A DNA stretch of 64,000 bases from NCBI GenBank assembly GCA_030148645.1, contig JASBTB010000007.1:12571-76570 (forward strand), in the 5' to 3' direction. Both the position numbers and the translations under genes were made by a program. The notes under the pieces were generated by a model that worked only from the letters and a program-made list of their open reading frames with translations, was not told where the DNA came from and ran no database searches. The first letter of the stretch is position 1, and the number at the start of each line of letters is the position of its first letter. This DNA is from Demequina sp. GTDB taxonomy: Bacteria > Actinomycetota > Actinomycetes > Actinomycetales > Demequinaceae. This document shows positions 1-64,000 of the stretch, one piece after another.

Positions 1-2
1 TC

Positions 3-1601
3 GTCGCCGAGCATCCGGCCGTCCGCATCGGGGCTGCGCGTGATCTTCTCGACAGTCGCGAGCGGCACCGTCGGCCCGGCCAGGTTCGCTGCTCGTTCGA
101 GGAGTCGGTCCTCCGCCGCCAACTGGGACTCGGAGGTGAACACGGTCGAGCTCTTCGGACGGAACACCGAGCTGCCGTCTGACCGACGGAACACGATCGG
201 GGACGCGACGAGCTCGGGCGGGGTCAAGCGAAGCGAGACGAGTTCGGCGGCGTCGGCGACAATCGCGACGATGGCTTCCCGGTCTTGCATGGTGGCGAAC
301 CGCCAGCCCATCGTCTGCCGGGAGGCCTCAGCCATGAGATTCCATCGCCGCCAGGTCGAGCGCTTCTCACCGACGACCTCGACAACTGAACGCCCAATCT
401 CGCCGATCACGTCGAGCGGCACATCGTCCGCGCGCAGGAGCAGCGGCTTGTCGTTGTCGGTGACGTGGCGTGCCCACGTTGTCGCGTCCCGCCCCAGCGT
501 CTTCGTGGCGCGCTCCCGCCACTCGGCGGTCAGGTCAGCCAAGGAACGGACCTGCTTCTCAGGCCTCGTGGCAAGCGTTGCTTGGGCTCGGAGCTTCATG
601 ATGGCCGCCGGTGTCGGGCGTCGCCCGTGCGTTGCGACGTACTCAGCGATGAGGCGGTCGGTCTCCGCGTCGATGTGCCGAGCGCGAGTGGAGAACTCGG
701 CGATCAGTTCCTCGGGCACTCCGGTAATGGCCCAGGCGGGGTTGTGGTCGCGGCCCATCTCTCGGGCCTCCCACGAGACGCCGAAGGCGCGCGTCATGTG
801 GTCGGCGAACACGGCTTCGTGTAGTTCAGAGAGGGCGACTACAGCGGCGTGCATCGGTCTGCCGTCGAGCGAGCGCCACTTGCCGTCGAGAACGGTCTTG
901 GCCTTGTTGCTGATGACCACGTGCGTGTGGAGGTGGGGGTCACCGGCGCGGGAGTCAAAGTGATCGAACGCGGTCGCGATGAGCCCGGTGACATCGACCT
1001 GCGCAACCGCACCGTCCCCGGCGGTTGCGCCTGTACGGGTGGCTGCAACCTCGCGCTCCATGAACGCAACCACCTCCGCAACCGCGCGATGATGCGCCTC
1101 CGCGATGAGCGCTTGGACCCCGGCATCGGCGACCGCCCACAACACGCTCGCGGACTTCGGGATCGAGAAGGTGAAGTCGAAGCCCGCCACCGCTCGTCGC
1201 GTACTCCGGGCGGCCTCCTCGGCAACGATTTGCGCGACAGCTTGACCCTTGGCCCCCGGGGTCATCGTCAGCTCAAGATCGGCGATCCTCGCCTCGATCC
1301 GCTCGTCCCGGCTCTTGTAGGTCGGGAACGCGCGACCGAGCGGCTTGTCGGTGATCGGATCATGGCCCGCCCCCATCAGGAGTTGGAGTTGATGTTCCGC
1401 TACTCGGTCGCCGACCTGAATCTCGCCCTTGCCGAGGGCTGCTACGCCTGCGCCGAGCCAGCGACCAGGAGGAGTGCCGTCCTCCAGGTAGTAGCGAGTG
1501 AGCGGCGTCGAGAGTGGCCTGTCTCCATCGGCAGCCGCGACCGTCTTGAGCAGGTACTTGTAGCCGTCGCCCGCTGACATCACGCGCATCGAAACCGTCA
1601 T
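3..1601 (-). CDS. MobF (TrwC-like) relaxase, N-terminal part; continues beyond the window start; absent from the ORF track
   Basis: My translation from ATG at 1601: MTVSMRVMSAGDGYKYLL...TRYYLEDGTPPGRWLG...GFDFTFSIPKSASVLWA...FDHFDSRAGDPHLHTHVVISNK, with the MobF tyrosines and HUH motif. Confidence 0.95.
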   Translation of the reverse strand, partial: MTVSMRVMSAGDGYKYLLKTVAAADGDRPLSTPLTRYYLEDGTPPGRWLGAGVAALGKGEIQVGDRVAEHQLQLLMGAGHDPITDKPLGRAFPTYKSRDERIEARIADLELTMTPGAKGQAVAQIVAEEAARSTRRAVAGFDFTFSIPKSASVLWAVADAGVQALIAEAHHRAVAEVVAFMEREVAATRTGATAGDGAVAQVDVTGLIATAFDHFDSRAGDPHLHTHVVISNKAKTVLDGKWRSLDGRPMHAAVVALSELHEAVFADHMTRAFGVSWEAREMGRDHNPAWAITGVPEELIAEFSTRARHIDAETDRLIAEYVATHGRRPTPAAIMKLRAQATLATRPEKQVRSLADLTAEWRERATKTLGRDATTWARHVTDNDKPLLLRADDVPLDVIGEIGRSVVEVVGEKRSTWRRWNLMAEASRQTMGWRFATMQDREAIVAIVADAAELVSLRLTPPELVASPIVFRRSDGSSVFRPKSSTVFTSESQLAAEDRLLERAANLAGPTVPLATVEKITRSPDADGRMLGD

Positions 1602-1612
1602 GTTCACCTCCG

Positions 1613-1638
1613 CTCCTGCTGGGCAGGTGAGCACCCGC
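1613..1638 (-). promoter_or_regulatory. ICE motif copy 1 (GCGGGTGCTCACCTGCCCAGC-A) upstream of the relaxase
   Basis: On the minus strand CACCT-gcccagc is followed by AGGAGCGGAGG and the ATG at 1601; function inferred. Confidence 0.5.
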
Positions 1639-1873
1639 AGCCGGTGACTTCTGCCGCGGTAATGCCTGGCTCAACCTCGATCTGCAAGAGGCGTGGCAGC
1701 TCAGTTGGACAAGTGAGGTGACATGGATCGAGGCTCGGTTCCGGTTGGCATCACAAGGGTTTCGTCGTCCGTCGAGGGATCGACTCTCGTGATGGCTGGT
1801 GGCGATCGTACACCTGGCGGGTGATGAGTCAGCGTGCCGGGACGGGTTAAATCATCCCTCTCTCCCGGCGTCC

Positions 1874-2100
1874 TCAGGTCGGAGTGTCGGAGGGCTCGTA
1901 TGCCAGCAGGTCGCCAGGTTGGCGGTCAAGGACGCGGCAGATGGCACCAAGGGTGGTGAATTCGCAGCGCTTTGGCGCGCCCGATCCGTGAGGAGAGATC
2001 CCAACAACTGCGCGCGCCTCAGCGCTCACACGTTCCACCAGTCCCCGTTCGAGCTGTCGCCGGTTCACCAAGCTCCTCGAGCCACCGTGACCCTCAGCGG
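1874..2100 (-). pseudogene. Degenerate Cro/C1 (YozG-like) HTH regulator
   Basis: C-terminus FTTLGAICRVLDRQPGDLLAYE is typical of the family; the expected GRAKALR-FTT is split by an extra base (gggcgcgccaaagcgctgcga-a-ttcaccacc); N-terminus scrambled. Confidence 0.6.
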
Positions 2101-2338
2101 TCCGCCATCGCGAGATCGATGCAGATCGGCACCGCCACGCTACCCTCTCGCTCGCGTAAGAGTCCGGTGACGAAGGCGTTCCGCTTCGGGCTGTCAGCTC
2201 GCATTCTCGACATCGGCAGCGGTGCCTCGCCCTCGGCTATCGCCGTGGCGACATCACGAAACGGTCGTTAGCGGGCGCCGGTCGCGGTCGACGACCCACC
2301 TGAGAGGATTCAGCTTGGACTGTATAGTTCAGTGAAGG

Positions 2339-2861
2339 CTGAACATTTCCTCCCGTTTGGATGTGATGAACCGGTTGGGTCGGGCCATGGCCGATCCGAC
2401 GCGGTCACGAATACTGATGACCTTGCTGGAACTGCCGTCTCATTGGGCGCGGGCGCATTCCTGCCCCCGGAGGTCATCCCGTACTTCGGACTCATACCGC
2501 TGGGGCTGGGGCTGTGGGCGGCCTGGCAGGCTTGGCGCGGGGATGACGACGATGACGACGAGGCGAGGGTTGAAGGTAAGAACGTCGCCGTGTGGACCGT
2601 GGCCGGGGTGACCTTCGCCAACGCGGGGACAACATCGGCGTCTATGTCCCTGTCTTCCTCCACGTCGGGCCTACTGCCGTGGTGGCCTACTGCATTGTCT
2701 TCCCGGTGCTCGTGGCGGTCCTGGTGATGCTGGCCAAGTTCGTCGCTACCCGTCGTCCGATAGCACGGCTCCTGGAGCGCTGGGAGCATGTGCTGTTCCC
2801 GATCGTGTTGATCGGCCTGGGCGTGGTCATCCTCGTCGAGGGCGGCGCCTTCGGCCTGTAG
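2339..2861 (+). pseudogene. Deletion-fusion relic of a CmtR-like ArsR repressor N-terminus and a CadD cadmium-resistance transporter C-terminus, with a frameshift
   Basis: LNISSRLDVMNRLGRAMADPTRSRILMTLL (CmtR-like) joins near 2440 to LGAGAFLPPEVIPYFGLIPLGLGLWAAW...VTFANAG / DNIGVYVPVF...ERWEHVLFPIVLIGLG (CadD), which is split over two frames; inverted repeat GTTCAG-N6-CTGAAC at 2327-2344. Confidence 0.8.
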
Positions 2862-2988
2862 TGCCCGAACGGCTTGCAGTACGGCTTCGTGGACTGGGAG
2901 TGAACACAAATCGGGCGAGCGCGGGCTCGGAAAGGCGCGCGAGCGCGTTTTGGCCCGGGAAGTGGGGCAGCTCCAACCTCCGGAGGGT

Positions 2989-3360
2989 TCAGTCCTGCGG
3001 TTCCGCGAGGCCGCTGCTGAAGACGGTGCGTACGGCACCCATGGCCTCAGGGCGAGCTTTGTAGTAGACCCACACCCCGCGCTTGTCGCGGTCCACCAGG
3101 CCCGCGTCGTGCAGGACCTTGAGGTGGTGACTGAGGGTGGACTGAGACAGGTCGAAGCCCTCAGTCAGGTCGCACATCGCGCAGGCCTCGCCGCCCTCGT
3201 AGGACAGGATCATCGACATCAGTCGCAGCCGCACCGGGTCTGCCAGGGCCTTGAGCAGGCGGGTGACGCCCTCGGCCTGCTCCGTGGTGATGGGCTCGCG
3301 CGCCAGCGGCGTGCAGGAACCTAGCGTGGCTTCCCGGGCAGGGATCAATGACATCGACAT
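2989..3360 (-). CDS. ArsR/SmtB family metalloregulator
   Basis: LLKALADPVRLRLMSMI...EACAMCDLTEGFDLSQSTLSHHLKVLHDAGLVDRDKRGVWVYY; start placed at MSMSL (3360). Confidence 0.92.
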   Translation of the reverse strand: MSMSLIPAREATLGSCTPLAREPITTEQAEGVTRLLKALADPVRLRLMSMILSYEGGEACAMCDLTEGFDLSQSTLSHHLKVLHDAGLVDRDKRGVWVYYKARPEAMGAVRTVFSSGLAEPQD

Positions 3361-3376
3361 GGGTACATGTTGACAT

Positions 3377-3430
3377 GCATCGAAGTCTGGAGCAATATTG
3401 CTGAAAGGACTTCGATACGCATCGAAGTCT
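3377..3430. promoter_or_regulatory. Probable ArsR operator in a divergent promoter
   Basis: Perfect inverted repeat GACTTCGAT-acgc-ATCGAAGTC at 3408-3429; direct repeat GCATCGAAGTCT at 3377-3388 and 3419-3430. Confidence 0.75.
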
Positions 3431-3457
3431 GACGCTTCCAACGCAAGGAGTTCCGTA

Positions 3458-3703
3458 GTGACCGCTGCCAGCCCACTGCTCCGTTCCAAGTACCGCGCCA
3501 CCGAGGGCGGATGCGTGTCCTGCGCCGGGGACCTCGCACCGGTCCAGGCACTGCCCGGGGTCAAGGAGGTCGACGCGCTGGCCTCCGGCCTCGTGCTGGT
3601 GACTCACGACGGCACCGTGACCGACGACGCGGTGGTCCAAGCCGCGCACAAGTCCGGGCTGCCGCTCGTCCCGGCTGGTCCGGCCCGCCCGGTCCGCGGC
3701 TGA
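3458..3703 (+). CDS. Small HMA-domain metallochaperone-like protein (81 aa)
   Basis: AAGGAG 7 nt before GTG 3458; GGCVSCA (CxxC) followed by LPGVKEVDA...LVLVTHDGTV, as in the HMA fold. Confidence 0.7.
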   Translation: MTAASPLLRSKYRATEGGCVSCAGDLAPVQALPGVKEVDALASGLVLVTHDGTVTDDAVVQAAHKSGLPLVPAGPARPVRG

Positions 3704-3754
3704 GTCCGCGCTGCGGATCCGAGACGGACACGAAACCGGAGAAGAGGCAACTAG

Positions 3755-5773
3755 ATGAGTACTGGTGCGACAACGCCGCCCCAGGTCGTTGCGCCCAACG
3801 TGGCGCGACCTACCCGACGTCGATGGTGGCAGACGCCCGAGATGGTCACCTTGGCCGTCGCCGCGGTGCTGCTGGTGGCCGGGCTGGTGGTGGAGTGGAC
3901 GATCCACTCCGAACCGGTGGCCCTGGCCCTGTTCTGGGGCGCGATCCTCACCGGTGGCGCCTACCCGCTGCGCAGCGCCATCCGGGCGGTGCGCAACAAG
4001 CGGCTGACGATCACCGTGCTGCTGGTCGTGGCGGCCATCGGCGCGATCGCGCTGGGGGTGGTCGAGGAGGCGGCATTCCTCGTGGTCATCTTCAGCCTCG
4101 GTGAGGCGATGGAGGCCTACGCCACCGACAAGGCACGCGGGTCCATCAGCGCGCTGATGGCGCTGGCACCACCGACCGCCAACCTGATCACCTCCGCGGA
4201 GGGCACCGAAACCGTGGCCGTGGATCGGCTCCACCCCGGCCACGTCGTCCTCGTGCGCCCCGGTGAGCGGCTGCCCACCGATGGCACCGTCGTCCAGGGC
4301 GCCTCATGGGTCGACGCCAGCCCGGTGACTGGGGAATCTGTGCCGGTCGAGGCCACCACGGGGACCGAGGTCTTCGGCGGGAGCCTGAACGGCAACGGCG
4401 TGCTGCACGTACAGGTCACCAAGGAGTACTACGACACGGTCCTGGCCCGGGTGATCGAACAGGTCGAGGAGGCCCAGGCCAACCGCAGCGGCGCCGAGCG
4501 CTTCGCGGACAAGTTCAGCGCCGTCTACACCCCGGCCATGTTCATTCTGGCGATCCTGGTGGCCGTAATCCTGCCACTTCTCGGCTTCGAGTGGCGGGAG
4601 GCGATCTACCGGGCGCTGGTTGTCCTGGTCGTCTCGTGCTCGTGCGCCTTGGTGATCTCCGTGCCCGTCAGCGTGGTCACCGCGATCGCTCGTGGGGCGA
4701 AGGACGGCATCCTGATCAAGGGCGGGGTCTACCTTGAGCGCCTGGCGGACATCAAGGCGGTCGCCTTCGACAAGACCGGCACCCTGACCCGGGGCAAGCC
4801 CGCCCTCGCCCGCGTGGTGCCGTTCGGTGACACCCACGAGGACGAGGCCCTGGCCCTGGCGGCCGCGGTCGAGGCCGGCAGTGAGCACCCCATCGCCACC
4901 GCCATCGTCACCGGCGCCCGCGACCGCGGCCTGACCGTCCCGACCGCACACCACGCCCGCGCCCTGCCCGGGACCGGCATGGAAGCCACCGTCAACGGTC
5001 GCGCCCTGCACATCGGCCGCCCCAGCGACGCCGATCGCGCCCACCGTGAGCTTGGCCGCGCTCTGGCTCAGGCGGAGGCCGAGGGCTGCACCGCTGTCGT
5101 GCTTCGCGAGGGCACCCAGCCGCTCGCAGTGGTGGCTGTGGCCGACCAGCTACGCCCCGACGCCAAGACCGCCGTCGCTGAGCTCCGCTCCCTCGGGATC
5201 GACCGGGTCATGATGCTCACCGGCGACAACGACACAGTCGCCCGATCTACCGCGCAGGCCCTCGGACTGGACGACTACCGGGCCGAGCTGCTCCCAGAGG
5301 ACAAGTCCACCGCGGTGCACGAGCTGCGCGAGAAGTACGGCGTGATCGCGATGGTCGGCGACGGCGTCAACGACGCCCCTGCCCTGGCCAACGCGGACCT
5401 GGCCATCGCGATGGGCGCCGCCGGCACCGATGTCGCTCTGGAGACCGCCGACGTGGCGCTCATGGCCGACGAACTCGACCGGCTCCCTGCCGCGATCCGC
5501 CTGTCGCGCCGCGCGCGGAACAACATCAAAATCAACATCGCGCTGAGCCTGGCCGTCGTTGCCGTGCTCATCGTTGCCGCCCTGGCGGGATGGATGTCCC
5601 TGACAATCGGGTTACTCCTCAACGAGGCGAGCGCGGCATTGATCATCCTCAACGGCCTGCGCATGCTCCGCCCCGGCCGCGGCGAAACCCGCAACCCCGC
5701 GACGGGCAAGACCGCCTCGACGCCCGCTCGTGAAGATCATCCCGGTACGGATCTGAACGGTGCCGACACATGA
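3755..5773 (+). CDS. Heavy-metal P1B-type ATPase (CadA/ZntA-like) without an N-terminal metal-binding domain
   Basis: TGES, SCSCALVIS, DKTGTLT, SEHP, MLTGDN and GDGVNDAPALA motifs. Confidence 0.95.
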   Translation: MSTGATTPPQVVAPNVARPTRRRWWQTPEMVTLAVAAVLLVAGLVVEWTIHSEPVALALFWGAILTGGAYPLRSAIRAVRNKRLTITVLLVVAAIGAIALGVVEEAAFLVVIFSLGEAMEAYATDKARGSISALMALAPPTANLITSAEGTETVAVDRLHPGHVVLVRPGERLPTDGTVVQGASWVDASPVTGESVPVEATTGTEVFGGSLNGNGVLHVQVTKEYYDTVLARVIEQVEEAQANRSGAERFADKFSAVYTPAMFILAILVAVILPLLGFEWREAIYRALVVLVVSCSCALVISVPVSVVTAIARGAKDGILIKGGVYLERLADIKAVAFDKTGTLTRGKPALARVVPFGDTHEDEALALAAAVEAGSEHPIATAIVTGARDRGLTVPTAHHARALPGTGMEATVNGRALHIGRPSDADRAHRELGRALAQAEAEGCTAVVLREGTQPLAVVAVADQLRPDAKTAVAELRSLGIDRVMMLTGDNDTVARSTAQALGLDDYRAELLPEDKSTAVHELREKYGVIAMVGDGVNDAPALANADLAIAMGAAGTDVALETADVALMADELDRLPAAIRLSRRARNNIKINIALSLAVVAVLIVAALAGWMSLTIGLLLNEASAALIILNGLRMLRPGRGETRNPATGKTASTPAREDHPGTDLNGADT

Positions 5774-6686
5774 TGGTCTCGGCAACGATCGGTTCTTTCC
5801 GGTCCTCGCCCGCACCCGAACAATCCACCGCCCCCTTGGTCCGGTTGCTTATGACTGTGTGAAGTTGATCTTCGTCCGGCACGGTTCGGCGGTCCTGCTC
5901 AGTGAGTTCGGCGAGAAACCCGTCACGACCGGCGACATCGTGATGTTGGGAGCGAACACGCTGTGCGGGAGCGAGCCTGAGGGCTCGATCACCGTCACGA
6001 CGCTCTACCTGGATAGTGACTACGTGATCGCCCAGGTGTTCTGGCAGCACGCCGCTGTGCTGTCCGACCGTCTCGATGCGCAGGACTTCATGAACGAGCG
6101 GTACTCCGAACCGGCCCAGATACTGCACCTAGGTGAGGATCAAGCCGGCATGCTCATGCCCTGGCTGGACGAGCTGGTCGCCCTCAGCATCGATGGACCC
6201 GCACCGGAACGCTTCTACCGCCTCCAAGCACTCCTGTTCGCGGTGCTCGACGTGATCACCCCGTACGTCGCCACCACCCCAGTGCGGGAGACGTCGACAC
6301 AGCGCAAGGCCACCCACCCCGGCCTGCCTCGCCGCCGCCACTTCACCCCGCTTCGGGCCGAGGCACGTGAGGCAGCGGAGCTTCTCCGCGACGCGCCAGC
6401 GCAGCGATGGACGCTACACGGGCTTGCTGCCGCCGTGCACCTGTCGTCGTCCCAGCTCGGCCGGGTCTTTACCGATGCCTACGGCCAGACACCCATGACG
6501 TACCTGACGACCCGGCGCGCCGAACAGCTGGCTCGGTCGCTGCGCGAGACGGACATGCCGATCGAGGTAGCGATGCGCCAGGTGGGCTGGCACAGCCGCG
6601 GCCACGCCGCCCGGATGTTCCGCCAATGCGTCGGAGTCACGCCCGCCCGGTACCGCGAACTCAGCCGCCAGAAGACGGTGACCTGA
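5760..6686 (+). CDS. AraC family transcriptional regulator (start uncertain)
   Basis: C-terminal dual HTH: WTLHGLAAAVHLSSSQLGRVFTDAYGQTP...VGWHSRGHAARMFRQCVGVTPARYR. Confidence 0.88.
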   Translation: MPTHDGLGNDRFFPVLARTRTIHRPLGPVAYDCVKLIFVRHGSAVLLSEFGEKPVTTGDIVMLGANTLCGSEPEGSITVTTLYLDSDYVIAQVFWQHAAVLSDRLDAQDFMNERYSEPAQILHLGEDQAGMLMPWLDELVALSIDGPAPERFYRLQALLFAVLDVITPYVATTPVRETSTQRKATHPGLPRRRHFTPLRAEAREAAELLRDAPAQRWTLHGLAAAVHLSSSQLGRVFTDAYGQTPMTYLTTRRAEQLARSLRETDMPIEVAMRQVGWHSRGHAARMFRQCVGVTPARYRELSRQKTVT

Positions 6687-6855
6687 AAGGCCGGTTCACA
6701 TCTGCGCATCTGCGATACACGAATCCGCATCATCGCCCGATCTCGGTCTGCCGTGGGTTGCGGGCTGATAGTCCGGTAGGACTCGTCGGGTTCACCGCCA
6801 CACCTTGACGGTCACAGCTGTTGTCCCGTTGCCCGTCTCGTTCGTGTTGGTGTTC

Positions 6856-6874
6856 CCGGCGCACCTGATGGTCA
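6856..6874 (+). promoter_or_regulatory. ICE motif copy 2 (GGCGCACCTGATGGTC-A) upstream of the ArdC-like operon
   Basis: CACCT at 6862-6866, then gatggtc, then A; function inferred. Confidence 0.45.
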
Positions 6875-6922
6875 CCGAGCCCGATCGGCCCGGTGCTCAG
6901 GGTATCGGGAGGAGACACCGAC

Positions 6923-8044
6923 ATGGCCACGACACGAGAGGAAGCCCAGGCCGCGCGGGAGGCGAAGCTCGATGAGCTGCACGGGCGGCTGACCGGCGCG
7001 GTCGAACAACTCGTCTCCGGCGACGACTGGGGCCGTGCGCTCGCGTTCGCCGCACGGTTCAGGGCGAGATCGTTCTCCAACACCCTGCTGATCTGGGCAC
7101 AGCATGCCGCGGCTTACGAGGCAGGTCGGGTTCCGGAGCCGATGCCGTCGTATGTGGCCGGGTATCGCCAGTGGCAGACCCTGGGCCGGCAAGTGGAAAA
7201 GGGTCAGTCGGGATACATGATCCTCGCCCCGGTCACCGGCCGATTCGCCACCGCGACACCGTCCGATCCGGAGTCGTGGCGGCGGCTCGGCAAGGGCGAG
7301 AAACCCCGCCCCGGTGAGGTCGTGCGCTCGAAAATGATTACCGCCAAGCCCGCCTACGTGTGGGACGCCTCGCAGACTGCCGGTGACCCGATCCCCGAGC
7401 CGCCGGCACCGAAGCTGCTGGAAGGCGAAGCACCGGTCGGGTTGTGGAATGGTCTGGCCAAGCTGGTTGAGGATCGCGGGTTCACCGTGCTGGCGGTGCC
7501 GCACGAGGGCCTGATCCACGGCGCCAACGGCATGACGGACTACACCGCGAAGACGGTTGCGGTCCGGGAGAACATGGACCCCGCCGCTCAGGTCAAGACG
7601 CTCGCCCACGAACTTGGGCACGTCCTCCTGCACGGCCCCGACCAGGAGGACGCCCGCCAGCATCGCGGCATCGGGGAAGTGGAGGCCGAATCGGTCGCGC
7701 TGATGATCGGCGCCGCCCATCACATGGACACAACCGGGTACACGATCCCCTACGTGTCGACCTGGGCCGCGCGGGTGGACGGCAAGGAATCGGTCGAGAT
7801 CGTCAAGACCACCGGCGAGCGGGTCCGCAAGACCGCCCTGACGATCCTCGATCAGCTCGACACCGCCCAGCTCGGTGACGGCACTCCACCCGGTCTCGAC
7901 CGTGAGACGCCGCACCGCAACCAGCCATCCCGTGAGCGCTCCGCACCCGAACGCGCAGCGTCGGGCAGGCATGTCGAGCCCGTGCCCGAAACGGGTCCCC
8001 GACCCGCGGCCAGCGCGGCCGTGATGCAGGGACGGAATCTATGA
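6923..8044 (+). CDS. ArdC-like ssDNA-binding domain plus zincin metallopeptidase-like domain
   Basis: RFRARSFSNTLLIWAQ...YVAGYRQWQTLGRQVEKG (ArdC-N); TLAHELGHVLLH and EVEAESVA (HExxH...E); GGAGG upstream of ATG 6923. Confidence 0.8.
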   Translation: MATTREEAQAAREAKLDELHGRLTGAVEQLVSGDDWGRALAFAARFRARSFSNTLLIWAQHAAAYEAGRVPEPMPSYVAGYRQWQTLGRQVEKGQSGYMILAPVTGRFATATPSDPESWRRLGKGEKPRPGEVVRSKMITAKPAYVWDASQTAGDPIPEPPAPKLLEGEAPVGLWNGLAKLVEDRGFTVLAVPHEGLIHGANGMTDYTAKTVAVRENMDPAAQVKTLAHELGHVLLHGPDQEDARQHRGIGEVEAESVALMIGAAHHMDTTGYTIPYVSTWAARVDGKESVEIVKTTGERVRKTALTILDQLDTAQLGDGTPPGLDRETPHRNQPSRERSAPERAASGRHVEPVPETGPRPAASAAVMQGRNL

Positions 8045-8988
8045 TGGCCGCCACGGACGCGCTCGCGGGTGCGCTGACGCAGATGACCGGGCCATGGCCG
8101 GTCTTCGCCGCAGCACGAGAACTCGCCGCCGCAGGTGTGCCGGTGTTCCCGTGCGTGCCGGGCGGGAAGCGTCCGCTCACCGAGCACGGGTTCCACGACG
8201 CCACCACCGATCCTGGCCAGGTGGAGGCCTGGTGGCGGACGCACCCGGAGGCGAACCTCGCTGTCCCCACCGGCGCCACCTCCGGGATGGTGGTGGTGGA
8301 CGTCGATGTCCACGCCCCCACCGACGGGTACAGGGCGTTCGAGCGCGCCCACCGTGCCGGCCTCGTGTTGAGGTGGGCGTTCCTGGTGTCCACGCCGTCG
8401 GGCGGGATGCACGCCTACTACCCGGCGACACCTGAACGGGCACAGCGGTCCTGGCAGGCTGCGCGCGCCGGTGTGGACTTCCGTGGCGACGGCGGCTACA
8501 TCCTCATCCCACCCTCGATGGTGTCCACCAACGGTGCCGCTGTCGGCTACCGGGTACGGCAGATCAACACCGGCCCCTCGGCGACGCTGGATTCGGACCG
8601 GCTGCGGGACTTCCTCGACCCGCGCCCGACGTCCCCGCCCAGGACGGGCCACGATGTGCAGCCGCCCGTGGATGTGTCGCGGCTGGCGACGTGGGTCGCT
8701 GCCCGCGGCGAAGGGGAACGGAACCGGGGCCTGTTCTGGGCCGCCTGCCGACTGGCCGAGAACGGTGTCCCGGCCCCCGATGCGCTCGATGTACTCGCGG
8801 CCGCGGCCTCGGAATCGGGGCTGGGCGAGCGGGAGATCACCGCGACCGTCCGCTCGGCCTACCGCACCACCCAACCCCAAGCCCGCCCTTCGCCGCCGGT
8901 GGAACGCGGCGCGCCTGGGGCCGCGGACGGGTGGTTTGCTCGCGATGCGACCGTGCGTCCGTCCGCTCCGATGCGGGGGCTGTCATGA
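8041..8988 (+). CDS. Bifunctional DNA primase/polymerase (prim-pol)
   Basis: VPVFPCVPGGKRPL..HGFHDATTD...ANLAVPTG...VVVDVD...TPSGGMHAYY...DFRGDGGYILIPPS; C-terminal GERNRGLFWAAC. Confidence 0.9.
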   Translation: MMAATDALAGALTQMTGPWPVFAAARELAAAGVPVFPCVPGGKRPLTEHGFHDATTDPGQVEAWWRTHPEANLAVPTGATSGMVVVDVDVHAPTDGYRAFERAHRAGLVLRWAFLVSTPSGGMHAYYPATPERAQRSWQAARAGVDFRGDGGYILIPPSMVSTNGAAVGYRVRQINTGPSATLDSDRLRDFLDPRPTSPPRTGHDVQPPVDVSRLATWVAARGEGERNRGLFWAACRLAENGVPAPDALDVLAAAASESGLGEREITATVRSAYRTTQPQARPSPPVERGAPGAADGWFARDATVRPSAPMRGLS

Positions 8989-9803
8989 CCGTCCCGACCA
9001 GCCCGACGAGTCGACGGTGGGCGGTGATCACGGCGGTCGCCGGGACGGTGTTCATCGCCGCCGGCGCGTTCTGGCTGTCGTTCACGGCGTTGGCGGACCT
9101 GGCCGCACGCTCCGGGGTCGGCGAGTCGCAGGCATGGGCGTGGCCGCTGATCGTCGACGGCATCATCGTCGTGGCCACCGTCGCCGTCGTCGCCCTGGCC
9201 GGCCAGCGGTCGGCGTGGTACCCGTGGGCGTTACTGATCGGCGGCGCGGCCGTGTCGGTGACCGCCAACGCGATCCACGCCGTGGTGGCAGCCGATGCGG
9301 ACGTTCCCGGAGTGCTGGCGGCTGCGGTGGCGGCGGTGCCGCCAGTGGTGCTGCTGGCGATCACCCACCTGACCGTCATCCTCACCCGCCCGCAACTCGC
9401 CGCCGAGGCACCCGCATCCACCGACGAGTCCGCGATCGAAGCCGCAGCGATCGAGGAGCCCGCCCCGAACGCAGCGCGGGAGCCGGTATCTGAGGTGACA
9501 CCACCAGATGGCGTGGAAGCCACCGCGCTGTCGGCGCCGACCCCGCAGGAGAACGACCCCGTCGCAACTCCCGGGACGAGGCAGGCATCAGCGGACCGGC
9601 GCGCTGACCCGCAGGTCGATGCAGCGGCGGATTCCGCCGACCGGCGCGCGCGGGCAGCGACGCTGCGCGGGCAGGGATGGTCGAACAAGAAGATCGCCCG
9701 CGAACTGGGCGTGCACCCGTCCACGGTGGGCCGGTGGTTCACCAGCGCGCACCTTCCCAATACCACCGAACACGCCGATGCCGAGGAGGCGAAGGACGCA
9801 TGA
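8985..9803 (+). CDS. DUF2637-like membrane protein with a C-terminal HTH
   Basis: AFWLSFTALADLA...AWAWPLIVDG...VTANAIHA transmembrane block; GWSNKKIARELGVHPSTVGRW. Confidence 0.75.
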   Translation: MTVPTSPTSRRWAVITAVAGTVFIAAGAFWLSFTALADLAARSGVGESQAWAWPLIVDGIIVVATVAVVALAGQRSAWYPWALLIGGAAVSVTANAIHAVVAADADVPGVLAAAVAAVPPVVLLAITHLTVILTRPQLAAEAPASTDESAIEAAAIEEPAPNAAREPVSEVTPPDGVEATALSAPTPQENDPVATPGTRQASADRRADPQVDAAADSADRRARAATLRGQGWSNKKIARELGVHPSTVGRWFTSAHLPNTTEHADAEEAKDA

Positions 9804-10210
9804 ATCCCGACCACGACCACCAGCAGCAGGAACCTCGCCGGAGACCGCCGGAGCCGGGGACCGATCACCCGCCGTCGACGCCAGCCGAGAAGATGGAGAC
9901 ACCAGAGGCCGTGCGAGCGGCGAAGATCGCTGGTCTCCGGGGCAACAGCCGTGAGTGGCTCGCCCACGATGCGGGCCTGCGTGCGCGGGGGGTGGAGTGG
10001 GTGCGGCCTACGGACCTGCTCGCCCGCCACGGCGCGGCGCTGGCGGGGCGGGGCATCGACTTCGAGGTCGAGTTGGCTCGCCGCACCCGCACCGCCACGA
10101 ACACCGGTGTGCGGGGGTTCGGGGATCGGGCGCGCCGGCTGCCGCCGCTGTCGGCCTTCGGTCGCAGCAGGACAACCGAGTCCGTTCCGTCGCGGTCGCC
10201 GGTCGGATGA
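9800..10210 (+). CDS. ICE hypothetical protein
   Basis: ATGA overlap with the upstream stop and GGAGG upstream. Confidence 0.6.
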   Translation: MNPDHDHQQQEPRRRPPEPGTDHPPSTPAEKMETPEAVRAAKIAGLRGNSREWLAHDAGLRARGVEWVRPTDLLARHGAALAGRGIDFEVELARRTRTATNTGVRGFGDRARRLPPLSAFGRSRTTESVPSRSPVG

Positions 10211-10273
10211 GCTGAACAGGTGAGAGGTCATGAGCACCACCCGGGCACGGAGCGCAAACGTCGTCGTTGGGGA

Positions 10274-10296
10274 CGGCGTGCGCACCTGCCTGTCAG
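10274..10296 (+). promoter_or_regulatory. ICE motif copy 3 (GCGTGCGCACCTGCCTGTC-A)
   Basis: CACCT at 10283-10287, then gcctgtc, then AGGAGG and ATG 10311. Confidence 0.5.
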
Positions 10297-10310
10297 GAGG
10301 TGCCCCCACC

Positions 10311-11210
10311 ATGACCGAGAACACCCACACCACCAATCACCGGAGAACCGAGAACGGCGAGGACTTCACGAGCAGCGAAGGTCTACGCGCGCTGCTGACT
10401 CGACTCCACGATGCCGGGCCGGGCGCGTGGGAGCACGACCGGACCGCCGCGGCACTGATGGCCTACGCGGCGGAGAAGTACGCGCCACTGGCGCATAAGC
10501 ACGGCCTGGACCCCTGGGAGGCCGCCACCGCAGCATTCGACGTGATGCGCACCACAGCAGCCCGGGAGGCGAATGATCCGTGGGCGGTGATCACCCACGC
10601 GGTACGGATCACCTGCATCTTCGAAGAACGCGCCCAAGGACTCCTGTGCTCGGTCCACCAAGCCCGCCGCCCGCACATCTCAGCGTTCCACGACCCCGAA
10701 CGCTTCTCCGACCGGGAGAACCCGCTGGCCGACTACCACCCCGCATTCCAGATCACCGATGACACCCCGGCCACGGATGAGGAGAACGACGGCGCGCCCG
10801 CGTCGTCGCGGGCGCGCACGTGGGCGGGCTCCACGGTCGAGGACGCCATCGCGTTGTTCACGCTGCTGGACTGGCCGCCAGCCAGCGCGCGCGCCGGGAT
10901 CGAGCACATGTGCGGGGCGCTGACCAAGACCGGCACCCGCCAGGCCACCTACGAGGCGCTGCGCCGCGACAAGCACGCCCGCGCCCTGCTCGACATCCCC
11001 GGCCACTCCTGGACGGCGCTGTTGAAGGCGCTGCTGGGTAACCCCCACCCCGCCTACGCCGCCACGACCGCGGGCCGGGGCGTGCTGCTGCGGCTGCTGA
11101 TCGGCGAGAGCCTGCCGGTGCTGCTGCGCGACGACGACCTCGTGCTCACCATCTCCCTGGCAGCACCCGCCCACCGCAACCGGAAGCCCCGTGGGGGCGG
11201 GTCGCGATGA
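10311..11210 (+). CDS. ICE hypothetical protein, possibly a divergent sigma-70-like factor
   Basis: AGGAGG before ATG 10311; LMAYAAEKYAPLAHKHGLDPWEAATAAFDVM...DPWAVITHAVRITCIFEERA resembles sigma region 2 by eye only; the confidence is for the CDS, not the sigma call. Confidence 0.7.
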   Translation: MTENTHTTNHRRTENGEDFTSSEGLRALLTRLHDAGPGAWEHDRTAAALMAYAAEKYAPLAHKHGLDPWEAATAAFDVMRTTAAREANDPWAVITHAVRITCIFEERAQGLLCSVHQARRPHISAFHDPERFSDRENPLADYHPAFQITDDTPATDEENDGAPASSRARTWAGSTVEDAIALFTLLDWPPASARAGIEHMCGALTKTGTRQATYEALRRDKHARALLDIPGHSWTALLKALLGNPHPAYAATTAGRGVLLRLLIGESLPVLLRDDDLVLTISLAAPAHRNRKPRGGGSR

Positions 11211-12217
11211 GCACGCGGGCGGGATTTATCGAGCTGGAACGCACCGTCGCCTCGATCCAGGTGGGGCGCCGACACCGCACCGAGCTGGGCGACATCGACG
11301 AACTGGCGGCCTCCATCGACCGCGACGGCCTCCTCCAACCCATCACCATCACCCCCGACGGCGTACTCGTGTGCGGGGCCAGGAGGCTGACCGCGATCAG
11401 ACAGCTCAGCTGGAAGACCGTCAACGTGTGGGTCCGCTCGGGCATCTCCGACCGGCTCGGTCACCTCTTGGCCGAGCAGGACGACAACGTCCTGCACAAA
11501 CCCCTGACCCAGACCGAGGCCGCCGCCCTCTACCGCGAGCTGAGGGCGTTGATGGCAGAGGACGCCGCCCGAAGAAAGGCAGCGACGCAGTTCAGCGCCG
11601 CCAATCAGCCAGGTGCTGACGGTCCCGCAAAATTTGCGGGACCGTCACAGGCTCCGGGCGAGGCCCGCCAACAGGCGGCGGCGATGATCCCCGGCGGTGT
11701 CTCCCACACCACATTGGAGAAGATCGGCTACCTCCAGAGGATCGCCGACGACCCCGCCCAGCCCGCCGCGCTACGGGCGCAAGTGACCGCGGAACTGGAG
11801 CGCATCGACGCCGGCGCCCCGGTGCACCCGATCTACGAAGTAATCCGCGCCTCCGCCGAGACCGCTCAGAAGCATCGTGAGGCAGACCTGCACCAGCTCG
11901 CCGCCGAAGCGCTGACCCGCGCCAAGAACGCGAAAGCAAAGAAGCGCGCCCCCCGATCCGCACGACCAGCCGACGACGCTGGTGAGCCGGCGCCATATCC
12001 CGTGCGGGCGTTCGTGCTGACCTGGACCGAACTGATCGACTGGTGGACCCACTACGACGCCGACCAGCTCGTCGCCGAACTCACCGATGAGCAGATCGAG
12101 TCCTTCCTCGCCACCGCTGAAGGCACCAGCAAGTTCGCCGAGGAGCTGCGTACCGCCCGCGACCGCCGGGCGGGTGACGAGACCCCGCCCGCACGGGGGC
12201 ACCTGCGCGCCCTCTGA
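11207..12217 (+). CDS. ParB N-terminal-domain protein
   Basis: IDELAASIDRDGLLQPITITPDGVLVCGARRLTAIRQL (ParB/Srx motif). Confidence 0.88.
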   Translation: MSTRAGFIELERTVASIQVGRRHRTELGDIDELAASIDRDGLLQPITITPDGVLVCGARRLTAIRQLSWKTVNVWVRSGISDRLGHLLAEQDDNVLHKPLTQTEAAALYRELRALMAEDAARRKAATQFSAANQPGADGPAKFAGPSQAPGEARQQAAAMIPGGVSHTTLEKIGYLQRIADDPAQPAALRAQVTAELERIDAGAPVHPIYEVIRASAETAQKHREADLHQLAAEALTRAKNAKAKKRAPRSARPADDAGEPAPYPVRAFVLTWTELIDWWTHYDADQLVAELTDEQIESFLATAEGTSKFAEELRTARDRRAGDETPPARGHLRAL

Positions 12218-12239
12218 GCATTTGGTTGACTGCGGATGC

Positions 12240-12260
12240 TCGCGGTGCACCTACAGGGCA
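12240..12260 (+). promoter_or_regulatory. ICE motif copy 4 (GCGGTGCACCTACAGGGC-ATG), leaderless geometry
   Basis: CACCT at 12248-12252, 7 nt, then ATG 12260; no SD sequence. Confidence 0.5.
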
Positions 12261-12967
12261 TGAAGACTCCCGACCTGTCTGCCCCGCGTTCGCGTCACCG
12301 GCTGATCGCCGCCCTCGCCGCCCTCGTGGCGGTCCTGGTGCTGGCCGGTGTCGGCGTCTACGGCCTCCTCAACGGACCACCCACCGCCAACGAGGACGCC
12401 AACCGCGGCTCCGGGCCTGGACCGGCTGTGACCGCACCCAGCGATCCGGCGTTCGGCGATCCGGCCCCGACCGCGACACCGCGTCTGCCAACGGTGCGGG
12501 CCTCGGCTGATCCGGAGACCTTCGCCCGCGCCGTCGCGACGGCGCTGTTCGCCTGGGACACGGCCAGCGGGTTCATGCCCCTGGACTACACCTCGGTCGT
12601 CCTCGCCGTCGGCGACCCCTCGGGTGCCGAGCAGGCCGGGCTCGCCTCCGACATCGCCACCTACCTGCCGAACCGGGACGCCTGGATCGAGCTGCGCCAC
12701 TACGCCACCGCCCAGCACCTGATCATCGACCGTGTGTACGTCCCCGACGCGTGGGACGCGGCCGTCGAACAGGCGCAGCCCGGGCAGCTCGCCGAGGGCA
12801 CCATCGCCTACACGATCGAGGGAACCCGCCACCGCACCGGCCTCTGGAACGACGAGACCGTCACCTCCGAGCATCCGGTGGCGTTCACCGTGTTCCTCGT
12901 CTGCGGCCCGACCTACGACACCTGCCACCTGCTGCGGTTGTCCCAGCTCGACAACCCCCTCCGATAG
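12260..12967 (+). CDS. Membrane-anchored conjugation protein (possibly VirB8/TcpC-like)
   Basis: N-terminal TM LIAALAALVAVLVLAGVGVYGLL; lies directly before the wall hydrolase; role inferred from position. Confidence 0.65.
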   Translation: MKTPDLSAPRSRHRLIAALAALVAVLVLAGVGVYGLLNGPPTANEDANRGSGPGPAVTAPSDPAFGDPAPTATPRLPTVRASADPETFARAVATALFAWDTASGFMPLDYTSVVLAVGDPSGAEQAGLASDIATYLPNRDAWIELRHYATAQHLIIDRVYVPDAWDAAVEQAQPGQLAEGTIAYTIEGTRHRTGLWNDETVTSEHPVAFTVFLVCGPTYDTCHLLRLSQLDNPLR

Positions 12968-12982
12968 GCCGGCGGTGCGCTC

Positions 12983-14644
12983 ATGGTGAAGAAGCTCGCC
13001 CTCGCGGCCCTCGCACTGGTGTTCCTGGCGCCGTCGCTGGTGTTGATCGGGGTCGGGGTGGTGATGAACCCTGCCGCCTCGGCCTCCTGCACCGTGGCCG
13101 GCACAAGCGTCAGGGTCGGCGACGTCCCCGACGAGCTGGAGGTCACCACCGCCAACGGCGAGACCTTCACACTGAACAATCAGCAGCTCACGCATGCGGC
13201 GACGATCATCGAGACCGGGTCCGGCATCGACGGGGTGACCCAGGACGGGCTGGTGATTGCGCTGATGGCGGCGCTGACCGAATCCACCCTGCGGATGCTG
13301 TCCAACACGAGCGTCTATCCGGAGTCGGCGGACTATCCCAACGACGGCGACGGTTCCGACCACGACTCCCTGGGGTTGTTTCAGATGCGGCCGCAGTCCG
13401 GGTGGGGCACCGTCGCCGAGCTGATGGACCCGACATATCAGGCGCAGGCGTTCTTCGGCGGTCCTACCGGCCCCAACCATCCCTCACCGCGGGGCCTGTT
13501 GGACATTCCCGGCTGGGAGCAGATGGACAAGGGCGAGGCCGCCCAAGCCGTCGAGGTGTCCGCCTACCCTGACCGGTACCGCAACTACGAGCCCGTCGCC
13601 GAGACCATCCTGACCACCCTCACCGGCTCCACCACGACCGCCGACGCAGTCAATGCGGGGATGTCGACCGACGACACCGTGGCTCCAGCGGTTCAGACGG
13701 TGGCGGAGTCTTCGCGGGTGGTGTTCCCGGTGCCCGCGGGCACCTGGGTGCTGACCAGCGAGTACGGGCCGCGGGTCCATCCGATCTCCGGGGAGAGCTC
13801 GTTCCACACCGGCACCGACTTCGCCGCCCCGGACGGCGCCCCGATCCTCGCGGCGGCCGATGGCACCGTCACCGTCGCCGAGTCCTCCGGCGGCTACGGC
13901 GGGCTCATCGTCATCGAGCACACCCTCAATGGGCAGACCGTGGCCACCGCGTACGGGCACATATGGGAGACCGGCATCCACGTCCAACCCGGCGACACCG
14001 TCACTGCCGGCCAGCACATCGGCGACATTGGCTCCTCCGGCAACAGCACCGGCCCGCATCTGCATTTCGAGGTCCGGACCGGCGGCACCGACGGCGAGCA
14101 CACCGACCCCGCCGCGTGGCTCAACGACCATGATGGCGCCGACCTGCCCGAACCCGAGACCGGCGCCCCGGACGGCTGCGACCCCGACACCGGAACTCCC
14201 GGCGGCGACCCGGACCCCCTCGACGGTGACCCGGACCGCCTCGTGGATGCCCCCACCAGCGACGGGCAGATCACCGCTCGGATGCTGCACCTGTACCAGC
14301 AGGGCACCGCCGCCTTCCCCGACACCTCCTGGGCCTGCTACTCACCGCGTCCCGGCACCCGCTCCGAACACCCGCTCGGCCGGGCCTGCGATCTGACCTT
14401 CGGCAACGCCATCGGCCAGCACCCCACCCCGGCGCAGCTCGAAGCTGGCTGGGACGTCACCAACTGGATGCAGGACCACGCCGAAACCCTCGGTGTCGAG
14501 TACCTGATTTGGCAGGGCAAGATGTGGTCACTGGCCCGCGACGCCGATGGTTGGCGCGACTACAGCGGCGGCGGCATGCACGACCCCGGCGACGTCACCG
14601 GCGGCCACTACGACCACCTCCATGTCACCGTTCGGTCCAACTAG
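12983..14644 (+). CDS. Multidomain conjugative cell-wall hydrolase (lysozyme-like + M23 + putative LAS-type peptidase)
   Basis: MAALTES...DSLGLFQMRP..GWG; M23 HTGTDF and HLHFEV; C-terminal EHPLGRACD...HYDHLHV. Confidence 0.88.
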   Translation: MVKKLALAALALVFLAPSLVLIGVGVVMNPAASASCTVAGTSVRVGDVPDELEVTTANGETFTLNNQQLTHAATIIETGSGIDGVTQDGLVIALMAALTESTLRMLSNTSVYPESADYPNDGDGSDHDSLGLFQMRPQSGWGTVAELMDPTYQAQAFFGGPTGPNHPSPRGLLDIPGWEQMDKGEAAQAVEVSAYPDRYRNYEPVAETILTTLTGSTTTADAVNAGMSTDDTVAPAVQTVAESSRVVFPVPAGTWVLTSEYGPRVHPISGESSFHTGTDFAAPDGAPILAAADGTVTVAESSGGYGGLIVIEHTLNGQTVATAYGHIWETGIHVQPGDTVTAGQHIGDIGSSGNSTGPHLHFEVRTGGTDGEHTDPAAWLNDHDGADLPEPETGAPDGCDPDTGTPGGDPDPLDGDPDRLVDAPTSDGQITARMLHLYQQGTAAFPDTSWACYSPRPGTRSEHPLGRACDLTFGNAIGQHPTPAQLEAGWDVTNWMQDHAETLGVEYLIWQGKMWSLARDADGWRDYSGGGMHDPGDVTGGHYDHLHVTVRSN

Positions 14645-14650
14645 CAATTA

Positions 14651-14806
14651 TTACGTTAGATGTAATCCGCGACGGCCGGAATCGTGCGTATTCGCTGGTC
14701 AGGCAAGGGTACCAGGGGTCACTGATCTGAGCCTTGAACCCGGCTCTTGACCAGGGGAAACGCACCAAGTCTTACGTTAGATGTACTTTTCATACATTAG
14801 ATGTAA
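14651..14806 (+). repeat. TTACGTTAGATGTA x2 plus a third TTAGATGTA core
   Basis: Exact 14-mer at 14651-14664 and 14772-14785; core again at 14797-14805. Confidence 0.9.
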
Positions 14807-14816
14807 GACTGTTGGA

Positions 14817-15944
14817 GTGGACTTCGAGGACGGGAACCGCGCCGGATCGGTGACGGCGTTGCGGGCGGGCAACGTGGCGTTGCTGCGTCCGGCGGAGCAG
14901 GTCTTCGATGACATGCTCACGGGCTGGTCGGCGCAGCAGGTCTCACGGATGCTGAACCCCAAGACGATCGGGGCGCGCTTGTCGCAGGTGCGCCGGTTCG
15001 CCGTGTTCTGCGGGAGCTTGCCGTGGGAGTGGTCGCCCGCCGATGTCGAGGAGTGGACGACCGAGCTGGTCTCCGGCGACAAGCCGTGCTCGCACGGCAC
15101 GATCCGCTCGTATCAGAACGCGGTCGCGTTGTTCTGCGACTACCTGACCGACCGCCGCTACGGCTGGATCGAGCGATGCGAGGAACTGTTCGGCACTCAT
15201 CCGGTGCAGGTCTGCCATGAGTGGAACACCGCGATCCACACCAGCGATCACGAGGCACGCCCGGCGGTCCGGCCACTGTCGCGGGAAGAGGTACAAGCCT
15301 TCTTCGACTACGCCGACGATCGCGCCGACCATGCTCGCACGCGCGGAAAGAAGGGCTGGAAGTCGGTGTTCCGCGACGCGACCCTGTTCAAGATGATCTA
15401 CGCCTTCGGGCTGCGCCGCCGCGAGGTCGGGATGCTGGACCTGCATGACTTCACCCGCAACCCGACCGCGACCGAGTTCGGCCGGTACGGGGTCTGCAAC
15501 GTCCGCTGGGGCAAGGCCAGCAAAGGCTCCCCGCCCCGTCGGCGGGCGGTGCTGGCGGTGTTCGACTGGACCCGCCCAGTGATCGAGGAATACGTCACCG
15601 ACGTGCTGCCGCTGTTCGACACGGCAGGCGCCGGGATGCTGTGGCCGACCGAACGACAATCCAGGATCACGGGCAGCTACGTCGGGATGAGGTTCGCCGA
15701 GTACCGCGACGACCTCGGCTTCGACGCCGCGCTGCACCCGCACTGTCTGCGGCACTCGTATGTGACCCATCTGATCGAGGACGGCTTCGACCCGCTGTTC
15801 GTGCAGCAGCAGGTCGGGCACCGGTGGGGATCGACCACAGCCCTCTACACCGGCGTCTCGGGCGACTACCGCAACCGCACCCTGCGCCGCGCCCTGGACG
15901 CCGCGTTCACCCCACCGACCGCAACCGAGGAAGGATCACGCTGA
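14817..15944 (+). CDS. Tyrosine recombinase/integrase
   Basis: FGLRRREV (R), HCLRHSYVTH (HxxR), VGHRWGSTTALY (H, Y); start set at GTG 14817. Confidence 0.95.
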   Translation: MDFEDGNRAGSVTALRAGNVALLRPAEQVFDDMLTGWSAQQVSRMLNPKTIGARLSQVRRFAVFCGSLPWEWSPADVEEWTTELVSGDKPCSHGTIRSYQNAVALFCDYLTDRRYGWIERCEELFGTHPVQVCHEWNTAIHTSDHEARPAVRPLSREEVQAFFDYADDRADHARTRGKKGWKSVFRDATLFKMIYAFGLRRREVGMLDLHDFTRNPTATEFGRYGVCNVRWGKASKGSPPRRRAVLAVFDWTRPVIEEYVTDVLPLFDTAGAGMLWPTERQSRITGSYVGMRFAEYRDDLGFDAALHPHCLRHSYVTHLIEDGFDPLFVQQQVGHRWGSTTALYTGVSGDYRNRTLRRALDAAFTPPTATEEGSR

Positions 15945-16285
15945 TGACGAAGACCGTCGCCTACCACTGGCACCTGCGCAAGATCATGAACGAGCACGGC
16001 ATGAACGCCACCACCGAACTGGTGCCGCTGCTGGCCGACCGGGGCGTGGTGATGACCTCGACCCAGGTCTACCGGATCGTCACCGGCGAGCCGGAGCGGT
16101 TGAACATGCGGCTGCTCGCCGCGCTCTGCGACATCCTCGACGTCACCCCCAACGACCTGATCGAGCCCTACGTCGCCACCAGCTCGCGGCGCGGACGCAA
16201 GACCGGCACCACCGGCACCAGCACGCAGTCCAAGCCCAGCCGGAACCGTCCAACTCGCGCAGTCATCAAGCCTGCTGGGGACTGA
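15944..16285 (+). CDS. Cro/C1-type HTH protein
   Basis: WHLRKIMNEHGM..TTELVPLLADRGV.MTSTQVYRIVTGEPERLNMRLLAALCDILDVTPNDLI; TGATG coupling with the integrase. Confidence 0.88.
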   Translation: MTKTVAYHWHLRKIMNEHGMNATTELVPLLADRGVVMTSTQVYRIVTGEPERLNMRLLAALCDILDVTPNDLIEPYVATSSRRGRKTGTTGTSTQSKPSRNRPTRAVIKPAGD

Positions 16286-16294
16286 CCGGACCAG

Positions 16295-17959
16295 ATGGCG
16301 AGCACGATCGTCCCCGGTGAGTGTTTCCGCTGCGGACGGGTGAGGAACCTGCGCTGGAACCACACACTCAACCGGGGTGAGTGTCGGGCTTGCCGCGCCC
16401 GCCGCTCACCCCAGGAGACCTGCACCGGCTGCGGCAGGCAGCGGCGAGTCAACGCCCGCACCAGCGACGGCGGCGCTATCTGCACCACCTGCTACGCCCG
16501 AAACCGCGCCGGTGAGGATGCTTGCGAGGGATGCGGCACTATCGGCCCGCTCGCCACCCGAGCTGGCGGGAAGTCCGATGGATCGCGGAATCTCTGCGTT
16601 CGCTGCTACCGGCACCCGCGTCGGTCCTGCGGCGTCTGCGGCCGGCTCAAGCGAGTCGCGTTGAAAGCGACCGCCGCGAGCCCGGACGTCTGCCCGACCT
16701 GCTACCAAGCGCCGGTCATCGACTGCTCCATCTGCGGCCAGCGGTCGCTCGGCCGGCGAACCACCAACCACGGCCGGCCCCGTTGCTTCGCCTGCCAAGC
16801 CACCCAGCAGATCGACGCCGCGCTCACCGGCCCGGACGGCACGATCCGACCCGAGCTGAAACCCGTCCGCGATGCCCTGACCGAGCTACGCCAACCCCGC
16901 TCGCTGCTGAACAACTGGCACGACTTGCCGAGCCTGCACCTGCTCACCGACATCGCTCAAGGCCGGCTCGACCTGTCACACGATGCTCTCGATGCCCGCC
17001 CGCAAGTGTTCTCGGTGACCTACCTGCGCGCGATGCTCGTCGCCTCCGGCGCGTTGCCGCCCCGGGACGAGAACGCCGCCCGGCTACACCGCCACGCCGC
17101 CGAAGCCGGCGCCGACATCACCGATCCCGAGCTGCGCGGCGTGCTGTCCCGCTATGCCCGCTGGCACGTCGTCGGCCGCGCCAAGACCAACCGCCACGGC
17201 CACCTCACCGCTCATGTCGCCGCACGCTGCCGCAGCGACATTCACACCGCCCACGCCTTTCTCGACGACCTGACCGCGGGCGGTCACACCCTCGACGACT
17301 GCCCGCAAGCCTGCGTGGACGCCTGGCTCAGCACGAGCCGCAGCACCCGCCTGGGGTTCGTCCGCTGGCTCACACGAGGCGGCTACCTACCCCGAGTCAC
17401 GTTGCCCGAACCCGTCGCGGCGAAAGACCCCGCCCATCAGGTTGACGCCGAAGATCAGCTGGCCCTTGCCCGCCGACTCCTGCACGACTCCACCGTCGCC
17501 AGCATCGAGGATCGCGCCGCCGCCTGCCTGATCCTGCTCTATGCCCAGCCCGTCGCGAAGATCGCCGCCCTCACCACCGACGACATCGAGGTCCGCGACA
17601 CGGGAACCTATCTGCGGCTCGGCCGCGAACCGCTGCTGCTGATCCCGCCTCTGGACGGGCTGGTCACCGCGCTACCGGTCGTCAAGCCGTTCGGCACTGC
17701 GAGCATCCTGGCTGATGCCCGGTGGCTGTTCACTGGCAAGAACGCGGGCACCCATCTTCATCCCGCTTCACTCATGCGGCGGATGAACCAGCTCGGCATC
17801 TTCACCCGCGCCAGCCGGAGCACCGCGCTACTGCACCTGGCCTCCACGACCCCGCCCGCCGTGTTCGCCTCGCTCATCGGCATCCACATCACCACCGCGA
17901 CCCGCTGGGCTGAACTCACCGGCTCAGCCTGGAACACCTACGCCGCCGCCCGACGCTGA
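16295..17959 (+). CDS. Ten-CxxC zinc-ribbon protein with a degenerate tyrosine-recombinase-like C-terminus
   Basis: CxxC pairs CFRC, CRAC, CTGC, CTTC, CEGC, CVRC, CGVC, CPTC, CSIC, CFAC; C-terminal LILLYAQPVAKIAALTTDDI...WLFTG...RASRSTAL..LASTTPPAVFASLIGIHITTATRW. Confidence 0.8.
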   Translation: MASTIVPGECFRCGRVRNLRWNHTLNRGECRACRARRSPQETCTGCGRQRRVNARTSDGGAICTTCYARNRAGEDACEGCGTIGPLATRAGGKSDGSRNLCVRCYRHPRRSCGVCGRLKRVALKATAASPDVCPTCYQAPVIDCSICGQRSLGRRTTNHGRPRCFACQATQQIDAALTGPDGTIRPELKPVRDALTELRQPRSLLNNWHDLPSLHLLTDIAQGRLDLSHDALDARPQVFSVTYLRAMLVASGALPPRDENAARLHRHAAEAGADITDPELRGVLSRYARWHVVGRAKTNRHGHLTAHVAARCRSDIHTAHAFLDDLTAGGHTLDDCPQACVDAWLSTSRSTRLGFVRWLTRGGYLPRVTLPEPVAAKDPAHQVDAEDQLALARRLLHDSTVASIEDRAAACLILLYAQPVAKIAALTTDDIEVRDTGTYLRLGREPLLLIPPLDGLVTALPVVKPFGTASILADARWLFTGKNAGTHLHPASLMRRMNQLGIFTRASRSTALLHLASTTPPAVFASLIGIHITTATRWAELTGSAWNTYAAARR

Positions 17960-17968
17960 CGACCAAGG

Positions 17969-18415
17969 TCACTCCCGCTCCGTCTGAAGCAAGGTCGCGG
18001 TCTGCTCTACCCAGCGTCGTTGCCTGCCCGTCTCGACAGCTCGCCGGTGATAGTGGGAACGGACCCACGCCACCGCGTCTTCTGGCGCGACACCGCTCAT
18101 CGTTGCCAGCAGCGCCAAAGCCGTCCCGGTCCGCCCGATGCCGCCGCCACACCCGATCTCGACTCGCTCCTCACCGGCACGTTCCCACGCCTCACGCAGC
18201 GCCGTCGTCGCGTCGTCGGTCGAGTCCGGTAGCCGGAAGTCTCGCCACCGCACCCAGCGATGAGGCCAAGGACCAGGCGCTGGGTCACGGCCAAGTAGAT
18301 AGACCGCGAAATCGGGGGCAGGCACATCGCCGCGCGGCCGGCGCACGCCGACGCCGCGGATGCGTCGCCCGTCGGGCAACACCACCACACCCGGCTCGTC
18401 AGTCCATGCGTCCAC
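17969..18415 (-). CDS. Small protein-tyrosine/dual-specificity phosphatase-like protein
   Basis: WRDFRLP acid loop and Cx5R motif IGCGGGIGRTG. Confidence 0.85.
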   Translation of the reverse strand: MDAWTDEPGVVVLPDGRRIRGVGVRRPRGDVPAPDFAVYLLGRDPAPGPWPHRWVRWRDFRLPDSTDDATTALREAWERAGEERVEIGCGGGIGRTGTALALLATMSGVAPEDAVAWVRSHYHRRAVETGRQRRWVEQTATLLQTERE

Positions 18416-18465
18416 ACTTCAACGCTAGCCCGACGGCGGCGGTCCTGCCTGCGCACCTCGCCAGC

Positions 18466-18513
18466 ATGGATTTCGAACGCTTCGAATACTTGCGATCCCC
18501 GGTTGGTCAGTAA
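18466..18513 (+). CDS. Putative 15-aa leaderless small ORF MDFERFEYLRSPVGQ (copy A), preceded by ICE motif copy 5
   Basis: CACCT at 18454-18458, 7 nt, then ATG; near-identical to 22826-22873. Confidence 0.45.
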   Translation: MDFERFEYLRSPVGQ

Positions 18514-18633
18514 TGACCACGCGACAAGTAGTGGTTAGTTGTCTGGATAACGCCGATTCGCCTGACTAGGCGAGGGTAGCGGCAGGCCGAGAAGCGGGTC
18601 CCGGAAGCGGCTGCTGGTGAGGAAGATGGGGAC

Positions 18634-18714
18634 GTGGACTTCGGGGACGGGAAGCAGACCTGGATCGGTGGCGGCGGCGAAGCAAGTCTCGACGATATGC
18701 TCACTGGGTGGTCT
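18634..18714 (+). pseudogene. Degenerate 5' fragment of a paralogue of the 14817 integrase
   Basis: gtggacttcggggacgggaag vs gtggacttcgaggacgggaac (14817); DDMLTGWS shared; about 30 nt deleted between the two matching blocks. Confidence 0.8.
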
Positions 18715-19014
18715 GGGAGCGGTCCGGGTGCACGGTGTCGGTGCGGGGACAGGTGGCTCGCCGCCAGCTGTTCGACAGTGACACGGACGAAGGGGCACCG
18801 CGGCACCGATTGCCGCATATGGTCGAGCCGGTCGTGCGCGGTAAACTGGATGAGGACCTGGCCATCACCAGTTGGCCGAGTCAGCCAGCTCCGAGTCCAG
18901 GCCACAGCTGAGCAGACACCTCGAAGCCGATCCGGGTGTTCTGGCCCATACGGCTAGTTTTGCGGAGATCCTGCCGCGGGGGTTCCTTGTCCTGAGGAAG
19001 AGAGAGCACGAGTC

Positions 19015-19662
19015 ATGGCGCGTCTTGCTGTTCTGGGTGGCACCGGCTATACCGGAGGCCACATTGTCGCCAAGGCGGTGCGGGCGGGGCACCACGTCAC
19101 GTCCTACAGCCGCACGGCCCCGTCCGAACCGGTCGATGAGGTCACGTACCGGACGGGGTCGTTGACGGACGCGGCGATCCGCGAGCACGCAGTGGCCGGG
19201 GCGGATGTCGTGATCGGTGCCCTCGCCCCGCGGGGTGAGCTGGAGGACTCCCTGGCAGGGGTGTACCGGGAGGTGGCCGGCCTGGCCGCGGCCGGTGGGG
19301 TGCGGTTCGGGGTGGTGGGCGGGTTCAGTGCGCTACGGCCGGCGGAGGGGGCTCCGCGGTTCTATGAGTCCGGGGAGCTGCCGCCGGAGTTCGCCGCTGA
19401 GGCCCGGACGATGGGCGCGGTGCTGGACTGGTTGCTCAGCGACGCTCCGCAGGGACTGGATTGGTTCTATGTGAGCCCGGCAGCGAACTACGGCTCCTAT
19501 GTGCCTGGTGAGGAGTTGGGCCGGTACCGGATCGGCGGGGAGGTCGCTCTGTTCGATGCTGAGGGGAAGTCGGCGATCAGCGGACCGGACTTCGCCGCGG
19601 CGATCGTCGCTGAGATCGACACGCCCACCCACCGGCGGGCTCAGTTCTCCGTCGCCTACTGA
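19015..19662 (+). CDS. NAD(P)-dependent oxidoreductase (atypical SDR, NAD(P)H-binding)
   Basis: LAVLGGTGYTGG Rossmann motif; VVGGFSAL, WFYVSPAA, SAISGPDFAAAI. Confidence 0.9.
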   Translation: MARLAVLGGTGYTGGHIVAKAVRAGHHVTSYSRTAPSEPVDEVTYRTGSLTDAAIREHAVAGADVVIGALAPRGELEDSLAGVYREVAGLAAAGGVRFGVVGGFSALRPAEGAPRFYESGELPPEFAAEARTMGAVLDWLLSDAPQGLDWFYVSPAANYGSYVPGEELGRYRIGGEVALFDAEGKSAISGPDFAAAIVAEIDTPTHRRAQFSVAY

Positions 19663-19775
19663 GTTCCTGGGCTCTCGCGGGCTCAGCCGCATGACCGCGC
19701 CGGCCCGGCGATCGTTACCGGGCGGGCACGCTCAGGAGGCCGGGCCTGCCGCACCGTCAGGCACGAGCGCGTGGG

Positions 19776-20441
19776 TCATCGGACGAGAAAGATGAGGATG
19801 GCCAGGCTCGCGGCGGCTGCGGTGAAGTACAGCGCGGCGATCTTGCCGCTGGGCTTGGTGTGACCGGTGGCGTAGCGGTTGTAGAGGGTTTGCAGCCGGG
19901 CTCGGAGGCGGTCTTGGTAGAGCAGGCCGATGATCAGGACCGCGAGGGTCGGCAGGGCGTAGATCGCGGTGTAGCCGATCAGCACGGGCACCGCGGTCTC
20001 GGGGCCGATGCCGGTGTCGATGAGGCGTTCGACGGCCAGGAACATCGGGAACGCGTTAGGGATGTCGCTGATCGTGGCGACCAGACCGAGCGGAAGCGCG
20101 GTCCAGGCGTTCACCCAGGACGGCAGCCCGTACCCGCGCCGGGGGCGCGCGGTGAACCGGCGGACGCCGAGAACGATGAAGACCACCGTGATGATCGTGA
20201 ACAGGATGCGACGCAGCCACAGCGTCAACCCGTCCAGCCAGGTCTCGGCGGCGTTGAGCCCGAAGTAGAGCAGCAGCGTGAAGGTCCCGAACGTCACGAA
20301 CGCCCCGACCGCGTACGCCCACCCGGTGGCCGCGGGCCGCTTGGCGGCCAGCAGGATCACCACGACGATCCAGATCGTGGAGACGTTGACCGAGTCCAGC
20401 AACGCCAAGCCCACCAGGGTGAGCAGCAGCCCCACAGTCAC
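19776..20441 (-). CDS. GAP/Sap-family (peptidoglycolipid-addressing-like) membrane protein
   Basis: GLALLDSVNVSTI, ISDIPNAFPMFLA and Y..IYALP hydrophobic pattern; GTGA overlap with TetR. Confidence 0.7.
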   Translation of the reverse strand: MTVGLLLTLVGLALLDSVNVSTIWIVVVILLAAKRPAATGWAYAVGAFVTFGTFTLLLYFGLNAAETWLDGLTLWLRRILFTIITVVFIVLGVRRFTARPRRGYGLPSWVNAWTALPLGLVATISDIPNAFPMFLAVERLIDTGIGPETAVPVLIGYTAIYALPTLAVLIIGLLYQDRLRARLQTLYNRYATGHTKPSGKIAALYFTAAAASLAILIFLVR

Positions 20442-21031
20442 CGCGGATCACGTGCGCCGCCCCCGCCGGATGTGCCGGGTGCACTGGGGGTCTCGGTCGT
20501 GTAGGCGAGGGTGGTGAGGTGGTTCGCGATCCTGGCCCGCATAGAGGGGTGCAGGGGTGTGGTGAGGGACTCGATGAGCCAGAGCCCGTCGGCGGCCAGG
20601 CGGGCGATGAGCTGGCTCAACTCACCCGGGGAGATGTCTGCATGCTCGGGCAGTGGCGGGGTCCACCGGGCCAGGACCCCGTTCCAGGGGGCGTGCATGG
20701 CGGGGTCGTTGACGGTTTCGAGCATCAGCAACAACTCGGCCCGGGTCGCGCTGTGGGTCGCGACCTGGGCGTAGGCGGCCAGACGCTCAGCATCACTGGC
20801 CCGTTCGGCGGGTTTGCCCGCGGCCTCGGTGAGAGCGGTCTCCCACTGTTCGGCGAGGTGCTCGTGCAGCGCCTGCAGCATGACCTCGCGGGTGCCGAAG
20901 TGATACAGCAGCCCGCCTTTGGTCATGCCCGCGGCCTCGGCCACGGCCTCGAAGGTCACCGCGGTGACCCCGCCGGCCTCGATCACCCCCAGGGCCGCAT
21001 CGAGGATCTCGGTCCGCTTGCTGGGACGCAT
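20438..21031 (-). CDS. TetR family regulator
   Basis: MRPSKRTEILDAALGVIEAGGVTAVTFEAVAEAAGMTKGGLLYHF. Confidence 0.93.
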   Translation of the reverse strand: MRPSKRTEILDAALGVIEAGGVTAVTFEAVAEAAGMTKGGLLYHFGTREVMLQALHEHLAEQWETALTEAAGKPAERASDAERLAAYAQVATHSATRAELLLMLETVNDPAMHAPWNGVLARWTPPLPEHADISPGELSQLIARLAADGLWLIESLTTPLHPSMRARIANHLTTLAYTTETPSAPGTSGGGGARDPR

Positions 21032-21056
21032 AGCCTCTGCCTCCACTCCCGCCCGG

Positions 21057-22559
21057 TCAGTGGTTGCCCGAGAAGGCCTGCGACTGAGTCCCCGGCCCGT
21101 GGTGGCGCAGCAACCGTCCGGTGACCGCGGCCCCGACCGCCAGGACCACGGCGAGGATGATCATCGTGACCAAGAACCCGGTGTCGAAGGCACTGCTCGC
21201 CGCCTCGATGATCGCCCGGTCCCCGCCCGCTGTCGCCAGCGCATCCGACAGGCTCTCGTGCGCACCCTCCGGCGCGCCGGCCGGGAGCCGCACGGTGGTG
21301 GTGTAAACGAAGGTGAGCAGGCTGCCCAACAACGCGACAGCGGTCAGGGACCCGAACTCATACGACACCTCCTCGACCGAGGACGCCATCCCGGCACGGC
21401 GGGCGGGCACATTGCCCACAATCGCGGTCGAGGCCACCGACATCGCCCCACCCAGCCCGGCGCCGGTAACCAGCAGCCCGGCAACCAACACACCGAACAC
21501 GTCGGCCTGCACACCGATGATCACCACGACCACCCCGAGCGAGGCGACCGCAAGGCCCCCGGCGATCAACGGCAGCAGGCCGATCCTGTGCAGGAACGCC
21601 CCGCCCAACAGCGCGGTGGGCAGCGACCCGATCGCGACCGCCGCGACCAGCAGCCCGGCCTCCAGGGGGGTGAAACCCTCCACAAGCTGATACCGCTGGG
21701 TCGTGACCAGCTGGGACCCGCCGATCGCGAACATCGAGAACGCCGCCGCCAGCACCCCGGCGCTGAACGCGGGATTGCGGAAGATCGAGAACTCCAGCAG
21801 CGGCTGCTCCAAGCCCCGCTGACGGCGGACGAACAGCACCGACCCGACCACCGCGGCCACCAAGCCCGCACCAACGATCACCCAGTTCTGCGGGGAATGC
21901 GCGAGCTCCTTGATGAAGAACACCGCACCCACCAGCGCGACCATCGCCTGCAACGACGACACCAGGTCCCACCTCTTGGACGGGTCGGGGTCGTTGGGCG
22001 GTGCGATCAGCACCGCCGCGATCAACGCGGCGATCACCACGGGCACGTTGATCAGGAACACCGAGCCCCACCAGAAGTGCTCCAGCAGCACCCCGCCCAC
22101 GATCGGGCCCAGCGCCGCACCCACCACCGCAAGGCTCCCCCACACCGCGATCGCGAAATTGCGCTCACGCTCAACCTCGAACGAGACCCGGATCAGCGCC
22201 AGCGTGGCCGGCATCATCGCCGCCGCGCCCACCGCCAGCACCGCACGCGCCGCGATCAGCAGACCCGCCGACGGCGCGAACGCCGCCCCCAACGACGCCA
22301 CCCCGAACACCACCAGACCGATCAAAAACATCCGCCGGCGCCCGATCCGGTCCCCCAGCGTGCCCGAGCCCAGCAACAGGCCCGCCATCACCACCGGATA
22401 GGCGTTGATGATCCACAAGCTCTGCGACCCCGACGCCCCCAACTCCTCGGTCAACGTCGGCAACGCCGTATACAGGATCGAGTTGTCCAGAGTGATCAAC
22501 AGCAGCCCCGCCGCCACCGTCACCAGCAGACCCCACCGCTGCCGCTTGCTCAAACTCAC
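21057..22559 (-). CDS. 14-TM DHA2-type MFS efflux pump
   Basis: LITLDNSILYTALP, WIINAYPVVMAGLLL..GTLGDRIGRR, WGSVFLINVP. Confidence 0.93.
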   Translation of the reverse strand: MSLSKRQRWGLLVTVAAGLLLITLDNSILYTALPTLTEELGASGSQSLWIINAYPVVMAGLLLGSGTLGDRIGRRRMFLIGLVVFGVASLGAAFAPSAGLLIAARAVLAVGAAAMMPATLALIRVSFEVERERNFAIAVWGSLAVVGAALGPIVGGVLLEHFWWGSVFLINVPVVIAALIAAVLIAPPNDPDPSKRWDLVSSLQAMVALVGAVFFIKELAHSPQNWVIVGAGLVAAVVGSVLFVRRQRGLEQPLLEFSIFRNPAFSAGVLAAAFSMFAIGGSQLVTTQRYQLVEGFTPLEAGLLVAAVAIGSLPTALLGGAFLHRIGLLPLIAGGLAVASLGVVVVIIGVQADVFGVLVAGLLVTGAGLGGAMSVASTAIVGNVPARRAGMASSVEEVSYEFGSLTAVALLGSLLTFVYTTTVRLPAGAPEGAHESLSDALATAGGDRAIIEAASSAFDTGFLVTMIILAVVLAVGAAVTGRLLRHHGPGTQSQAFSGNH

Positions 22560-22584
22560 GTCATCACACCTTTCCGGAACCGAA

Positions 22585-22638
22585 CTATCACCACCCGTAA
22601 CTATACCATACGTACGATACAGTTACGACTGGTGATAG
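22585..22638. promoter_or_regulatory. Long imperfect palindrome, probable TetR operator upstream of the MFS
   Basis: CTATCACCAcccGTAACT...AGTTACgacTGGTGATAG with central ATACGTAC. Confidence 0.7.
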
Positions 22639-22825
22639 GTGGCCGGGCTCCACACCAGCCTTGAACGCACAACCCGGACCCTCAGAAAGACACCGAAGCG
22701 GACAGCGCGCACGTGCAGCAGTCCCAACAGAGCCTCCCGAGAACCGGCACACCACCCGTCGCAACAGCCGCACCAACGCCCCACCCAGCTGACGCCCCCT
22801 GCACCCCGATGCACACCTGAACAGC

Positions 22826-22873
22826 ATGGATTACGAACGCTTCGAATACTTGCTTACGCCGGTTGGGAGCTGA
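22826..22873 (+). CDS. Putative 15-aa leaderless small ORF MDYERFEYLLTPVGS (copy B), preceded by ICE motif copy 6
   Basis: CACCT at 22814-22818, 7 nt, then ATG; its TGA ends 5 nt before the pilin-like ATG at 22879. Confidence 0.5.
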   Translation: MDYERFEYLLTPVGS

Positions 22874-22878
22874 GCGGC

Positions 22879-23145
22879 ATGGACGTGTTCCCCGACTTCG
22901 ACGGCCTCGGCGGGATCGGTGACCTGCGCGAGGTGATCGGCGCGCTGCTCACCTTCGTCCTGGTGATCGCCGTGTTGATGCTGATCGTCTGTGCCCTCAT
23001 CTGGGCACTCGCCGCCGCCAACGGCAACCACGCTGCCGCGACCAAGGCGCGCGTCGGCGCCTGGACCGCGCTCGGTGCCGCGGTCCTGGCCGGCGGCGGG
23101 GTGGCGTGGCTGAACTGGCTCATCGCCCTGGGTCAGCAACTCTGA
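22879..23145 (+). CDS. Pilin-like (DUF6112 / VirB2-like) membrane protein 1
   Basis: MDVFPDFDGLGGIGDLREVIGALLT...; two hydrophobic helices. Confidence 0.75.
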   Translation: MDVFPDFDGLGGIGDLREVIGALLTFVLVIAVLMLIVCALIWALAAANGNHAAATKARVGAWTALGAAVLAGGGVAWLNWLIALGQQL

Positions 23146-23203
23146 CCCCTTGCCCGTCCTCGAACCTTCGCGCCGCGCGGCGCCGGGTTCTTAAGACTGT
23201 GGA

Positions 23204-23226
23204 GCGGGCGGTGCACCTGACCGACG
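23204..23226 (+). promoter_or_regulatory. ICE motif copy 7 (GGGCGGTGCACCTGACCGAC-G)
   Basis: GTGCACCTG at 23211-23219; followed by a hairpin-rich leader and AGGAG before 23282. Confidence 0.5.
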
Positions 23227-23281
23227 AACCCATCCGCGTTCCCCGCCCTCCGGGGCGGGTCCGTTCGTCAGGAGACCCACC

Positions 23282-23602
23282 GTGTTCGATCTCATCACCA
23301 CCGTCCTGGCCGCACCCGCACTGGTGCCGATGGACATCAACATCGACCCCAACGATTCCGGTCTTCCCGGGATCGCCCAGCTGCGCACCATCGTCGGCGC
23401 GGTCATGACCATCGGCCTGATCCTGTCCGTCCTCGCCCTGATCATCTCGGCGATCGTGTGGGGCTTCGGCGCCAACTCCTCCAATCCACATCTGGCCGGC
23501 CGGGGGAAGGTGGGCGTCCTCGTCTCCTGTGGCGCCGCGGTGATCTGCGGCGCGTCGGTGACGTTGATCAACTTCTTCTGGGACGTCGGCCAGCAGGTCT
23601 GA
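23282..23602 (+). CDS. Pilin-like (DUF6112 / VirB2-like) membrane protein 2
   Basis: IDPNDSGLPGIAQLRTIVGAVMTIGLILSVLALIISAIVWGFG...GKVGVLVSCGAAVICG; paralogous to 22879. Confidence 0.8.
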   Translation: MFDLITTVLAAPALVPMDINIDPNDSGLPGIAQLRTIVGAVMTIGLILSVLALIISAIVWGFGANSSNPHLAGRGKVGVLVSCGAAVICGASVTLINFFWDVGQQV

Positions 23603-23633
23603 CCCCACCCTCTCCATCAACTCGATCTGAGGA

Positions 23634-25118
23634 GTGATTGCGGTGGGTGTGTGCGATGTTCCCATCATCTCGACCCTGTGCGACACCGCCGGCGAAGCAG
23701 CGGCCTCGCTGGTGGCGGCGCCGTTCGACTGGCTCGCCCAAGCAATGGGCGCTGCCGCCGGTTGGCTGTTCGAAGCCGTGTGGACGGTGTTCGACACCAC
23801 CACCTTGGTGGATGTCACCCGGCCCGAGTACGTAGCGGTCTACAACATCTTGTTCGGCATCGCGGTGTTCGTGATGCTGATCTTCTTCTGTCTCCAACTC
23901 ATCACCGGTCTGATCCGCCGCGACCCCACCGCCCTGGGTAGGGCTGCGCTCGGTCTGGCGAAGTCCGTGCTCGGCAGCTTCGTCGTCATCACCCTGACGG
24001 CGTTGTTGCTGGAGATCGTGGATCAGTTGTGCGTCGGGATCATCCAGGCCGCCGGGGAGACCACCGAGTCGATGGGCGACAAGATCACCCTGCTGGCCGC
24101 GGGACTGGTCGGCATCAACATCGCCGCGCCCGGGGTGGGCGCGATCATCACGATCTTCCTCGCCGGCCTGGCCATCAGCGCGGCCGCGATCGTGTGGCTC
24201 TCCCTGCTCGTGCGGAAGGCGCTGCTGTTGGTGGCGATCGTGCTCGCACCCCTGGCGTTCTCCGGCGCGTCCTGGGATGCCACGCGGGGGTGGATCGGCA
24301 AGTGGGCGATGTTCGTCATCGCCCTGATCTGTTCCAAGCTGGTCCTGGTCGTGATGTTCCTCGTCGCCGTCACCCAGGTGGCCGCGCCGATCGATGGCGA
24401 TCTGTCCTCGGTCAGCGATCCGATTGCCGGGATCGTGCTGATGGCGATGGCCGCGTTCGCCCCGTATCTGACGTACAAGTTCCTGTCGTTTGTGGGCTTC
24501 GACATGTACCACGCGATCGGGTCCGAGCAGGACGCGAAGAGCGCCCTCAACCGGCCCATCCCGACACCGATGAAACCGGCCGGTGACGGCCCGCAGAAGG
24601 TCCTCGACGGAGGCAACAGCGGCAGCGGCGGGGGCGGCAACAGCGGTGGCGGCGGTGGGAGTGGGAGCGGTGGGAAGACCCCGCCTCAGCCGAAGAGTCC
24701 GACACCCCAGGCCGCGGGGAGCACTGCCGGGGCAGGCGGAGGGAAAGCCGCCGCCGCAGGCGGCGGGTCCGCCGGCGCGAGCGGCACAGCCGGAGCTGGT
24801 GCAGGTGCTGGTGCCGGGGCTGCGGTGGCTGGTCCGGCTGCAGCGGCGGTGGTCGCCGCGAAGGTCGCCAAGGACGCCGCCACCGCCGGCCCCAAGGCCG
24901 GCACCGCCCTCGGCAGCCAGGGCGAGACCGCCGCCGACGCCGCCGGGCAAACCGGCAGCGCCCCACCGCCATCACAGGCGCCCCCGCCATCGAACCTCAC
25001 GCCCAAGCCGTCGTCCACGTCGGCACCCGTGGCACCGTCGACCGGTCCCTCCCAGCCGGAGCCGCGCCCGCCGAAGCTGCCACCACCACCGGCGCCGAAG
25101 CCCACTGGGAAGGAGTGA
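23634..25118 (+). CDS. TrbL/VirB6-like polytopic membrane protein with a Gly/Ala/Pro-rich tail (start may be GTG 23643)
   Basis: Multiple TM segments, LLVRKALLLVAIVLAPLAF, low-complexity C-terminus. Confidence 0.85.
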   Translation: MIAVGVCDVPIISTLCDTAGEAAASLVAAPFDWLAQAMGAAAGWLFEAVWTVFDTTTLVDVTRPEYVAVYNILFGIAVFVMLIFFCLQLITGLIRRDPTALGRAALGLAKSVLGSFVVITLTALLLEIVDQLCVGIIQAAGETTESMGDKITLLAAGLVGINIAAPGVGAIITIFLAGLAISAAAIVWLSLLVRKALLLVAIVLAPLAFSGASWDATRGWIGKWAMFVIALICSKLVLVVMFLVAVTQVAAPIDGDLSSVSDPIAGIVLMAMAAFAPYLTYKFLSFVGFDMYHAIGSEQDAKSALNRPIPTPMKPAGDGPQKVLDGGNSGSGGGGNSGGGGGSGSGGKTPPQPKSPTPQAAGSTAGAGGGKAAAAGGGSAGASGTAGAGAGAGAGAAVAGPAAAAVVAAKVAKDAATAGPKAGTALGSQGETAADAAGQTGSAPPPSQAPPPSNLTPKPSSTSAPVAPSTGPSQPEPRPPKLPPPPAPKPTGKE

Positions 25119-25125
25119 GACGGCC

Positions 25126-26589
25126 ATGACCTCGAAGCAGAACGAGCCCTCGACCGCGCTGGTGCCGGTCAAGTTCTCCCGCTTGACTCGCCGCGGCATC
25201 CTCCTCGGCCTCTCCTTATCCCAACTCATCACCCTCGCCACCGGTGTCCTTTCGGTCGTAGTCGCGCTCTATGCAGGCGGCGGCATCCTGCTGGCCTACA
25301 CCGCGCCCGCCTGGGTACTCTCCGCCGCCCTGACGTGGGTACCGGTCGCCGGGCGCCCGGCAGTCGAGTGGCTGCCGGTCACGTTCTGGTGGGTATGGCG
25401 TTCCACCGGCGGCCAGCTCCTGTACCGGCGCAGGATCGTTGTCCCGCGGCCGGCCGGCACGCTCGCGTTGCCCGGCGATATGGCGCGCTTGCGGGAGTAC
25501 ACCGACCCCCAGACCGGGGCCGGGATGATCCACGACCCCACCGCCGCCACCCTCACCGTCGTCTGTGAGGTGACCCATCCCGCGTTCGTACTGCTCGATC
25601 CCGGCGAGCAGGAACGCCGCGTCACCTCGTGGGGCCGCGTGCTGGCCACGGTCTGCCGCTCCGGGCGGATCGCCACCCTCCAGGTGCTGGAACGCACCCT
25701 GCCGGACTCGGGCACCGGACTGGCCGAATGGTGGGCCAGCCACGGCACCCACGATGACACGTGGGCCGCGATCACCTACGCCGAACTCATCGACCGAGCC
25801 GGTCCCGCCGGGGAACGCCACGCCACCACCCTGTCCCTGAGCCTGGACATGAAGACCAGCGCGCGGCAGATCAGGACCGCCGGCGGCGGCATCCGCGGCG
25901 CCGCCGCCGTGCTGCGACAGGAGATGTCCACCCTCACCTCGGCGCTGCGCTCAGCCGACCTGACCCCATCAGGCTGGCTGACCCCCGGACAGATCGCCGT
26001 CATCCTCCGCGGCACGTACGACCCAGCGGTCGCCGCGACCCTGGAACGCCACGGCGAACTCGGCCAGCACCTCGCCACCGCCGGGCCGGTGGCCGTCAAC
26101 GAGTCCTGGACACGCCTGCGCACAGACTCCGCCTACCACGCCGTTCTGTGGATCAGCGAGTGGCCCCGCTCCATGGTCTACCCCGGCTTCCTGTCCCCGG
26201 TGCTGCTCTCCACCGGCATCCAGCGCTCATTTTCGCTGCTGTGCACGCCGATGCGCTCGGACCAGGCGGCCCGGGACATCCGCAAGAAGAAGGTCGAACA
26301 CATCAGTGACGCCGCCCAACGCGCCAAGATCGGGCAGATCGAAGACGCCGCCCACACCGCCGAATACCACGACGTCCTCCAGCAGGAAGCCGACCTGACC
26401 GCCGGCCACGGCGTGCTGCGCTACACCGGCCTCATCAGCGTCTCCGCACCCACCGTCGACGAACTCGACGCCGCCGTGGCCGCGATCGAACAAGCCGCCA
26501 TCCAAGCCTCCTGCGAGACCCGGCTGCTGGTCGGCCAGCAGGCCGCGGCGTTCACCGCCGCCGCGTTGCCGCTGTGCCGCCACATCTGA
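25126..26589 (+). CDS. PrgI / SCO6880-like conjugation protein
   Basis: VKFSRLTRRGILLGLS...two TMs...LWISEWPR; AAGGAG upstream; lies between VirB6 and VirB4. Confidence 0.8.
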   Translation: MTSKQNEPSTALVPVKFSRLTRRGILLGLSLSQLITLATGVLSVVVALYAGGGILLAYTAPAWVLSAALTWVPVAGRPAVEWLPVTFWWVWRSTGGQLLYRRRIVVPRPAGTLALPGDMARLREYTDPQTGAGMIHDPTAATLTVVCEVTHPAFVLLDPGEQERRVTSWGRVLATVCRSGRIATLQVLERTLPDSGTGLAEWWASHGTHDDTWAAITYAELIDRAGPAGERHATTLSLSLDMKTSARQIRTAGGGIRGAAAVLRQEMSTLTSALRSADLTPSGWLTPGQIAVILRGTYDPAVAATLERHGELGQHLATAGPVAVNESWTRLRTDSAYHAVLWISEWPRSMVYPGFLSPVLLSTGIQRSFSLLCTPMRSDQAARDIRKKKVEHISDAAQRAKIGQIEDAAHTAEYHDVLQQEADLTAGHGVLRYTGLISVSAPTVDELDAAVAAIEQAAIQASCETRLLVGQQAAAFTAAALPLCRHI

Positions 26590-26618
26590 CCCAGCCCACG
26601 GCGGGGCTCACGGTGGGG

Positions 26619-26640
26619 GCGTGCGTGCACCTGACAGGCG
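26619..26640 (+). promoter_or_regulatory. ICE motif copy 8 (GCGTGCACCTGACAGGC-G)
   Basis: GTGCACCTG at 26625-26633; followed by hairpin AACCCCGG-gtg-CCGGGGTT and AGGAG. Confidence 0.5.
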
Positions 26641-26686
26641 AACCCCGGGTGCCGGGGTTGTCCGTTCTCGCCCACAGGAGACGCTC

Positions 26687-27547
26687 ATGCCCACGTTCCA
26701 TGACCCGCTCAAAGATGCCGCTGAAGCATCCGAAGCGCTGCGCGGCCTCGCGCACGCCAGCCGGGTCTTCGACGATCCCGCCGACACGTACGTGGTGTTC
26801 GGTGACCTCGTGGCCGGCGTCCGGTCGCTGCGGCAGGTTCTCGACCAGCTCGCCAACACGCATCTGAGCCACCGCGACCGTGCCCACAATGACGACGGCG
26901 ATCACCTCGCAGGATCGGACAGCGTGTTCGCTGCCGCCGACGAGCTGCACCACGCCGGCACCCTGCTCGACCAGGCCCAGGACCGCCTCGATGCCGCGTT
27001 CTCCCATTCGGGGCGGATCGCCTGGCACCCCGAGCCCGCTATCTCAACTGAGGTCCTCGCCGAGGACGCAGAGCGTCGGTGGGTCTCCGTGGTGTTCCTC
27101 CAGGGCGAGGAGGCCGAGGAGGTGCTGGCCCTGATTGACCGCGAGGGCACCGACACCGCGATCACCCACCTCGCTCAGTGGGACTTCGGGGAGGAGACCA
27201 CCGACGCCGCCATGGAGAACGGCTACGTCTACGACGCACCCCCGACCGGCGCCCTCGACCGGGTCGCGACCGAGGGCGCCTACGCCCTGACCTACAACCC
27301 GGCCATGGGGCACGTCAGCCTGCTGCGCCAGCACACCGTCCCACCCGATCTAGCCTTGGATGACGCCGAGGTGGTGCCCGTCCGTGAAGCCATCGCCGGC
27401 GTCGGTCCCCTCGACACGAGCACACCTGCCGCCACGCCCGTCACGACGCGGGAGGGGCCGCTGCGGACATCTCCCGCGACGAAGGAGGACTGGTTCGTCG
27501 GACCCGCCCGCACCGCTGGATCGACAGGACTGGGGCTGTCCCGATGA
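26687..27547 (+). CDS. Hypothetical protein between PrgI and VirB4
   Basis: AGGAG before ATG 26687; ATGA overlap with VirB4. Confidence 0.7.
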   Translation: MPTFHDPLKDAAEASEALRGLAHASRVFDDPADTYVVFGDLVAGVRSLRQVLDQLANTHLSHRDRAHNDDGDHLAGSDSVFAAADELHHAGTLLDQAQDRLDAAFSHSGRIAWHPEPAISTEVLAEDAERRWVSVVFLQGEEAEEVLALIDREGTDTAITHLAQWDFGEETTDAAMENGYVYDAPPTGALDRVATEGAYALTYNPAMGHVSLLRQHTVPPDLALDDAEVVPVREAIAGVGPLDTSTPAATPVTTREGPLRTSPATKEDWFVGPARTAGSTGLGLSR

Positions 27548-29031
27548 GCGCGCGCGAGACCGAGCGGCTGCACACCTCGGTGCTGGTCGCTCCGGCGAAG
27601 GAGCGACGCCGGATGCGCAAGCAGCGCCTGGAGGCGGCCGCCCGCCTCCAGGCCGAACAGCGCCGCACCGAGCAGGCAGCAGCGAAGGCCAAAGCCGACG
27701 CCGAGCGCGCCGAACGCCGTGCGACGCAATATCTGCCTGCGGCGGGTGAACCCGGACCGGCAGCGCTGCGCACACCGGGCAGATTCCACCTCCCTCGCCA
27801 CCAGGACACGTCCGCGACTCTTGCCGGGGCGTATCCGTTCGTCGCCGAGGGCGGTCTGGGCGCCGACGGGGTCTTCGTCGGCCAAGACCTCTACTCCGGC
27901 GGCTCCTTCGTCTACGACCCCTGGGTGCTCTACGCCCGTGGGGTCATCACCGCCCCCAACCTCGTCCTGGCCGGGATCGTCGGCTCCGGCAAATCCTCCC
28001 TGGCGAAGTCGCTCTACACGCGGTCGTTGCCCTTCGGGCGGCGCGTGTATGTGCCCGGTGATCCCAAGGGCGAGCACACCGCGGTCGCGAACGCGGTCGG
28101 CGGCCGGGCGATCGTCCTGGGACACGGCCTGAACACACGGTTGAACCCGCTCGACGAGGGTCACCGGCCCAGCGGGTTCACCGATGAAGAGTGGGCCACC
28201 ACGGTCGCCTCCCGCCGCCGCGACCTCATCGGCGCCCTGGCCGAAACCGTCCTCGCCCGCGGACTGACGCCTCTGGAGCACACCGCGATCGACCTGGCCC
28301 TGACCGAGACGGTACGGGAGAACGCGGTGCCGATCCTGCCGATGGTCGTCGACCGCATCCTCACCCCCAACGAAGCAGCCGATGGACGGCTGGCCGAGGA
28401 CGGCCGGCTCGTCGGCCACGCCCTGCGCCGCCTTGTGGCCGGTGACCTCGCCGGCCTGTTCGACGGTCCCTCCACGGTGACGTTCGACCCGAGCCTGCCG
28501 ATGATCTCCCTCGACCTGTCCCGCGTGACGGAGAATTCCACGCTCATCTCGGTGTTGATGACGTGCTCGTCGGCGTGGATGGAATCCGCGCTGCTGGACC
28601 CGGCCGGTGGTCAACGCTGGGTGATCTACGACGAAGCCTGGCGGCTGATGTCCCACCCGGCCCTGCTGCGCCGGATGGATGCGCACTGGCGGTTGGCGCG
28701 GCATTACGGGATCGCGAACATGCTGATCTTCCACAAGCTCTCTGACCTGGACAACGTCGGTGACGCCGGCTCCGCGATGCGATCCCTGGCCAGCAGCCTG
28801 CTGGCGAACGCGGAGACGCGGATCGTCTACCGGCAAGAATCCGACCAACTCGGCCCCACCGCCCAAGCCCTCGGACTCACCGGCACCGAACAGAAACTCC
28901 TCCCATCGTTGGGCGTCGGGCAGGGACTGTGGCGGATCAAGGACCGGGCCTTCGTCACCCAGCACCAACTCCATCCCGCCGAACTGGCACTGTTCGACAC
29001 CAGCTCCCGGCTCACCTCGGGGGTGAAGTGA
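27544..29031 (+). CDS. VirB4-like conjugative ATPase
   Basis: Walker A GIVGSGKSS, Walker B VIYDEAW, RHYGIANMLIFH. Confidence 0.92.
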   Translation: MSARETERLHTSVLVAPAKERRRMRKQRLEAAARLQAEQRRTEQAAAKAKADAERAERRATQYLPAAGEPGPAALRTPGRFHLPRHQDTSATLAGAYPFVAEGGLGADGVFVGQDLYSGGSFVYDPWVLYARGVITAPNLVLAGIVGSGKSSLAKSLYTRSLPFGRRVYVPGDPKGEHTAVANAVGGRAIVLGHGLNTRLNPLDEGHRPSGFTDEEWATTVASRRRDLIGALAETVLARGLTPLEHTAIDLALTETVRENAVPILPMVVDRILTPNEAADGRLAEDGRLVGHALRRLVAGDLAGLFDGPSTVTFDPSLPMISLDLSRVTENSTLISVLMTCSSAWMESALLDPAGGQRWVIYDEAWRLMSHPALLRRMDAHWRLARHYGIANMLIFHKLSDLDNVGDAGSAMRSLASSLLANAETRIVYRQESDQLGPTAQALGLTGTEQKLLPSLGVGQGLWRIKDRAFVTQHQLHPAELALFDTSSRLTSGVK

Positions 29032-29591
29032 TGAACCGCAAACCCCCACGCCACGCTACCGGGCCGGAACCGGAGGACACGCCGGTCGTGCTGCCGCACG
29101 CGGTCATCATCGTCACCGAGACCGGCGCCCTGGACGTCACCCTCGACGGCACCGACTTTCCACCACCAGAAGGTGACGCGTGGACGCGGAGCACCTTCGG
29201 AGCCCTGCTGGATGCGCTCACCCGGGACCGAACCAGCACGGTGCGCATCGAGGTGCACGAGAGCGACGGGAGCGTGTTCACCGACATCATCCGCGCCCGC
29301 CGTCGCGCGCCCGAACCACCAGAAACCGAGGCCGAGACCGAAGGGGGCACGCGGTTCACGAGCAGCAGCAAGCGGCGGCCGGAACCGGTCGAAGTGACCG
29401 GCGAGGGGTTCGTGCCCGGCGAAGACGTCGCCGTCGCGGTCATCATCGCCCACACCGATGCCACCAGCACCGGTCATGCGCGCGCCCTCCTGGACCGGGG
29501 TCAACTCCGGTCGCTGCCATCCGATGTTGCCAGCGAGGTCGTGCTGTTCGGCCGCATCTCCGCCACCCTCCATGTTCGGCGGCTGCCGTGA
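29031..29591 (+). CDS. ICE hypothetical protein
   Basis: TGATG and GTGA coupling on both sides within the transfer operon. Confidence 0.65.
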   Translation: MNRKPPRHATGPEPEDTPVVLPHAVIIVTETGALDVTLDGTDFPPPEGDAWTRSTFGALLDALTRDRTSTVRIEVHESDGSVFTDIIRARRRAPEPPETEAETEGGTRFTSSSKRRPEPVEVTGEGFVPGEDVAVAVIIAHTDATSTGHARALLDRGQLRSLPSDVASEVVLFGRISATLHVRRLP

Positions 29592-31375
29592 ACACGCCGC
29601 AGCAGCGGCAAACCGGCTCCTTCGGCGACGAGCTGACCAACGCCGCCCTCATCGGGCTCGTCAGCATGTTCGGGGTCGCACTCATCCTCCGCGCATCCGG
29701 CTCCGTCGCAGCGTTCCTCACCGGCCCACCCCAACCCGACGCTGGCCCCGCCGCCGGCCTCGGGGTGCTGTTCAACCCCGGCGACCCAGCCGCCGCGCTT
29801 GATGCCGACGGACTGAACCCCGTCGCCTACTGGGGCACCACCGCGGTGATGCTCGCTGGGCTCGTAGCCGCCGGGGCATGGGTGTGGGTTCTGCTGCGCC
29901 GCCACTCCCGCAAGGTCGAGACCGACCCGCGCCGCCTCGCTGGCACCGCTACGACCCATGAGATAGCCGAGACAGCCTCGGCGAAGGCACTGCTGCGCCG
30001 GGCCGGGACACTCCGGCCCTCCCTGGACAACCCAGACCCCTCGCATGTTGGCTATCTGATCGGCGCCTCCAAGGGTCGTGAGGTGTGGGCATCGGTGGAG
30101 GACTCGATCCTGCTCATCGGCCCACCCCGCTCGGGCAAGGGCCTGCACATCGTGATCCCGGCGATCCTCGACGCACCCGGCGCCGTCGTCACCACCTCGA
30201 CCCGGCCGGACAACCTCACCGCCACCCTCCGCGCCCGCCAACGCGACGGCCGTCCGGTGGCGGTGTTCGACCCCCAGCACCTCGCCGAAGGCATCCCCGC
30301 CGGACTCCGCTGGTCTCCGATCCGCGGCTGTGAAGACCCGCTGACGGCCATGATCCGCGCCACCGGCCTCGCCGCCGCCACCGGACTTTCCGCTGGCGGG
30401 GTCGAATCCGGCGGGTTTTGGGAAGGCAAGACCCGCACCGCGCTCCAAGCCCTTCTGCACGCCGCAGCTCTCGACCACCGACCACCGGCTGAACTGTTCC
30501 GGTGGACCCTCGACCCCTCCGCCGCGGCCGAGGCCGTCGCGATCCTCACCAACTCACCCAGCGCGGCGATGGGATGGGCGGACTCACTCGGGGCGATGAT
30601 CGATTCGGACCCCAAGACCCGCGACTCGATCTGGCAAGGCGTCGCACTCGCCCTCGGAGCCTTGGCCGACCCCCGCGTTCTCGACGCCGTCTCACCGGGA
30701 CCGGGTGAGGGCTTCGACCCCGAACACTTCATCCGAGAAAGAGGCACCCTCTACCTGTTGGCGACCGGCGCCGGTGCCGGGGCATCCGCCGCCCTGGTCG
30801 CCGCGTTCGTCGAAGACCTCATCGAGACCGCGCGCCGCATCGCCGCCCGCTCACCCGGTGCACGCCTCGACCCGCCCCTGCTGCTCGCGCTGGATGAGAT
30901 CGGCAACCTCGCCCCCTTGCCGTCGCTGCCGACGCTGATGGCCGAAGGCGGCGGCACCGGCATCACCACCCTGCCCGTGCTCCAGTCCCTGGCGCAGGCG
31001 AGGGACAAGTGGAACGAGAACGCCGCCGGCGCGATCTGGGATGCCTCCATCGTGAAGATCATCCTCGGCGGCGCCTCCAACTCCCGCGACCTTCAAGACC
31101 TGAGCACCCTGATCGGGGAACGCGACGAATACACCGACAGCGTGACTCTTGGCGACCACGGCACTCGCTCCAACCAACGCTCCATCCGCCGCGTCCCGAT
31201 CCTCCCACCCGACCGCATCCGCACCTTGCCGTTCGGCACCGGCGTCACTCTCTTGCGCGCCGCACCACCCATCGTCACCGACCTGCGCGCCTGGCCGTCA
31301 CGCCGCGACGCCGGAGGGTTGCAGGTCGACCGGACCGAGATCGAGGCGCTGCTGCGCCGCCCAACCGAGTCCTGA
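29588..31375 (+). CDS. VirD4/TraG type IV coupling protein
   Basis: N-terminal TMs, GPPRSGKG, LALDEIGN, VLQSLAQ. Confidence 0.93.
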   Translation: MNTPQQRQTGSFGDELTNAALIGLVSMFGVALILRASGSVAAFLTGPPQPDAGPAAGLGVLFNPGDPAAALDADGLNPVAYWGTTAVMLAGLVAAGAWVWVLLRRHSRKVETDPRRLAGTATTHEIAETASAKALLRRAGTLRPSLDNPDPSHVGYLIGASKGREVWASVEDSILLIGPPRSGKGLHIVIPAILDAPGAVVTTSTRPDNLTATLRARQRDGRPVAVFDPQHLAEGIPAGLRWSPIRGCEDPLTAMIRATGLAAATGLSAGGVESGGFWEGKTRTALQALLHAAALDHRPPAELFRWTLDPSAAAEAVAILTNSPSAAMGWADSLGAMIDSDPKTRDSIWQGVALALGALADPRVLDAVSPGPGEGFDPEHFIRERGTLYLLATGAGAGASAALVAAFVEDLIETARRIAARSPGARLDPPLLLALDEIGNLAPLPSLPTLMAEGGGTGITTLPVLQSLAQARDKWNENAAGAIWDASIVKIILGGASNSRDLQDLSTLIGERDEYTDSVTLGDHGTRSNQRSIRRVPILPPDRIRTLPFGTGVTLLRAAPPIVTDLRAWPSRRDAGGLQVDRTEIEALLRRPTES

Positions 31376-31395
31376 TATGCCCCGCGTCCGTGGGT

Positions 31396-31417
31396 GCGGG
31401 CGTGCACCTGCCTGACA
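31396..31417 (+). promoter_or_regulatory. ICE motif copy 9 (GGGCGTGCACCTGCCTGAC-A) upstream of ssb
   Basis: GTGCACCTG at 31402-31410. Confidence 0.5.
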
Positions 31418-31467
31418 CAGCGGCCCCGATCAGGTGGTCGCCACCGAGAAGTCAGGAAGGCACTGTC

Positions 31468-31914
31468 ATGGCTATTCAGACGCAGGAGTCGTTGTCGGGG
31501 TTCATCGCATCGGACCCGCAGGTACGCGAGACGTCGAAGGGCGATGCCCGGTTCTACGCACGGATCGGCAAGGAACACTTCCGCCGCGAGGACGACGGCT
31601 CGTTCACCCAGACCGAGACGACCTATCACCACATGGTGATGTTCGGCCGGTCGGCCGAACTCGCGGACGCCCGGTTCGCCAAGGGCGACAATTTCATCGC
31701 CGAGGGCTACACGCGCCCCGTCAGCTACGAACGCGATGGCCAGAACGTCGAGGGTGAAGAGTTCGTCGCCAAGAAGATCGGCCACGACCTCGCCCGCACC
31801 CGCTACGACGTGGATCGCACACCGCGCCGGGCGGCGGTGGAGCGGACAGCGGCCGCGTTTGAGGCGCCGGGCCGGCCGGTACCGGCCGCGCAGTCCTCAG
31901 CGCTGAGTCTGTGA
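31468..31914 (+). CDS. ssb: Single-stranded DNA-binding protein (ICE type)
   Basis: SLSGFIASDPQVRETSKGDARFYARIG...MFGRSAE..DARFAKGDNFIAEG (OB fold). Confidence 0.85.
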   Translation: MAIQTQESLSGFIASDPQVRETSKGDARFYARIGKEHFRREDDGSFTQTETTYHHMVMFGRSAELADARFAKGDNFIAEGYTRPVSYERDGQNVEGEEFVAKKIGHDLARTRYDVDRTPRRAAVERTAAAFEAPGRPVPAAQSSALSL

Positions 31915-31930
31915 ACCGGGAGCGGCGACG

Positions 31931-32548
31931 ATGACTGACGACCCCCGCGAACCCGACCCGGGCATCGACACCGACGAGCCGGACCTGGACGAACCCGACG
32001 TGGACGAGCCGGATGTCTTCAACAGTCCGCCGCGGATCAGCGCTGCGGACGTGTCGGAGCCACCGCACCCGGTGAACTGGAACCTGCTGACCGCGCACGA
32101 GCTGGAACAAGAATGGCTGGCGTTGAACCGGTGGGTGGACTGGCTGCGGCATACCTACGGGCTGCCCGCCAGCGTGATCCCGCCGTTCTGGCACCACCAC
32201 CCCGAGCTGGTCTGGGAGCTGTCAGCTCTGCATCTGCATTGGCTGTGCGCCTACGACGCAGAGCAGAACGGGTCCGCCCCAAGCGGGTGGCACCGCGACT
32301 TCGCCGAGACCCGCAACCGGCTCCGCGACTGGGTCGCCGCCTCCGGCACTCGTCTGGATCGGGACCGGTCCACCCGGCAGACCGTCTGGCCCGGCGAGGA
32401 CCCCGCACCGCCGGTGGAGGACATCGTCATCGCCGACCGCGACATGGAGTTCGTGGAATGGGTCCAAGCCGATGTGCGGCGCCGCCAGCAGGCCGAGGAC
32501 GAGTTCTACGCCCACATTGACGCCGTCACCGGGGAGGTGTGGGACTGA
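31931..32548 (+). CDS. DUF4913-like hypothetical protein
   Basis: WVDWLRHTY...PPFWHHHPELVWELSALHLHW motif. Confidence 0.65.
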   Translation: MTDDPREPDPGIDTDEPDLDEPDVDEPDVFNSPPRISAADVSEPPHPVNWNLLTAHELEQEWLALNRWVDWLRHTYGLPASVIPPFWHHHPELVWELSALHLHWLCAYDAEQNGSAPSGWHRDFAETRNRLRDWVAASGTRLDRDRSTRQTVWPGEDPAPPVEDIVIADRDMEFVEWVQADVRRRQQAEDEFYAHIDAVTGEVWD

Positions 32549-32808
32549 TGGGCACGTACGTGAAGAAGACGAACCGCCGCCGCTATGAGGACCGGTCGTT
32601 CTCGATCCGCGCGGTGCATCGTGACCGGCCCGACCTGCACAAGCTCGCCGAGGTACTCATCCGGCTGACCTTGCAGGAGACCGGCCGCACCCGTGCCGAA
32701 CATCGGGCCGCTGAACCACCCGACACCTACCGGCCGGCGACTGCTGGCACGCCTGGCGCCTCGATGTCTACGGCTATCGACCAGCGCCGGACCGGGAGGG
32801 TAGAATGA
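32548..32808 (+). CDS. Small basic protein upstream of the recombinase
   Basis: TGATG coupling; SIRAVHRDRPDLHKLAEVLIRL. Confidence 0.65.
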   Translation: MGTYVKKTNRRRYEDRSFSIRAVHRDRPDLHKLAEVLIRLTLQETGRTRAEHRAAEPPDTYRPATAGTPGASMSTAIDQRRTGRVE

Positions 32809-32997
32809 ACGAAGCAAGCCTCGCGCACCGCGTGGGGTGTTGTGGTCCTAAACCCCGCCGACTGGCGGGCAACACGCAACGTGGGCCCCTCTGGGTCTAG
32901 TCCTACAGCCTTCGGGCTGCTCTCACGATCAACACCCTCTCCGGGCCTTTGTAGGCCCGCGGGCGCGAGGGTCGATCCGCGTGAGAGAAGGATCCCG

Positions 32998-35712
32998 ATG
33001 ACCACCGCGTCCACCAACACCGACCCTGTGCTTGACGATCCGGTACAGAGCCTCATCGACCCGCCCGAGGGCGCCGCCGTAGCAGTGTCGTATCTGCGCG
33101 TGTCCACCAAGGAGCAGGCGCAGAAGGGCGGCCGGGACGAGGGCTTCTCCATCCCCGCGCAGCGTGAAGCCAACCGGCGCAAGGCCGAACAACTCGGCGC
33201 CGCGGTCGTGGAGGAGTTCATCGACGCCGGCGAGTCCGCGCGCAAGGCCGATCGGCCCGAGCTGATGCGGATGATCCGCTACGTCAAACAGCACAAGGTC
33301 GCCTACTGCATCGTGCACAAGGTCGACCGGCTCGCCCGCAATCGAGCCGATGACGTGACCATCCACCTCGCTCTCCAGCAAGCCGGAGTCCTGCTCGTCT
33401 CCGCGACCGAGAACATTGACGAGACGCCCTCGGGGATGCTGCTACACGGCATCATGTCCACCATCGCCGAGTTCTACTCCCGCAACCTTGCCACCGAGGT
33501 CACCAAAGGCATGACCCAGAAGGCCGCGGTCGGTGGAACCCTCGGCAAGGCGCCCATCGGCTACCTCAACGTCCGTACCCGCGACGAGATGGGCCGCGAG
33601 CTCCGCACCATCGAGCTCGACCCCGAGCGCGCGCCCATGATCGAGTGGGCCTTCAAGGCATACGCCTCCGGGAACTGGAGCGTCAGCCAGCTCCACGACG
33701 AACTCACCTCACGCGGACTCCGCAGCCTGCCAACCCCGAAGCGAGCGGCGAAGGCTCTCGCCGTCTCGACCGTGCACCGGCTCCTCACCAACCCCTACTA
33801 CAAAGGCGATGTCGTCTACCGCGGCACCCGCTACAAGGGGAACCACCCCGCGCTCGTGCCCGCCGAGGTCTGGTACCAGGTCCAGTCCGTGCTCACCGCG
33901 CACCAGTGCGCCGTCGAGGCGACCCAGGTTCACGGTCACTACCTCAAAGGCACCATCCACTGCGGCCAATGCGGGTCGCGGCTCATCGTCTCCAACGCGA
34001 AGAACCGCCACGGCAACGTGTACTGCTACTTCGTCTGCTCCGGCCGGCATTCCAAGCGGACCGAGTGCACGCGCCAGGCCATGCTCATCGAGGACGTGGA
34101 GAAGCTCGTCGAGGACTACTACTCCCGCGTCCAGATCACACCCGCCCAGCAAGACGCCCTCGCCGGGATGCTCCACCACGAGTTCGACCGGCTGATGGCC
34201 GCCGAAACCGAAGAACTCGCGCGTCTCACGGCCAACCGCGACCGGCTCGAAAGCGAGCAAGACCGACTCATGCAGGCCCACTATGCCGACGCGATCCCGC
34301 TGACCGTGCTCAAGCGCGAGCAGGACCGCATCCTCGCCGAACTCGACAAGGTGACCCGACGTATCGACGCCCACTTCGGCGACTACGCCGACGCCCGCGC
34401 CCACCTCGACGACGCCCTCGGGCTCCTCGCCAACTGCGCTGACATCTACAACCGGTGCGACGACGCCAACCGTCGCCTGTGCAACCAGGCGTTCTTCACC
34501 AAGGTCTACATCGACGAAGACGACGAGCTGCGCGTCGAGAACAACCGACCCTTCGAGATGCTCCTCGACCCCGAGATCAACGCCAACGCCCTCACCTGGG
34601 CCGAGAACGCAGACAAGGCCCGAACCACCACCAACGATTCTGTTGGCAAGGGTTCGAGCCTTGTGCGTCGGGTGGAGCTGAGGGGAATCGAACCCCTGAC
34701 CTTCTCATTGCGAACGAGACGCGCTACCAACTGCGCCACAGCCCCATCGCCCCTCGCGGAGCGACGAACAGAGTATCACTTCGACCCCGCCGCCCGGGAA
34801 CGCATCGGCGGGATCGGCGTCGGCGACCCCCAGGCCGCCGACGCCGACCGACCGCTAGCTGGCCGCCAGAATGTCGACCACGAACACGAGTGTCGCGCCG
34901 CCGGGGATCGTGTCACCGGATCCCGCGTCGCCGTAGCCGAGGTCCGGCGGAACGACCAGCAACACCTGGCTGCCGACCTTCTTGCCGACGAGTCCCTGGA
35001 CCCAGCCGTCAATGAGGCGGCCGGACGTCAAGATGAACGTATCGGGCGCGCCGCGATCCCACGAGGAATCGAACTTGTCGCCGTTGAAGATCCAGCCGGT
35101 GTACTGCACGGTCACGCTCTGGCCGTCCTCGACCACGGGGCCGTCTCCGGTAATGAGGTCCTGGGCCACGAGGCCAGAGGGCAACTCGGTGCTGGGGTAC
35201 GCCACCGACGGGGCGCCGTTGGCAGCAAGGGTGACGGTGGGGAGCCCGTCAACCGGAGCAACTGCGACGCCCTCGGCCCGCTCCAAAACGTCGCCCACGC
35301 CGGTCACGGTCACCACCATGATGCTGCCGCCGGTGCCATCACCGGGCGCGGCGTAGAGGAAGTCGGCTCCCACGCGGGCGCCGTTGAGCACATCGGCGAT
35401 GGCGGGGTCGATCTTGCTTGTGAGGAACTGAACCTTCTCAGTGGTGTCGGTGTCGTACGTCGAGTACTGCGTGGAGCCATCCGCACCCGACACGACAATG
35501 TACTGGAGCGAGAGCATCTTGCCCTCAGAAATCTGCTCCCCGCTTCCGTCGGTGACCAGACGCGCACCAGTCGTGGTGAACTCGACGGGCGTGGTCGCCT
35601 CCAGTTCGGGCGCGACTCCGTCGCCGTTGTCGATCCACTTCATCTGCGCGAGGGCGTCGGTGGGGTCGACGGCAGCGACGGGACTTGGTTGCGCGGTGGC
35701 GGAATCGGGTGA
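32998..35712 (+). CDS. Large serine recombinase; the recognisable protein ends near 34670 but the frame stays open through tRNA-Ala to 35712
   Basis: SYLRVST catalytic Ser, VHKVDRLARN, recombinase domain, CGQCG zinc ribbon and coiled coil; AGAAGG before ATG 32998. Confidence 0.93.
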   Translation: MTTASTNTDPVLDDPVQSLIDPPEGAAVAVSYLRVSTKEQAQKGGRDEGFSIPAQREANRRKAEQLGAAVVEEFIDAGESARKADRPELMRMIRYVKQHKVAYCIVHKVDRLARNRADDVTIHLALQQAGVLLVSATENIDETPSGMLLHGIMSTIAEFYSRNLATEVTKGMTQKAAVGGTLGKAPIGYLNVRTRDEMGRELRTIELDPERAPMIEWAFKAYASGNWSVSQLHDELTSRGLRSLPTPKRAAKALAVSTVHRLLTNPYYKGDVVYRGTRYKGNHPALVPAEVWYQVQSVLTAHQCAVEATQVHGHYLKGTIHCGQCGSRLIVSNAKNRHGNVYCYFVCSGRHSKRTECTRQAMLIEDVEKLVEDYYSRVQITPAQQDALAGMLHHEFDRLMAAETEELARLTANRDRLESEQDRLMQAHYADAIPLTVLKREQDRILAELDKVTRRIDAHFGDYADARAHLDDALGLLANCADIYNRCDDANRRLCNQAFFTKVYIDEDDELRVENNRPFEMLLDPEINANALTWAENADKARTTTNDSVGKGSSLVRRVELRGIEPLTFSLRTRRATNCATAPSPLAERRTEYHFDPAARERIGGIGVGDPQAADADRPLAGRQNVDHEHECRAAGDRVTGSRVAVAEVRRNDQQHLAADLLADESLDPAVNEAAGRQDERIGRAAIPRGIELVAVEDPAGVLHGHALAVLDHGAVSGNEVLGHEARGQLGAGVRHRRGAVGSKGDGGEPVNRSNCDALGPLQNVAHAGHGHHHDAAAGAITGRGVEEVGSHAGAVEHIGDGGVDLACEELNLLSGVGVVRRVLRGAIRTRHDNVLEREHLALRNLLPASVGDQTRTSRGELDGRGRLQFGRDSVAVVDPLHLREGVGGVDGSDGTWLRGGGIG
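34673..34745 (-). tRNA. tRNA-Ala(CGC); probable ICE integration site
   Basis: Reverse complement GGGGCTGTGGCGCAGTTGGTAGCGCGTCTCGTTCGCAATGAGAAGGTCAGGGGTTCGATTCCCCTCAGCTCCA; 73 nt, G3-U70 pair. Confidence 0.97.
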
Positions 35713-35811
35713 CGCGCCAGGCGACACCGTGCTGGCTTGACTCGGTGCGCAGGCCGCGAGCGCGAGGGTAGCTGCGGCAAGGGCGGCAGAAAGGACGAAC
35801 TTGTGCTTCAC
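34855..35811 (-). CDS. FKBP-type peptidyl-prolyl isomerase, lipoprotein
   Basis: Lipobox LAAC after MKHKFVL; VQYTGW...KFDSSWDRG...LIDGWVQGL...PPDLGYG. Confidence 0.92.
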   Translation of the reverse strand: MKHKFVLSAALAAATLALAACAPSQASTVSPGASPDSATAQPSPVAAVDPTDALAQMKWIDNGDGVAPELEATTPVEFTTTGARLVTDGSGEQISEGKMLSLQYIVVSGADGSTQYSTYDTDTTEKVQFLTSKIDPAIADVLNGARVGADFLYAAPGDGTGGSIMVVTVTGVGDVLERAEGVAVAPVDGLPTVTLAANGAPSVAYPSTELPSGLVAQDLITGDGPVVEDGQSVTVQYTGWIFNGDKFDSSWDRGAPDTFILTSGRLIDGWVQGLVGKKVGSQVLLVVPPDLGYGDAGSGDTIPGGATLVFVVDILAAS

Positions 35812-35999
35812 GTGCAATACTCCCAGTGATTCGGTGACGCACCAGTGTCCCACGGTGGAGCACATGGTCCGCGCCCACCGCCGACGAGCGGCGTCGGTAC
35901 TTCTCAACCAACGTCGGAAACGGCGCAGCGTTCCCGATCTGAGGAAATTCAGAGGATTCTTGTGCGGGCTGTTCGGGGACGGGGCCGATGACGGAGGAC

Positions 36000-37019
36000 T
36001 TAGGCGCTGGCTTGCCGACGCTTGGTAAGGATCGCGTCGAGCGCCCCTGTACGCGGGAGGTCGTGCGCGGCCTGCTCCGCCAGAGCCGCGGATGGTGTGG
36101 TTCCGTGGGAGGCATGCGAGGACGCCGCGTAGTCGTCCTGTGACAACGGTCGCGCCGTCTGTTGGCGCACCGACGCCTTGAGTGCGTAGGCGGGTACCGG
36201 CATCGTCTTGGGTCGCCACGGGCTGCCAGCGGGCCCCTGTCGGCCACCCTGCACGGCCGACGCGGTGGCTGCGGGAGCCTCGTGAGTGGCCCGCGCGCGT
36301 CGCGGCTTGGAGATCGCGGGCGCCGTGAGCGGCGCCAAGTCCGTCGCCGTGACGATGCGAATGGCCTGTGTCGCCACGTCGCTTGGCTGGACGTCGTGTC
36401 CATGCGCACGGGCGGCAGACACCACCTTGAGGGCACGCAACGCGGTTGCCGCCGCTCGCACCTCGTGATCGACGGCGCGAATCTGGGCGAGCGCTGCCCG
36501 TTCGGCAGCTCCCGCACGCACCGATGCGCCCACCGCGGTCACCATGGCACCCGTCGCGACGGCCGCGATCCAGGAAGGCGCGGTGGTGGTGGCCGAGAGC
36601 ACCCAGGCGACCACGGTCGCCACCGTCGCGACTCCTGACAGGAACGCGCGTCTGCGCGCACGAGCCGCACGCTGAGACATCGATCCCAGCCGGTCCCGCC
36701 GCAGGTGGAGACTCTCGCGTTGCGCGCGTGTGGCCGCGCGGTCGAGCGGGCCGTTCGGGCGCGACATGTGGGTCTGTCCCACCGAAGACACCCGGGCGCG
36801 AGCGGCACCCGTGACCAGCAGGGGGACCTCGGCCGACGCGCTTGCGGCATCGGCGGGGCTCACCCGTGCCGCCGTGGCTCGCACCACGCGCATGTCGGCG
36901 CTGTAACGATCCTCGGTGCGCACCAGCGCATAGTCGCTACGTTCACGGATACGCTGCGGCAGGACATAGGCAAGCACCAGTCCTACGGCGATGATTGCGA
37001 GAAGTCCTGCAGGAGGCAT
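36000..37019 (-). CDS. SepX/GlpR-like membrane protein
   Basis: N-terminal TM, RRRRAF followed by two TMs, PWRPKTMPVPAY motif; lies between rimJ and tRNA-Ala as in other actinobacteria. Confidence 0.65.
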   Translation of the reverse strand: MPPAGLLAIIAVGLVLAYVLPQRIRERSDYALVRTEDRYSADMRVVRATAARVSPADAASASAEVPLLVTGAARARVSSVGQTHMSRPNGPLDRAATRAQRESLHLRRDRLGSMSQRAARARRRAFLSGVATVATVVAWVLSATTTAPSWIAAVATGAMVTAVGASVRAGAAERAALAQIRAVDHEVRAAATALRALKVVSAARAHGHDVQPSDVATQAIRIVTATDLAPLTAPAISKPRRARATHEAPAATASAVQGGRQGPAGSPWRPKTMPVPAYALKASVRQQTARPLSQDDYAASSHASHGTTPSAALAEQAAHDLPRTGALDAILTKRRQASA

Positions 37020-37077
37020 GACACGACGGTAAGGCTGGGCCGGGCACGACGCCGGGACCCGGCTCGGCGTGTCAGTG

Positions 37078-37668
37078 TCAGGGCGCCTTGGCGGCCCCCG
37101 TCCACCAGGTTCCCGTGCGCCGTTCCCCCGCCGTCACCGCGAAGATCCGATGGTCGCGCCACGCGCCGTCGATAAAAAGGTACGACGCACGCATGCCCTC
37201 CTCTCGCAGATGCAGTTTGCGCGCTACCGCCAGCGACGCGGCGTTCTCGGGCCGAATAGCGATCTCGATCCGATGCAGGCCCTCGGCAAACGCATACTCG
37301 CTCAGCAACACCACGGCTGCTGGCGCGATTCCCTGACCGGCCACATGACTCGAGACCCAGTAGCCCAACGTTCCGCCGCGCTCGGGTCCCCATTCGATGC
37401 GACCCAGGGAAGCCCGGCCCACCAACTCGCCGTCGCGCTCGATCACCATCGGAAAACTGCGCCGCGCACGCCATGAGGCCCGCTCGCGCCGAACATAGGC
37501 ACGGAACGACACGGCAGCGTCGTGCGCACCGGGGGGGGAGGACGCCTCCCACGGCCGCAACCAATCCCTGTTGCGTTGACGCAGCGCGATCCACTCCGAC
37601 TCGTCGCGGGCGCGCAGCAACCTCAGTCGCAACCCGTCGCGTTCCAGGCGCGGTCCGCCCCGTCTCAC
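37078..37668 (-). CDS. rimJ: RimJ-like GNAT N-acetyltransferase
   Basis: RNRDWLRPWE, LGYWV...GQGIAP, LHRIEIAIRPENAASLAVARKL..REEG...IDGAWRDH. Confidence 0.85.
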   Translation of the reverse strand: MRRGGPRLERDGLRLRLLRARDESEWIALRQRNRDWLRPWEASSPPGAHDAAVSFRAYVRRERASWRARRSFPMVIERDGELVGRASLGRIEWGPERGGTLGYWVSSHVAGQGIAPAAVVLLSEYAFAEGLHRIEIAIRPENAASLAVARKLHLREEGMRASYLFIDGAWRDHRIFAVTAGERRTGTWWTGAAKAP

Positions 37669-37882
37669 CGCTGCCGCCGGGAGATGGGTGGCGCGTCGCC
37701 TCCGGCGATCCGCACGACGGTGCCCGGCATCACACGCGCGCGGACGTCCGACCGATGCTCGTTGAGCCTGCGCAATGCCACCCCGGCATTGTCCTGTGCC
37801 ACGTCAGCCCCGTGCAACCACAGGTCTTAGTTGGTAGGACCCTCGTCATGCAGGTGTCGTCAGGCTTTGACACAATGGGCCC

Positions 37883-38512
37883 ATGGCCCCGTTGTCCCAC
37901 ATCGACCCGCGCACCATGCCGCCACGCGAGGCCAAGTCCGCCTGGCGTAGCGTGGTGCGCCAAGGGCGGTTGCGCCGCGGAGAGCGGCGTACCAACGAAA
38001 ACGCCGAGTCCTTCCGCGACCGGGTCCTCACGCTACCCGAGGCCGAGGGCATCACGTGTGTCTCGATCTACGCCTCCCGAGCGCACGAGCCCGGAACAAT
38101 GCCGCTGATCCTGGCGCTTCACGAGCGCGGGGTAGAGGTCCTCATGCCTCGCCTGGGAGACGGCTTGGTGCGGGGCTGGGGCGTCTTTTCAGGGATGGAC
38201 GGCATGCTGGAGAGGGCTCCCGGGCGGCCGCCGGAGCCCTCGGGCGAGTTCTTGCCAGCCGATCGCCTGGCCGACGCCCAACTCATCGTGGTGCCTGCGT
38301 TGGGCGTAGACACCAAAGGCACCCGACTGGGACAGGGAGCAGGATGGTACGACCGCGCCTTGGCGGACGCGACACCCGGCGTGCCGATCGTGGCGCTGGT
38401 ATTCGACGACGAGTTCCATGACGCCGATGTCCGTGCCGTGCCGCGCGAACGGCATGACGTTCCCGTGACCATCGTGGTGACGCCGTCATCGGTTGCCCGC
38501 ATCGGCGCGTAA
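37883..38512 (+). CDS. 5-formyltetrahydrofolate cyclo-ligase
   Basis: IVVPALGVDTKGTRLGQGAGWYDRAL, ERHDVPV. Confidence 0.92.
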   Translation: MAPLSHIDPRTMPPREAKSAWRSVVRQGRLRRGERRTNENAESFRDRVLTLPEAEGITCVSIYASRAHEPGTMPLILALHERGVEVLMPRLGDGLVRGWGVFSGMDGMLERAPGRPPEPSGEFLPADRLADAQLIVVPALGVDTKGTRLGQGAGWYDRALADATPGVPIVALVFDDEFHDADVRAVPRERHDVPVTIVVTPSSVARIGA

Positions 38513-38521
38513 AATCCACAC

Positions 38522-38791
38522 ATGCCCACCTACTCGTACGCTTGCAGCGCGTGCGGACACCGTTTCGATGCCAACCAATCGATTCACGACGACGCGCTGA
38601 CCACCTGTCCCGTGTGTGAGAGCCAGATTCGGCGCGTCATCTCCGCCGTGGGCGTCGCCTTCAAGGGATCCGGTTTCTATCGAACCGACTCGCGTGCCAG
38701 CGCCAAGCGGGACACGACTGGCGCGGCCGGCACCCCCAAGCCCAAGGCAGAACCCACGCCTGCTACCAGTGCGGTGGCCGATCCCGTGTGA
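38522..38791 (+). CDS. FmdB family zinc-ribbon protein
   Basis: MPTYSYACSACGHRF...CPVC...FKGSGFYRTDSR. Confidence 0.93.
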   Translation: MPTYSYACSACGHRFDANQSIHDDALTTCPVCESQIRRVISAVGVAFKGSGFYRTDSRASAKRDTTGAAGTPKPKAEPTPATSAVADPV

Positions 38792-41700
38792 TCTCCTCGT
38801 CGCGGCTGGTGTCGCGATCCCCCCACGCGGCATCCTCGTCCTCCCACGCCCGCGTCGGGATGAGCGGGCGGTCTGAGCCCGTGCGCGAGGGGGCCGCCAC
38901 GGGCGCCGACTCGTCCATGGTGGCGGGCTCGTCCCGCGCGGCACCTTCGTCCGCGACGGCGGTGTCGGCTGGCGGGTTTTCCACTGAGTCGGACTCCTCC
39001 CCTGGCTCAGAGTGGTCCGGCGGCTCGTGGTCCTCGGCCGGCTCCGCCGCATCGTCGTCGTCGCCCAGCACGTCGTCACGGGTCGTCGCCTCTTCGAACT
39101 GCCCCGCCCCTTCCGGGTAAACGGCCAGCGCCGTCGCCACGTCGTCTGCGCCCCTCAGCGCTCGCGTGACCTGCGCCGCCGCCGATGCGGGGTCCATGAA
39201 GACGTCGATCGTCCACAACGAGACAACCTTCCAACCGATCGCCTCCAGATGTCGGTACTGCCAGCGCAGACGGTCGCGCACCGAACCGCGTGGCCCCGCC
39301 GGCGGTTCGTCCGTGACCACAGCAACGCGGTATCCGCGGTCGTGGGTGTCCCCCACCACCATGGGAATCGCCTGAGCGCCCACCCCGTAGCGGAGGCGCA
39401 CGGCCAGTCCCTCGGCGCGCAACAGACCCGCCACGTCGGCCAGCAGCCAATCCGAGGGGCCTGGCCCCGACCGTTCGGCAGGCACTGCGGGCTTGGTGGA
39501 GGCCGCGACCAGTTCCGCGAGGCCCTCCACGCCGCCAGCGTGCTCGTGACCGCTTACGACATGCATCAGATGATGCGGGGCGAGGGCGCTCAACACCGTG
39601 ACACGAGACCTCGCGGCGACGAGCGCCTGAGCCACGGCCGCAGCCCCGCGTTCGGTGGTGAGGATGCCCATGTCGGACGGCCCCACCCCCCGGTGGTCGC
39701 GCGCGTAGCCCACGCTTAGCACCACCTCGTCGGCGCTCAGACCCGCCGCCTCCCCGCACACCACCACGGGAACCCGGTCGGCGACGGCCTGGTCGCGTTC
39801 GCGCAGCGCCTCGGCAACACGTGCGGCGTGCAGGTCGTTGCCAGCCACGACGGCCACGGTGCGGCGGGGCAACGTCGCCGACGCGCGCATCACCGTTTCG
39901 ATTACAGCGGCAACCTCGGCGCGAGTCGACTCGACGGCGGTGCGTCCCGCGACCGGCTGAGCCACCGCGTCGACGACGGTGACGGCCAGGCCGCCCTCAC
40001 CTCCGGGCTCCCCGGGCGCCGGTATCGCCACGACGGCCTTGTCGTAACCCAACCCCGCCAAGACGGCGCTCACTCGCGGGTCCCGGGATTGCGGCAGCGC
40101 CCGAAGCGCCACGTGAGGCAGAAGCTCAGCGAGGTCGGCGACCGCCGATCGCGTGGCGGCGTGCGCGTCGGCCACGACCACCACCTGGGTGGCACGCGCC
40201 AGCGCAGGGATTAGTTGTGCTGTCGCGAGCGACTCGGCGCCATACACGATCACGAGGTCGACACATCGTGTGGGCGGCAGAAGGTGCGAGACCTGTTCGG
40301 CACGGGCAATCACCACGGGTCGCAACGCCGCGACGACCGGCCCGAAGTCGCGGCGCACGTCCCGCACCGACACTTCCGAACCCTCCATGAGGGTGGCAAA
40401 CAGGTCGCGCGCGTCGGCCGGGTGGCGCGCAATGGCCTGGCGGCGGTGCTCCGCGACCGCCCGCATGAGCGGCCCCACCCGCCGCTCGCCGAATTGCGCG
40501 TCGAGTGTGAGGTACTGTTCCACGGCGGCGCCCAACGCTCCCGCCTGAATCAGCCTCGGGTCGGCCTCGACGATGCCGTCGAATGCGGCAGCCCACCACG
40601 AGAATTCGAGGTCGACGCGGATCTGCTCGGCGGACGCGTGGCGTGATTCGAGGTCGGCCAGCAGCGGCGCGAAGCCTGGCACGGCAAGATCCATCGATGC
40701 GGGTCGCATGGGGGCCCGATCAATCCCGCCGGGAACGCCGTCCGCCAGGTTCTCCAGGGCCGACGCTAGTTCGCCCCACTCGGTGTCGGCCGGTTCGTCG
40801 ATCCCGCAGGCGTCGGGTAGCACGGGCGCGAGAACGGCCCACGCGTCTTCCACCCGCGCTAGTCGCGCCGCGTAGGCCAAATAGCCGTCGGGCACGACGG
40901 GCCAGCCACCGGAGGAGCAGTGTGCACGCCACGTCTGGGCCTCAAGGGCTGCGGCGAGGAGTCGCGCGTGAAGCGTCGACGTGTCGCGACCGGGCCGCAG
41001 GAGTTCCCGCGCTCGCCGGGCCAGCGCCCGGCGCACCCGACGCGGCATGTCGGAATCGCCGTCGCCACCGCGGGGCGCGGTGGCGACCACCAACTCCGAC
41101 AGGGAGCGGTGGTAGACGGCTGGCGAGAATGTCTCGAGCGTCGCCTGCACATCGCTGAAGAGCTTCACCTGCTCGCGCCACACGGCAAGGGTCTGCGCCT
41201 CGTCCACCCCCGTGTCGCGCGCCGCCGCCTGGGCATCCGAACGCAATCCAGGCACCATGCGCACCAGGACCGCCAGCGCCTCGTCCAGGTGGGCGCCATG
41301 CTCGCTGGAGGCCGCGATGCGATACCACCACGGCGCGACCTGATCCTCCGCGTCGGCGTCGGGTTCGTCCGGCCACTGTGCTTCGCCGTGGAGCCGTTCC
41401 ACGATCGCCGCGGCCACATGACCCAGGCCGTGTTCGGCGACGGCAGTGGCGGCGTCCGTTCCCAGGCGCAGGGCCGTGCCCGGATGCGGCTCCTGCGCGG
41501 TCAGCCGCACGATCGCCTGGACCGTCTCGAATGCGCTCACACCCCAAGGACGGTGCGGCCGATGCAACGCGTCGTAGCGGGCTGCCGCGTCGGCCCTGGC
41601 GTCGAGGAGTCGCTCCCCGAGCACACGCAATTCCGACTCGTCGATCTCGGGGGTGTTGAGGGTGAGGGATGCCAACAGGCGCGAACGTGACTCCGCGTTC

Positions 41701-42767
41701 CACGCGGGAGCCACTCCCGTCAGGGCCACGTCTCCCGCTCCCGTCGACGCGAGCACGCTGTCGACAGATGCCAAGGCAGAATCGGAGCCGCCCACCACGA
41801 TGGCGGTGCGACCCGATGCTGCGGCATCGGCGGCTATCGCTGCCACCACCGCGGTGGCGTCGGACCCGGGGGGCGCGTCCACGGCGACAGAGCGGCCCAG
41901 CGCCACCGTGTCGAGCACAAAGAAGGAGGAGTCGTCCAGGTCGCCCATACCACGTTCGGCGAAGGGGTCGCGTTCGACCGTCGCCCAGCGAGGCAGAGGC
42001 TCGGCGAGCGCGGTGCGAGCGTCTTCGTCGCCCGCAATCGCCGCCACCACGTCGGAGATGCCGATGACGGGGTCGAGGTCGTCGAGGTCGTCGAGTAGTC
42101 GCTGCTCGGGGTCGTCGAACGAGCCGATCAAGAGGCGCTCGCTCACCTCGAGACGCTCGAACAGGTGCGCCTGGTCGCGCACTTCGGTCCACAGGGGGCG
42201 CGGGTCGAATTCGCGGCCCTCAAGGGTGTCGGGGGCGCGGGACGCAAGATCCGCAGGACCGCCACGGTCGCGCAGAATCGCGGCGAACACGGGGTTGAGG
42301 AAGGCCTCGTGTCTGAGTGTGACGACCAGGTCGTCTTGACGGGCGGCATCGAGAGACACGGGCCGCAGCAGGAGCGGCATCTCGCAGCCCTCCCACGAGA
42401 CGGTGCCGACGACGAGCGCGGCCGTCCACATGCCCGTGGTCGCGGCCACATCGACTGCCTCTTCGAGAATCAACCGCCCTCGCACAGACGCCGTCGCGTA
42501 TTCCTCGCGGTCCTGGACAAGCGTCGACAGGAGTGTTGCGCGACCGGCGAAGAGTTGCGCAAGACCCGACGGGTGTGCGTGCTCGAGTTCGACGATGGCC
42601 GATTGCGTGGCCGTGAGATTGCGTAGCGGTGACACCGTCGAGCGAGAACTCAGATGAGTCCGCCACTGGCTCAGTGCGTCGGCGACCAGCGCCCGCGAGA
42701 TGTAGTCCACCACGAACCTACGGTAACGATGTAGCCACCCCACCACGAACTGCCACGCCGCGCCCAC
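38763..42767 (-). CDS. Large DUF4011/SF1-helicase-like protein with degenerate motifs and a C-terminal restriction-endonuclease-like domain (start uncertain)
   Basis: HAHPSGLAQLFAGR; DAPPGSDAT at the Walker A position; helicase-C-like VALARARS-type segment; C-terminal RHLEAIGWKVVSLW. Confidence 0.7.
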   Translation of the reverse strand: MGAAWQFVVGWLHRYRRFVVDYISRALVADALSQWRTHLSSRSTVSPLRNLTATQSAIVELEHAHPSGLAQLFAGRATLLSTLVQDREEYATASVRGRLILEEAVDVAATTGMWTAALVVGTVSWEGCEMPLLLRPVSLDAARQDDLVVTLRHEAFLNPVFAAILRDRGGPADLASRAPDTLEGREFDPRPLWTEVRDQAHLFERLEVSERLLIGSFDDPEQRLLDDLDDLDPVIGISDVVAAIAGDEDARTALAEPLPRWATVERDPFAERGMGDLDDSSFFVLDTVALGRSVAVDAPPGSDATAVVAAIAADAAASGRTAIVVGGSDSALASVDSVLASTGAGDVALTGVAPAWNAESRSRLLASLTLNTPEIDESELRVLGERLLDARADAAARYDALHRPHRPWGVSAFETVQAIVRLTAQEPHPGTALRLGTDAATAVAEHGLGHVAAAIVERLHGEAQWPDEPDADAEDQVAPWWYRIAASSEHGAHLDEALAVLVRMVPGLRSDAQAAARDTGVDEAQTLAVWREQVKLFSDVQATLETFSPAVYHRSLSELVVATAPRGGDGDSDMPRRVRRALARRARELLRPGRDTSTLHARLLAAALEAQTWRAHCSSGGWPVVPDGYLAYAARLARVEDAWAVLAPVLPDACGIDEPADTEWGELASALENLADGVPGGIDRAPMRPASMDLAVPGFAPLLADLESRHASAEQIRVDLEFSWWAAAFDGIVEADPRLIQAGALGAAVEQYLTLDAQFGERRVGPLMRAVAEHRRQAIARHPADARDLFATLMEGSEVSVRDVRRDFGPVVAALRPVVIARAEQVSHLLPPTRCVDLVIVYGAESLATAQLIPALARATQVVVVADAHAATRSAVADLAELLPHVALRALPQSRDPRVSAVLAGLGYDKAVVAIPAPGEPGGEGGLAVTVVDAVAQPVAGRTAVESTRAEVAAVIETVMRASATLPRRTVAVVAGNDLHAARVAEALRERDQAVADRVPVVVCGEAAGLSADEVVLSVGYARDHRGVGPSDMGILTTERGAAAVAQALVAARSRVTVLSALAPHHLMHVVSGHEHAGGVEGLAELVAASTKPAVPAERSGPGPSDWLLADVAGLLRAEGLAVRLRYGVGAQAIPMVVGDTHDRGYRVAVVTDEPPAGPRGSVRDRLRWQYRHLEAIGWKVVSLWTIDVFMDPASAAAQVTRALRGADDVATALAVYPEGAGQFEEATTRDDVLGDDDDAAEPAEDHEPPDHSEPGEESDSVENPPADTAVADEGAARDEPATMDESAPVAAPSRTGSDRPLIPTRAWEDEDAAWGDRDTSRDEEITRDRPPHW

Positions 42768-42868
42768 CGATCACGCGACAATGCGCGCCGACTTGTCCAG
42801 CCGACGCGCATCGTTGGACGCATTGTGGCGCCCCTATGCCAGCGTCGTCAACTTGTCACGCGGCACTG

Positions 42869-44218
42869 TCAGAACATGTAGCCAAGGTCCGAGCCGACCG
42901 TCGGGTAGGTGGCGGTCATGGACTTGAGCTGGCGGGTGGTGAGCTGGAGTTTCATCGCCAAGCCGACGATGTTGACCAACTCGCCGTACTCGGGTCCCAG
43001 GAGGTGTGCGCCGACAATCTGGTCGGTGGCGCGGTCGACGAGGAACTTGGTGGCGGCGGTCGTCTCTCCGACGCGGTAGTTGGAGTACCAGCCGCTGGTG
43101 TCCCGGTAGCGGACATCGATGTCGAGGCCCTTGTCCCGGGCCTCCTGTTCGAGCAGTCCGACGCGCACCAGTTCGGGGATCGTGAACACGGCCGTGGGCA
43201 CTCCGGTGTAGTCGGGAACGGTGGTCGCGCCCTTCAGCATGTTCGAGGCGACGACCCTTCCCTCGAACCCCGCGACGGGGGTCAGCGCCATGCCCGGCGT
43301 GTTCGCCGCGTCCCCGGCCGCATACACGGCCGGGTTGGTGGTGCTTTGGAGATGGTCGGCCACACTCACCCCTTGCCTACCCCATGCGACACCCGCGGCG
43401 TCGAGGTCGAGTCCCGCCAGATCCGGGAGACGGCCAGCGCCGTGCACCACGAGGTCGCATTCGATCGTCTCGCGTGCGCCCGATCGATCGACGCTGACCC
43501 GCAGGCCAGTCGCCGTCTTGTCGATTCCCGCGATGGTGGTGGACCGTTGCACGTCGATCCCCGCGGCGTTGCCGCGCGCGACAAGCAACTCGACAAGGTC
43601 CGGGTCGAACCCCTTCAGGGGGCGTGTACCGCGATCGATGATCACTGGAGTGCTGCCGACGCGTGCGGCAAGGTGCGCGAACTCGAAGGAGATGAACCCC
43701 CCGCCGACGAACAGAATCCTCTTGGGGAGTTCCTCGAGTTCCATGAACCGCGTGCTGTCGACCAGGTGCTCGTGACCGGGGAAGTCGAGCGGGCGGGGGC
43801 GGGCACCCGTGGCGATCAGGAAATGCGACGCCTCGTGCGGCGTGCCGTCGACGTCGATGCGGTTCTTGCCGGTGAACCGGGCGGACCCGTGCAGGGTTTC
43901 CACACCGTTGTCCGCGAGCCCCTCCTCCATGCTCTGCGGGACCGGATCGGTGAACCCGTGCTTGTGCGCCATCAGGTCGCCCCAGTTGATCGACAGGCCG
44001 TTGGCGTCGATGCCCTTGCCCTGCAGCAGCCGGGCGCTGTCGAGGATCTCTGCCCCACGTCGCAGGATCTTCTTCGGGTCGCAACCCCGCAGCGCACAGG
44101 TGCCGCCGTAGGGGAGTTCGTCCACGATCGCGACGCTCCACCCCTGAGACGCGCACTTGTTGGCGGCGCCGATGCCAGCCGTCCCGGCGCCGATCACGAT
44201 GAGGTCGTAGGTGGTCAT
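42869..44218 (-). CDS. Class-I pyridine nucleotide-disulfide oxidoreductase (glutathione-reductase-like)
   Basis: GAGTAG, GGTCALRGCDPKK, VGGGFISFE; C-terminus YPTVGSDLGYMF; AAGGAG before ATG 44218. Confidence 0.92.
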   Translation of the reverse strand: MTTYDLIVIGAGTAGIGAANKCASQGWSVAIVDELPYGGTCALRGCDPKKILRRGAEILDSARLLQGKGIDANGLSINWGDLMAHKHGFTDPVPQSMEEGLADNGVETLHGSARFTGKNRIDVDGTPHEASHFLIATGARPRPLDFPGHEHLVDSTRFMELEELPKRILFVGGGFISFEFAHLAARVGSTPVIIDRGTRPLKGFDPDLVELLVARGNAAGIDVQRSTTIAGIDKTATGLRVSVDRSGARETIECDLVVHGAGRLPDLAGLDLDAAGVAWGRQGVSVADHLQSTTNPAVYAAGDAANTPGMALTPVAGFEGRVVASNMLKGATTVPDYTGVPTAVFTIPELVRVGLLEQEARDKGLDIDVRYRDTSGWYSNYRVGETTAATKFLVDRATDQIVGAHLLGPEYGELVNIVGLAMKLQLTTRQLKSMTATYPTVGSDLGYMF

Positions 44219-44279
44219 GTCGTCTCCTTGTGAGTGTCGAGGCCCGGTGAAATGGTGCCCCTGAGCCGTAGGTTGTGGG

Positions 44280-44532
44280 CTACCTGAATGGCGTAGGTGC
44301 TCGAGCGTCGGGGCGCTGGCCAGGCCACTCGGGATCTGGTAGATGCGGCACGCCAGCCCGTTTCCTGCGGTCCATCCGCGCACACGTTCGCGCCAGCGAC
44401 CAGGATGCGCGGCAGCCCGTTCACAGCGGCGCGCTGTGTCTCAGCGACCGTCTCGACCGTGTGGTGGCTCACGCCGATGTCAACGCGGGTCACGGTGGAC
44501 GCACGCCACGGGATTTTCCATGCAACCACCAT
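44280..44532 (-). pseudogene. Frameshifted thioredoxin-like small protein of the type found beside actinobacterial MerR regulators
   Basis: TVETVAETQRAAVNGLPRILVAGANVCADG in one frame continues as GLACRIYQIPSGLASAPTLEHLR in another; family recognised from memory. Confidence 0.55.
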
Positions 44533-44562
44533 AAACCCTTCACCGCACTACAACGTCAAGGG
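44528..44562 (-). promoter_or_regulatory. MerR-type promoter/operator
   Basis: TTGACG, a 19-20 nt spacer, then TTATGG/TATGGT; imperfect dyad CCCTT...AAGGG overlapping the spacer; divergent from merR. Confidence 0.75.
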
Positions 44563-44575
44563 GTAGACTGGGGGG

Positions 44576-44995
44576 ATGTTGATCGGGGAACTCGCCGAGG
44601 CCGTCGGCTTGACCAGCCAGACCATCAGGTTCTACGAGCGCCGGGGACTGCTACCCGCCCCGCACCGAGCCGCCAACGGCTACCGTGCCTACGACGACTC
44701 GAGTGTCTTCCGTGTGCTCTTTATCCGCAGCGCTCAATCCGCTGGCCTCACCCTCGCCGAGATCGGCAGCATCGTCGGCCTGCGCGACCACGGCGACCTC
44801 CCGTGCACGCACGTGGCAACCCTGCTCCATGACAAACTCGACGGCGTGCGCGCCCGGCAAGCCGAACTCGCCTCGCTTGAGGCGGAACTGGAACGCCTCC
44901 TCGCCCGCAGCCGCCATCTCGACCCTGCTGACTGCGCCGACTCCGACGGCTGCCACATCCTCACCGAACCGCGCCGCAGCGGGCGCGGTGGGTGA
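44576..44995 (+). CDS. MerR family heavy-metal-responsive regulator
   Basis: MLIGELAEAVGLTSQTIRFYERRGLL...NGYRAY; Cys in LPCTHV and DCADSDGCH. Confidence 0.93.
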   Translation: MLIGELAEAVGLTSQTIRFYERRGLLPAPHRAANGYRAYDDSSVFRVLFIRSAQSAGLTLAEIGSIVGLRDHGDLPCTHVATLLHDKLDGVRARQAELASLEAELERLLARSRHLDPADCADSDGCHILTEPRRSGRGG

Positions 44996-45134
44996 ACACG
45001 CGCGTCGACGCACGGGTGACGTGTCCTGGTGCCAGCCAGGCGGAAGTCTGTCAGGTCACCGCGTCTGACAGCGATGCAGTTTCTGAGGCTCGACAGGAGT
45101 GCGCTTCGGGGCCCGGCGGAGGTTGCGCGGCGCG

Positions 45135-45353
45135 TTAGGCGACCGCGTACTTCTTCGGGTCCGCGTCGAACATGGGGGCGCAGGCATCGCAGCACAGGTA
45201 GTAGGTCTTGCCTTCGTACTCGCGTACGAGTCCGGCGGCCTCGGCCTCGGCCTTGACCGCCATACTGCCGGGCATCACGGGGCACTCGGCGAGGCCCTCG
45301 GCCGACGCGTCGGCGGGGGTGTGGCTGTGGTCGTGGTGGTGGTCGTGCGCCAT
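45135..45353 (-). CDS. His-rich YHS-domain protein
   Basis: MAHDHHHDHSH...CPVMPG...REYEGKTYYLCCDACAPMFDADPKKY. Confidence 0.88.
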   Translation of the reverse strand: MAHDHHHDHSHTPADASAEGLAECPVMPGSMAVKAEAEAAGLVREYEGKTYYLCCDACAPMFDADPKKYAVA

Positions 45354-45417
45354 GGTGTGCTCCTCGTGCAGTCGGTGTTCGGGGCGATCAGCGACGATCG
45401 CGTGCCGCCGCAGTGCC

Positions 45418-45441
45418 CACTGCGACACTGCGACACTGCGA
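45418..45441. repeat. Tandem repeat (CACTGCGA)x3
   Basis: Three exact 8-mers read directly. Confidence 0.9.
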
Positions 45442-45448
45442 TGCTAAC

Positions 45449-45465
45449 ATACCTCCCAGGGGTAT
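45449..45465. promoter_or_regulatory. CsoR/RicR-type operator
   Basis: ATACCtcccaggGGTAT matches the TACC-C/G-tract-GGTA pattern; lies between divergent YHS and reductase genes. Confidence 0.7.
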
Positions 45466-45490
45466 ATGCGGGTGGGGAAAGGACGAGGGG

Positions 45491-46720
45491 TTGGCCGACG
45501 GCTTGGGCGTAGTGATCGTGGGTGCTGGCGCGGCCGGTACGGCGGCCGCGCGTACGTTGCGCGACCAAGGGTACGACGGACCTGTCACCGTGGTCACCGC
45601 AGAGGCAGGGCCTCCCTACAACCGCACGACCGTAAGCAAAGGCCTGCTCAAGGGCCAGTTCGATGTCGACGCCATTGTCCTGCCCCAGGCGGCCACTCCC
45701 GACGTCGCGTGGCGCCCGGTCGACCCAGCCATGGCGCTCGATCTTGACTCGCGTCGGCTGACCCTGACCACAGGCACGCAGTTGCGCTGGGACGCCCTCA
45801 TCATCACCACCGGCGCCGCTCCCAGGGCGTTGTCCGGACCGGTGGAACCGGCTGCGCGAAAGCACATCCTGAACCTGCACACAGCCGCCGACGCACAACG
45901 CCTGCGCAGCCTTGGTGGGCTCGCGGAATCCGCCGCACCGCCCAGACGGGTGGCCTTGCTGGGCGGCGGCATCGTCGCCTTGGAGGTCGCCGGTGTCCTC
46001 CATGCCGCTGGCGCGGAAGTCACGATGGTGACCCGAACGCAGGCCTCCATGAGCCGCCACCTGGGGTCGATCGTCGGCGCGTGGGTGGCCGAGCGGCACC
46101 GGCGCCACATCCGTTACCTCGCGGGCACCACCGTCGCCCAGGCCACGCTGGGGGGCGACGGTCTGCGGCTCGAACTCACCGACGCTCAGGTGCGGGACGT
46201 CGACATCGCCGTGCTCGCGCACGGTGCCGAGCCCGCAGTCGCGTGGTTGGCGGACAGCGGCCTGCCCGCCACTGACGGCATCGCCGTCGACTCCCGCTTC
46301 CGCGTGCACGCGACGCCCGGCGTCTACGCCGCTGGCGACGTCGCCCGGGTACAGGACTCGGACGGACGACGCAGGGCGAGCGGCCACTGGACCCTCGCCG
46401 TCGAGCAAGGTAAACACGCTGCCCGCACCGCGCTGTTCGACCTGGGCGTCGCAGCGGCGGAGCCGGAACCGTTCGAGGCGCAGCCCACGTTCACCAGCGA
46501 TGCCTACGGCACCCGCCTGACCGTCGTCGGACACCCGGACGCCGCGACAAGCGAGACGGTCATCGATGGGGACCCGGCCACCCATGCATTCACGGTCGCC
46601 GGTCAGGACGCGAACGGCGTCATCGTCAGCGTGGTCGGCGTCGGCCCGGCCCTGACCGCTCTGCGCCAAAAAGAGGCCATCCGTCGGGGCGAACTTCTGG
46701 AGCACACGACGGCGGAGTAG
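45491..46720 (+). CDS. FAD-dependent ferredoxin-reductase-like oxidoreductase
   Basis: VIVGAGAAG, PYNRTTVSK, LGGGIVALE, VYAAGDVA, HWTLAVEQG; start set at TTG 45491. Confidence 0.88.
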   Translation: MADGLGVVIVGAGAAGTAAARTLRDQGYDGPVTVVTAEAGPPYNRTTVSKGLLKGQFDVDAIVLPQAATPDVAWRPVDPAMALDLDSRRLTLTTGTQLRWDALIITTGAAPRALSGPVEPAARKHILNLHTAADAQRLRSLGGLAESAAPPRRVALLGGGIVALEVAGVLHAAGAEVTMVTRTQASMSRHLGSIVGAWVAERHRRHIRYLAGTTVAQATLGGDGLRLELTDAQVRDVDIAVLAHGAEPAVAWLADSGLPATDGIAVDSRFRVHATPGVYAAGDVARVQDSDGRRRASGHWTLAVEQGKHAARTALFDLGVAAAEPEPFEAQPTFTSDAYGTRLTVVGHPDAATSETVIDGDPATHAFTVAGQDANGVIVSVVGVGPALTALRQKEAIRRGELLEHTTAE

Positions 46721-46749
46721 GTCCGCTGGCTCACGGGCCCCACGGCCCG

Positions 46750-46779
46750 CCGGACACTCCGACTCACCGGACACTCCGA
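46750..46779. repeat. Direct repeat CCGGACACTCCGA x2
   Basis: Copies at 46750-46762 and 46767-46779, between the reductase and the integrase remnant. Confidence 0.8.
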
Positions 46780-46957
46780 ACCGAATCCGGACGCGCCGCG
46801 CCGGACCGACCGGGACAAAACGCCCATGTTCTGGCGTGTCGCGCGTGAAAACGGTTCGGAGTGTCGGGACGGGCGGTCGCAAGTGTCGGGGCGGGCGGGC
46901 GCAGCACGATTCGTGCGCCCGACGCCGAGCACAAGTCACAGCACAAGGCCCCGAACG

Positions 46958-47143
46958 CTCGCGCTACACAGACTGCTGGGGCATGCGAAGCCCTCGACCA
47001 CACTTGACGTGTACTCGGACCTGTTCGACGCGGATCTCGACGCCGTTGCGGATGCGCTCGGGAGTGCTCGCGCTCGTACGCTTGCGGACTCTGTGCGGAC
47101 TGAGAGCTCGGTGCGGATCGACCGCCAGGAGGTTAGCGCATGA
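46958..47143 (+). pseudogene. C-terminal remnant of a tyrosine integrase
   Basis: LHRLLGHAKPSTTLDVYSDLFDADLDAVADAL (box II H...Y) with no upstream catalytic domain. Confidence 0.85.
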
Positions 47144-47161
47144 TTACCAGGGATTTTGAAG

Positions 47162-47234
47162 TGCGCCTGGGCAGATTCGAACTGCCGACACCCGCTTTAG
47201 GAGAGCGGTGCTCTATCCCCTGAGCTACAGGCGC
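47162..47234 (-). tRNA. tRNA-Arg(CCT)
   Basis: Reverse complement GCGCCTGTAGCTCAGGGGATAGAGCACCGCTCTCCTAAAGCGGGTGTCGGCAGTTCGAATCTGCCCAGGCGCA, 73 nt. Confidence 0.96.
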
Positions 47235-47438
47235 CGGGGCTCTCAGGTTACCGGTTCCACGAGGGTCGAAAGAATCCTCCAGCGTCATCGCAACGCCGCA
47301 GGCCTCGAGTTCCTTGCTCGGTGCCTCAAGTTCCTCGAACCGCCGGAGGCGAGCTTCGATCGAGAGCGGGCTGGTCCGGCCGGAAGCGCACGAGCAGACG
47401 ACACGCTGCGGGCCGGGCCCCAGGCGGCCGATAGACGA

Positions 47439-50144
47439 CTAGTCACTCACCGTCACCAGGTTCCTTTCGAGGATCGCAGCGCGCCCAGCTTCGAGCCTGG
47501 CGACGGGGATCCTGAATGGTGAGCACGAGACGTAATCGAGTCCGACGTCATGGAAGAACCGCACCGATTCGGGGTCTCCACCGTGCTCGCCGCACACGCC
47601 GAGCTTGATGCTCGTTCGCGTTGCCCGACCGGCTTCCACTGCCGTCTTCACGAGCTGTCCCACACCGTCGACGTCGAGGGTTTCGAACGGCGACACGGTG
47701 AACACGCCCTTGTCAAGGTATGAGGCGAAGAAGGCGGCCTCGACGTCGTCGCGCGAGAAGCCCCACGTCGTCTGAGTGAGGTCGTTCGTGCCAAACGAGA
47801 AGAACTCGGCAGCCTCTGCGATGCGGTGGGCGGTCAGCGCGGCCCGGGGCAGCTCGATCATCGTCCCGATCGGGATGGCAAGCTCCACACCGGCCTCGCT
47901 GGCAACCGCCGCTACGATTCCGTCGATCTCGTCCCGGATGAGATGAAGCTCCATGACGGAGCCGACGAGCGGCACCATGATCTCGACCTTCAGCCGACCG
48001 CCAGCGCGCAGCCGGGTGACCGCGGCCTCGGCGATCGCCCGCACCTGCACGCCGAAGAGTCCTGGAACGACCAGGCCAAGGCGCACCCCGCGCAGACCGA
48101 GCATCGGGTTACTCTCGTGCAGCCGGTTCACGGCATCGAGCAACCGGCTCTCAGCCTCGTGCGGTTCGCCCCGCTCCTCCGCGCGCGCCACCTTGACCAT
48201 GAGGTCGGCCCGATCTGGCAGGAACTCGTGCAGCGGCGGATCCAGCAGCCGGACCGTCGTTGGCATTCCGTCCATCGCCTCGAAGAGGGCGACGAAGTCG
48301 TCCCGTTGCGGGGGCAGCAGCGCGGCCAACGCCTCGTCCCGGTCCTGGTGGGTGTTGGCAAGGATCACCCGCTCGATGAGCACCCTGCGCTCCCCGAGGA
48401 ACATGTGCTCAGTCCGGCACAGTCCGATCCCTTGGGCGCCGAGACTGCGGGCCCTGGCAGCGTCGACCGCAGTGTCGGCATTGGCCCGCACGGCCAGCCG
48501 CCGCACGCTGTCTGCGTGCCGCAGCAGTCGGTCGACCGCCATGACGAGTTCGGCCGCCTCACCGTGCAGGCCCTGAACAGCCGCTACCAGGCCCTCCTCC
48601 AGGTACCTGGCGACCGGCGAAGGCACGACCGCGACCGCCCCGGCGTAGACCGCTCCCGTAGAGCCGTCGATCGAGAGCACGTCGCCCTGGCGCAAGAGGG
48701 TGTCCCCCGCGCGCATGCAACGCTCCTGCTCGTCAACGTCGAGCCCATCCGCACCACAGACCGCCGTGCGACCCATACCCCGGGCCACCACGGCAGCGTG
48801 GCTTGTCTTGCCCCCACGGCTTGTCAGGACCCCGATTGCCGCGATCATGCCCTCGAGGTCGTCAGGGGTTGTCTCGCGACGGATCAAGATGACGGACTCA
48901 CCCCGCGCGGCCCACTCGGTCGCCGTGGCGGAGTCGAATACCGCGCGGCCCACCGCAGCGCCGGGTGAGGCCGGTGTCGCGGTGGTGAGCTGGACACGCT
49001 CCTGGTCGGGGTCGAACTGCGGAAACATCAACTGTGCGAGTTGGGAGCCGGTCACCCGGCTCAGGGCCTCGTCGAGGCTGATGATCTGCTCGTCGACGAG
49101 CTGGACGGCGATTCGGAAGGCCGCGGCGGCAGTCCGCTTGCCAACCCTCGTTTGGAGCATCCAGAGCTTGCCGCGCTCGACCGTAAACTCGATGTCGCAC
49201 AGGTCTCGGTAGTGGCCCTCCAGCGTCCGCATGATCCCGAGAAGCTGCGCGTGGCTCGCTGGGTCGAGGCGCTCCATGTCCGCGAGCGAGAGGGTGTTGC
49301 GCACCCCGGCCACCACGTCCTCGCCCTGGGCGTTGGAAAGGTAATCGCCGTAGTCCCCGGTGTGGCCGGTGGCGGGGTCGCGCGTGAAGCAGACACCGGT
49401 GCCTGAGGTCTCGCCGAGATTGCCGAAAACCATCGTGCAGACGTTGACTGCCGTTCCCAGGTCGTGCGGAATGCGCTCGCGGCGCCGGTAGACGCGAGCC
49501 CTGTCGGTGTTCCATGAGTCGAAGACGGCGGAAATCGCGAGGTCCAACTGCTGGCGTGGGTCTTGCGGGAACGCTCGTCCGGTGCTCTCCAACACGATCC
49601 GCTGGTACTCCCCCACCAGAGCCTCGAGGTCGGCTGCGTCCAGCTCGACGTCGGTCTTCACGCCCTTCGCCTTCTTCAGAGTGTCGAGCGCACCGGAAAA
49701 CCGTGCCGCGTCGATGCCCAGCACGGTCCGCCCGAACATCTGCACGAGCCGGCGGTACGAGTCCCAAGCGAAGCGCGGGTTGGCCGAGACGCGCGCCAGC
49801 CCCGCCACGGACTCGTCCGTGAGGCCGACGTTCAGGACGGTCTCCATCATCCCTGGCATCGACGCCGTCGCGCCGGACCGCACGCTGACGAGTAGCGGGT
49901 CCTTAGGATCGCCAAGCCGTCGCCCGACGCTCGCCTCAAGCGTGTCGAGCGCCTCACTGACCTCGGCATCGAGGCTGTCCGGTGTGCTCCCGTACGCGAG
50001 GTAGTGACGGCACGCCTCGGTAGTAATGGTGAAACCTGGCGGAACAGGCAGGCCCAGTTTGGTCATCTCCGCAAGGTTTGCGCCCTTGCCGCCAAGGAGA
50101 GCCTTCATGGTGCGATCGCCGTAGGAAAAGGGGTATACGAACAT
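47439..50144 (-). CDS. ppdK: Pyruvate, phosphate dikinase (alternative start 50204)
   Basis: LLGGKGANLAEM, SVRSGA..SMPGMMETVLN, GGKTSHAAVVARG, GLCRTEHMF, FSFGTNDLTQ. Confidence 0.97.
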   Translation of the reverse strand: MFVYPFSYGDRTMKALLGGKGANLAEMTKLGLPVPPGFTITTEACRHYLAYGSTPDSLDAEVSEALDTLEASVGRRLGDPKDPLLVSVRSGATASMPGMMETVLNVGLTDESVAGLARVSANPRFAWDSYRRLVQMFGRTVLGIDAARFSGALDTLKKAKGVKTDVELDAADLEALVGEYQRIVLESTGRAFPQDPRQQLDLAISAVFDSWNTDRARVYRRRERIPHDLGTAVNVCTMVFGNLGETSGTGVCFTRDPATGHTGDYGDYLSNAQGEDVVAGVRNTLSLADMERLDPASHAQLLGIMRTLEGHYRDLCDIEFTVERGKLWMLQTRVGKRTAAAAFRIAVQLVDEQIISLDEALSRVTGSQLAQLMFPQFDPDQERVQLTTATPASPGAAVGRAVFDSATATEWAARGESVILIRRETTPDDLEGMIAAIGVLTSRGGKTSHAAVVARGMGRTAVCGADGLDVDEQERCMRAGDTLLRQGDVLSIDGSTGAVYAGAVAVVPSPVARYLEEGLVAAVQGLHGEAAELVMAVDRLLRHADSVRRLAVRANADTAVDAARARSLGAQGIGLCRTEHMFLGERRVLIERVILANTHQDRDEALAALLPPQRDDFVALFEAMDGMPTTVRLLDPPLHEFLPDRADLMVKVARAEERGEPHEAESRLLDAVNRLHESNPMLGLRGVRLGLVVPGLFGVQVRAIAEAAVTRLRAGGRLKVEIMVPLVGSVMELHLIRDEIDGIVAAVASEAGVELAIPIGTMIELPRAALTAHRIAEAAEFFSFGTNDLTQTTWGFSRDDVEAAFFASYLDKGVFTVSPFETLDVDGVGQLVKTAVEAGRATRTSIKLGVCGEHGGDPESVRFFHDVGLDYVSCSPFRIPVARLEAGRAAILERNLVTVSD

Positions 50145-50482
50145 GACCAGGTGCCGCCTCTCGTGTCCGGGGTAGTGGCCATCGAACGGGCCTCCGGCCG
50201 CCACCGGATCAAATGAGCTTGTTGAGCGAGGCGCGGACCGCGTGGGGACAATCCGCTATGCGCATATCCTTGCACGGGCGCTGAAACTCCACATGGTCAA
50301 CGCCCTTGACCGCCTGCTCGACCCGCAGACCCCGAGGGGGTTGGCTTGGGCGGCATCGGCACGCAAGGGGGCGGCTTGTCGCCCTCCAAGGGAGCGTGGG
50401 TGGCGCCAGTCATGTTCCGCCCGGGGCGTCCGCGTGTGGGACACAACCGACCTGTTGCCCCGAAAGAAACTCCCAGGGACCA

Positions 50483-51478
50483 CTACCAGCGGGCGTGCAC
50501 GTGCTCGCGAATCGAGTCGTTGTAGATCCGCGCAAGTTCCGCCATGGTGGCGTCGTCGATCGCGGGCAGTTCGCCCACCGCCGCGTTGCCCTGCGCCTGC
50601 TCCACCGTGCGCGCACCGGGGATCGCCGTGGCGATGCCGGATTGCGTGAGCCATCGAAGCGCCAACTGCGTCGTCGTCCACCCCTCGGGCGTCAGGGCGG
50701 CAACCTCGCGCGCCGCGCGCACACCGACGTCGAACGGCACCCCTGCGAACGTCTCACCCACGTCGAAGGCGGCGCCGTCGCGGTTGTAGTTGCGGTGGTC
50801 GTTCTCGGCAAACGTGGTGGTCTCGTCGTACTTGCCCGACAGCAGTCCCGATGCGAGGGGCACGCGCGCGATGATACCCACGCCAAGTCGGGCCGCCTCG
50901 GTAGCCACCTGTTCCAGCGGCTTGCGGCGGAACACGTTGACGACGATCTGGATCGACGCCAAGTCGGGCTCCCGCAACGCTTGGAGCGCCTCGTCTACTT
51001 TTTCGACCGAAACGCCCCACGCGCGCACTCGACCCTCGTCGACCAACACGCGCAAGGCGTCGTACGTGGCGGGGTCGAAGAACACGGGAGTGGGCGGGCA
51101 GTGAAGCTGGATCAGGTCGAGCGTGTCGACCCCGAGGTTCTCCCGGGAGCGATCGGTCCACGCCCTGAACGCATCCAGCGTGTAGGCCTTGGCCTCGTGC
51201 GGTTGCGCGCGCCTACCCATCTTGGTCGCGACAAAGAACCTGTCAGCATCGGCGCAGGATGCGAGGAAGGAGCCGATCGCTCGCTCCGAACGACCGTCGC
51301 CATACACGTCGGCGGTGTCGAAAAACGTGACGCCCGAGTCGGCAGCCGCCTCGAGAATCGCCTGTGAGCGATCCTCGTCTACGTTGCCCCAGTCCGCACC
51401 GAGTTGCCAGCAACCCAGGCCGATTTCGCTGACGTGGCGGCCTAGCCGCTCAATCTTTGAAGTGCGCATGGGTTCCAC
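50483..51478 (-). CDS. Aldo/keto reductase
   Basis: IGLGCWQLG, FFDTADVYGDG, VATKMG, DLIQLH. Confidence 0.93.
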   Translation of the reverse strand: MEPMRTSKIERLGRHVSEIGLGCWQLGADWGNVDEDRSQAILEAAADSGVTFFDTADVYGDGRSERAIGSFLASCADADRFFVATKMGRRAQPHEAKAYTLDAFRAWTDRSRENLGVDTLDLIQLHCPPTPVFFDPATYDALRVLVDEGRVRAWGVSVEKVDEALQALREPDLASIQIVVNVFRRKPLEQVATEAARLGVGIIARVPLASGLLSGKYDETTTFAENDHRNYNRDGAAFDVGETFAGVPFDVGVRAAREVAALTPEGWTTTQLALRWLTQSGIATAIPGARTVEQAQGNAAVGELPAIDDATMAELARIYNDSIREHVHARW

Positions 51479-51514
51479 GCTACGGGACCACGAGCGCCGA
51501 CCGTGCCATGGAGC

Positions 51515-52183
51515 CTAGCCAGTGACGCGAACGTACACCGGGTTCTTCTGCCAGATGGGGCGGAACTGAATCGTCTTGCCGGGTCGCGGCGAGTCGATCT
51601 GCAGGTTGGGCCCGGCGTAGATGCCCAAGTGGCCGGGCGACACGATAATGTCGCCGACCTCGGGAGTGCTCACGCGAGTGCCCACGTTGTAATAGGCACC
51701 CGAGGTGCGCGGCAAAGAAATGCCAAACTGCGCATACACGTAACTCACGAAGCCTGAGCAGTCAAAGCCCGTGCTGGGCGAGGTGCCACCCAACAGGTAG
51801 AGGATGCCAACGTACTTGGCCGCCTCGGCGATCACTGCGGATCCTGCAACGGCCTGGGCCACGTCGGCGCTGTTGGCCACGGTCCGAGCCGAGGAAACCG
51901 GTGCCGCACGCCGCACTACCGGCTTGGGGTTGGGCTTCACATCCAAAGACGGGGTCTCTACCGTGAATCCCGCCGCGGAATCGGCAACGACAGGAGCGCC
52001 AATCTGCTCGACCTGGTCGACGAACTCGGCGCCTTGGCTGGCCACCGCGTCCACGTCGGGCGTCACCGGTGTTTCACCGGCGATCGCGACGGCGGCCGCT
52101 CCCGACACGGGCACCACAATCAGCGCCACACCTGCCGAAACTGCCGCCGCGCGCGTCTTGGCGCGCATGTATCCGTACCTCAA
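51515..52183 (-). CDS. NlpC/P60 (C40) peptidase
   Basis: Signal-like N-terminus; GFDCSGFVSYVY, GHLGIY. Confidence 0.92.
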   Translation of the reverse strand: MRYGYMRAKTRAAAVSAGVALIVVPVSGAAAVAIAGETPVTPDVDAVASQGAEFVDQVEQIGAPVVADSAAGFTVETPSLDVKPNPKPVVRRAAPVSSARTVANSADVAQAVAGSAVIAEAAKYVGILYLLGGTSPSTGFDCSGFVSYVYAQFGISLPRTSGAYYNVGTRVSTPEVGDIIVSPGHLGIYAGPNLQIDSPRPGKTIQFRPIWQKNPVYVRVTG

Positions 52184-52303
52184 ATTCCCGTTCCCTTCGC
52201 GCTGTCAGCGCCGCTCAGCATCGTGCCCGATCCCAGATCGCCATCACGTGGCTGACCGCTCGCACCATGCCCGGGGCGGAAGATACCGCTCCTGTTGACC
52301 AAA

Positions 52304-53020
52304 CTACGGTACCTGATAGCCAGCGTGCCTGGCTTCCGGGCTAACGAATAGGTGGCGCGCAACGTCCCCGGAAACCACCACCGATCCGCGGTCCGTGGAC
52401 AACTCGACATCGTCTCCGGCGGACCTCAGGCGGATCGAAGTGCCCGGTAGCAGGCCTACTTCAAAGGCGTCCTGGAGGAAACCGGCGAGTGCCTGTGGGT
52501 TTTCACCGATTCTTACCAGGATGGCATTAGTTACGCCCTCAGCGAACGCTGCCGCGATACTGATGGGCTCGGCGCCAGCGGCGGGCTCGGCCACCGGAAC
52601 CACATCCAACTCCTCAAGGCCGGGAATGAGGTTCCCGTAGGGGGACCTCGCGGGGCGTCCCAGCATCTCCACCAACCGGCGCTCCACGCGGTCGCTCATC
52701 ACGTGCTCCCACCGGCAAGCCTCTTCATGAACGTGTGGCAGATCCAGTCCGATCACGTCGGTCAGCAGCCTCTCGGCGAGCCGGTGCTTGCGCATCACCT
52801 TGGTTGCTCGGTCGACGCCCGCCGCAGTGAGGACCAACGTGCGATCCTCCCCCACCACCACGAATCCGTCGCGTTCCATCCGGGCGATGGTCTGCGAAAC
52901 GGTGGGACCCGAATGCCCAAGTTGGTCGGCGATCCGCGCCCTCAGCGGCGGCACGCCGTCTTCGATCAGCTCGTAGATGGTTCGCAGGTACATCTCGGTG
53001 GTGTCGATCAGGTCAGTCAT
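52304..53020 (-). CDS. ideR: DtxR/IdeR iron-dependent regulator
   Basis: DTTEMYLRTIYEL...LRARIA..LGHSGPTVSQT.ARMERDG, MRKHRLAERLL, HEEACRWEHVMS. Confidence 0.9.
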   Translation of the reverse strand: MTDLIDTTEMYLRTIYELIEDGVPPLRARIADQLGHSGPTVSQTIARMERDGFVVVGEDRTLVLTAAGVDRATKVMRKHRLAERLLTDVIGLDLPHVHEEACRWEHVMSDRVERRLVEMLGRPARSPYGNLIPGLEELDVVPVAEPAAGAEPISIAAAFAEGVTNAILVRIGENPQALAGFLQDAFEVGLLPGTSIRLRSAGDDVELSTDRGSVVVSGDVARHLFVSPEARHAGYQVP

Positions 53021-54348
53021 GTGGTGTACCTACCCATGCCTCGATACCGCCATCCGGCGGCCTTCCACGACTCGACATCAAGACAGTTTCGCGCATCGAT
53101 CACGAGATCGCCGCGGCAGTGGGATCGCAGTTCCACGGGATCCGCCTGTCGGAACTCTTTCCATTCTGTGGACACGACCACCACGTCGGCGTCTCGCACC
53201 GCGTCCATCATGGAGACCGAGAACGTCAAGGTGGGCCACACCTGCCTGGCGTTGCCCATCGCCTGGGGGTCATACACCCTGACGTCGGCGCCCATGAGGT
53301 GCAGACGGCCTGCCACGTCAAGGGCCGGTGAGTCGCGCACGTCGTCGCTGTTGGGCTTGAACGCGGCGCCCAGCACCGCGACGGTGCGCCCGGCGATCTT
53401 GCCTCCCAGTTCCCGTTCGGCAAGGTCCAGCACGTGCTGCCTACGCCGCACGTTGACCGAGTCCACCTCCCGCAAGAACGCGAGCGCCTGATCGACGCCG
53501 AGCTCCGCCGCCCGCGCCTGGAAGGCCCGGATATCCTTGGGTAGGCACCCGCCGCCGAAACCAAGCCCGGCGCCCAAGAACTTGCGGCCGATGCGGTCGT
53601 CGTAGCCGATGGCATCGGCCAGTTCCACCACGTCCGCGCCGGTCGCCTCGCACACCTCGGCGATCGCGTTGATGAAGGAGATTTTGGTGGCAAGGAACGC
53701 GTTTGCGCTGACCTTGACGAGTTCCGCCGTCGGCAAGTCGGTGACGAGGAACGGGGTGCCCCTGCCGATGATCTCGGCATACACCTCACGGGTGACCGCC
53801 TCGATGCGGCCGGGACGTTCCCTGTCGATACCCAGAACCTGGCGATCGGGCCTCAACGTGTCCTCGACCGCATGGCCCTCGCGCAGAAACTCAGGGTTCC
53901 ACCCCAGTTCCGCCTTGTCGCCCACGGGCGCAAGTTCGCGCACGCGTTGCGCCACGCGCGCTGCCGTGCCCACCGGCACGGTCGACTTGCCGAGAATCAC
54001 CGTGGGGCGTTCAAGCAACGGCGCGAGGGTTTCGATCACGGCGTCGATGAATGTCATGTCGGCGGCATATTCGCCGCGCTTTTGCGGGGTGCCCACGCCG
54101 ATGAAGTGGACGTCCGCGTCGGCGGCCTGAGCCGCATCGGTCGTAAACCTCAGGCGCCCCGACTTGACATGCTTAGACAGTAGCTCTGGTAGCCCCGGCT
54201 CGAAGAAGGGAGCCTCACCTTCGGACAGCCGCGCCACCTTCACAGGGTCCACGTCAACTCCGACGACGTCGTGTCCCAGTTCGGCCATCCCCGCGGCATG
54301 CGTCGCCCCCAGATACCCGGTGCCGAAAACCGATACGCGCATCGTCAT
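53017..54348 (-). CDS. ugd: UDP-glucose 6-dehydrogenase
   Basis: FGTGYLG, WNPEFLREG, GFGGGCLPKD, FKPNSDDVRDSP. Confidence 0.95.
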   Translation of the reverse strand: MTMRVSVFGTGYLGATHAAGMAELGHDVVGVDVDPVKVARLSEGEAPFFEPGLPELLSKHVKSGRLRFTTDAAQAADADVHFIGVGTPQKRGEYAADMTFIDAVIETLAPLLERPTVILGKSTVPVGTAARVAQRVRELAPVGDKAELGWNPEFLREGHAVEDTLRPDRQVLGIDRERPGRIEAVTREVYAEIIGRGTPFLVTDLPTAELVKVSANAFLATKISFINAIAEVCEATGADVVELADAIGYDDRIGRKFLGAGLGFGGGCLPKDIRAFQARAAELGVDQALAFLREVDSVNVRRRQHVLDLAERELGGKIAGRTVAVLGAAFKPNSDDVRDSPALDVAGRLHLMGADVRVYDPQAMGNARQVWPTLTFSVSMMDAVRDADVVVVSTEWKEFRQADPVELRSHCRGDLVIDARNCLDVESWKAAGWRYRGMGRYTT

Positions 54349-54357
54349 GACGCCAGA

Positions 54358-55503
54358 CTAGTCGCGCCCGTGGGGTACGGATGCGACTGCGGTCACACCT
54401 TGGGAGGTGACCGTGACCGGCCCCGCACAAGCGCGCACAAACACGGCGTGACCCTGGGCCAGCGCCCGCGTTTCGGCCTCGGTCGCGACCTCGCATTCAC
54501 TGCCGAGAGCCAAGACGATGCGGGGCCCATCCGTGACGACCACGGTGCCGCCTTCGACGATGTCGAGGCAGAATTCGGTGGCATCAGGACGAAAGCGACG
54601 CACCCCGCGCTCCGTCCACACCTCCGGACGTACGGGAATCGTCGGTTCGAGCAGGGCAAGCCTTCTCAACAGTGCGGTGTTGACCGGTTTCGAGGTCAGC
54701 CCCGCACGCACGACGCTGTCCGAGTTCGCCATGAGCTCAAGCCCCATGCCGCCCAGATAGCAGTGCACGATGCCGGCGGGGGTGAAGACCGCCTCACCGG
54801 GGGCCAACGACACGGCGTTCATCGCCAACGCGACGAGCACGCCGGGGTCTCCTGGATAGGTCCGTGCGGCCAGACGCGCCCCCCCCAGCGAGCCGTCCGC
54901 GTCCTCCGGCAACGACGCCAGCGCAGCCACCGTGTCAAGGTGTCCGTCGTCGAGCGCGGCCGTGACATAGGCGGCAACTGACCCGGTGTCGAGTGCCTTC
55001 ATCAGCGCCAGCGCGCCCGCACCGCCAAGCGACTCCAGGTCGTGGCGCAGGTCGGATGCCGGGCGAAACCCGATGAGCACCACCATCGGTGTCATGGCCA
55101 CCAGCAACTCGGGCTTGTGCGAGTCGTCCTTGAACGTGCGCGCGCACGAGTCGTAGGCGATGCCTTGCGCCTGCTCGGCCGCGAATCCGTCGCGGGCGGC
55201 AACAGCCGTCGGATGGACCTGGATGGACAGCGGCCTTGCGATGGACAGCACCTTCAGCAAGTAGGGCAGACGCCCAAAACTCTCAGCCACCTCGGCGCCC
55301 AGTGCGGCCACCGGGTCGCGGGCTATCACGGCGTCGAGGGTTCCCTCCTCGGTGCCGGACGGCACGAGCGGGTGCGCCCCCCACCACGCTTCCGCGTACG
55401 GCCCACCGTCGGAGTCGATGCCCAGCAGGTGAGGCAGGTCCTCCGGCGCCCCCCAATCGAAGCGTTGCACGGCGGGAGTCAGGGCGATCACCCACGCCAT
55501 CAT
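54358..55503 (-). CDS. manA: Mannose-6-phosphate isomerase, class I
   Basis: AEAWWGAHP, LLKVLSIARPLSIQVHP, DDSHKPE, HCYLGG..LELMANSD. Confidence 0.92.
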   Translation of the reverse strand: MMAWVIALTPAVQRFDWGAPEDLPHLLGIDSDGGPYAEAWWGAHPLVPSGTEEGTLDAVIARDPVAALGAEVAESFGRLPYLLKVLSIARPLSIQVHPTAVAARDGFAAEQAQGIAYDSCARTFKDDSHKPELLVAMTPMVVLIGFRPASDLRHDLESLGGAGALALMKALDTGSVAAYVTAALDDGHLDTVAALASLPEDADGSLGGARLAARTYPGDPGVLVALAMNAVSLAPGEAVFTPAGIVHCYLGGMGLELMANSDSVVRAGLTSKPVNTALLRRLALLEPTIPVRPEVWTERGVRRFRPDATEFCLDIVEGGTVVVTDGPRIVLALGSECEVATEAETRALAQGHAVFVRACAGPVTVTSQGVTAVASVPHGRD

Positions 55504-55532
55504 GCCATCGAACCGCCCGCTACTGTGTGCGT

Positions 55533-56651
55533 ATGGCCATGAAGTCGACAATCCCTAGCCGCCTGTTGCCGCGGGACGGCAGGTTTGGCTCGGGGCCCTC
55601 CAAGGTGCGCGCCGCGCAGGTGCAAGCAGTTGCCGACGCGAACCCGACGGTGCTCGGCACGTCGCATCGGCAGGCCCCTGTGCGCGGGCTCGTCGGCGAT
55701 GTGCGGCGCCTGCTCGCCGAACTGTACCGATTGCCCGACGGATACGAGGTACTGCTGTCCAACGGCGGGGCGTCGTTCGTGTGGGACGCGGCGGCGTTCG
55801 GCCTCATCCGGGACAAGGCTCAACTCGCGGCCTTCGGGGAGTTCGGTTCCAAGTTCGCCGCATCCGTTTGCGCGGCACCCCACCTGGACGAACCGACCGT
55901 GCATCGTGCCGCCCCCGGATCCATCGCGGTGCCCGTGCTCGAGGCCGGTGTCGACACGTACGCGTGGCCACACAACGAGACGTCCACAGGCGCGTGCGCC
56001 CCCGTCCACCGCGTCGGGGAGGCTAGCGAGGCCCTCATCGTGGTCGACGGAACCTCTGCTGCGGGCGCAATCGAACTCGACCCCACCCAGGTGGATTTCT
56101 ACTACTTCGCGCCACAAAAGTCCTTCGCGTCCGACGGCGGCCTATGGTTCGCGCTGACCTCCCCTGCGGCGGTGGAACGCATCGAGCACATCGCGGCGAG
56201 CGGCCGATACGTCCCGGCGTCCTTGTCCCTGGCCGATGCGGTGACCCATTCGCGGGCCGACCAGACCCTCAACACACCAGCGATCACCACGCTGATCATG
56301 ATGCGAGCCCAACTCGAATGGATGCTGGACCAAGGCGGCCTCGCCGCGATGGCCGCCCGATCCGCGGCATCGTCCACCGCCATCTACGAGTGGGCCGAGT
56401 CGCGCGACTTCACCTCGCCGTTCGTCGCGCACCGCGCCCACCGCTCACCCGTGGTCGTCACCGTCGACCTCAGCGACGACGTCGACTCCAGCCAGTTGCA
56501 GGCGATCCTGCGGGCCCACGGCATCGTGGACGTCTTCGCGTACCGCAAGTTGGGGCGCAACCAGGTCAGGATCGGCGTGTTCCCCGCCGTCGCGACGGCC
56601 GATGTCGAGGCGCTGCTTGCGTGCATCGATTGGGTGGTCGACCACCGGTGA
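55533..56651 (+). CDS. serC: Phosphoserine aminotransferase
   Basis: PRDGRFGSGPSK, HNETSTG, DGTSAAG, YYFAPQKSFASDGG, QTLNTP. Confidence 0.95.
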   Translation: MAMKSTIPSRLLPRDGRFGSGPSKVRAAQVQAVADANPTVLGTSHRQAPVRGLVGDVRRLLAELYRLPDGYEVLLSNGGASFVWDAAAFGLIRDKAQLAAFGEFGSKFAASVCAAPHLDEPTVHRAAPGSIAVPVLEAGVDTYAWPHNETSTGACAPVHRVGEASEALIVVDGTSAAGAIELDPTQVDFYYFAPQKSFASDGGLWFALTSPAAVERIEHIAASGRYVPASLSLADAVTHSRADQTLNTPAITTLIMMRAQLEWMLDQGGLAAMAARSAASSTAIYEWAESRDFTSPFVAHRAHRSPVVVTVDLSDDVDSSQLQAILRAHGIVDVFAYRKLGRNQVRIGVFPAVATADVEALLACIDWVVDHR

Positions 56652-57391
56652 CGACGCAACGACCGGGCTCCGCCGCCACGTCGACCTGGCGGCGGTGGGC
56701 CGCGCCCTTCGCCCTGGGCCTCGTGGCGGTGTTTGCGACGGCTACGATCGTGCGCGCCGCCTTGCCCGCGGCGGATACCGTGGTGGCCGAGGTTCGAGCC
56801 CCCTCCGGCGAGTCTCCGGTACCGCAGATCGCTGCCCCAGCACCCACAGCCAGTCCCGAACCCTTCGTCTCACCCATCGAGATTGTGCTGCCTCCACCTC
56901 CACCTCCGCCACCGCCCGTTGCCAAGACGCCCAAGCGGGGATCGTCGAGCCAACGCAGCCAGGCGGCCACCAGCGCGGGCGTCACCACGACCGCGGCCTG
57001 GTGCGACGGTGGCTACGGTGCGACGGCATCGGCGTCGAGCGTCGGTGGCCTCCTGGACGCCGCGAACGCGGAGCGTGCCCGCTGGGGGTTGAGCACGCTG
57101 GCGTGGAATGGCGCCCTGGCGAGCGACGCGCAAGCCTGGTCCCAGGCTCAGGCCGCAAACAACGACCTCTCCCATGGGATGGCACCGAGCCCTGGAGGCC
57201 AAAACGTGGCGTACCGCTACTCGTCTGGCGGACAGTCGCAATCCGGTGCGGCGACGTGGGCCCATTCCGCATGGATGGCGTCGCCCAGCCACTGCAAAAA
57301 CATCCTGAACACCAGGTGGAACTCCATGGGGGCGGGTGCGGCGTCGGTCGATGGCGGCAACACCTGGTTCCTCACCGTGAACTTCCAGTAG
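56648..57391 (+). CDS. Secreted CAP (SCP) domain protein
   Basis: TM and Pro-rich linker; ANAERAR.GL..L.WN..L...AQAWS...GQNV...WMASPSHCKNILN. Confidence 0.85.
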   Translation: MTTQRPGSAATSTWRRWAAPFALGLVAVFATATIVRAALPAADTVVAEVRAPSGESPVPQIAAPAPTASPEPFVSPIEIVLPPPPPPPPPVAKTPKRGSSSQRSQAATSAGVTTTAAWCDGGYGATASASSVGGLLDAANAERARWGLSTLAWNGALASDAQAWSQAQAANNDLSHGMAPSPGGQNVAYRYSSGGQSQSGAATWAHSAWMASPSHCKNILNTRWNSMGAGAASVDGGNTWFLTVNFQ

Positions 57392-57406
57392 TGGTGGCGG
57401 GGATGC

Positions 57407-58630
57407 TTACGCCCGCGAGGACTCTGGCAGTGTCCACCGGGGAGTGAACGTGTACAGCACCCCCGCGGTCGCGGCACCCACCGCGCCCACGGCGAAGAAC
57501 CCGAGAGGCAACGCAATCGCCGCGCCAGCGGCAACGACCACTGGCCCCAACAACCCGCCCGCGTCCTGAAGAATGGACCACGCACCCAGGAACACCGCCT
57601 TGCCCTGTTCGGGCGCGGCATCGGCGCCCAACGTCATCACGATTCCCGAGCCCCACCCATTGCCAAACCCAATCAGGACAACGACGGCTGCGACCTGCCA
57701 TGGCTGCGATGTCGCGGGCAGCAGTGAGGCGCCCGCAGCCAAAGCGATCGCCGAGGGCACGGCAGTCCACACGCGACCGAAACGGTCCATGACGTAGCCA
57801 GCCGGAACGAACATCGCCATATCGATCGCCGTCGCCACTCCAAAGACCAGCGATGCCCCCGAGTCGCTCATCCCGATGTGTGCGGCCCACAAGGGAATGA
57901 CCACTACCCGCGCTTGCCGCAAAGCGCCCATCAGCAACACCCCCACACCGAGTGTCGAGAAGATGCCCCATTGCGGCCGCAACACCTCACCCACGCGCAC
58001 CTGAGGCCTGTGCGCGCGCGGGATCGACAGATGGCGTGGAGCCGTGAACACGAGCGTCACGATGCCGACACACACCATCGCCGCCGCGAACACATAGGCC
58101 GCGGGCAATCCCGAAGCCTGAATGATGACCGCGCCAGCGAACGGCCCCACAAAATTGCCGATGCGCCATGAGCCAGCGAGGGTCGTCAGGCTGCGCGCGC
58201 GAATCTTGAGCGGCGCCACGGCGTCGATGTGGGCCTGGCGGGCCACGTGTACGCCGCCGTGACCGATTCCGATGACCGCCACCCCGAGCGCCAACACGGC
58301 CACCTGCCCCGCGATCGCACTCACCACCGCGCCGCCAGCAAGGACGGCGTACGCCCCGAACGTCGCAGGAATGGGGCCTCGACGCGTCGAGGCCCACCCT
58401 CCCAATGCGGAGCCGACCATCCGTCCGCCCGAGTACACCGCCACCGCGATCGATGCGACGGCTGCGGGCTCACCCAGGGACAGGGCCGACAAGGCGAACA
58501 GTGGCAACGTGGCGCCGATGCCGATCTCGGCGAGCAGGGTGGGAAGGTAAACCGACAGCGCAAGGACGCGCACGACGCCCGGGTCGGACGCGTCTTGCCT
58601 ACTCAGCGGGCGCCCCCGGCGCCTTGCCAT
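57407..58630 (-). CDS. MFS transporter (start uncertain)
   Basis: LSVYLPTLL, about 12 hydrophobic segments, GYVMDRFGR. Confidence 0.88.
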   Translation of the reverse strand: MARRRGRPLSRQDASDPGVVRVLALSVYLPTLLAEIGIGATLPLFALSALSLGEPAAVASIAVAVYSGGRMVGSALGGWASTRRGPIPATFGAYAVLAGGAVVSAIAGQVAVLALGVAVIGIGHGGVHVARQAHIDAVAPLKIRARSLTTLAGSWRIGNFVGPFAGAVIIQASGLPAAYVFAAAMVCVGIVTLVFTAPRHLSIPRAHRPQVRVGEVLRPQWGIFSTLGVGVLLMGALRQARVVVIPLWAAHIGMSDSGASLVFGVATAIDMAMFVPAGYVMDRFGRVWTAVPSAIALAAGASLLPATSQPWQVAAVVVLIGFGNGWGSGIVMTLGADAAPEQGKAVFLGAWSILQDAGGLLGPVVVAAGAAIALPLGFFAVGAVGAATAGVLYTFTPRWTLPESSRA

Positions 58631-59495
58631 GCTCCGCATCGTACGGGATCGGTTCGGGTGCGGGTGAGGTTTCGTCATTCGCTTGCGCCTCAGGCGCCGC
58701 GAGGCTCCCGCCATCCGGGGCTGCGTCGGGCTCAGCCACGGGCTCAGCCACGGGCTCAGGCGCTGCCAGATCGAGCGCGTCCACGGCCGCGGAGTCAACG
58801 ACCAGGTCCATTGCGGGCCACTCAGACGCGCGCCGCTCCGCGTCAGTCTGCGAATGGGCTCCACACCCGTGGTCCATACTCACGACGCGGCCATCGGACG
58901 GCGACCACTCGTTGGCACACACGCCGAACATGGTGCGCAAGGAACCCGCGAGCGGCACCATAAAGGCGCACGTCGCACACGCGGCACCGGCCGCGACCGC
59001 CGCGGGCGCCGTGGGACCGTGGGAGCCGCGGTACCAGCGTCGGGCGGTCGACTCGCGCGCCTCGGGAGCGAGAACACGCTCGCGCCCCAATCCGAACTCG
59101 AAAATCGCCATAGCGTCGCGATCCTCGTCACCCGTCTCGGTGTAGCCGGGGATGAGTCGCGGGTCCTCAGCCTGAAAGGGCAAAATCATGCCGGGTTCGA
59201 GATCGCCGGGCTGCACGCGCTCGGACCAGGGGATCCACGTGGGGGCAAGCAGCGCGTCACCTCCGGGAAGCAGTGCCGACTCGCATACCGTCACCGTGTC
59301 ATCGACGACCGCCAGGTCGACCGTCCACTCCCAACCGCGGTAGCCCGGCAACGTGCAGGCGAAGCGCACGCAGATGAGGTCGTCGCCGCACACCTCGCTC
59401 ACGAGCATCGCACCGACGGCGGACTCGTATCCAGCCGTTTCCACCACGGCGTCACGGGCCGCGTCTGCGATACGGTCCTCCACTGTGACGGCCAT
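58599..59495 (-). CDS. DUF3027 protein
   Basis: LPGYRGWEW, LLPGGDALLAP.W.PWSER, CATCAF...FGVCANEWSP.DG.VV..DHGCGAHS. Confidence 0.9.
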   Translation of the reverse strand: MAVTVEDRIADAARDAVVETAGYESAVGAMLVSEVCGDDLICVRFACTLPGYRGWEWTVDLAVVDDTVTVCESALLPGGDALLAPTWIPWSERVQPGDLEPGMILPFQAEDPRLIPGYTETGDEDRDAMAIFEFGLGRERVLAPEARESTARRWYRGSHGPTAPAAVAAGAACATCAFMVPLAGSLRTMFGVCANEWSPSDGRVVSMDHGCGAHSQTDAERRASEWPAMDLVVDSAAVDALDLAAPEPVAEPVAEPDAAPDGGSLAAPEAQANDETSPAPEPIPYDAEHGKAPGAPAE

Positions 59496-59878
59496 CAGGC
59501 CTCCAGTTGCTCTGCCACGGCACGCAACACGGAGGCGACCTGCTTGCCCTTTGCGGCTTCGGGATAGCGTCCCTTGCGCAACGAGTTCGAGACGCCGTCG
59601 AGCATTTTGATCAGGTCCTCGACAATGACGGTCATGTCGTCGGCCGGCTTGCGCTGCGCCTGAGCGACGGACGGTACCTGCTCCGCGACGATGACACTCA
59701 TCGCCGAGGGCCCGCGGCGACCATCCACGACGGAATACTCGACCTTGGTGCCTTGGCGGGGGGACGGTACGCCGTCGGGTAGCGCGGAGGCGTGCAGGAA
59801 CACCTCGTCACCCTCGTCACTGGCGATGAAGCCGAACCCCTTGTCGGCGTCAAACCACTTCACTCGTCCCGTTGGCAC
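59495..59878 (-). CDS. Cold-shock domain protein (long actinobacterial type)
   Basis: MPTGRVKWFDADKGFGFI...VFLH. Confidence 0.93.
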   Translation of the reverse strand: MPTGRVKWFDADKGFGFIASDEGDEVFLHASALPDGVPSPRQGTKVEYSVVDGRRGPSAMSVIVAEQVPSVAQAQRKPADDMTVIVEDLIKMLDGVSNSLRKGRYPEAAKGKQVASVLRAVAEQLEA

Positions 59879-59994
59879 GTGCACCTCTCCCACGCGCCGC
59901 AGGCGCGGCGCGTATGGCAAGTCTACAAGGGCGATGGCGTGTGCACGGGCGCGCTTCCCAGGTATCTCTCAGCCTGGAGCGTCACACTGGACGC

Positions 59995-60690
59995 ATGGCG
60001 CAGCAACCGGCACGCATCCTGGTGGTGGACGATGAGCCGGACCTACGGGACCTCCTGGCAACGTCTCTCAAATTCGCGGGATACGCCACGGAGTCCGTGG
60101 CGTCCGGTCGGGCGGCCCTCGATCACCTCCTCCACAGTGCCGCGGACCTCGTGGTGATGGACGTGATGATGCCGACGATGGACGGCTTCACCACCGTGCG
60201 TAAACTGCGGGCCAGAGGCGACGACGTGCCCGTGCTGTTCCTCACGGCGCGCGACGCACCCGACGACGCCCTGGCTGGCTTCACCGTGGGCGCAGACGAC
60301 TACGTCACCAAGCCCTTCTCCCTTGCCGAGGTGGCGGCAAGAATCCAGGCCATCCTGCGTCGTGCGCGGCCAACCTCCCCCACAGCGACCACGCTGACCG
60401 TCGCCGACCTCACCCTCGACGAAGCCGCTCACGAGGCAAACCGTGCGGGCACGCCCCTCGACCTCACCCCCACCGAATTCGCACTGCTGCGCTACCTCAT
60501 GGTGAACGTCGGGACAGTACTGAGTAAGGCGAGGATTCTCGATGAGGTGTGGGGCTACGCGTCCGCCTCCAACGGCGCCATCGTCGAGACCTACATGTCA
60601 TACCTGCGGCGCAAGGTCGACGCTGCCTTCGACGCGCCGCTCCTGCACACCAAGCGCGGCATCGGCTACGTCCTGAAGGAGCCGTCGTGA
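59995..60690 (+). CDS. OmpR-family response regulator
   Basis: ILVVDDE, MDVMMP, GADDYVTKPFS, LTPTEF, VETYMSYLRRK. Confidence 0.95.
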   Translation: MAQQPARILVVDDEPDLRDLLATSLKFAGYATESVASGRAALDHLLHSAADLVVMDVMMPTMDGFTTVRKLRARGDDVPVLFLTARDAPDDALAGFTVGADDYVTKPFSLAEVAARIQAILRRARPTSPTATTLTVADLTLDEAAHEANRAGTPLDLTPTEFALLRYLMVNVGTVLSKARILDEVWGYASASNGAIVETYMSYLRRKVDAAFDAPLLHTKRGIGYVLKEPS

Positions 60691-62087
60691 GCAGCTGGCC
60701 GCTGCGGTGGACCATCCCCGGCATCGCGTTGGTGCTGGTGCTCTTCACCGAACTGGTGCTGGGAGCCGCGACGTTGGCCCTGCTTGACCGCACGCTGGTG
60801 GCGCAGATCGACAGCAGGCTCGACGAGGCGATGACGACCATCGAGAACCGGCCCGGCACCGTGCTCAGCCAACTGGGCCGTTCCCCAAAGTCCAACGTGG
60901 TGGATCCCCTCCGTCCTCGCAGCGACGTGCTCGTTGCGGTCATCCGTGCCGACGGTTCGTTCGCGGAGGGACTCAACGGGCGGCTCAATAATGGCCTACC
61001 GGTACCGGCGGTGACGATCTCAGTCAGTTCCGGCAGCCCCTACACGTCGCGTGTGCAGGGCGAGGCGTGGCGAGTACTCGTCCGCGACGTGGGTCCCTCG
61101 GGGGCCGGGGGTGCGACCGTGGCTGTGATGATGCCGCTACGCGATCCCGGCGCCGCCGCGCTGGCGCTGCGGCGCGGAATCATCGTTCTGGGATTGGTGG
61201 TGGCGACCCTGGCGGCCGGGCTCGCGGCGTGGGCTACCCGGCGTTCGCTACGTCCGTTGGCCGAAGCGGAGCGGACGGCGGCGGCCATTGCGGAGGGCGA
61301 TCTCACGCAACGCGTTCCCGACTACCCGCAGGCGACCGAGGCCGGCTCGCTCGCGGCCTCGCTCAACGTGATGATCGATCGATTGCACGGCGCACTCGCG
61401 CGCGGTGAGGCAACCCAGGAGCGACTACGCCGGTTCGTGTCCGACGCGTCCCACGAGTTGCGCACACCGCTGGCCGCCATCCGTGGCTACGCGGAGTTGC
61501 ACCGCATCGGCGGCGACGAGCGCGGCGACGCCGTGGGCAGGATCGAGACCAATGCGGCGCGCATGTCCGATCTGGTGGACGATCTGCTGTTGCTCGCGCG
61601 GTCGGACGAGGACGCGTCTCAACTCACCGCCGACGAGATGGTCGACCTTGGCGCTGTGGTCGCGGAGGCCGCAGACGACCTGCGTGCACAGGATTCGTCG
61701 CGCACGGTAACCGTCACAGACCAGGCAGGATGCGTGGTGCGAGGTTCGCAACGGCATCTGAGCCAGGTCTTCGCCAACCTCGCGGGGAACGTGTTGCGGT
61801 ACACGCCGGAAGGGTCTGCCGTGGAGTTCACCACCGTGCGCGACGGCTCAACGGTCACGGTGACCGTGCGAGACCACGGGCCAGGATTCCCCACGGGCGA
61901 CGTGGAGCGGCTCTTCGAGCGCTTCTATCGCGCCGACGACTCGCGCACCCGCGATACCGGGGGCTCCGGCCTCGGTCTCGCAATCGTGTCGGCGATCGTG
62001 TCAGCGCATGGCGGTTTCGCCGCTGCATCAGACCTTGGCGACGGCGCACAGGTCGTCGTGACGCTTCCCGCGGACAGCGGCGAGTAG
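60687..62087 (+). CDS. HAMP sensor histidine kinase
   Basis: DASHELRTPL, NLAGNVLRYT, VRDHGPG, GGSGLGLAIV. Confidence 0.95.
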   Translation: MSSWPLRWTIPGIALVLVLFTELVLGAATLALLDRTLVAQIDSRLDEAMTTIENRPGTVLSQLGRSPKSNVVDPLRPRSDVLVAVIRADGSFAEGLNGRLNNGLPVPAVTISVSSGSPYTSRVQGEAWRVLVRDVGPSGAGGATVAVMMPLRDPGAAALALRRGIIVLGLVVATLAAGLAAWATRRSLRPLAEAERTAAAIAEGDLTQRVPDYPQATEAGSLAASLNVMIDRLHGALARGEATQERLRRFVSDASHELRTPLAAIRGYAELHRIGGDERGDAVGRIETNAARMSDLVDDLLLLARSDEDASQLTADEMVDLGAVVAEAADDLRAQDSSRTVTVTDQAGCVVRGSQRHLSQVFANLAGNVLRYTPEGSAVEFTTVRDGSTVTVTVRDHGPGFPTGDVERLFERFYRADDSRTRDTGGSGLGLAIVSAIVSAHGGFAAASDLGDGAQVVVTLPADSGE

Positions 62088-62128
62088 GCCACACCCTACG
62101 GCCCTTGACTCACGATTAGAGTCAGCAC

Positions 62129-62398
62129 ATGGCCATCCTGATCGATCCGCCGCTGTGGCCTCGTCACGGGCGCGTGTGGGGTCACCTGGTCTCCGACGTC
62201 TCGCTTGAGGAACTTCACGAGTTTGCTCGGTCGATGGGGATTCCGGAGCGCGGCTTCGACCTCGATCACTACGACGTGCCGGTGGACATGCATACTCGGC
62301 TCATCGAGGCGGGCGCACTCCTGGTGGACGGCCGCGAGTTGGTGCGACGGCTACGCGCCTCCGGCCTGCGAGTGACAGCGGCCGCACGCCGTCGTTAG
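62129..62398 (+). CDS. DUF4031 protein
   Basis: ILIDPP.WP.HGR.WGHLVSD.SLEELHEFA...FDLDHYD. Confidence 0.88.
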   Translation: MAILIDPPLWPRHGRVWGHLVSDVSLEELHEFARSMGIPERGFDLDHYDVPVDMHTRLIEAGALLVDGRELVRRLRASGLRVTAAARRR

Positions 62399-62491
62399 CG
62401 CCGCCCCACGCGGACCGGGACCATTGGTCCACGGCCCCTCCTCGCTCTTACCTGAAAGTCCCTTATAACAGGTGATGCCTCGAGGTGACAT

Positions 62492-62812
62492 GTGGCGGCA
62501 CCGGAAAACGAAGCGACGCGACTTGCGGAAAGACTTGCGGCGATCGCAAGCCCCCCGCGCATGCGGATCATTGCGGAACTGCACGCGCAACCGCTTCACG
62601 TGAGCGAACTCGCGCGCAGGGTTGAGATGTCGCGAGCGCTCCTCTACATGCACCTTCGCAAACTCGAGGAGGCGGGCTTTGTCAGCAGCGAACTGACGCT
62701 CAGCGAAGACGGCAGGGCTATGAACACCTACTCGTCCACCTCATTCAGCATCGCATTGAGTCCCTCAGTGATCGCGGACGCGGTCACCCATCTCACAGAA
62801 AAAGAGGAATGA
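62492..62812 (+). CDS. ArsR-like winged-HTH regulator
   Basis: LAAIASPPRMRIIAEL...HVSELARRVEMSRALLYMHLRKLEEAG. Confidence 0.88.
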   Translation: MAAPENEATRLAERLAAIASPPRMRIIAELHAQPLHVSELARRVEMSRALLYMHLRKLEEAGFVSSELTLSEDGRAMNTYSSTSFSIALSPSVIADAVTHLTEKEE

Positions 62813-63024
62813 ACATGGAAGGCACCGCATAGGTCGGCTGGCTCGTCGTGCTCGTACCGGTGACGGCCATCATTGCCTGGGCCGTCGTCGAGGCCACGAA
62901 GCACATCGGTCGAGACGCTGGCGCGGAGAAGCGTGAGGCGGCGATCATGGCCCGGCTCGACGCTCTCGACGCTCTCGACGCGCGACTGGAGCACACCGAG
63001 AAGACGCTCAACGACATCTCCTAA
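62809..63024 (+). pseudogene. Small single-TM protein interrupted by an in-frame TAG at codon 8
   Basis: MNMEGTA*VGWLVVLVPVTAIIAWAVVEATK...LDARLEHTEKTLNDIS*; ATGA overlap with the upstream regulator; TAG at 62830-62832. Confidence 0.65.
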
Positions 63025-63257
63025 CACACAGCGGGTGATGATTCCGACGCGTCGGTGACCACGCATCCGTGAACACCGGTCCGTGAACACTGGGAACCGC
63101 AAACCGCCCGACACGCGGTATCTCACGCCCCGCAGTCGGCGTGTCGCACGCGCATGCGGTTCTTAGCGTTCGGAGAACGCGCTGTGCGGGGGTGGGGCGG
63201 CAGACGGGCGATGCGGACGGGGGCACAGACGACCGCAGCACCGGACGCCAGCAGAAG

Positions 63258-63295
63258 ACGAAGGGCCCCGAGGATCGCTCCTCGGGGCCCTTCGT
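63258..63295. terminator. Hairpin terminator downstream of groEL
   Basis: Perfect 17-bp stem ACGAAGGGCCCCGAGGA-tcgc-TCCTCGGGGCCCTTCGT. Confidence 0.88.
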
Positions 63296-63311
63296 GCGTG
63301 TCGGCTGGGGC

Positions 63312-64000
<689 letters not shown>

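Follow-up and report, generated by a model that had tools for sequence, protein, structure and literature searches.

The window, a stretch of 64,000 nucleotides from Demequina sp., carries the larger part of an integrative conjugative element (ICE) that ends next to a tRNA gene. The element spans ~42.4 kb, and its left end, attL, lies at contig C152:~4804, 7.8 kb before window position 1. Its + strand genes include ArdC/M78, Prim-Pol, ParB-like, M23 peptidase, TraG/VirD4 coupling protein and SSB genes. An element of the type IV secretion (T4SS) kind would be expected to carry coupling-protein, mating-pore and DNA-processing genes between attL and attR; VirB4 and a relaxase were not identified in the Pfam scans that were run. 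The features discussed below are as follows:

1..34674, + strand: ICE part inside the window, with attR as its right end
32998..34671, + strand: codons 1-558, the large serine integrase itself, whose catalytic motif is YLRVSTKEQ
34645..34671, + strand: P arm of attR, a putative integrase-binding half-site that also encodes the last integrase residues, GKGSSLVRR
34670..34746, - strand: tRNA-Ala(CGC), the integration target (B' arm), called by ARAGORN
34671..34676, no strand: crossover core GGTGGA, common to attL and attR, with codon 559 (GTG, 34672-34674) inside it
34675..35712, + strand: read-through tail by translation, 346 codons when the crossover codon GTG at 34672-34674 is included
34855..36219, - strand: host FKBP-type peptidyl-prolyl isomerase gene, longest possible ORF (FKBP_C in Pfam, 1.4e-26)

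The integrase frame and its read-through tail

The integrase frame is open on the + strand from a start at GTG 32842 or ATG 32998 to a stop at 35710-35712 (ORF listing and translation), and the product counted from the ATG has 904 aa. Translation bears out the sequence-only reading, according to which this frame stays open from ATG 32998 to 35712 with no stop before the attachment site, and only its first ~558 codons belong to the recombinase; codons 559 onward, VELRGIEPLTFSLRTRRATNCATAP, are the antisense translation of tRNA-Ala(CGC). Within the recombinase part, Pfam detects Resolvase (PF00239, E 8e-31, aa 29-180), Recombinase (PF07508, E 5e-14) and Zn_ribbon_recom (PF13408, E 2e-9), which together cover aa 29-375. 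As is typical of serine integrases, the protein has an N-terminal resolvase-type catalytic domain with its serine nucleophile (PF00239, YLRVSTKEQ), and the TP901-1 integrase catalytic domain is among its PDB sequence matches. A Recombinase domain and a zinc ribbon with an inserted coiled coil are likewise present, the coiled coil being assigned from two long helices at 373-467 in an AlphaFold2 model of the relative P0128.

Beyond the recombinase, the tail runs antisense through tRNA-Ala(CGC) and then through the FKBP_C-containing ORF. The FKBP gene also lies next to the tRNA in the relatives G005 and G017, and it is chromosomal flank, outside the element. Compared with the integrase tails of homologues, the tail shows no homology, each host having its own. 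At 65 related loci the shortest tail has 9 codons and the longest 477, with a median of 33, and 10 of the loci reach at least 200 codons; such scatter is expected of frames antisense to genes in DNA of 66-70% G+C. A meaning in the length of 346 codons was therefore rejected, and the run through the FKBP gene is a shadow ORF produced by chance.

An open frame of this kind might also arise if a stop had been lost to a sequencing or assembly error, or if the integrase were a pseudogene of a dead element, and the assembly is indeed fragmented (152 contigs). We regard this as very improbable. The stop-less junction is the same in ~65 independent genomes, including complete chromosomes, and neither the catalytic motif nor any of the three domains is damaged. 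Close homologues at 80-92% identity occur in many actinobacterial genera, which implies recent mobility. In all of them the frame likewise reaches this point without a stop, so a sequencing error that hides a stop, one of the two refuting cases named by the sequence-only reading, does not explain the open frame.

The tRNA target and the attachment sites

The tRNA-Ala gene is intact except that its encoded 3' CCA has become CCC: the empty site of the relative G005 reads TGGTGGAGC, with CCA encoded, versus GGGTGGAGC in the window. Function of the tRNA would be kept through CCA addition. Using attP-form tails as tblastn queries, we located attL at contig C152:~4771-4835, outside the window and to the right of a second ICE-like remnant; attR occupies ~34645-34700. 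The two sites share only GGTGGA. We defined the core from the attL/attR pairs of 11 genomes, from junctions with tRNA-Lys, Val and Leu, and from the G005 empty site. The 11 pairs have only GTGG(A) in common, and across the different tRNA targets the shared stretch narrows to GTGG, corresponding to tRNA positions 74-71. This genome lacks the left flank of G005, which precludes a clean empty-site comparison with identical flanks.

Serine integrases leave behind short att sites that have few bases in common around a 2-bp crossover, and no long direct repeats flank the inserted element. This also accounts for an expectation that did not hold: a duplication of the tRNA 3' end at the far ICE end was found neither in the window nor in the whole genome, and the two ends share only 4-6 bp. 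The central proposal, which places attP within the 3' part of the integrase ORF, is upheld by the GGTGGA shared between attR and attL and by the lack of any stop ahead of this core. The crossover does not fall downstream of a stop common to both forms.

The P arm, TCGAGCCTTGTGCGTsgGG, is nearly invariant in the ~65 loci, directly before the junction, and contains GGGTTCGAG, a motif resembling a tRNA T-loop. The integrase probably recognises the tRNA acceptor/T-arm, and a P arm that mirrors the T-loop motif would explain why tRNAs for Ala, Lys, Val, Leu and His can all serve as targets. In 56 of the 65 related loci, which were anchored on the SSLV codon and come from many actinobacterial genera, the integrase adjoins a tRNA gene (Ala, Lys, Val or Leu) in antisense orientation, always at the same offset, with the tRNA beginning 17-19 nt after that codon. 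Cultured carriers include Brooklawnia propionicigenes, Microbacterium sp. HA-8 and Aeromicrobium sp. PE09-221. Homologues of 561-849 aa all diverge directly after ...SSLVRxV. Clades at only 34-60% identity have the same integrase-tRNA layout, which recurs in dozens of actinobacterial genera.

The reconstructed attP form

Joining the two element ends, as the sequence-only reading had proposed, yields a frame that remains open up to the stop of a helix-turn-helix (HTH) gene. In this reconstruction (predicted attP ...CGTsGG-GTG-GACCTCCGTAGAG), the integrase does not end soon after the crossover; it continues in frame into the next gene, through a 50-codon linker and a double HTH domain, to ~721 aa in total. 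The P' arm encodes the first linker residues, DLRREFENP. Integrated and excised forms thus differ at the C-terminus, as had been predicted: 346 antisense tRNA/FKBP codons in the former versus a 163-aa linker and double HTH in the latter. A tblastn search of plasmid sequences found no close copy, so that there is no plasmid-borne attP for comparison. At the DNA level, L014:4953-5292 (ATG at 4951) has a near-identical match in G031.

Several measures set the integrase frame of the linker apart. None of the 14 elements has a stop in this frame, as against 0-5, mostly 1-5, in the others; dN/dS is 0.41-0.45, versus 0.79-0.90 and 1.1-1.6; and GC3 is 0.74, versus 0.60 and 0.58. The coding signal is also seen in codons 10-37, which precede every candidate internal start. 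Judged by these sequence measures, the linker is evolving as coding sequence in the integrase frame only. A conserved D-x-R-G in the linker could in part be a ribosome-binding site for an internal GTG or ATG start.

In an AlphaFold2 model with the crossover at residue 546, the folded integrase core extends to about residue 525; confidence is low over residues 525-596, with the linker predicted to be disordered, and high for both HTH domains. The top Foldseek matches of the linker-HTH model are the bipartite HTH domains of Tc3, Mos1, SETMAR and PAX6, which are weak (E 0.004-0.07); the PDB search gave no match at E <= 0.001. Profile matches of the HTH are also weak (Sigma70_r4 at 1.3e-4, HTH_28 and HTH_23).

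Natural integrase-HTH fusions of 683-728 aa do exist. In-frame junctions occur at L016, L084, L087, L055, L134 and L149, and further ones in P0008, P0014, P0125, P0127, P0128, P0130 and P0131. Most of the chromosomal fusions combine one and the same left end with integrases of different clades and are therefore junctions of tandem arrays, which do not prove a circular form.

These observations bear on the possibility that the overlap is incidental. The functional integrase might end near residue 525-558, attP might simply sit where the integrase and HTH genes abut, and the HTH might be made from an internal start, leaving the in-frame layout as an inherited accident without function. We consider this somewhat unlikely. 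In a large sister clade at 63-68% identity, the frame is one base out of step with the core and the integrases end at the crossover or 19 codons after it (559-aa '...LG*' and 578-aa forms); this clade cannot make the fusion, and HTH in cis is hence not needed by all relatives. Clade L140 carries its own stop, 117 nt ahead of the tRNA; the integrases evidently cope with junk tails of 9-477 codons, and the low pLDDT of the linker fits as well. In several elements, moreover, linker codon 44 or 51 is an ATG or GTG that follows AGGGG. However, L124 and L127 have no start codon at either position, and linker codons 10-37, upstream of those starts, are constrained as coding only in the integrase frame. 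The attP form has no stop, so ribosomes on the circle would make the fusion. At attL in this host, moreover, a strong terminator hairpin stands directly upstream of the crossover, because of which host read-through would not translate the linker.

Interpretation and comparison with known systems

We consider it likely, taking the explanation as a whole, that the window carries the attR of a ~42-kb actinobacterial T4SS-type ICE integrated at the extreme 3' end of tRNA-Ala(CGC), and that attP lies inside the integrase frame, so that integration cuts an integrase-linker-HTH ORF and replaces its tail with host sequence. In the sequence, the P arm encodes the last integrase residues, the crossover falls in GTGG and the P' arm begins the linker, all in one frame. 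Integration cuts this long ORF, leaving the integrase core at attR, where it gains host tRNA-antisense codons (here 346), and the linker-HTH part at attL, ~42 kb away. Since the excised circle, the form entering a new host, could encode only the ~721-aa integrase-linker-HTH protein, we infer that this fusion is the integrating enzyme. The integrated copy would produce the integrase core with a junk tail, which is probably tolerated because of its placement on a disordered C-terminal stretch.

A bolder extension, which we offer tentatively and rate as unlikely, is that recombination toggles the architecture of the enzyme. The circle would encode an integrase with a tethered bipartite HTH, set for integration, and in the integrated state the HTH would be detached and encoded ~42 kb away, acting in trans or not at all, with the core set for excision or silence.

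Alternatively, the change of C-terminus might serve as a regulatory switch that keeps the integrated-state integrase low or inactive, the fusion made by the circle being stable and active, or the HTH, once split off, might serve in trans as a recombination directionality factor (RDF); we again see this as a tentative and rather doubtful proposal. One or more of three routes, which share that same low standing with the switch itself, might be involved: an unstable junk tail, antisense RNA across the 3' end of int from convergent tRNA transcription lacking a terminator, or tmRNA tagging of truncated transcripts. Integration has moved the terminator of the tRNA (-37.8 kcal/mol, z -9.1) to attL, and the trailer that now follows the tRNA has no strong hairpin. 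Precedents are the attP-in-repressor switch of phage BPs (PMC4557955) and engineered integrase-RDF fusions that change directionality (PMC5737554). Yet no sequence is common to the tails, which could therefore act only in a generic way, and the sister clade manages without the fusion.

The favoured explanation, attP within the integrase frame, has practical consequences for annotation: hundreds of database 'recombinase family proteins' of 560-850 aa have meaningless host-derived C-termini. Serine integrases are widely used genome-engineering tools, and what decides whether they integrate or excise is under active study. In this family, where the att site sits within the integrase ORF and integration removes a DNA-binding module, it can be tested directly whether gene fusion and fission control directionality or activity, a situation that parallels engineered integrase-RDF fusions. 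If true, the toggle would provide a large family of serine integrases across Actinomycetota with a natural way of controlling directionality through fusion and fission. Insertion at tRNA positions 71-74, in several tRNA species and many genera, is unusual for serine integrases and makes the family of interest as a broad-host-range integration system.

In the paper library that we searched, we found no description of an att site in a serine integrase ORF together with an HTH fusion. SSV1-type archaeal integrases have their int gene partitioned by integration into a tRNA gene. As in the present family, attP lies within the integrase gene, the gene is split to opposite ends of the element and tRNA genes are the targets; however, the SSV1-type enzymes are tyrosine recombinases in which the catalytic protein itself is split, whereas the serine recombinase described here keeps its catalytic core whole and only a C-terminal accessory module is detached. 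In Tn916 and similar ICEs, gene expression depends on circularisation. State-dependent int promoters have been described for ICEKp1 (PMC13023037). Here, too, excision joins the element ends and changes expression across the junction, but Tn916 and ICEKp1 rewire promoters and transcripts, while in this family the integrase coding sequence is rewired.

Integration-dependent immunity of mycobacteriophage BPs and its relatives was reportedly described by Broussard et al. in 2013. In these phages, attP lies in the repressor ORF (Villanueva et al. 2015, PMC4557955). Both systems have attP within an ORF whose C-terminus is changed by integration at the 3' end of a tRNA gene. In BPs, a tyrosine integrase acts on the repressor ORF and the swap takes off a degradation tag; here, the ORF is that of the serine integrase itself and a linker and DNA-binding domain would be removed rather than a short tag.

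Integration of a serine recombinase at the 3' end of a tRNA-type gene is rare, according to Ghinet et al. (2011, PMC3218068), who mention Mycobacterium actinomycete ICEs (AICEs) in tRNA-Leu and phage phiRSM in tRNA-Ser. A report on Dehalococcoides ssrA islands likewise places a serine recombinase at the tmRNA gene (PMC3146451). The present elements share this mode of integration with the cases in these reports, whose consulted passages describe no att site inside the recombinase ORF and no fused HTH; the present family also differs in targeting several tRNA species and in probably belonging to T4SS-type ICEs.

Finally, engineered integrase-RDF fusions alter directionality (Olorunniji et al. 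2017, PMC5737554). Like the protein predicted from the reconstructed attP form, they link a small accessory protein covalently to the C-terminus of a large serine integrase. They are synthetic constructs with a known RDF as the partner, whereas the fusion described here would be natural and reversible by recombination, with a putative accessory module as the partner.

The integrase frame at attR and in related elements

The sequence-only reading had claimed a 904-aa frame from ATG 32998 that passes antisense through tRNA-Ala and the FKBP gene, and translation, ARAGORN and Pfam reproduce it exactly. The frame is open from ATG 32998 (or GTG 32842) to a stop at 35710-35712 and encodes a large serine recombinase, with three Pfam domains within residues 29-375 and the catalytic motif YLRVSTKEQ. 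At attR, the right end of the integrative conjugative element (ICE), the relevant features are:

Codon 558 of the integrase frame, CGG: ends at 34671, plus strand
Codon 559 of the integrase frame, GTG: 34672-34674, plus strand
tRNA-Ala(CGC), ARAGORN: 34670-34746, minus strand
ORF with FKBP_C domain, Pfam: 34855-36219, minus strand

The residues after codon 559, ELRGIEPLTFSLRTRRATNCATAP, are the antisense translation of tRNA-Ala, and past the tRNA the frame runs antisense to the FKBP_C ORF.

Homologues with 80-92% identity are 561-849 aa long; each one is colinear through ...GKGSSLVRxV and divergent afterwards, and most tails start with GLEPLT-, GFEPAT- or GIEPTT-type sequences, which are the antisense of the T-arm. 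We surveyed 80 genomic loci, 65 of them anchored, from genera including Propioniciclava, Microbacterium, Brevibacterium, Dietzia, Pseudonocardia, Arthrobacter, Nostocoides and Schaalia. Antisense tRNA begins 17-19 nt past the SSLV codon at 56 of the 65 anchored loci (Ala-CGC, 19; Ala-GGC, 14; Ala-TGC, 10; Lys-UUU, 6; Val, 6; Leu, 1), tails measure 9-477 codons (median, 33), and integrases with only 34-60% identity carry the same junction of V with antisense tRNA. The stop-less junction is a property of the family and not peculiar to the Demequina copy, and the integrated form bears a junk tail that depends on the host.

Element ends and crossover

In a relative's genome with an empty site (G005), a hairpin follows the tRNA, CCA is encoded and the sequence is ...TTTCCA-TGG-T-GGAGCTGAGG; the window reads ...GCGTC-GGG-T-GGAGCTGAGG at the same place. 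This difference places the end of homology at the tRNA 3' end and shows that the encoded CCA has become CCC in the window. The duplication of the tRNA 3' end expected at the far end did not materialize, as neither the window nor the whole genome holds a second copy, which fits a serine integrase since such enzymes leave no long repeats. The far end was located by tblastn, using the tails of the few homologues whose tails are not tRNA antisense, at positions 4789-5244 of the same contig (C152; L014 in the locus survey), 7.8 kb left of window position 1. It consists of a hairpin followed by GT, TGGTGGA and CCTCCGTAGAGAGTTTGAGAAC:

attL hairpin, perfect 19-bp stem, -37.8 kcal/mol, z -9.1, adjoining the crossover: L014 4755-4806, minus strand

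This hairpin is most likely the original tRNA-Ala terminator, displaced by ~42 kb from its tRNA through integration. Only GGTGGA is common to attL and attR, and 11 attL/attR pairs, each from a single genome, share only GTGG(A), so that the crossover maps within GTGG at the tRNA 3' end (tRNA positions 71-74). Whether the encoded CCA survives integration varies with the host. The ICE thus delimited extends over C152:~4804-47243 (~42.4 kb) and carries genes typical of T4SS-type elements. Inside it, a P-type (E1-E2) ATPase gene and an AraC-family regulator (window 3755-6686) look like cargo genes, and a DprA-like gene (DNA_processg_A; L014:5866-6855) is found close to the left end.

By reading of the sequence, the P arm of attP holds GGGTTCGAG ~24 nt from the crossover, and the T-loop motif of the tRNA itself is placed in mirror image to it, ~23 nt beyond the crossover. 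We infer that the enzyme recognises the tRNA acceptor/T-arm, which would explain the spread of tRNA targets. At two loci (L054 and L065), DNA with repeated GACATCGTTGACA motifs breaks the tRNA-Ala beside the integrase at 12-13 nt from the tRNA 3' end; this DNA is probably a different mobile element that crosses over further into the same tRNA.

Some 95 bp left of attL (L014 4693-4709), the tRNA-Ala 3' end recurs as a degenerate 17-nt copy (TGGTGGAGCTAAGGAGA), and C152:1-1064 is 90% identical to the left-end genes of the ICE itself (C152:5305-6368). Both indicate that an older ICE-like remnant adjoins this ICE, making the tRNA-Ala locus a repeatedly used hot spot whose original flank is not available in this contig.

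The reconstructed excised form

The attL frame with GTG-GAC (V-D) is the frame of the integrase GTG at attR. Joining the P arm from the window to the P' arm (C152:4807 onward), a reconstruction that the sequence-only reading had proposed, yields ...GKGSSLVRR-V-DLRREFENPCPHLKTL...SLGMAQTLL..., with the first stop at C152:5293-5295 and a size of 558 + 163 = ~721 aa. The added segment comprises a 50-codon linker and two helix-turn-helix (HTH) motifs with weak Pfam matches to Sigma70_r4, HTH_28 and HTH_23. On this reconstruction, attP is located inside the integrase ORF and the excised form is stop-free up to the end of the HTH module. The proposals that attP lies in the integrase 3' end and that the integrated and excised forms differ at their C-termini are supported and extended at the sequence level, with a host-dependent tail in the integrated form and the reconstructed linker-HTH in the excised one.

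Several lines of evidence bear on whether the fused frame is coding. A complete Microbacterium chromosome (L016) contains a natural junction at which an integrase frame leads into linker-HTH, as do L084, L087, L055, L134, L149, P0008 and P0014, and a search for longer proteins added P0125, P0127, P0128 (Brooklawnia propionicigenes), P0130 and P0131 (683-728 aa). Another 14 elements show an uninterrupted attL-side frame between the crossover GTG and the HTH stop, always with a 50-codon linker. The following figures come from pairs of related sequences and are descriptive, not probabilities: stops are absent from linker frame 0 in 14/14 elements and number 0-5 (mostly 1-5) in the other frames, frame 0 has a median pairwise dN/dS of 0.41 vs 0.79 and 1.58, and pooled dN/dS for codons 10-37, located ahead of every candidate internal start, is 0.45 vs 0.90 and 1.10. 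Linker GC3 is 0.74 vs 0.60 for GC1 and 0.58 for GC2. The P' arm (codons 2-9) is near-invariant at all codon positions, which fits a DNA-level constraint from a putative integrase-binding site. In Aeromicrobium sp. PE09-221 (L063), the contig ends 20 nt past the crossover, within the P' arm (GGTGGACCTCCGTAGAGACTTT), as would fit an excised/integrated mixture or tandem copies in the isolate.

In P0125, P0127, P0128, P0130 and P0131, the left-end module is 93-94% identical to that of the Demequina ICE and in frame at V/DLRREF, and the integrases joined to it belong to clearly different clades. The most plausible reading of these chromosomal fusions is as tandem arrays, formed when a second element recombined with the attR of the resident one; they show frame compatibility, not the existence of circles. 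Nor is the integrase-HTH fusion universal: L140 has a stop 117 nt ahead of its tRNA, and a large sister clade (63-68% identity; P0057-P0120, L147, L148) ends either in ...LG* at 559 aa or, as ...LG/WLTGLEPA, runs into antisense tRNA-His (578-594 aa). Its frame and the GGGTGG core are one base out of register, and the clade is therefore unable to read into a linker of the Demequina ICE type.

AlphaFold2 models the natural fusion P0128 as an integrase core, confident to about residue 525, a low-confidence stretch at 525-596 that includes the crossover (residue 546), and two confident three-helix HTH units at 601-685; linker-HTH modelled alone gives the same pattern. The best Foldseek matches are weak (E 0.004-0.07), led by a CRISPR-repeat-binding protein (2lvs), with the bipartite DNA-binding domains of Tc3, Mos1, SETMAR and PAX6 among those below it. 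The low confidence around the crossover suggests that the att site lies within DNA encoding a flexible tether, and a cut at this point would be expected to spare both folded parts.

Proposed mechanism and known systems

We propose that the circle would be translated as an integrase-linker-HTH fusion which, being the product of the circle, would also be the integrating enzyme. Once integrated, the integrase may tolerate its junk tail because this is attached to a disordered segment. Integration would strip the tRNA of its terminator, and transcription may then run antisense into int. More speculatively, the C-terminal swap could control directionality or integrase level.

The literature searched in full text describes no serine integrase whose ORF contains attP, and none that carries a detachable HTH. 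In SSV1-type archaeal integrases, the protein is altered via an att site within the gene. Serine recombinases at tRNA genes are termed rare by Ghinet et al. (PMC3218068), engineered fusions of integrases with recombination directionality factors exist (PMC5737554), and the phage BPs repressor is altered via an att site inside its gene (PMC4557955). The BPs and SSV1-type systems, however, employ tyrosine recombinases, whereas the enzyme of the Demequina ICE is a serine integrase.
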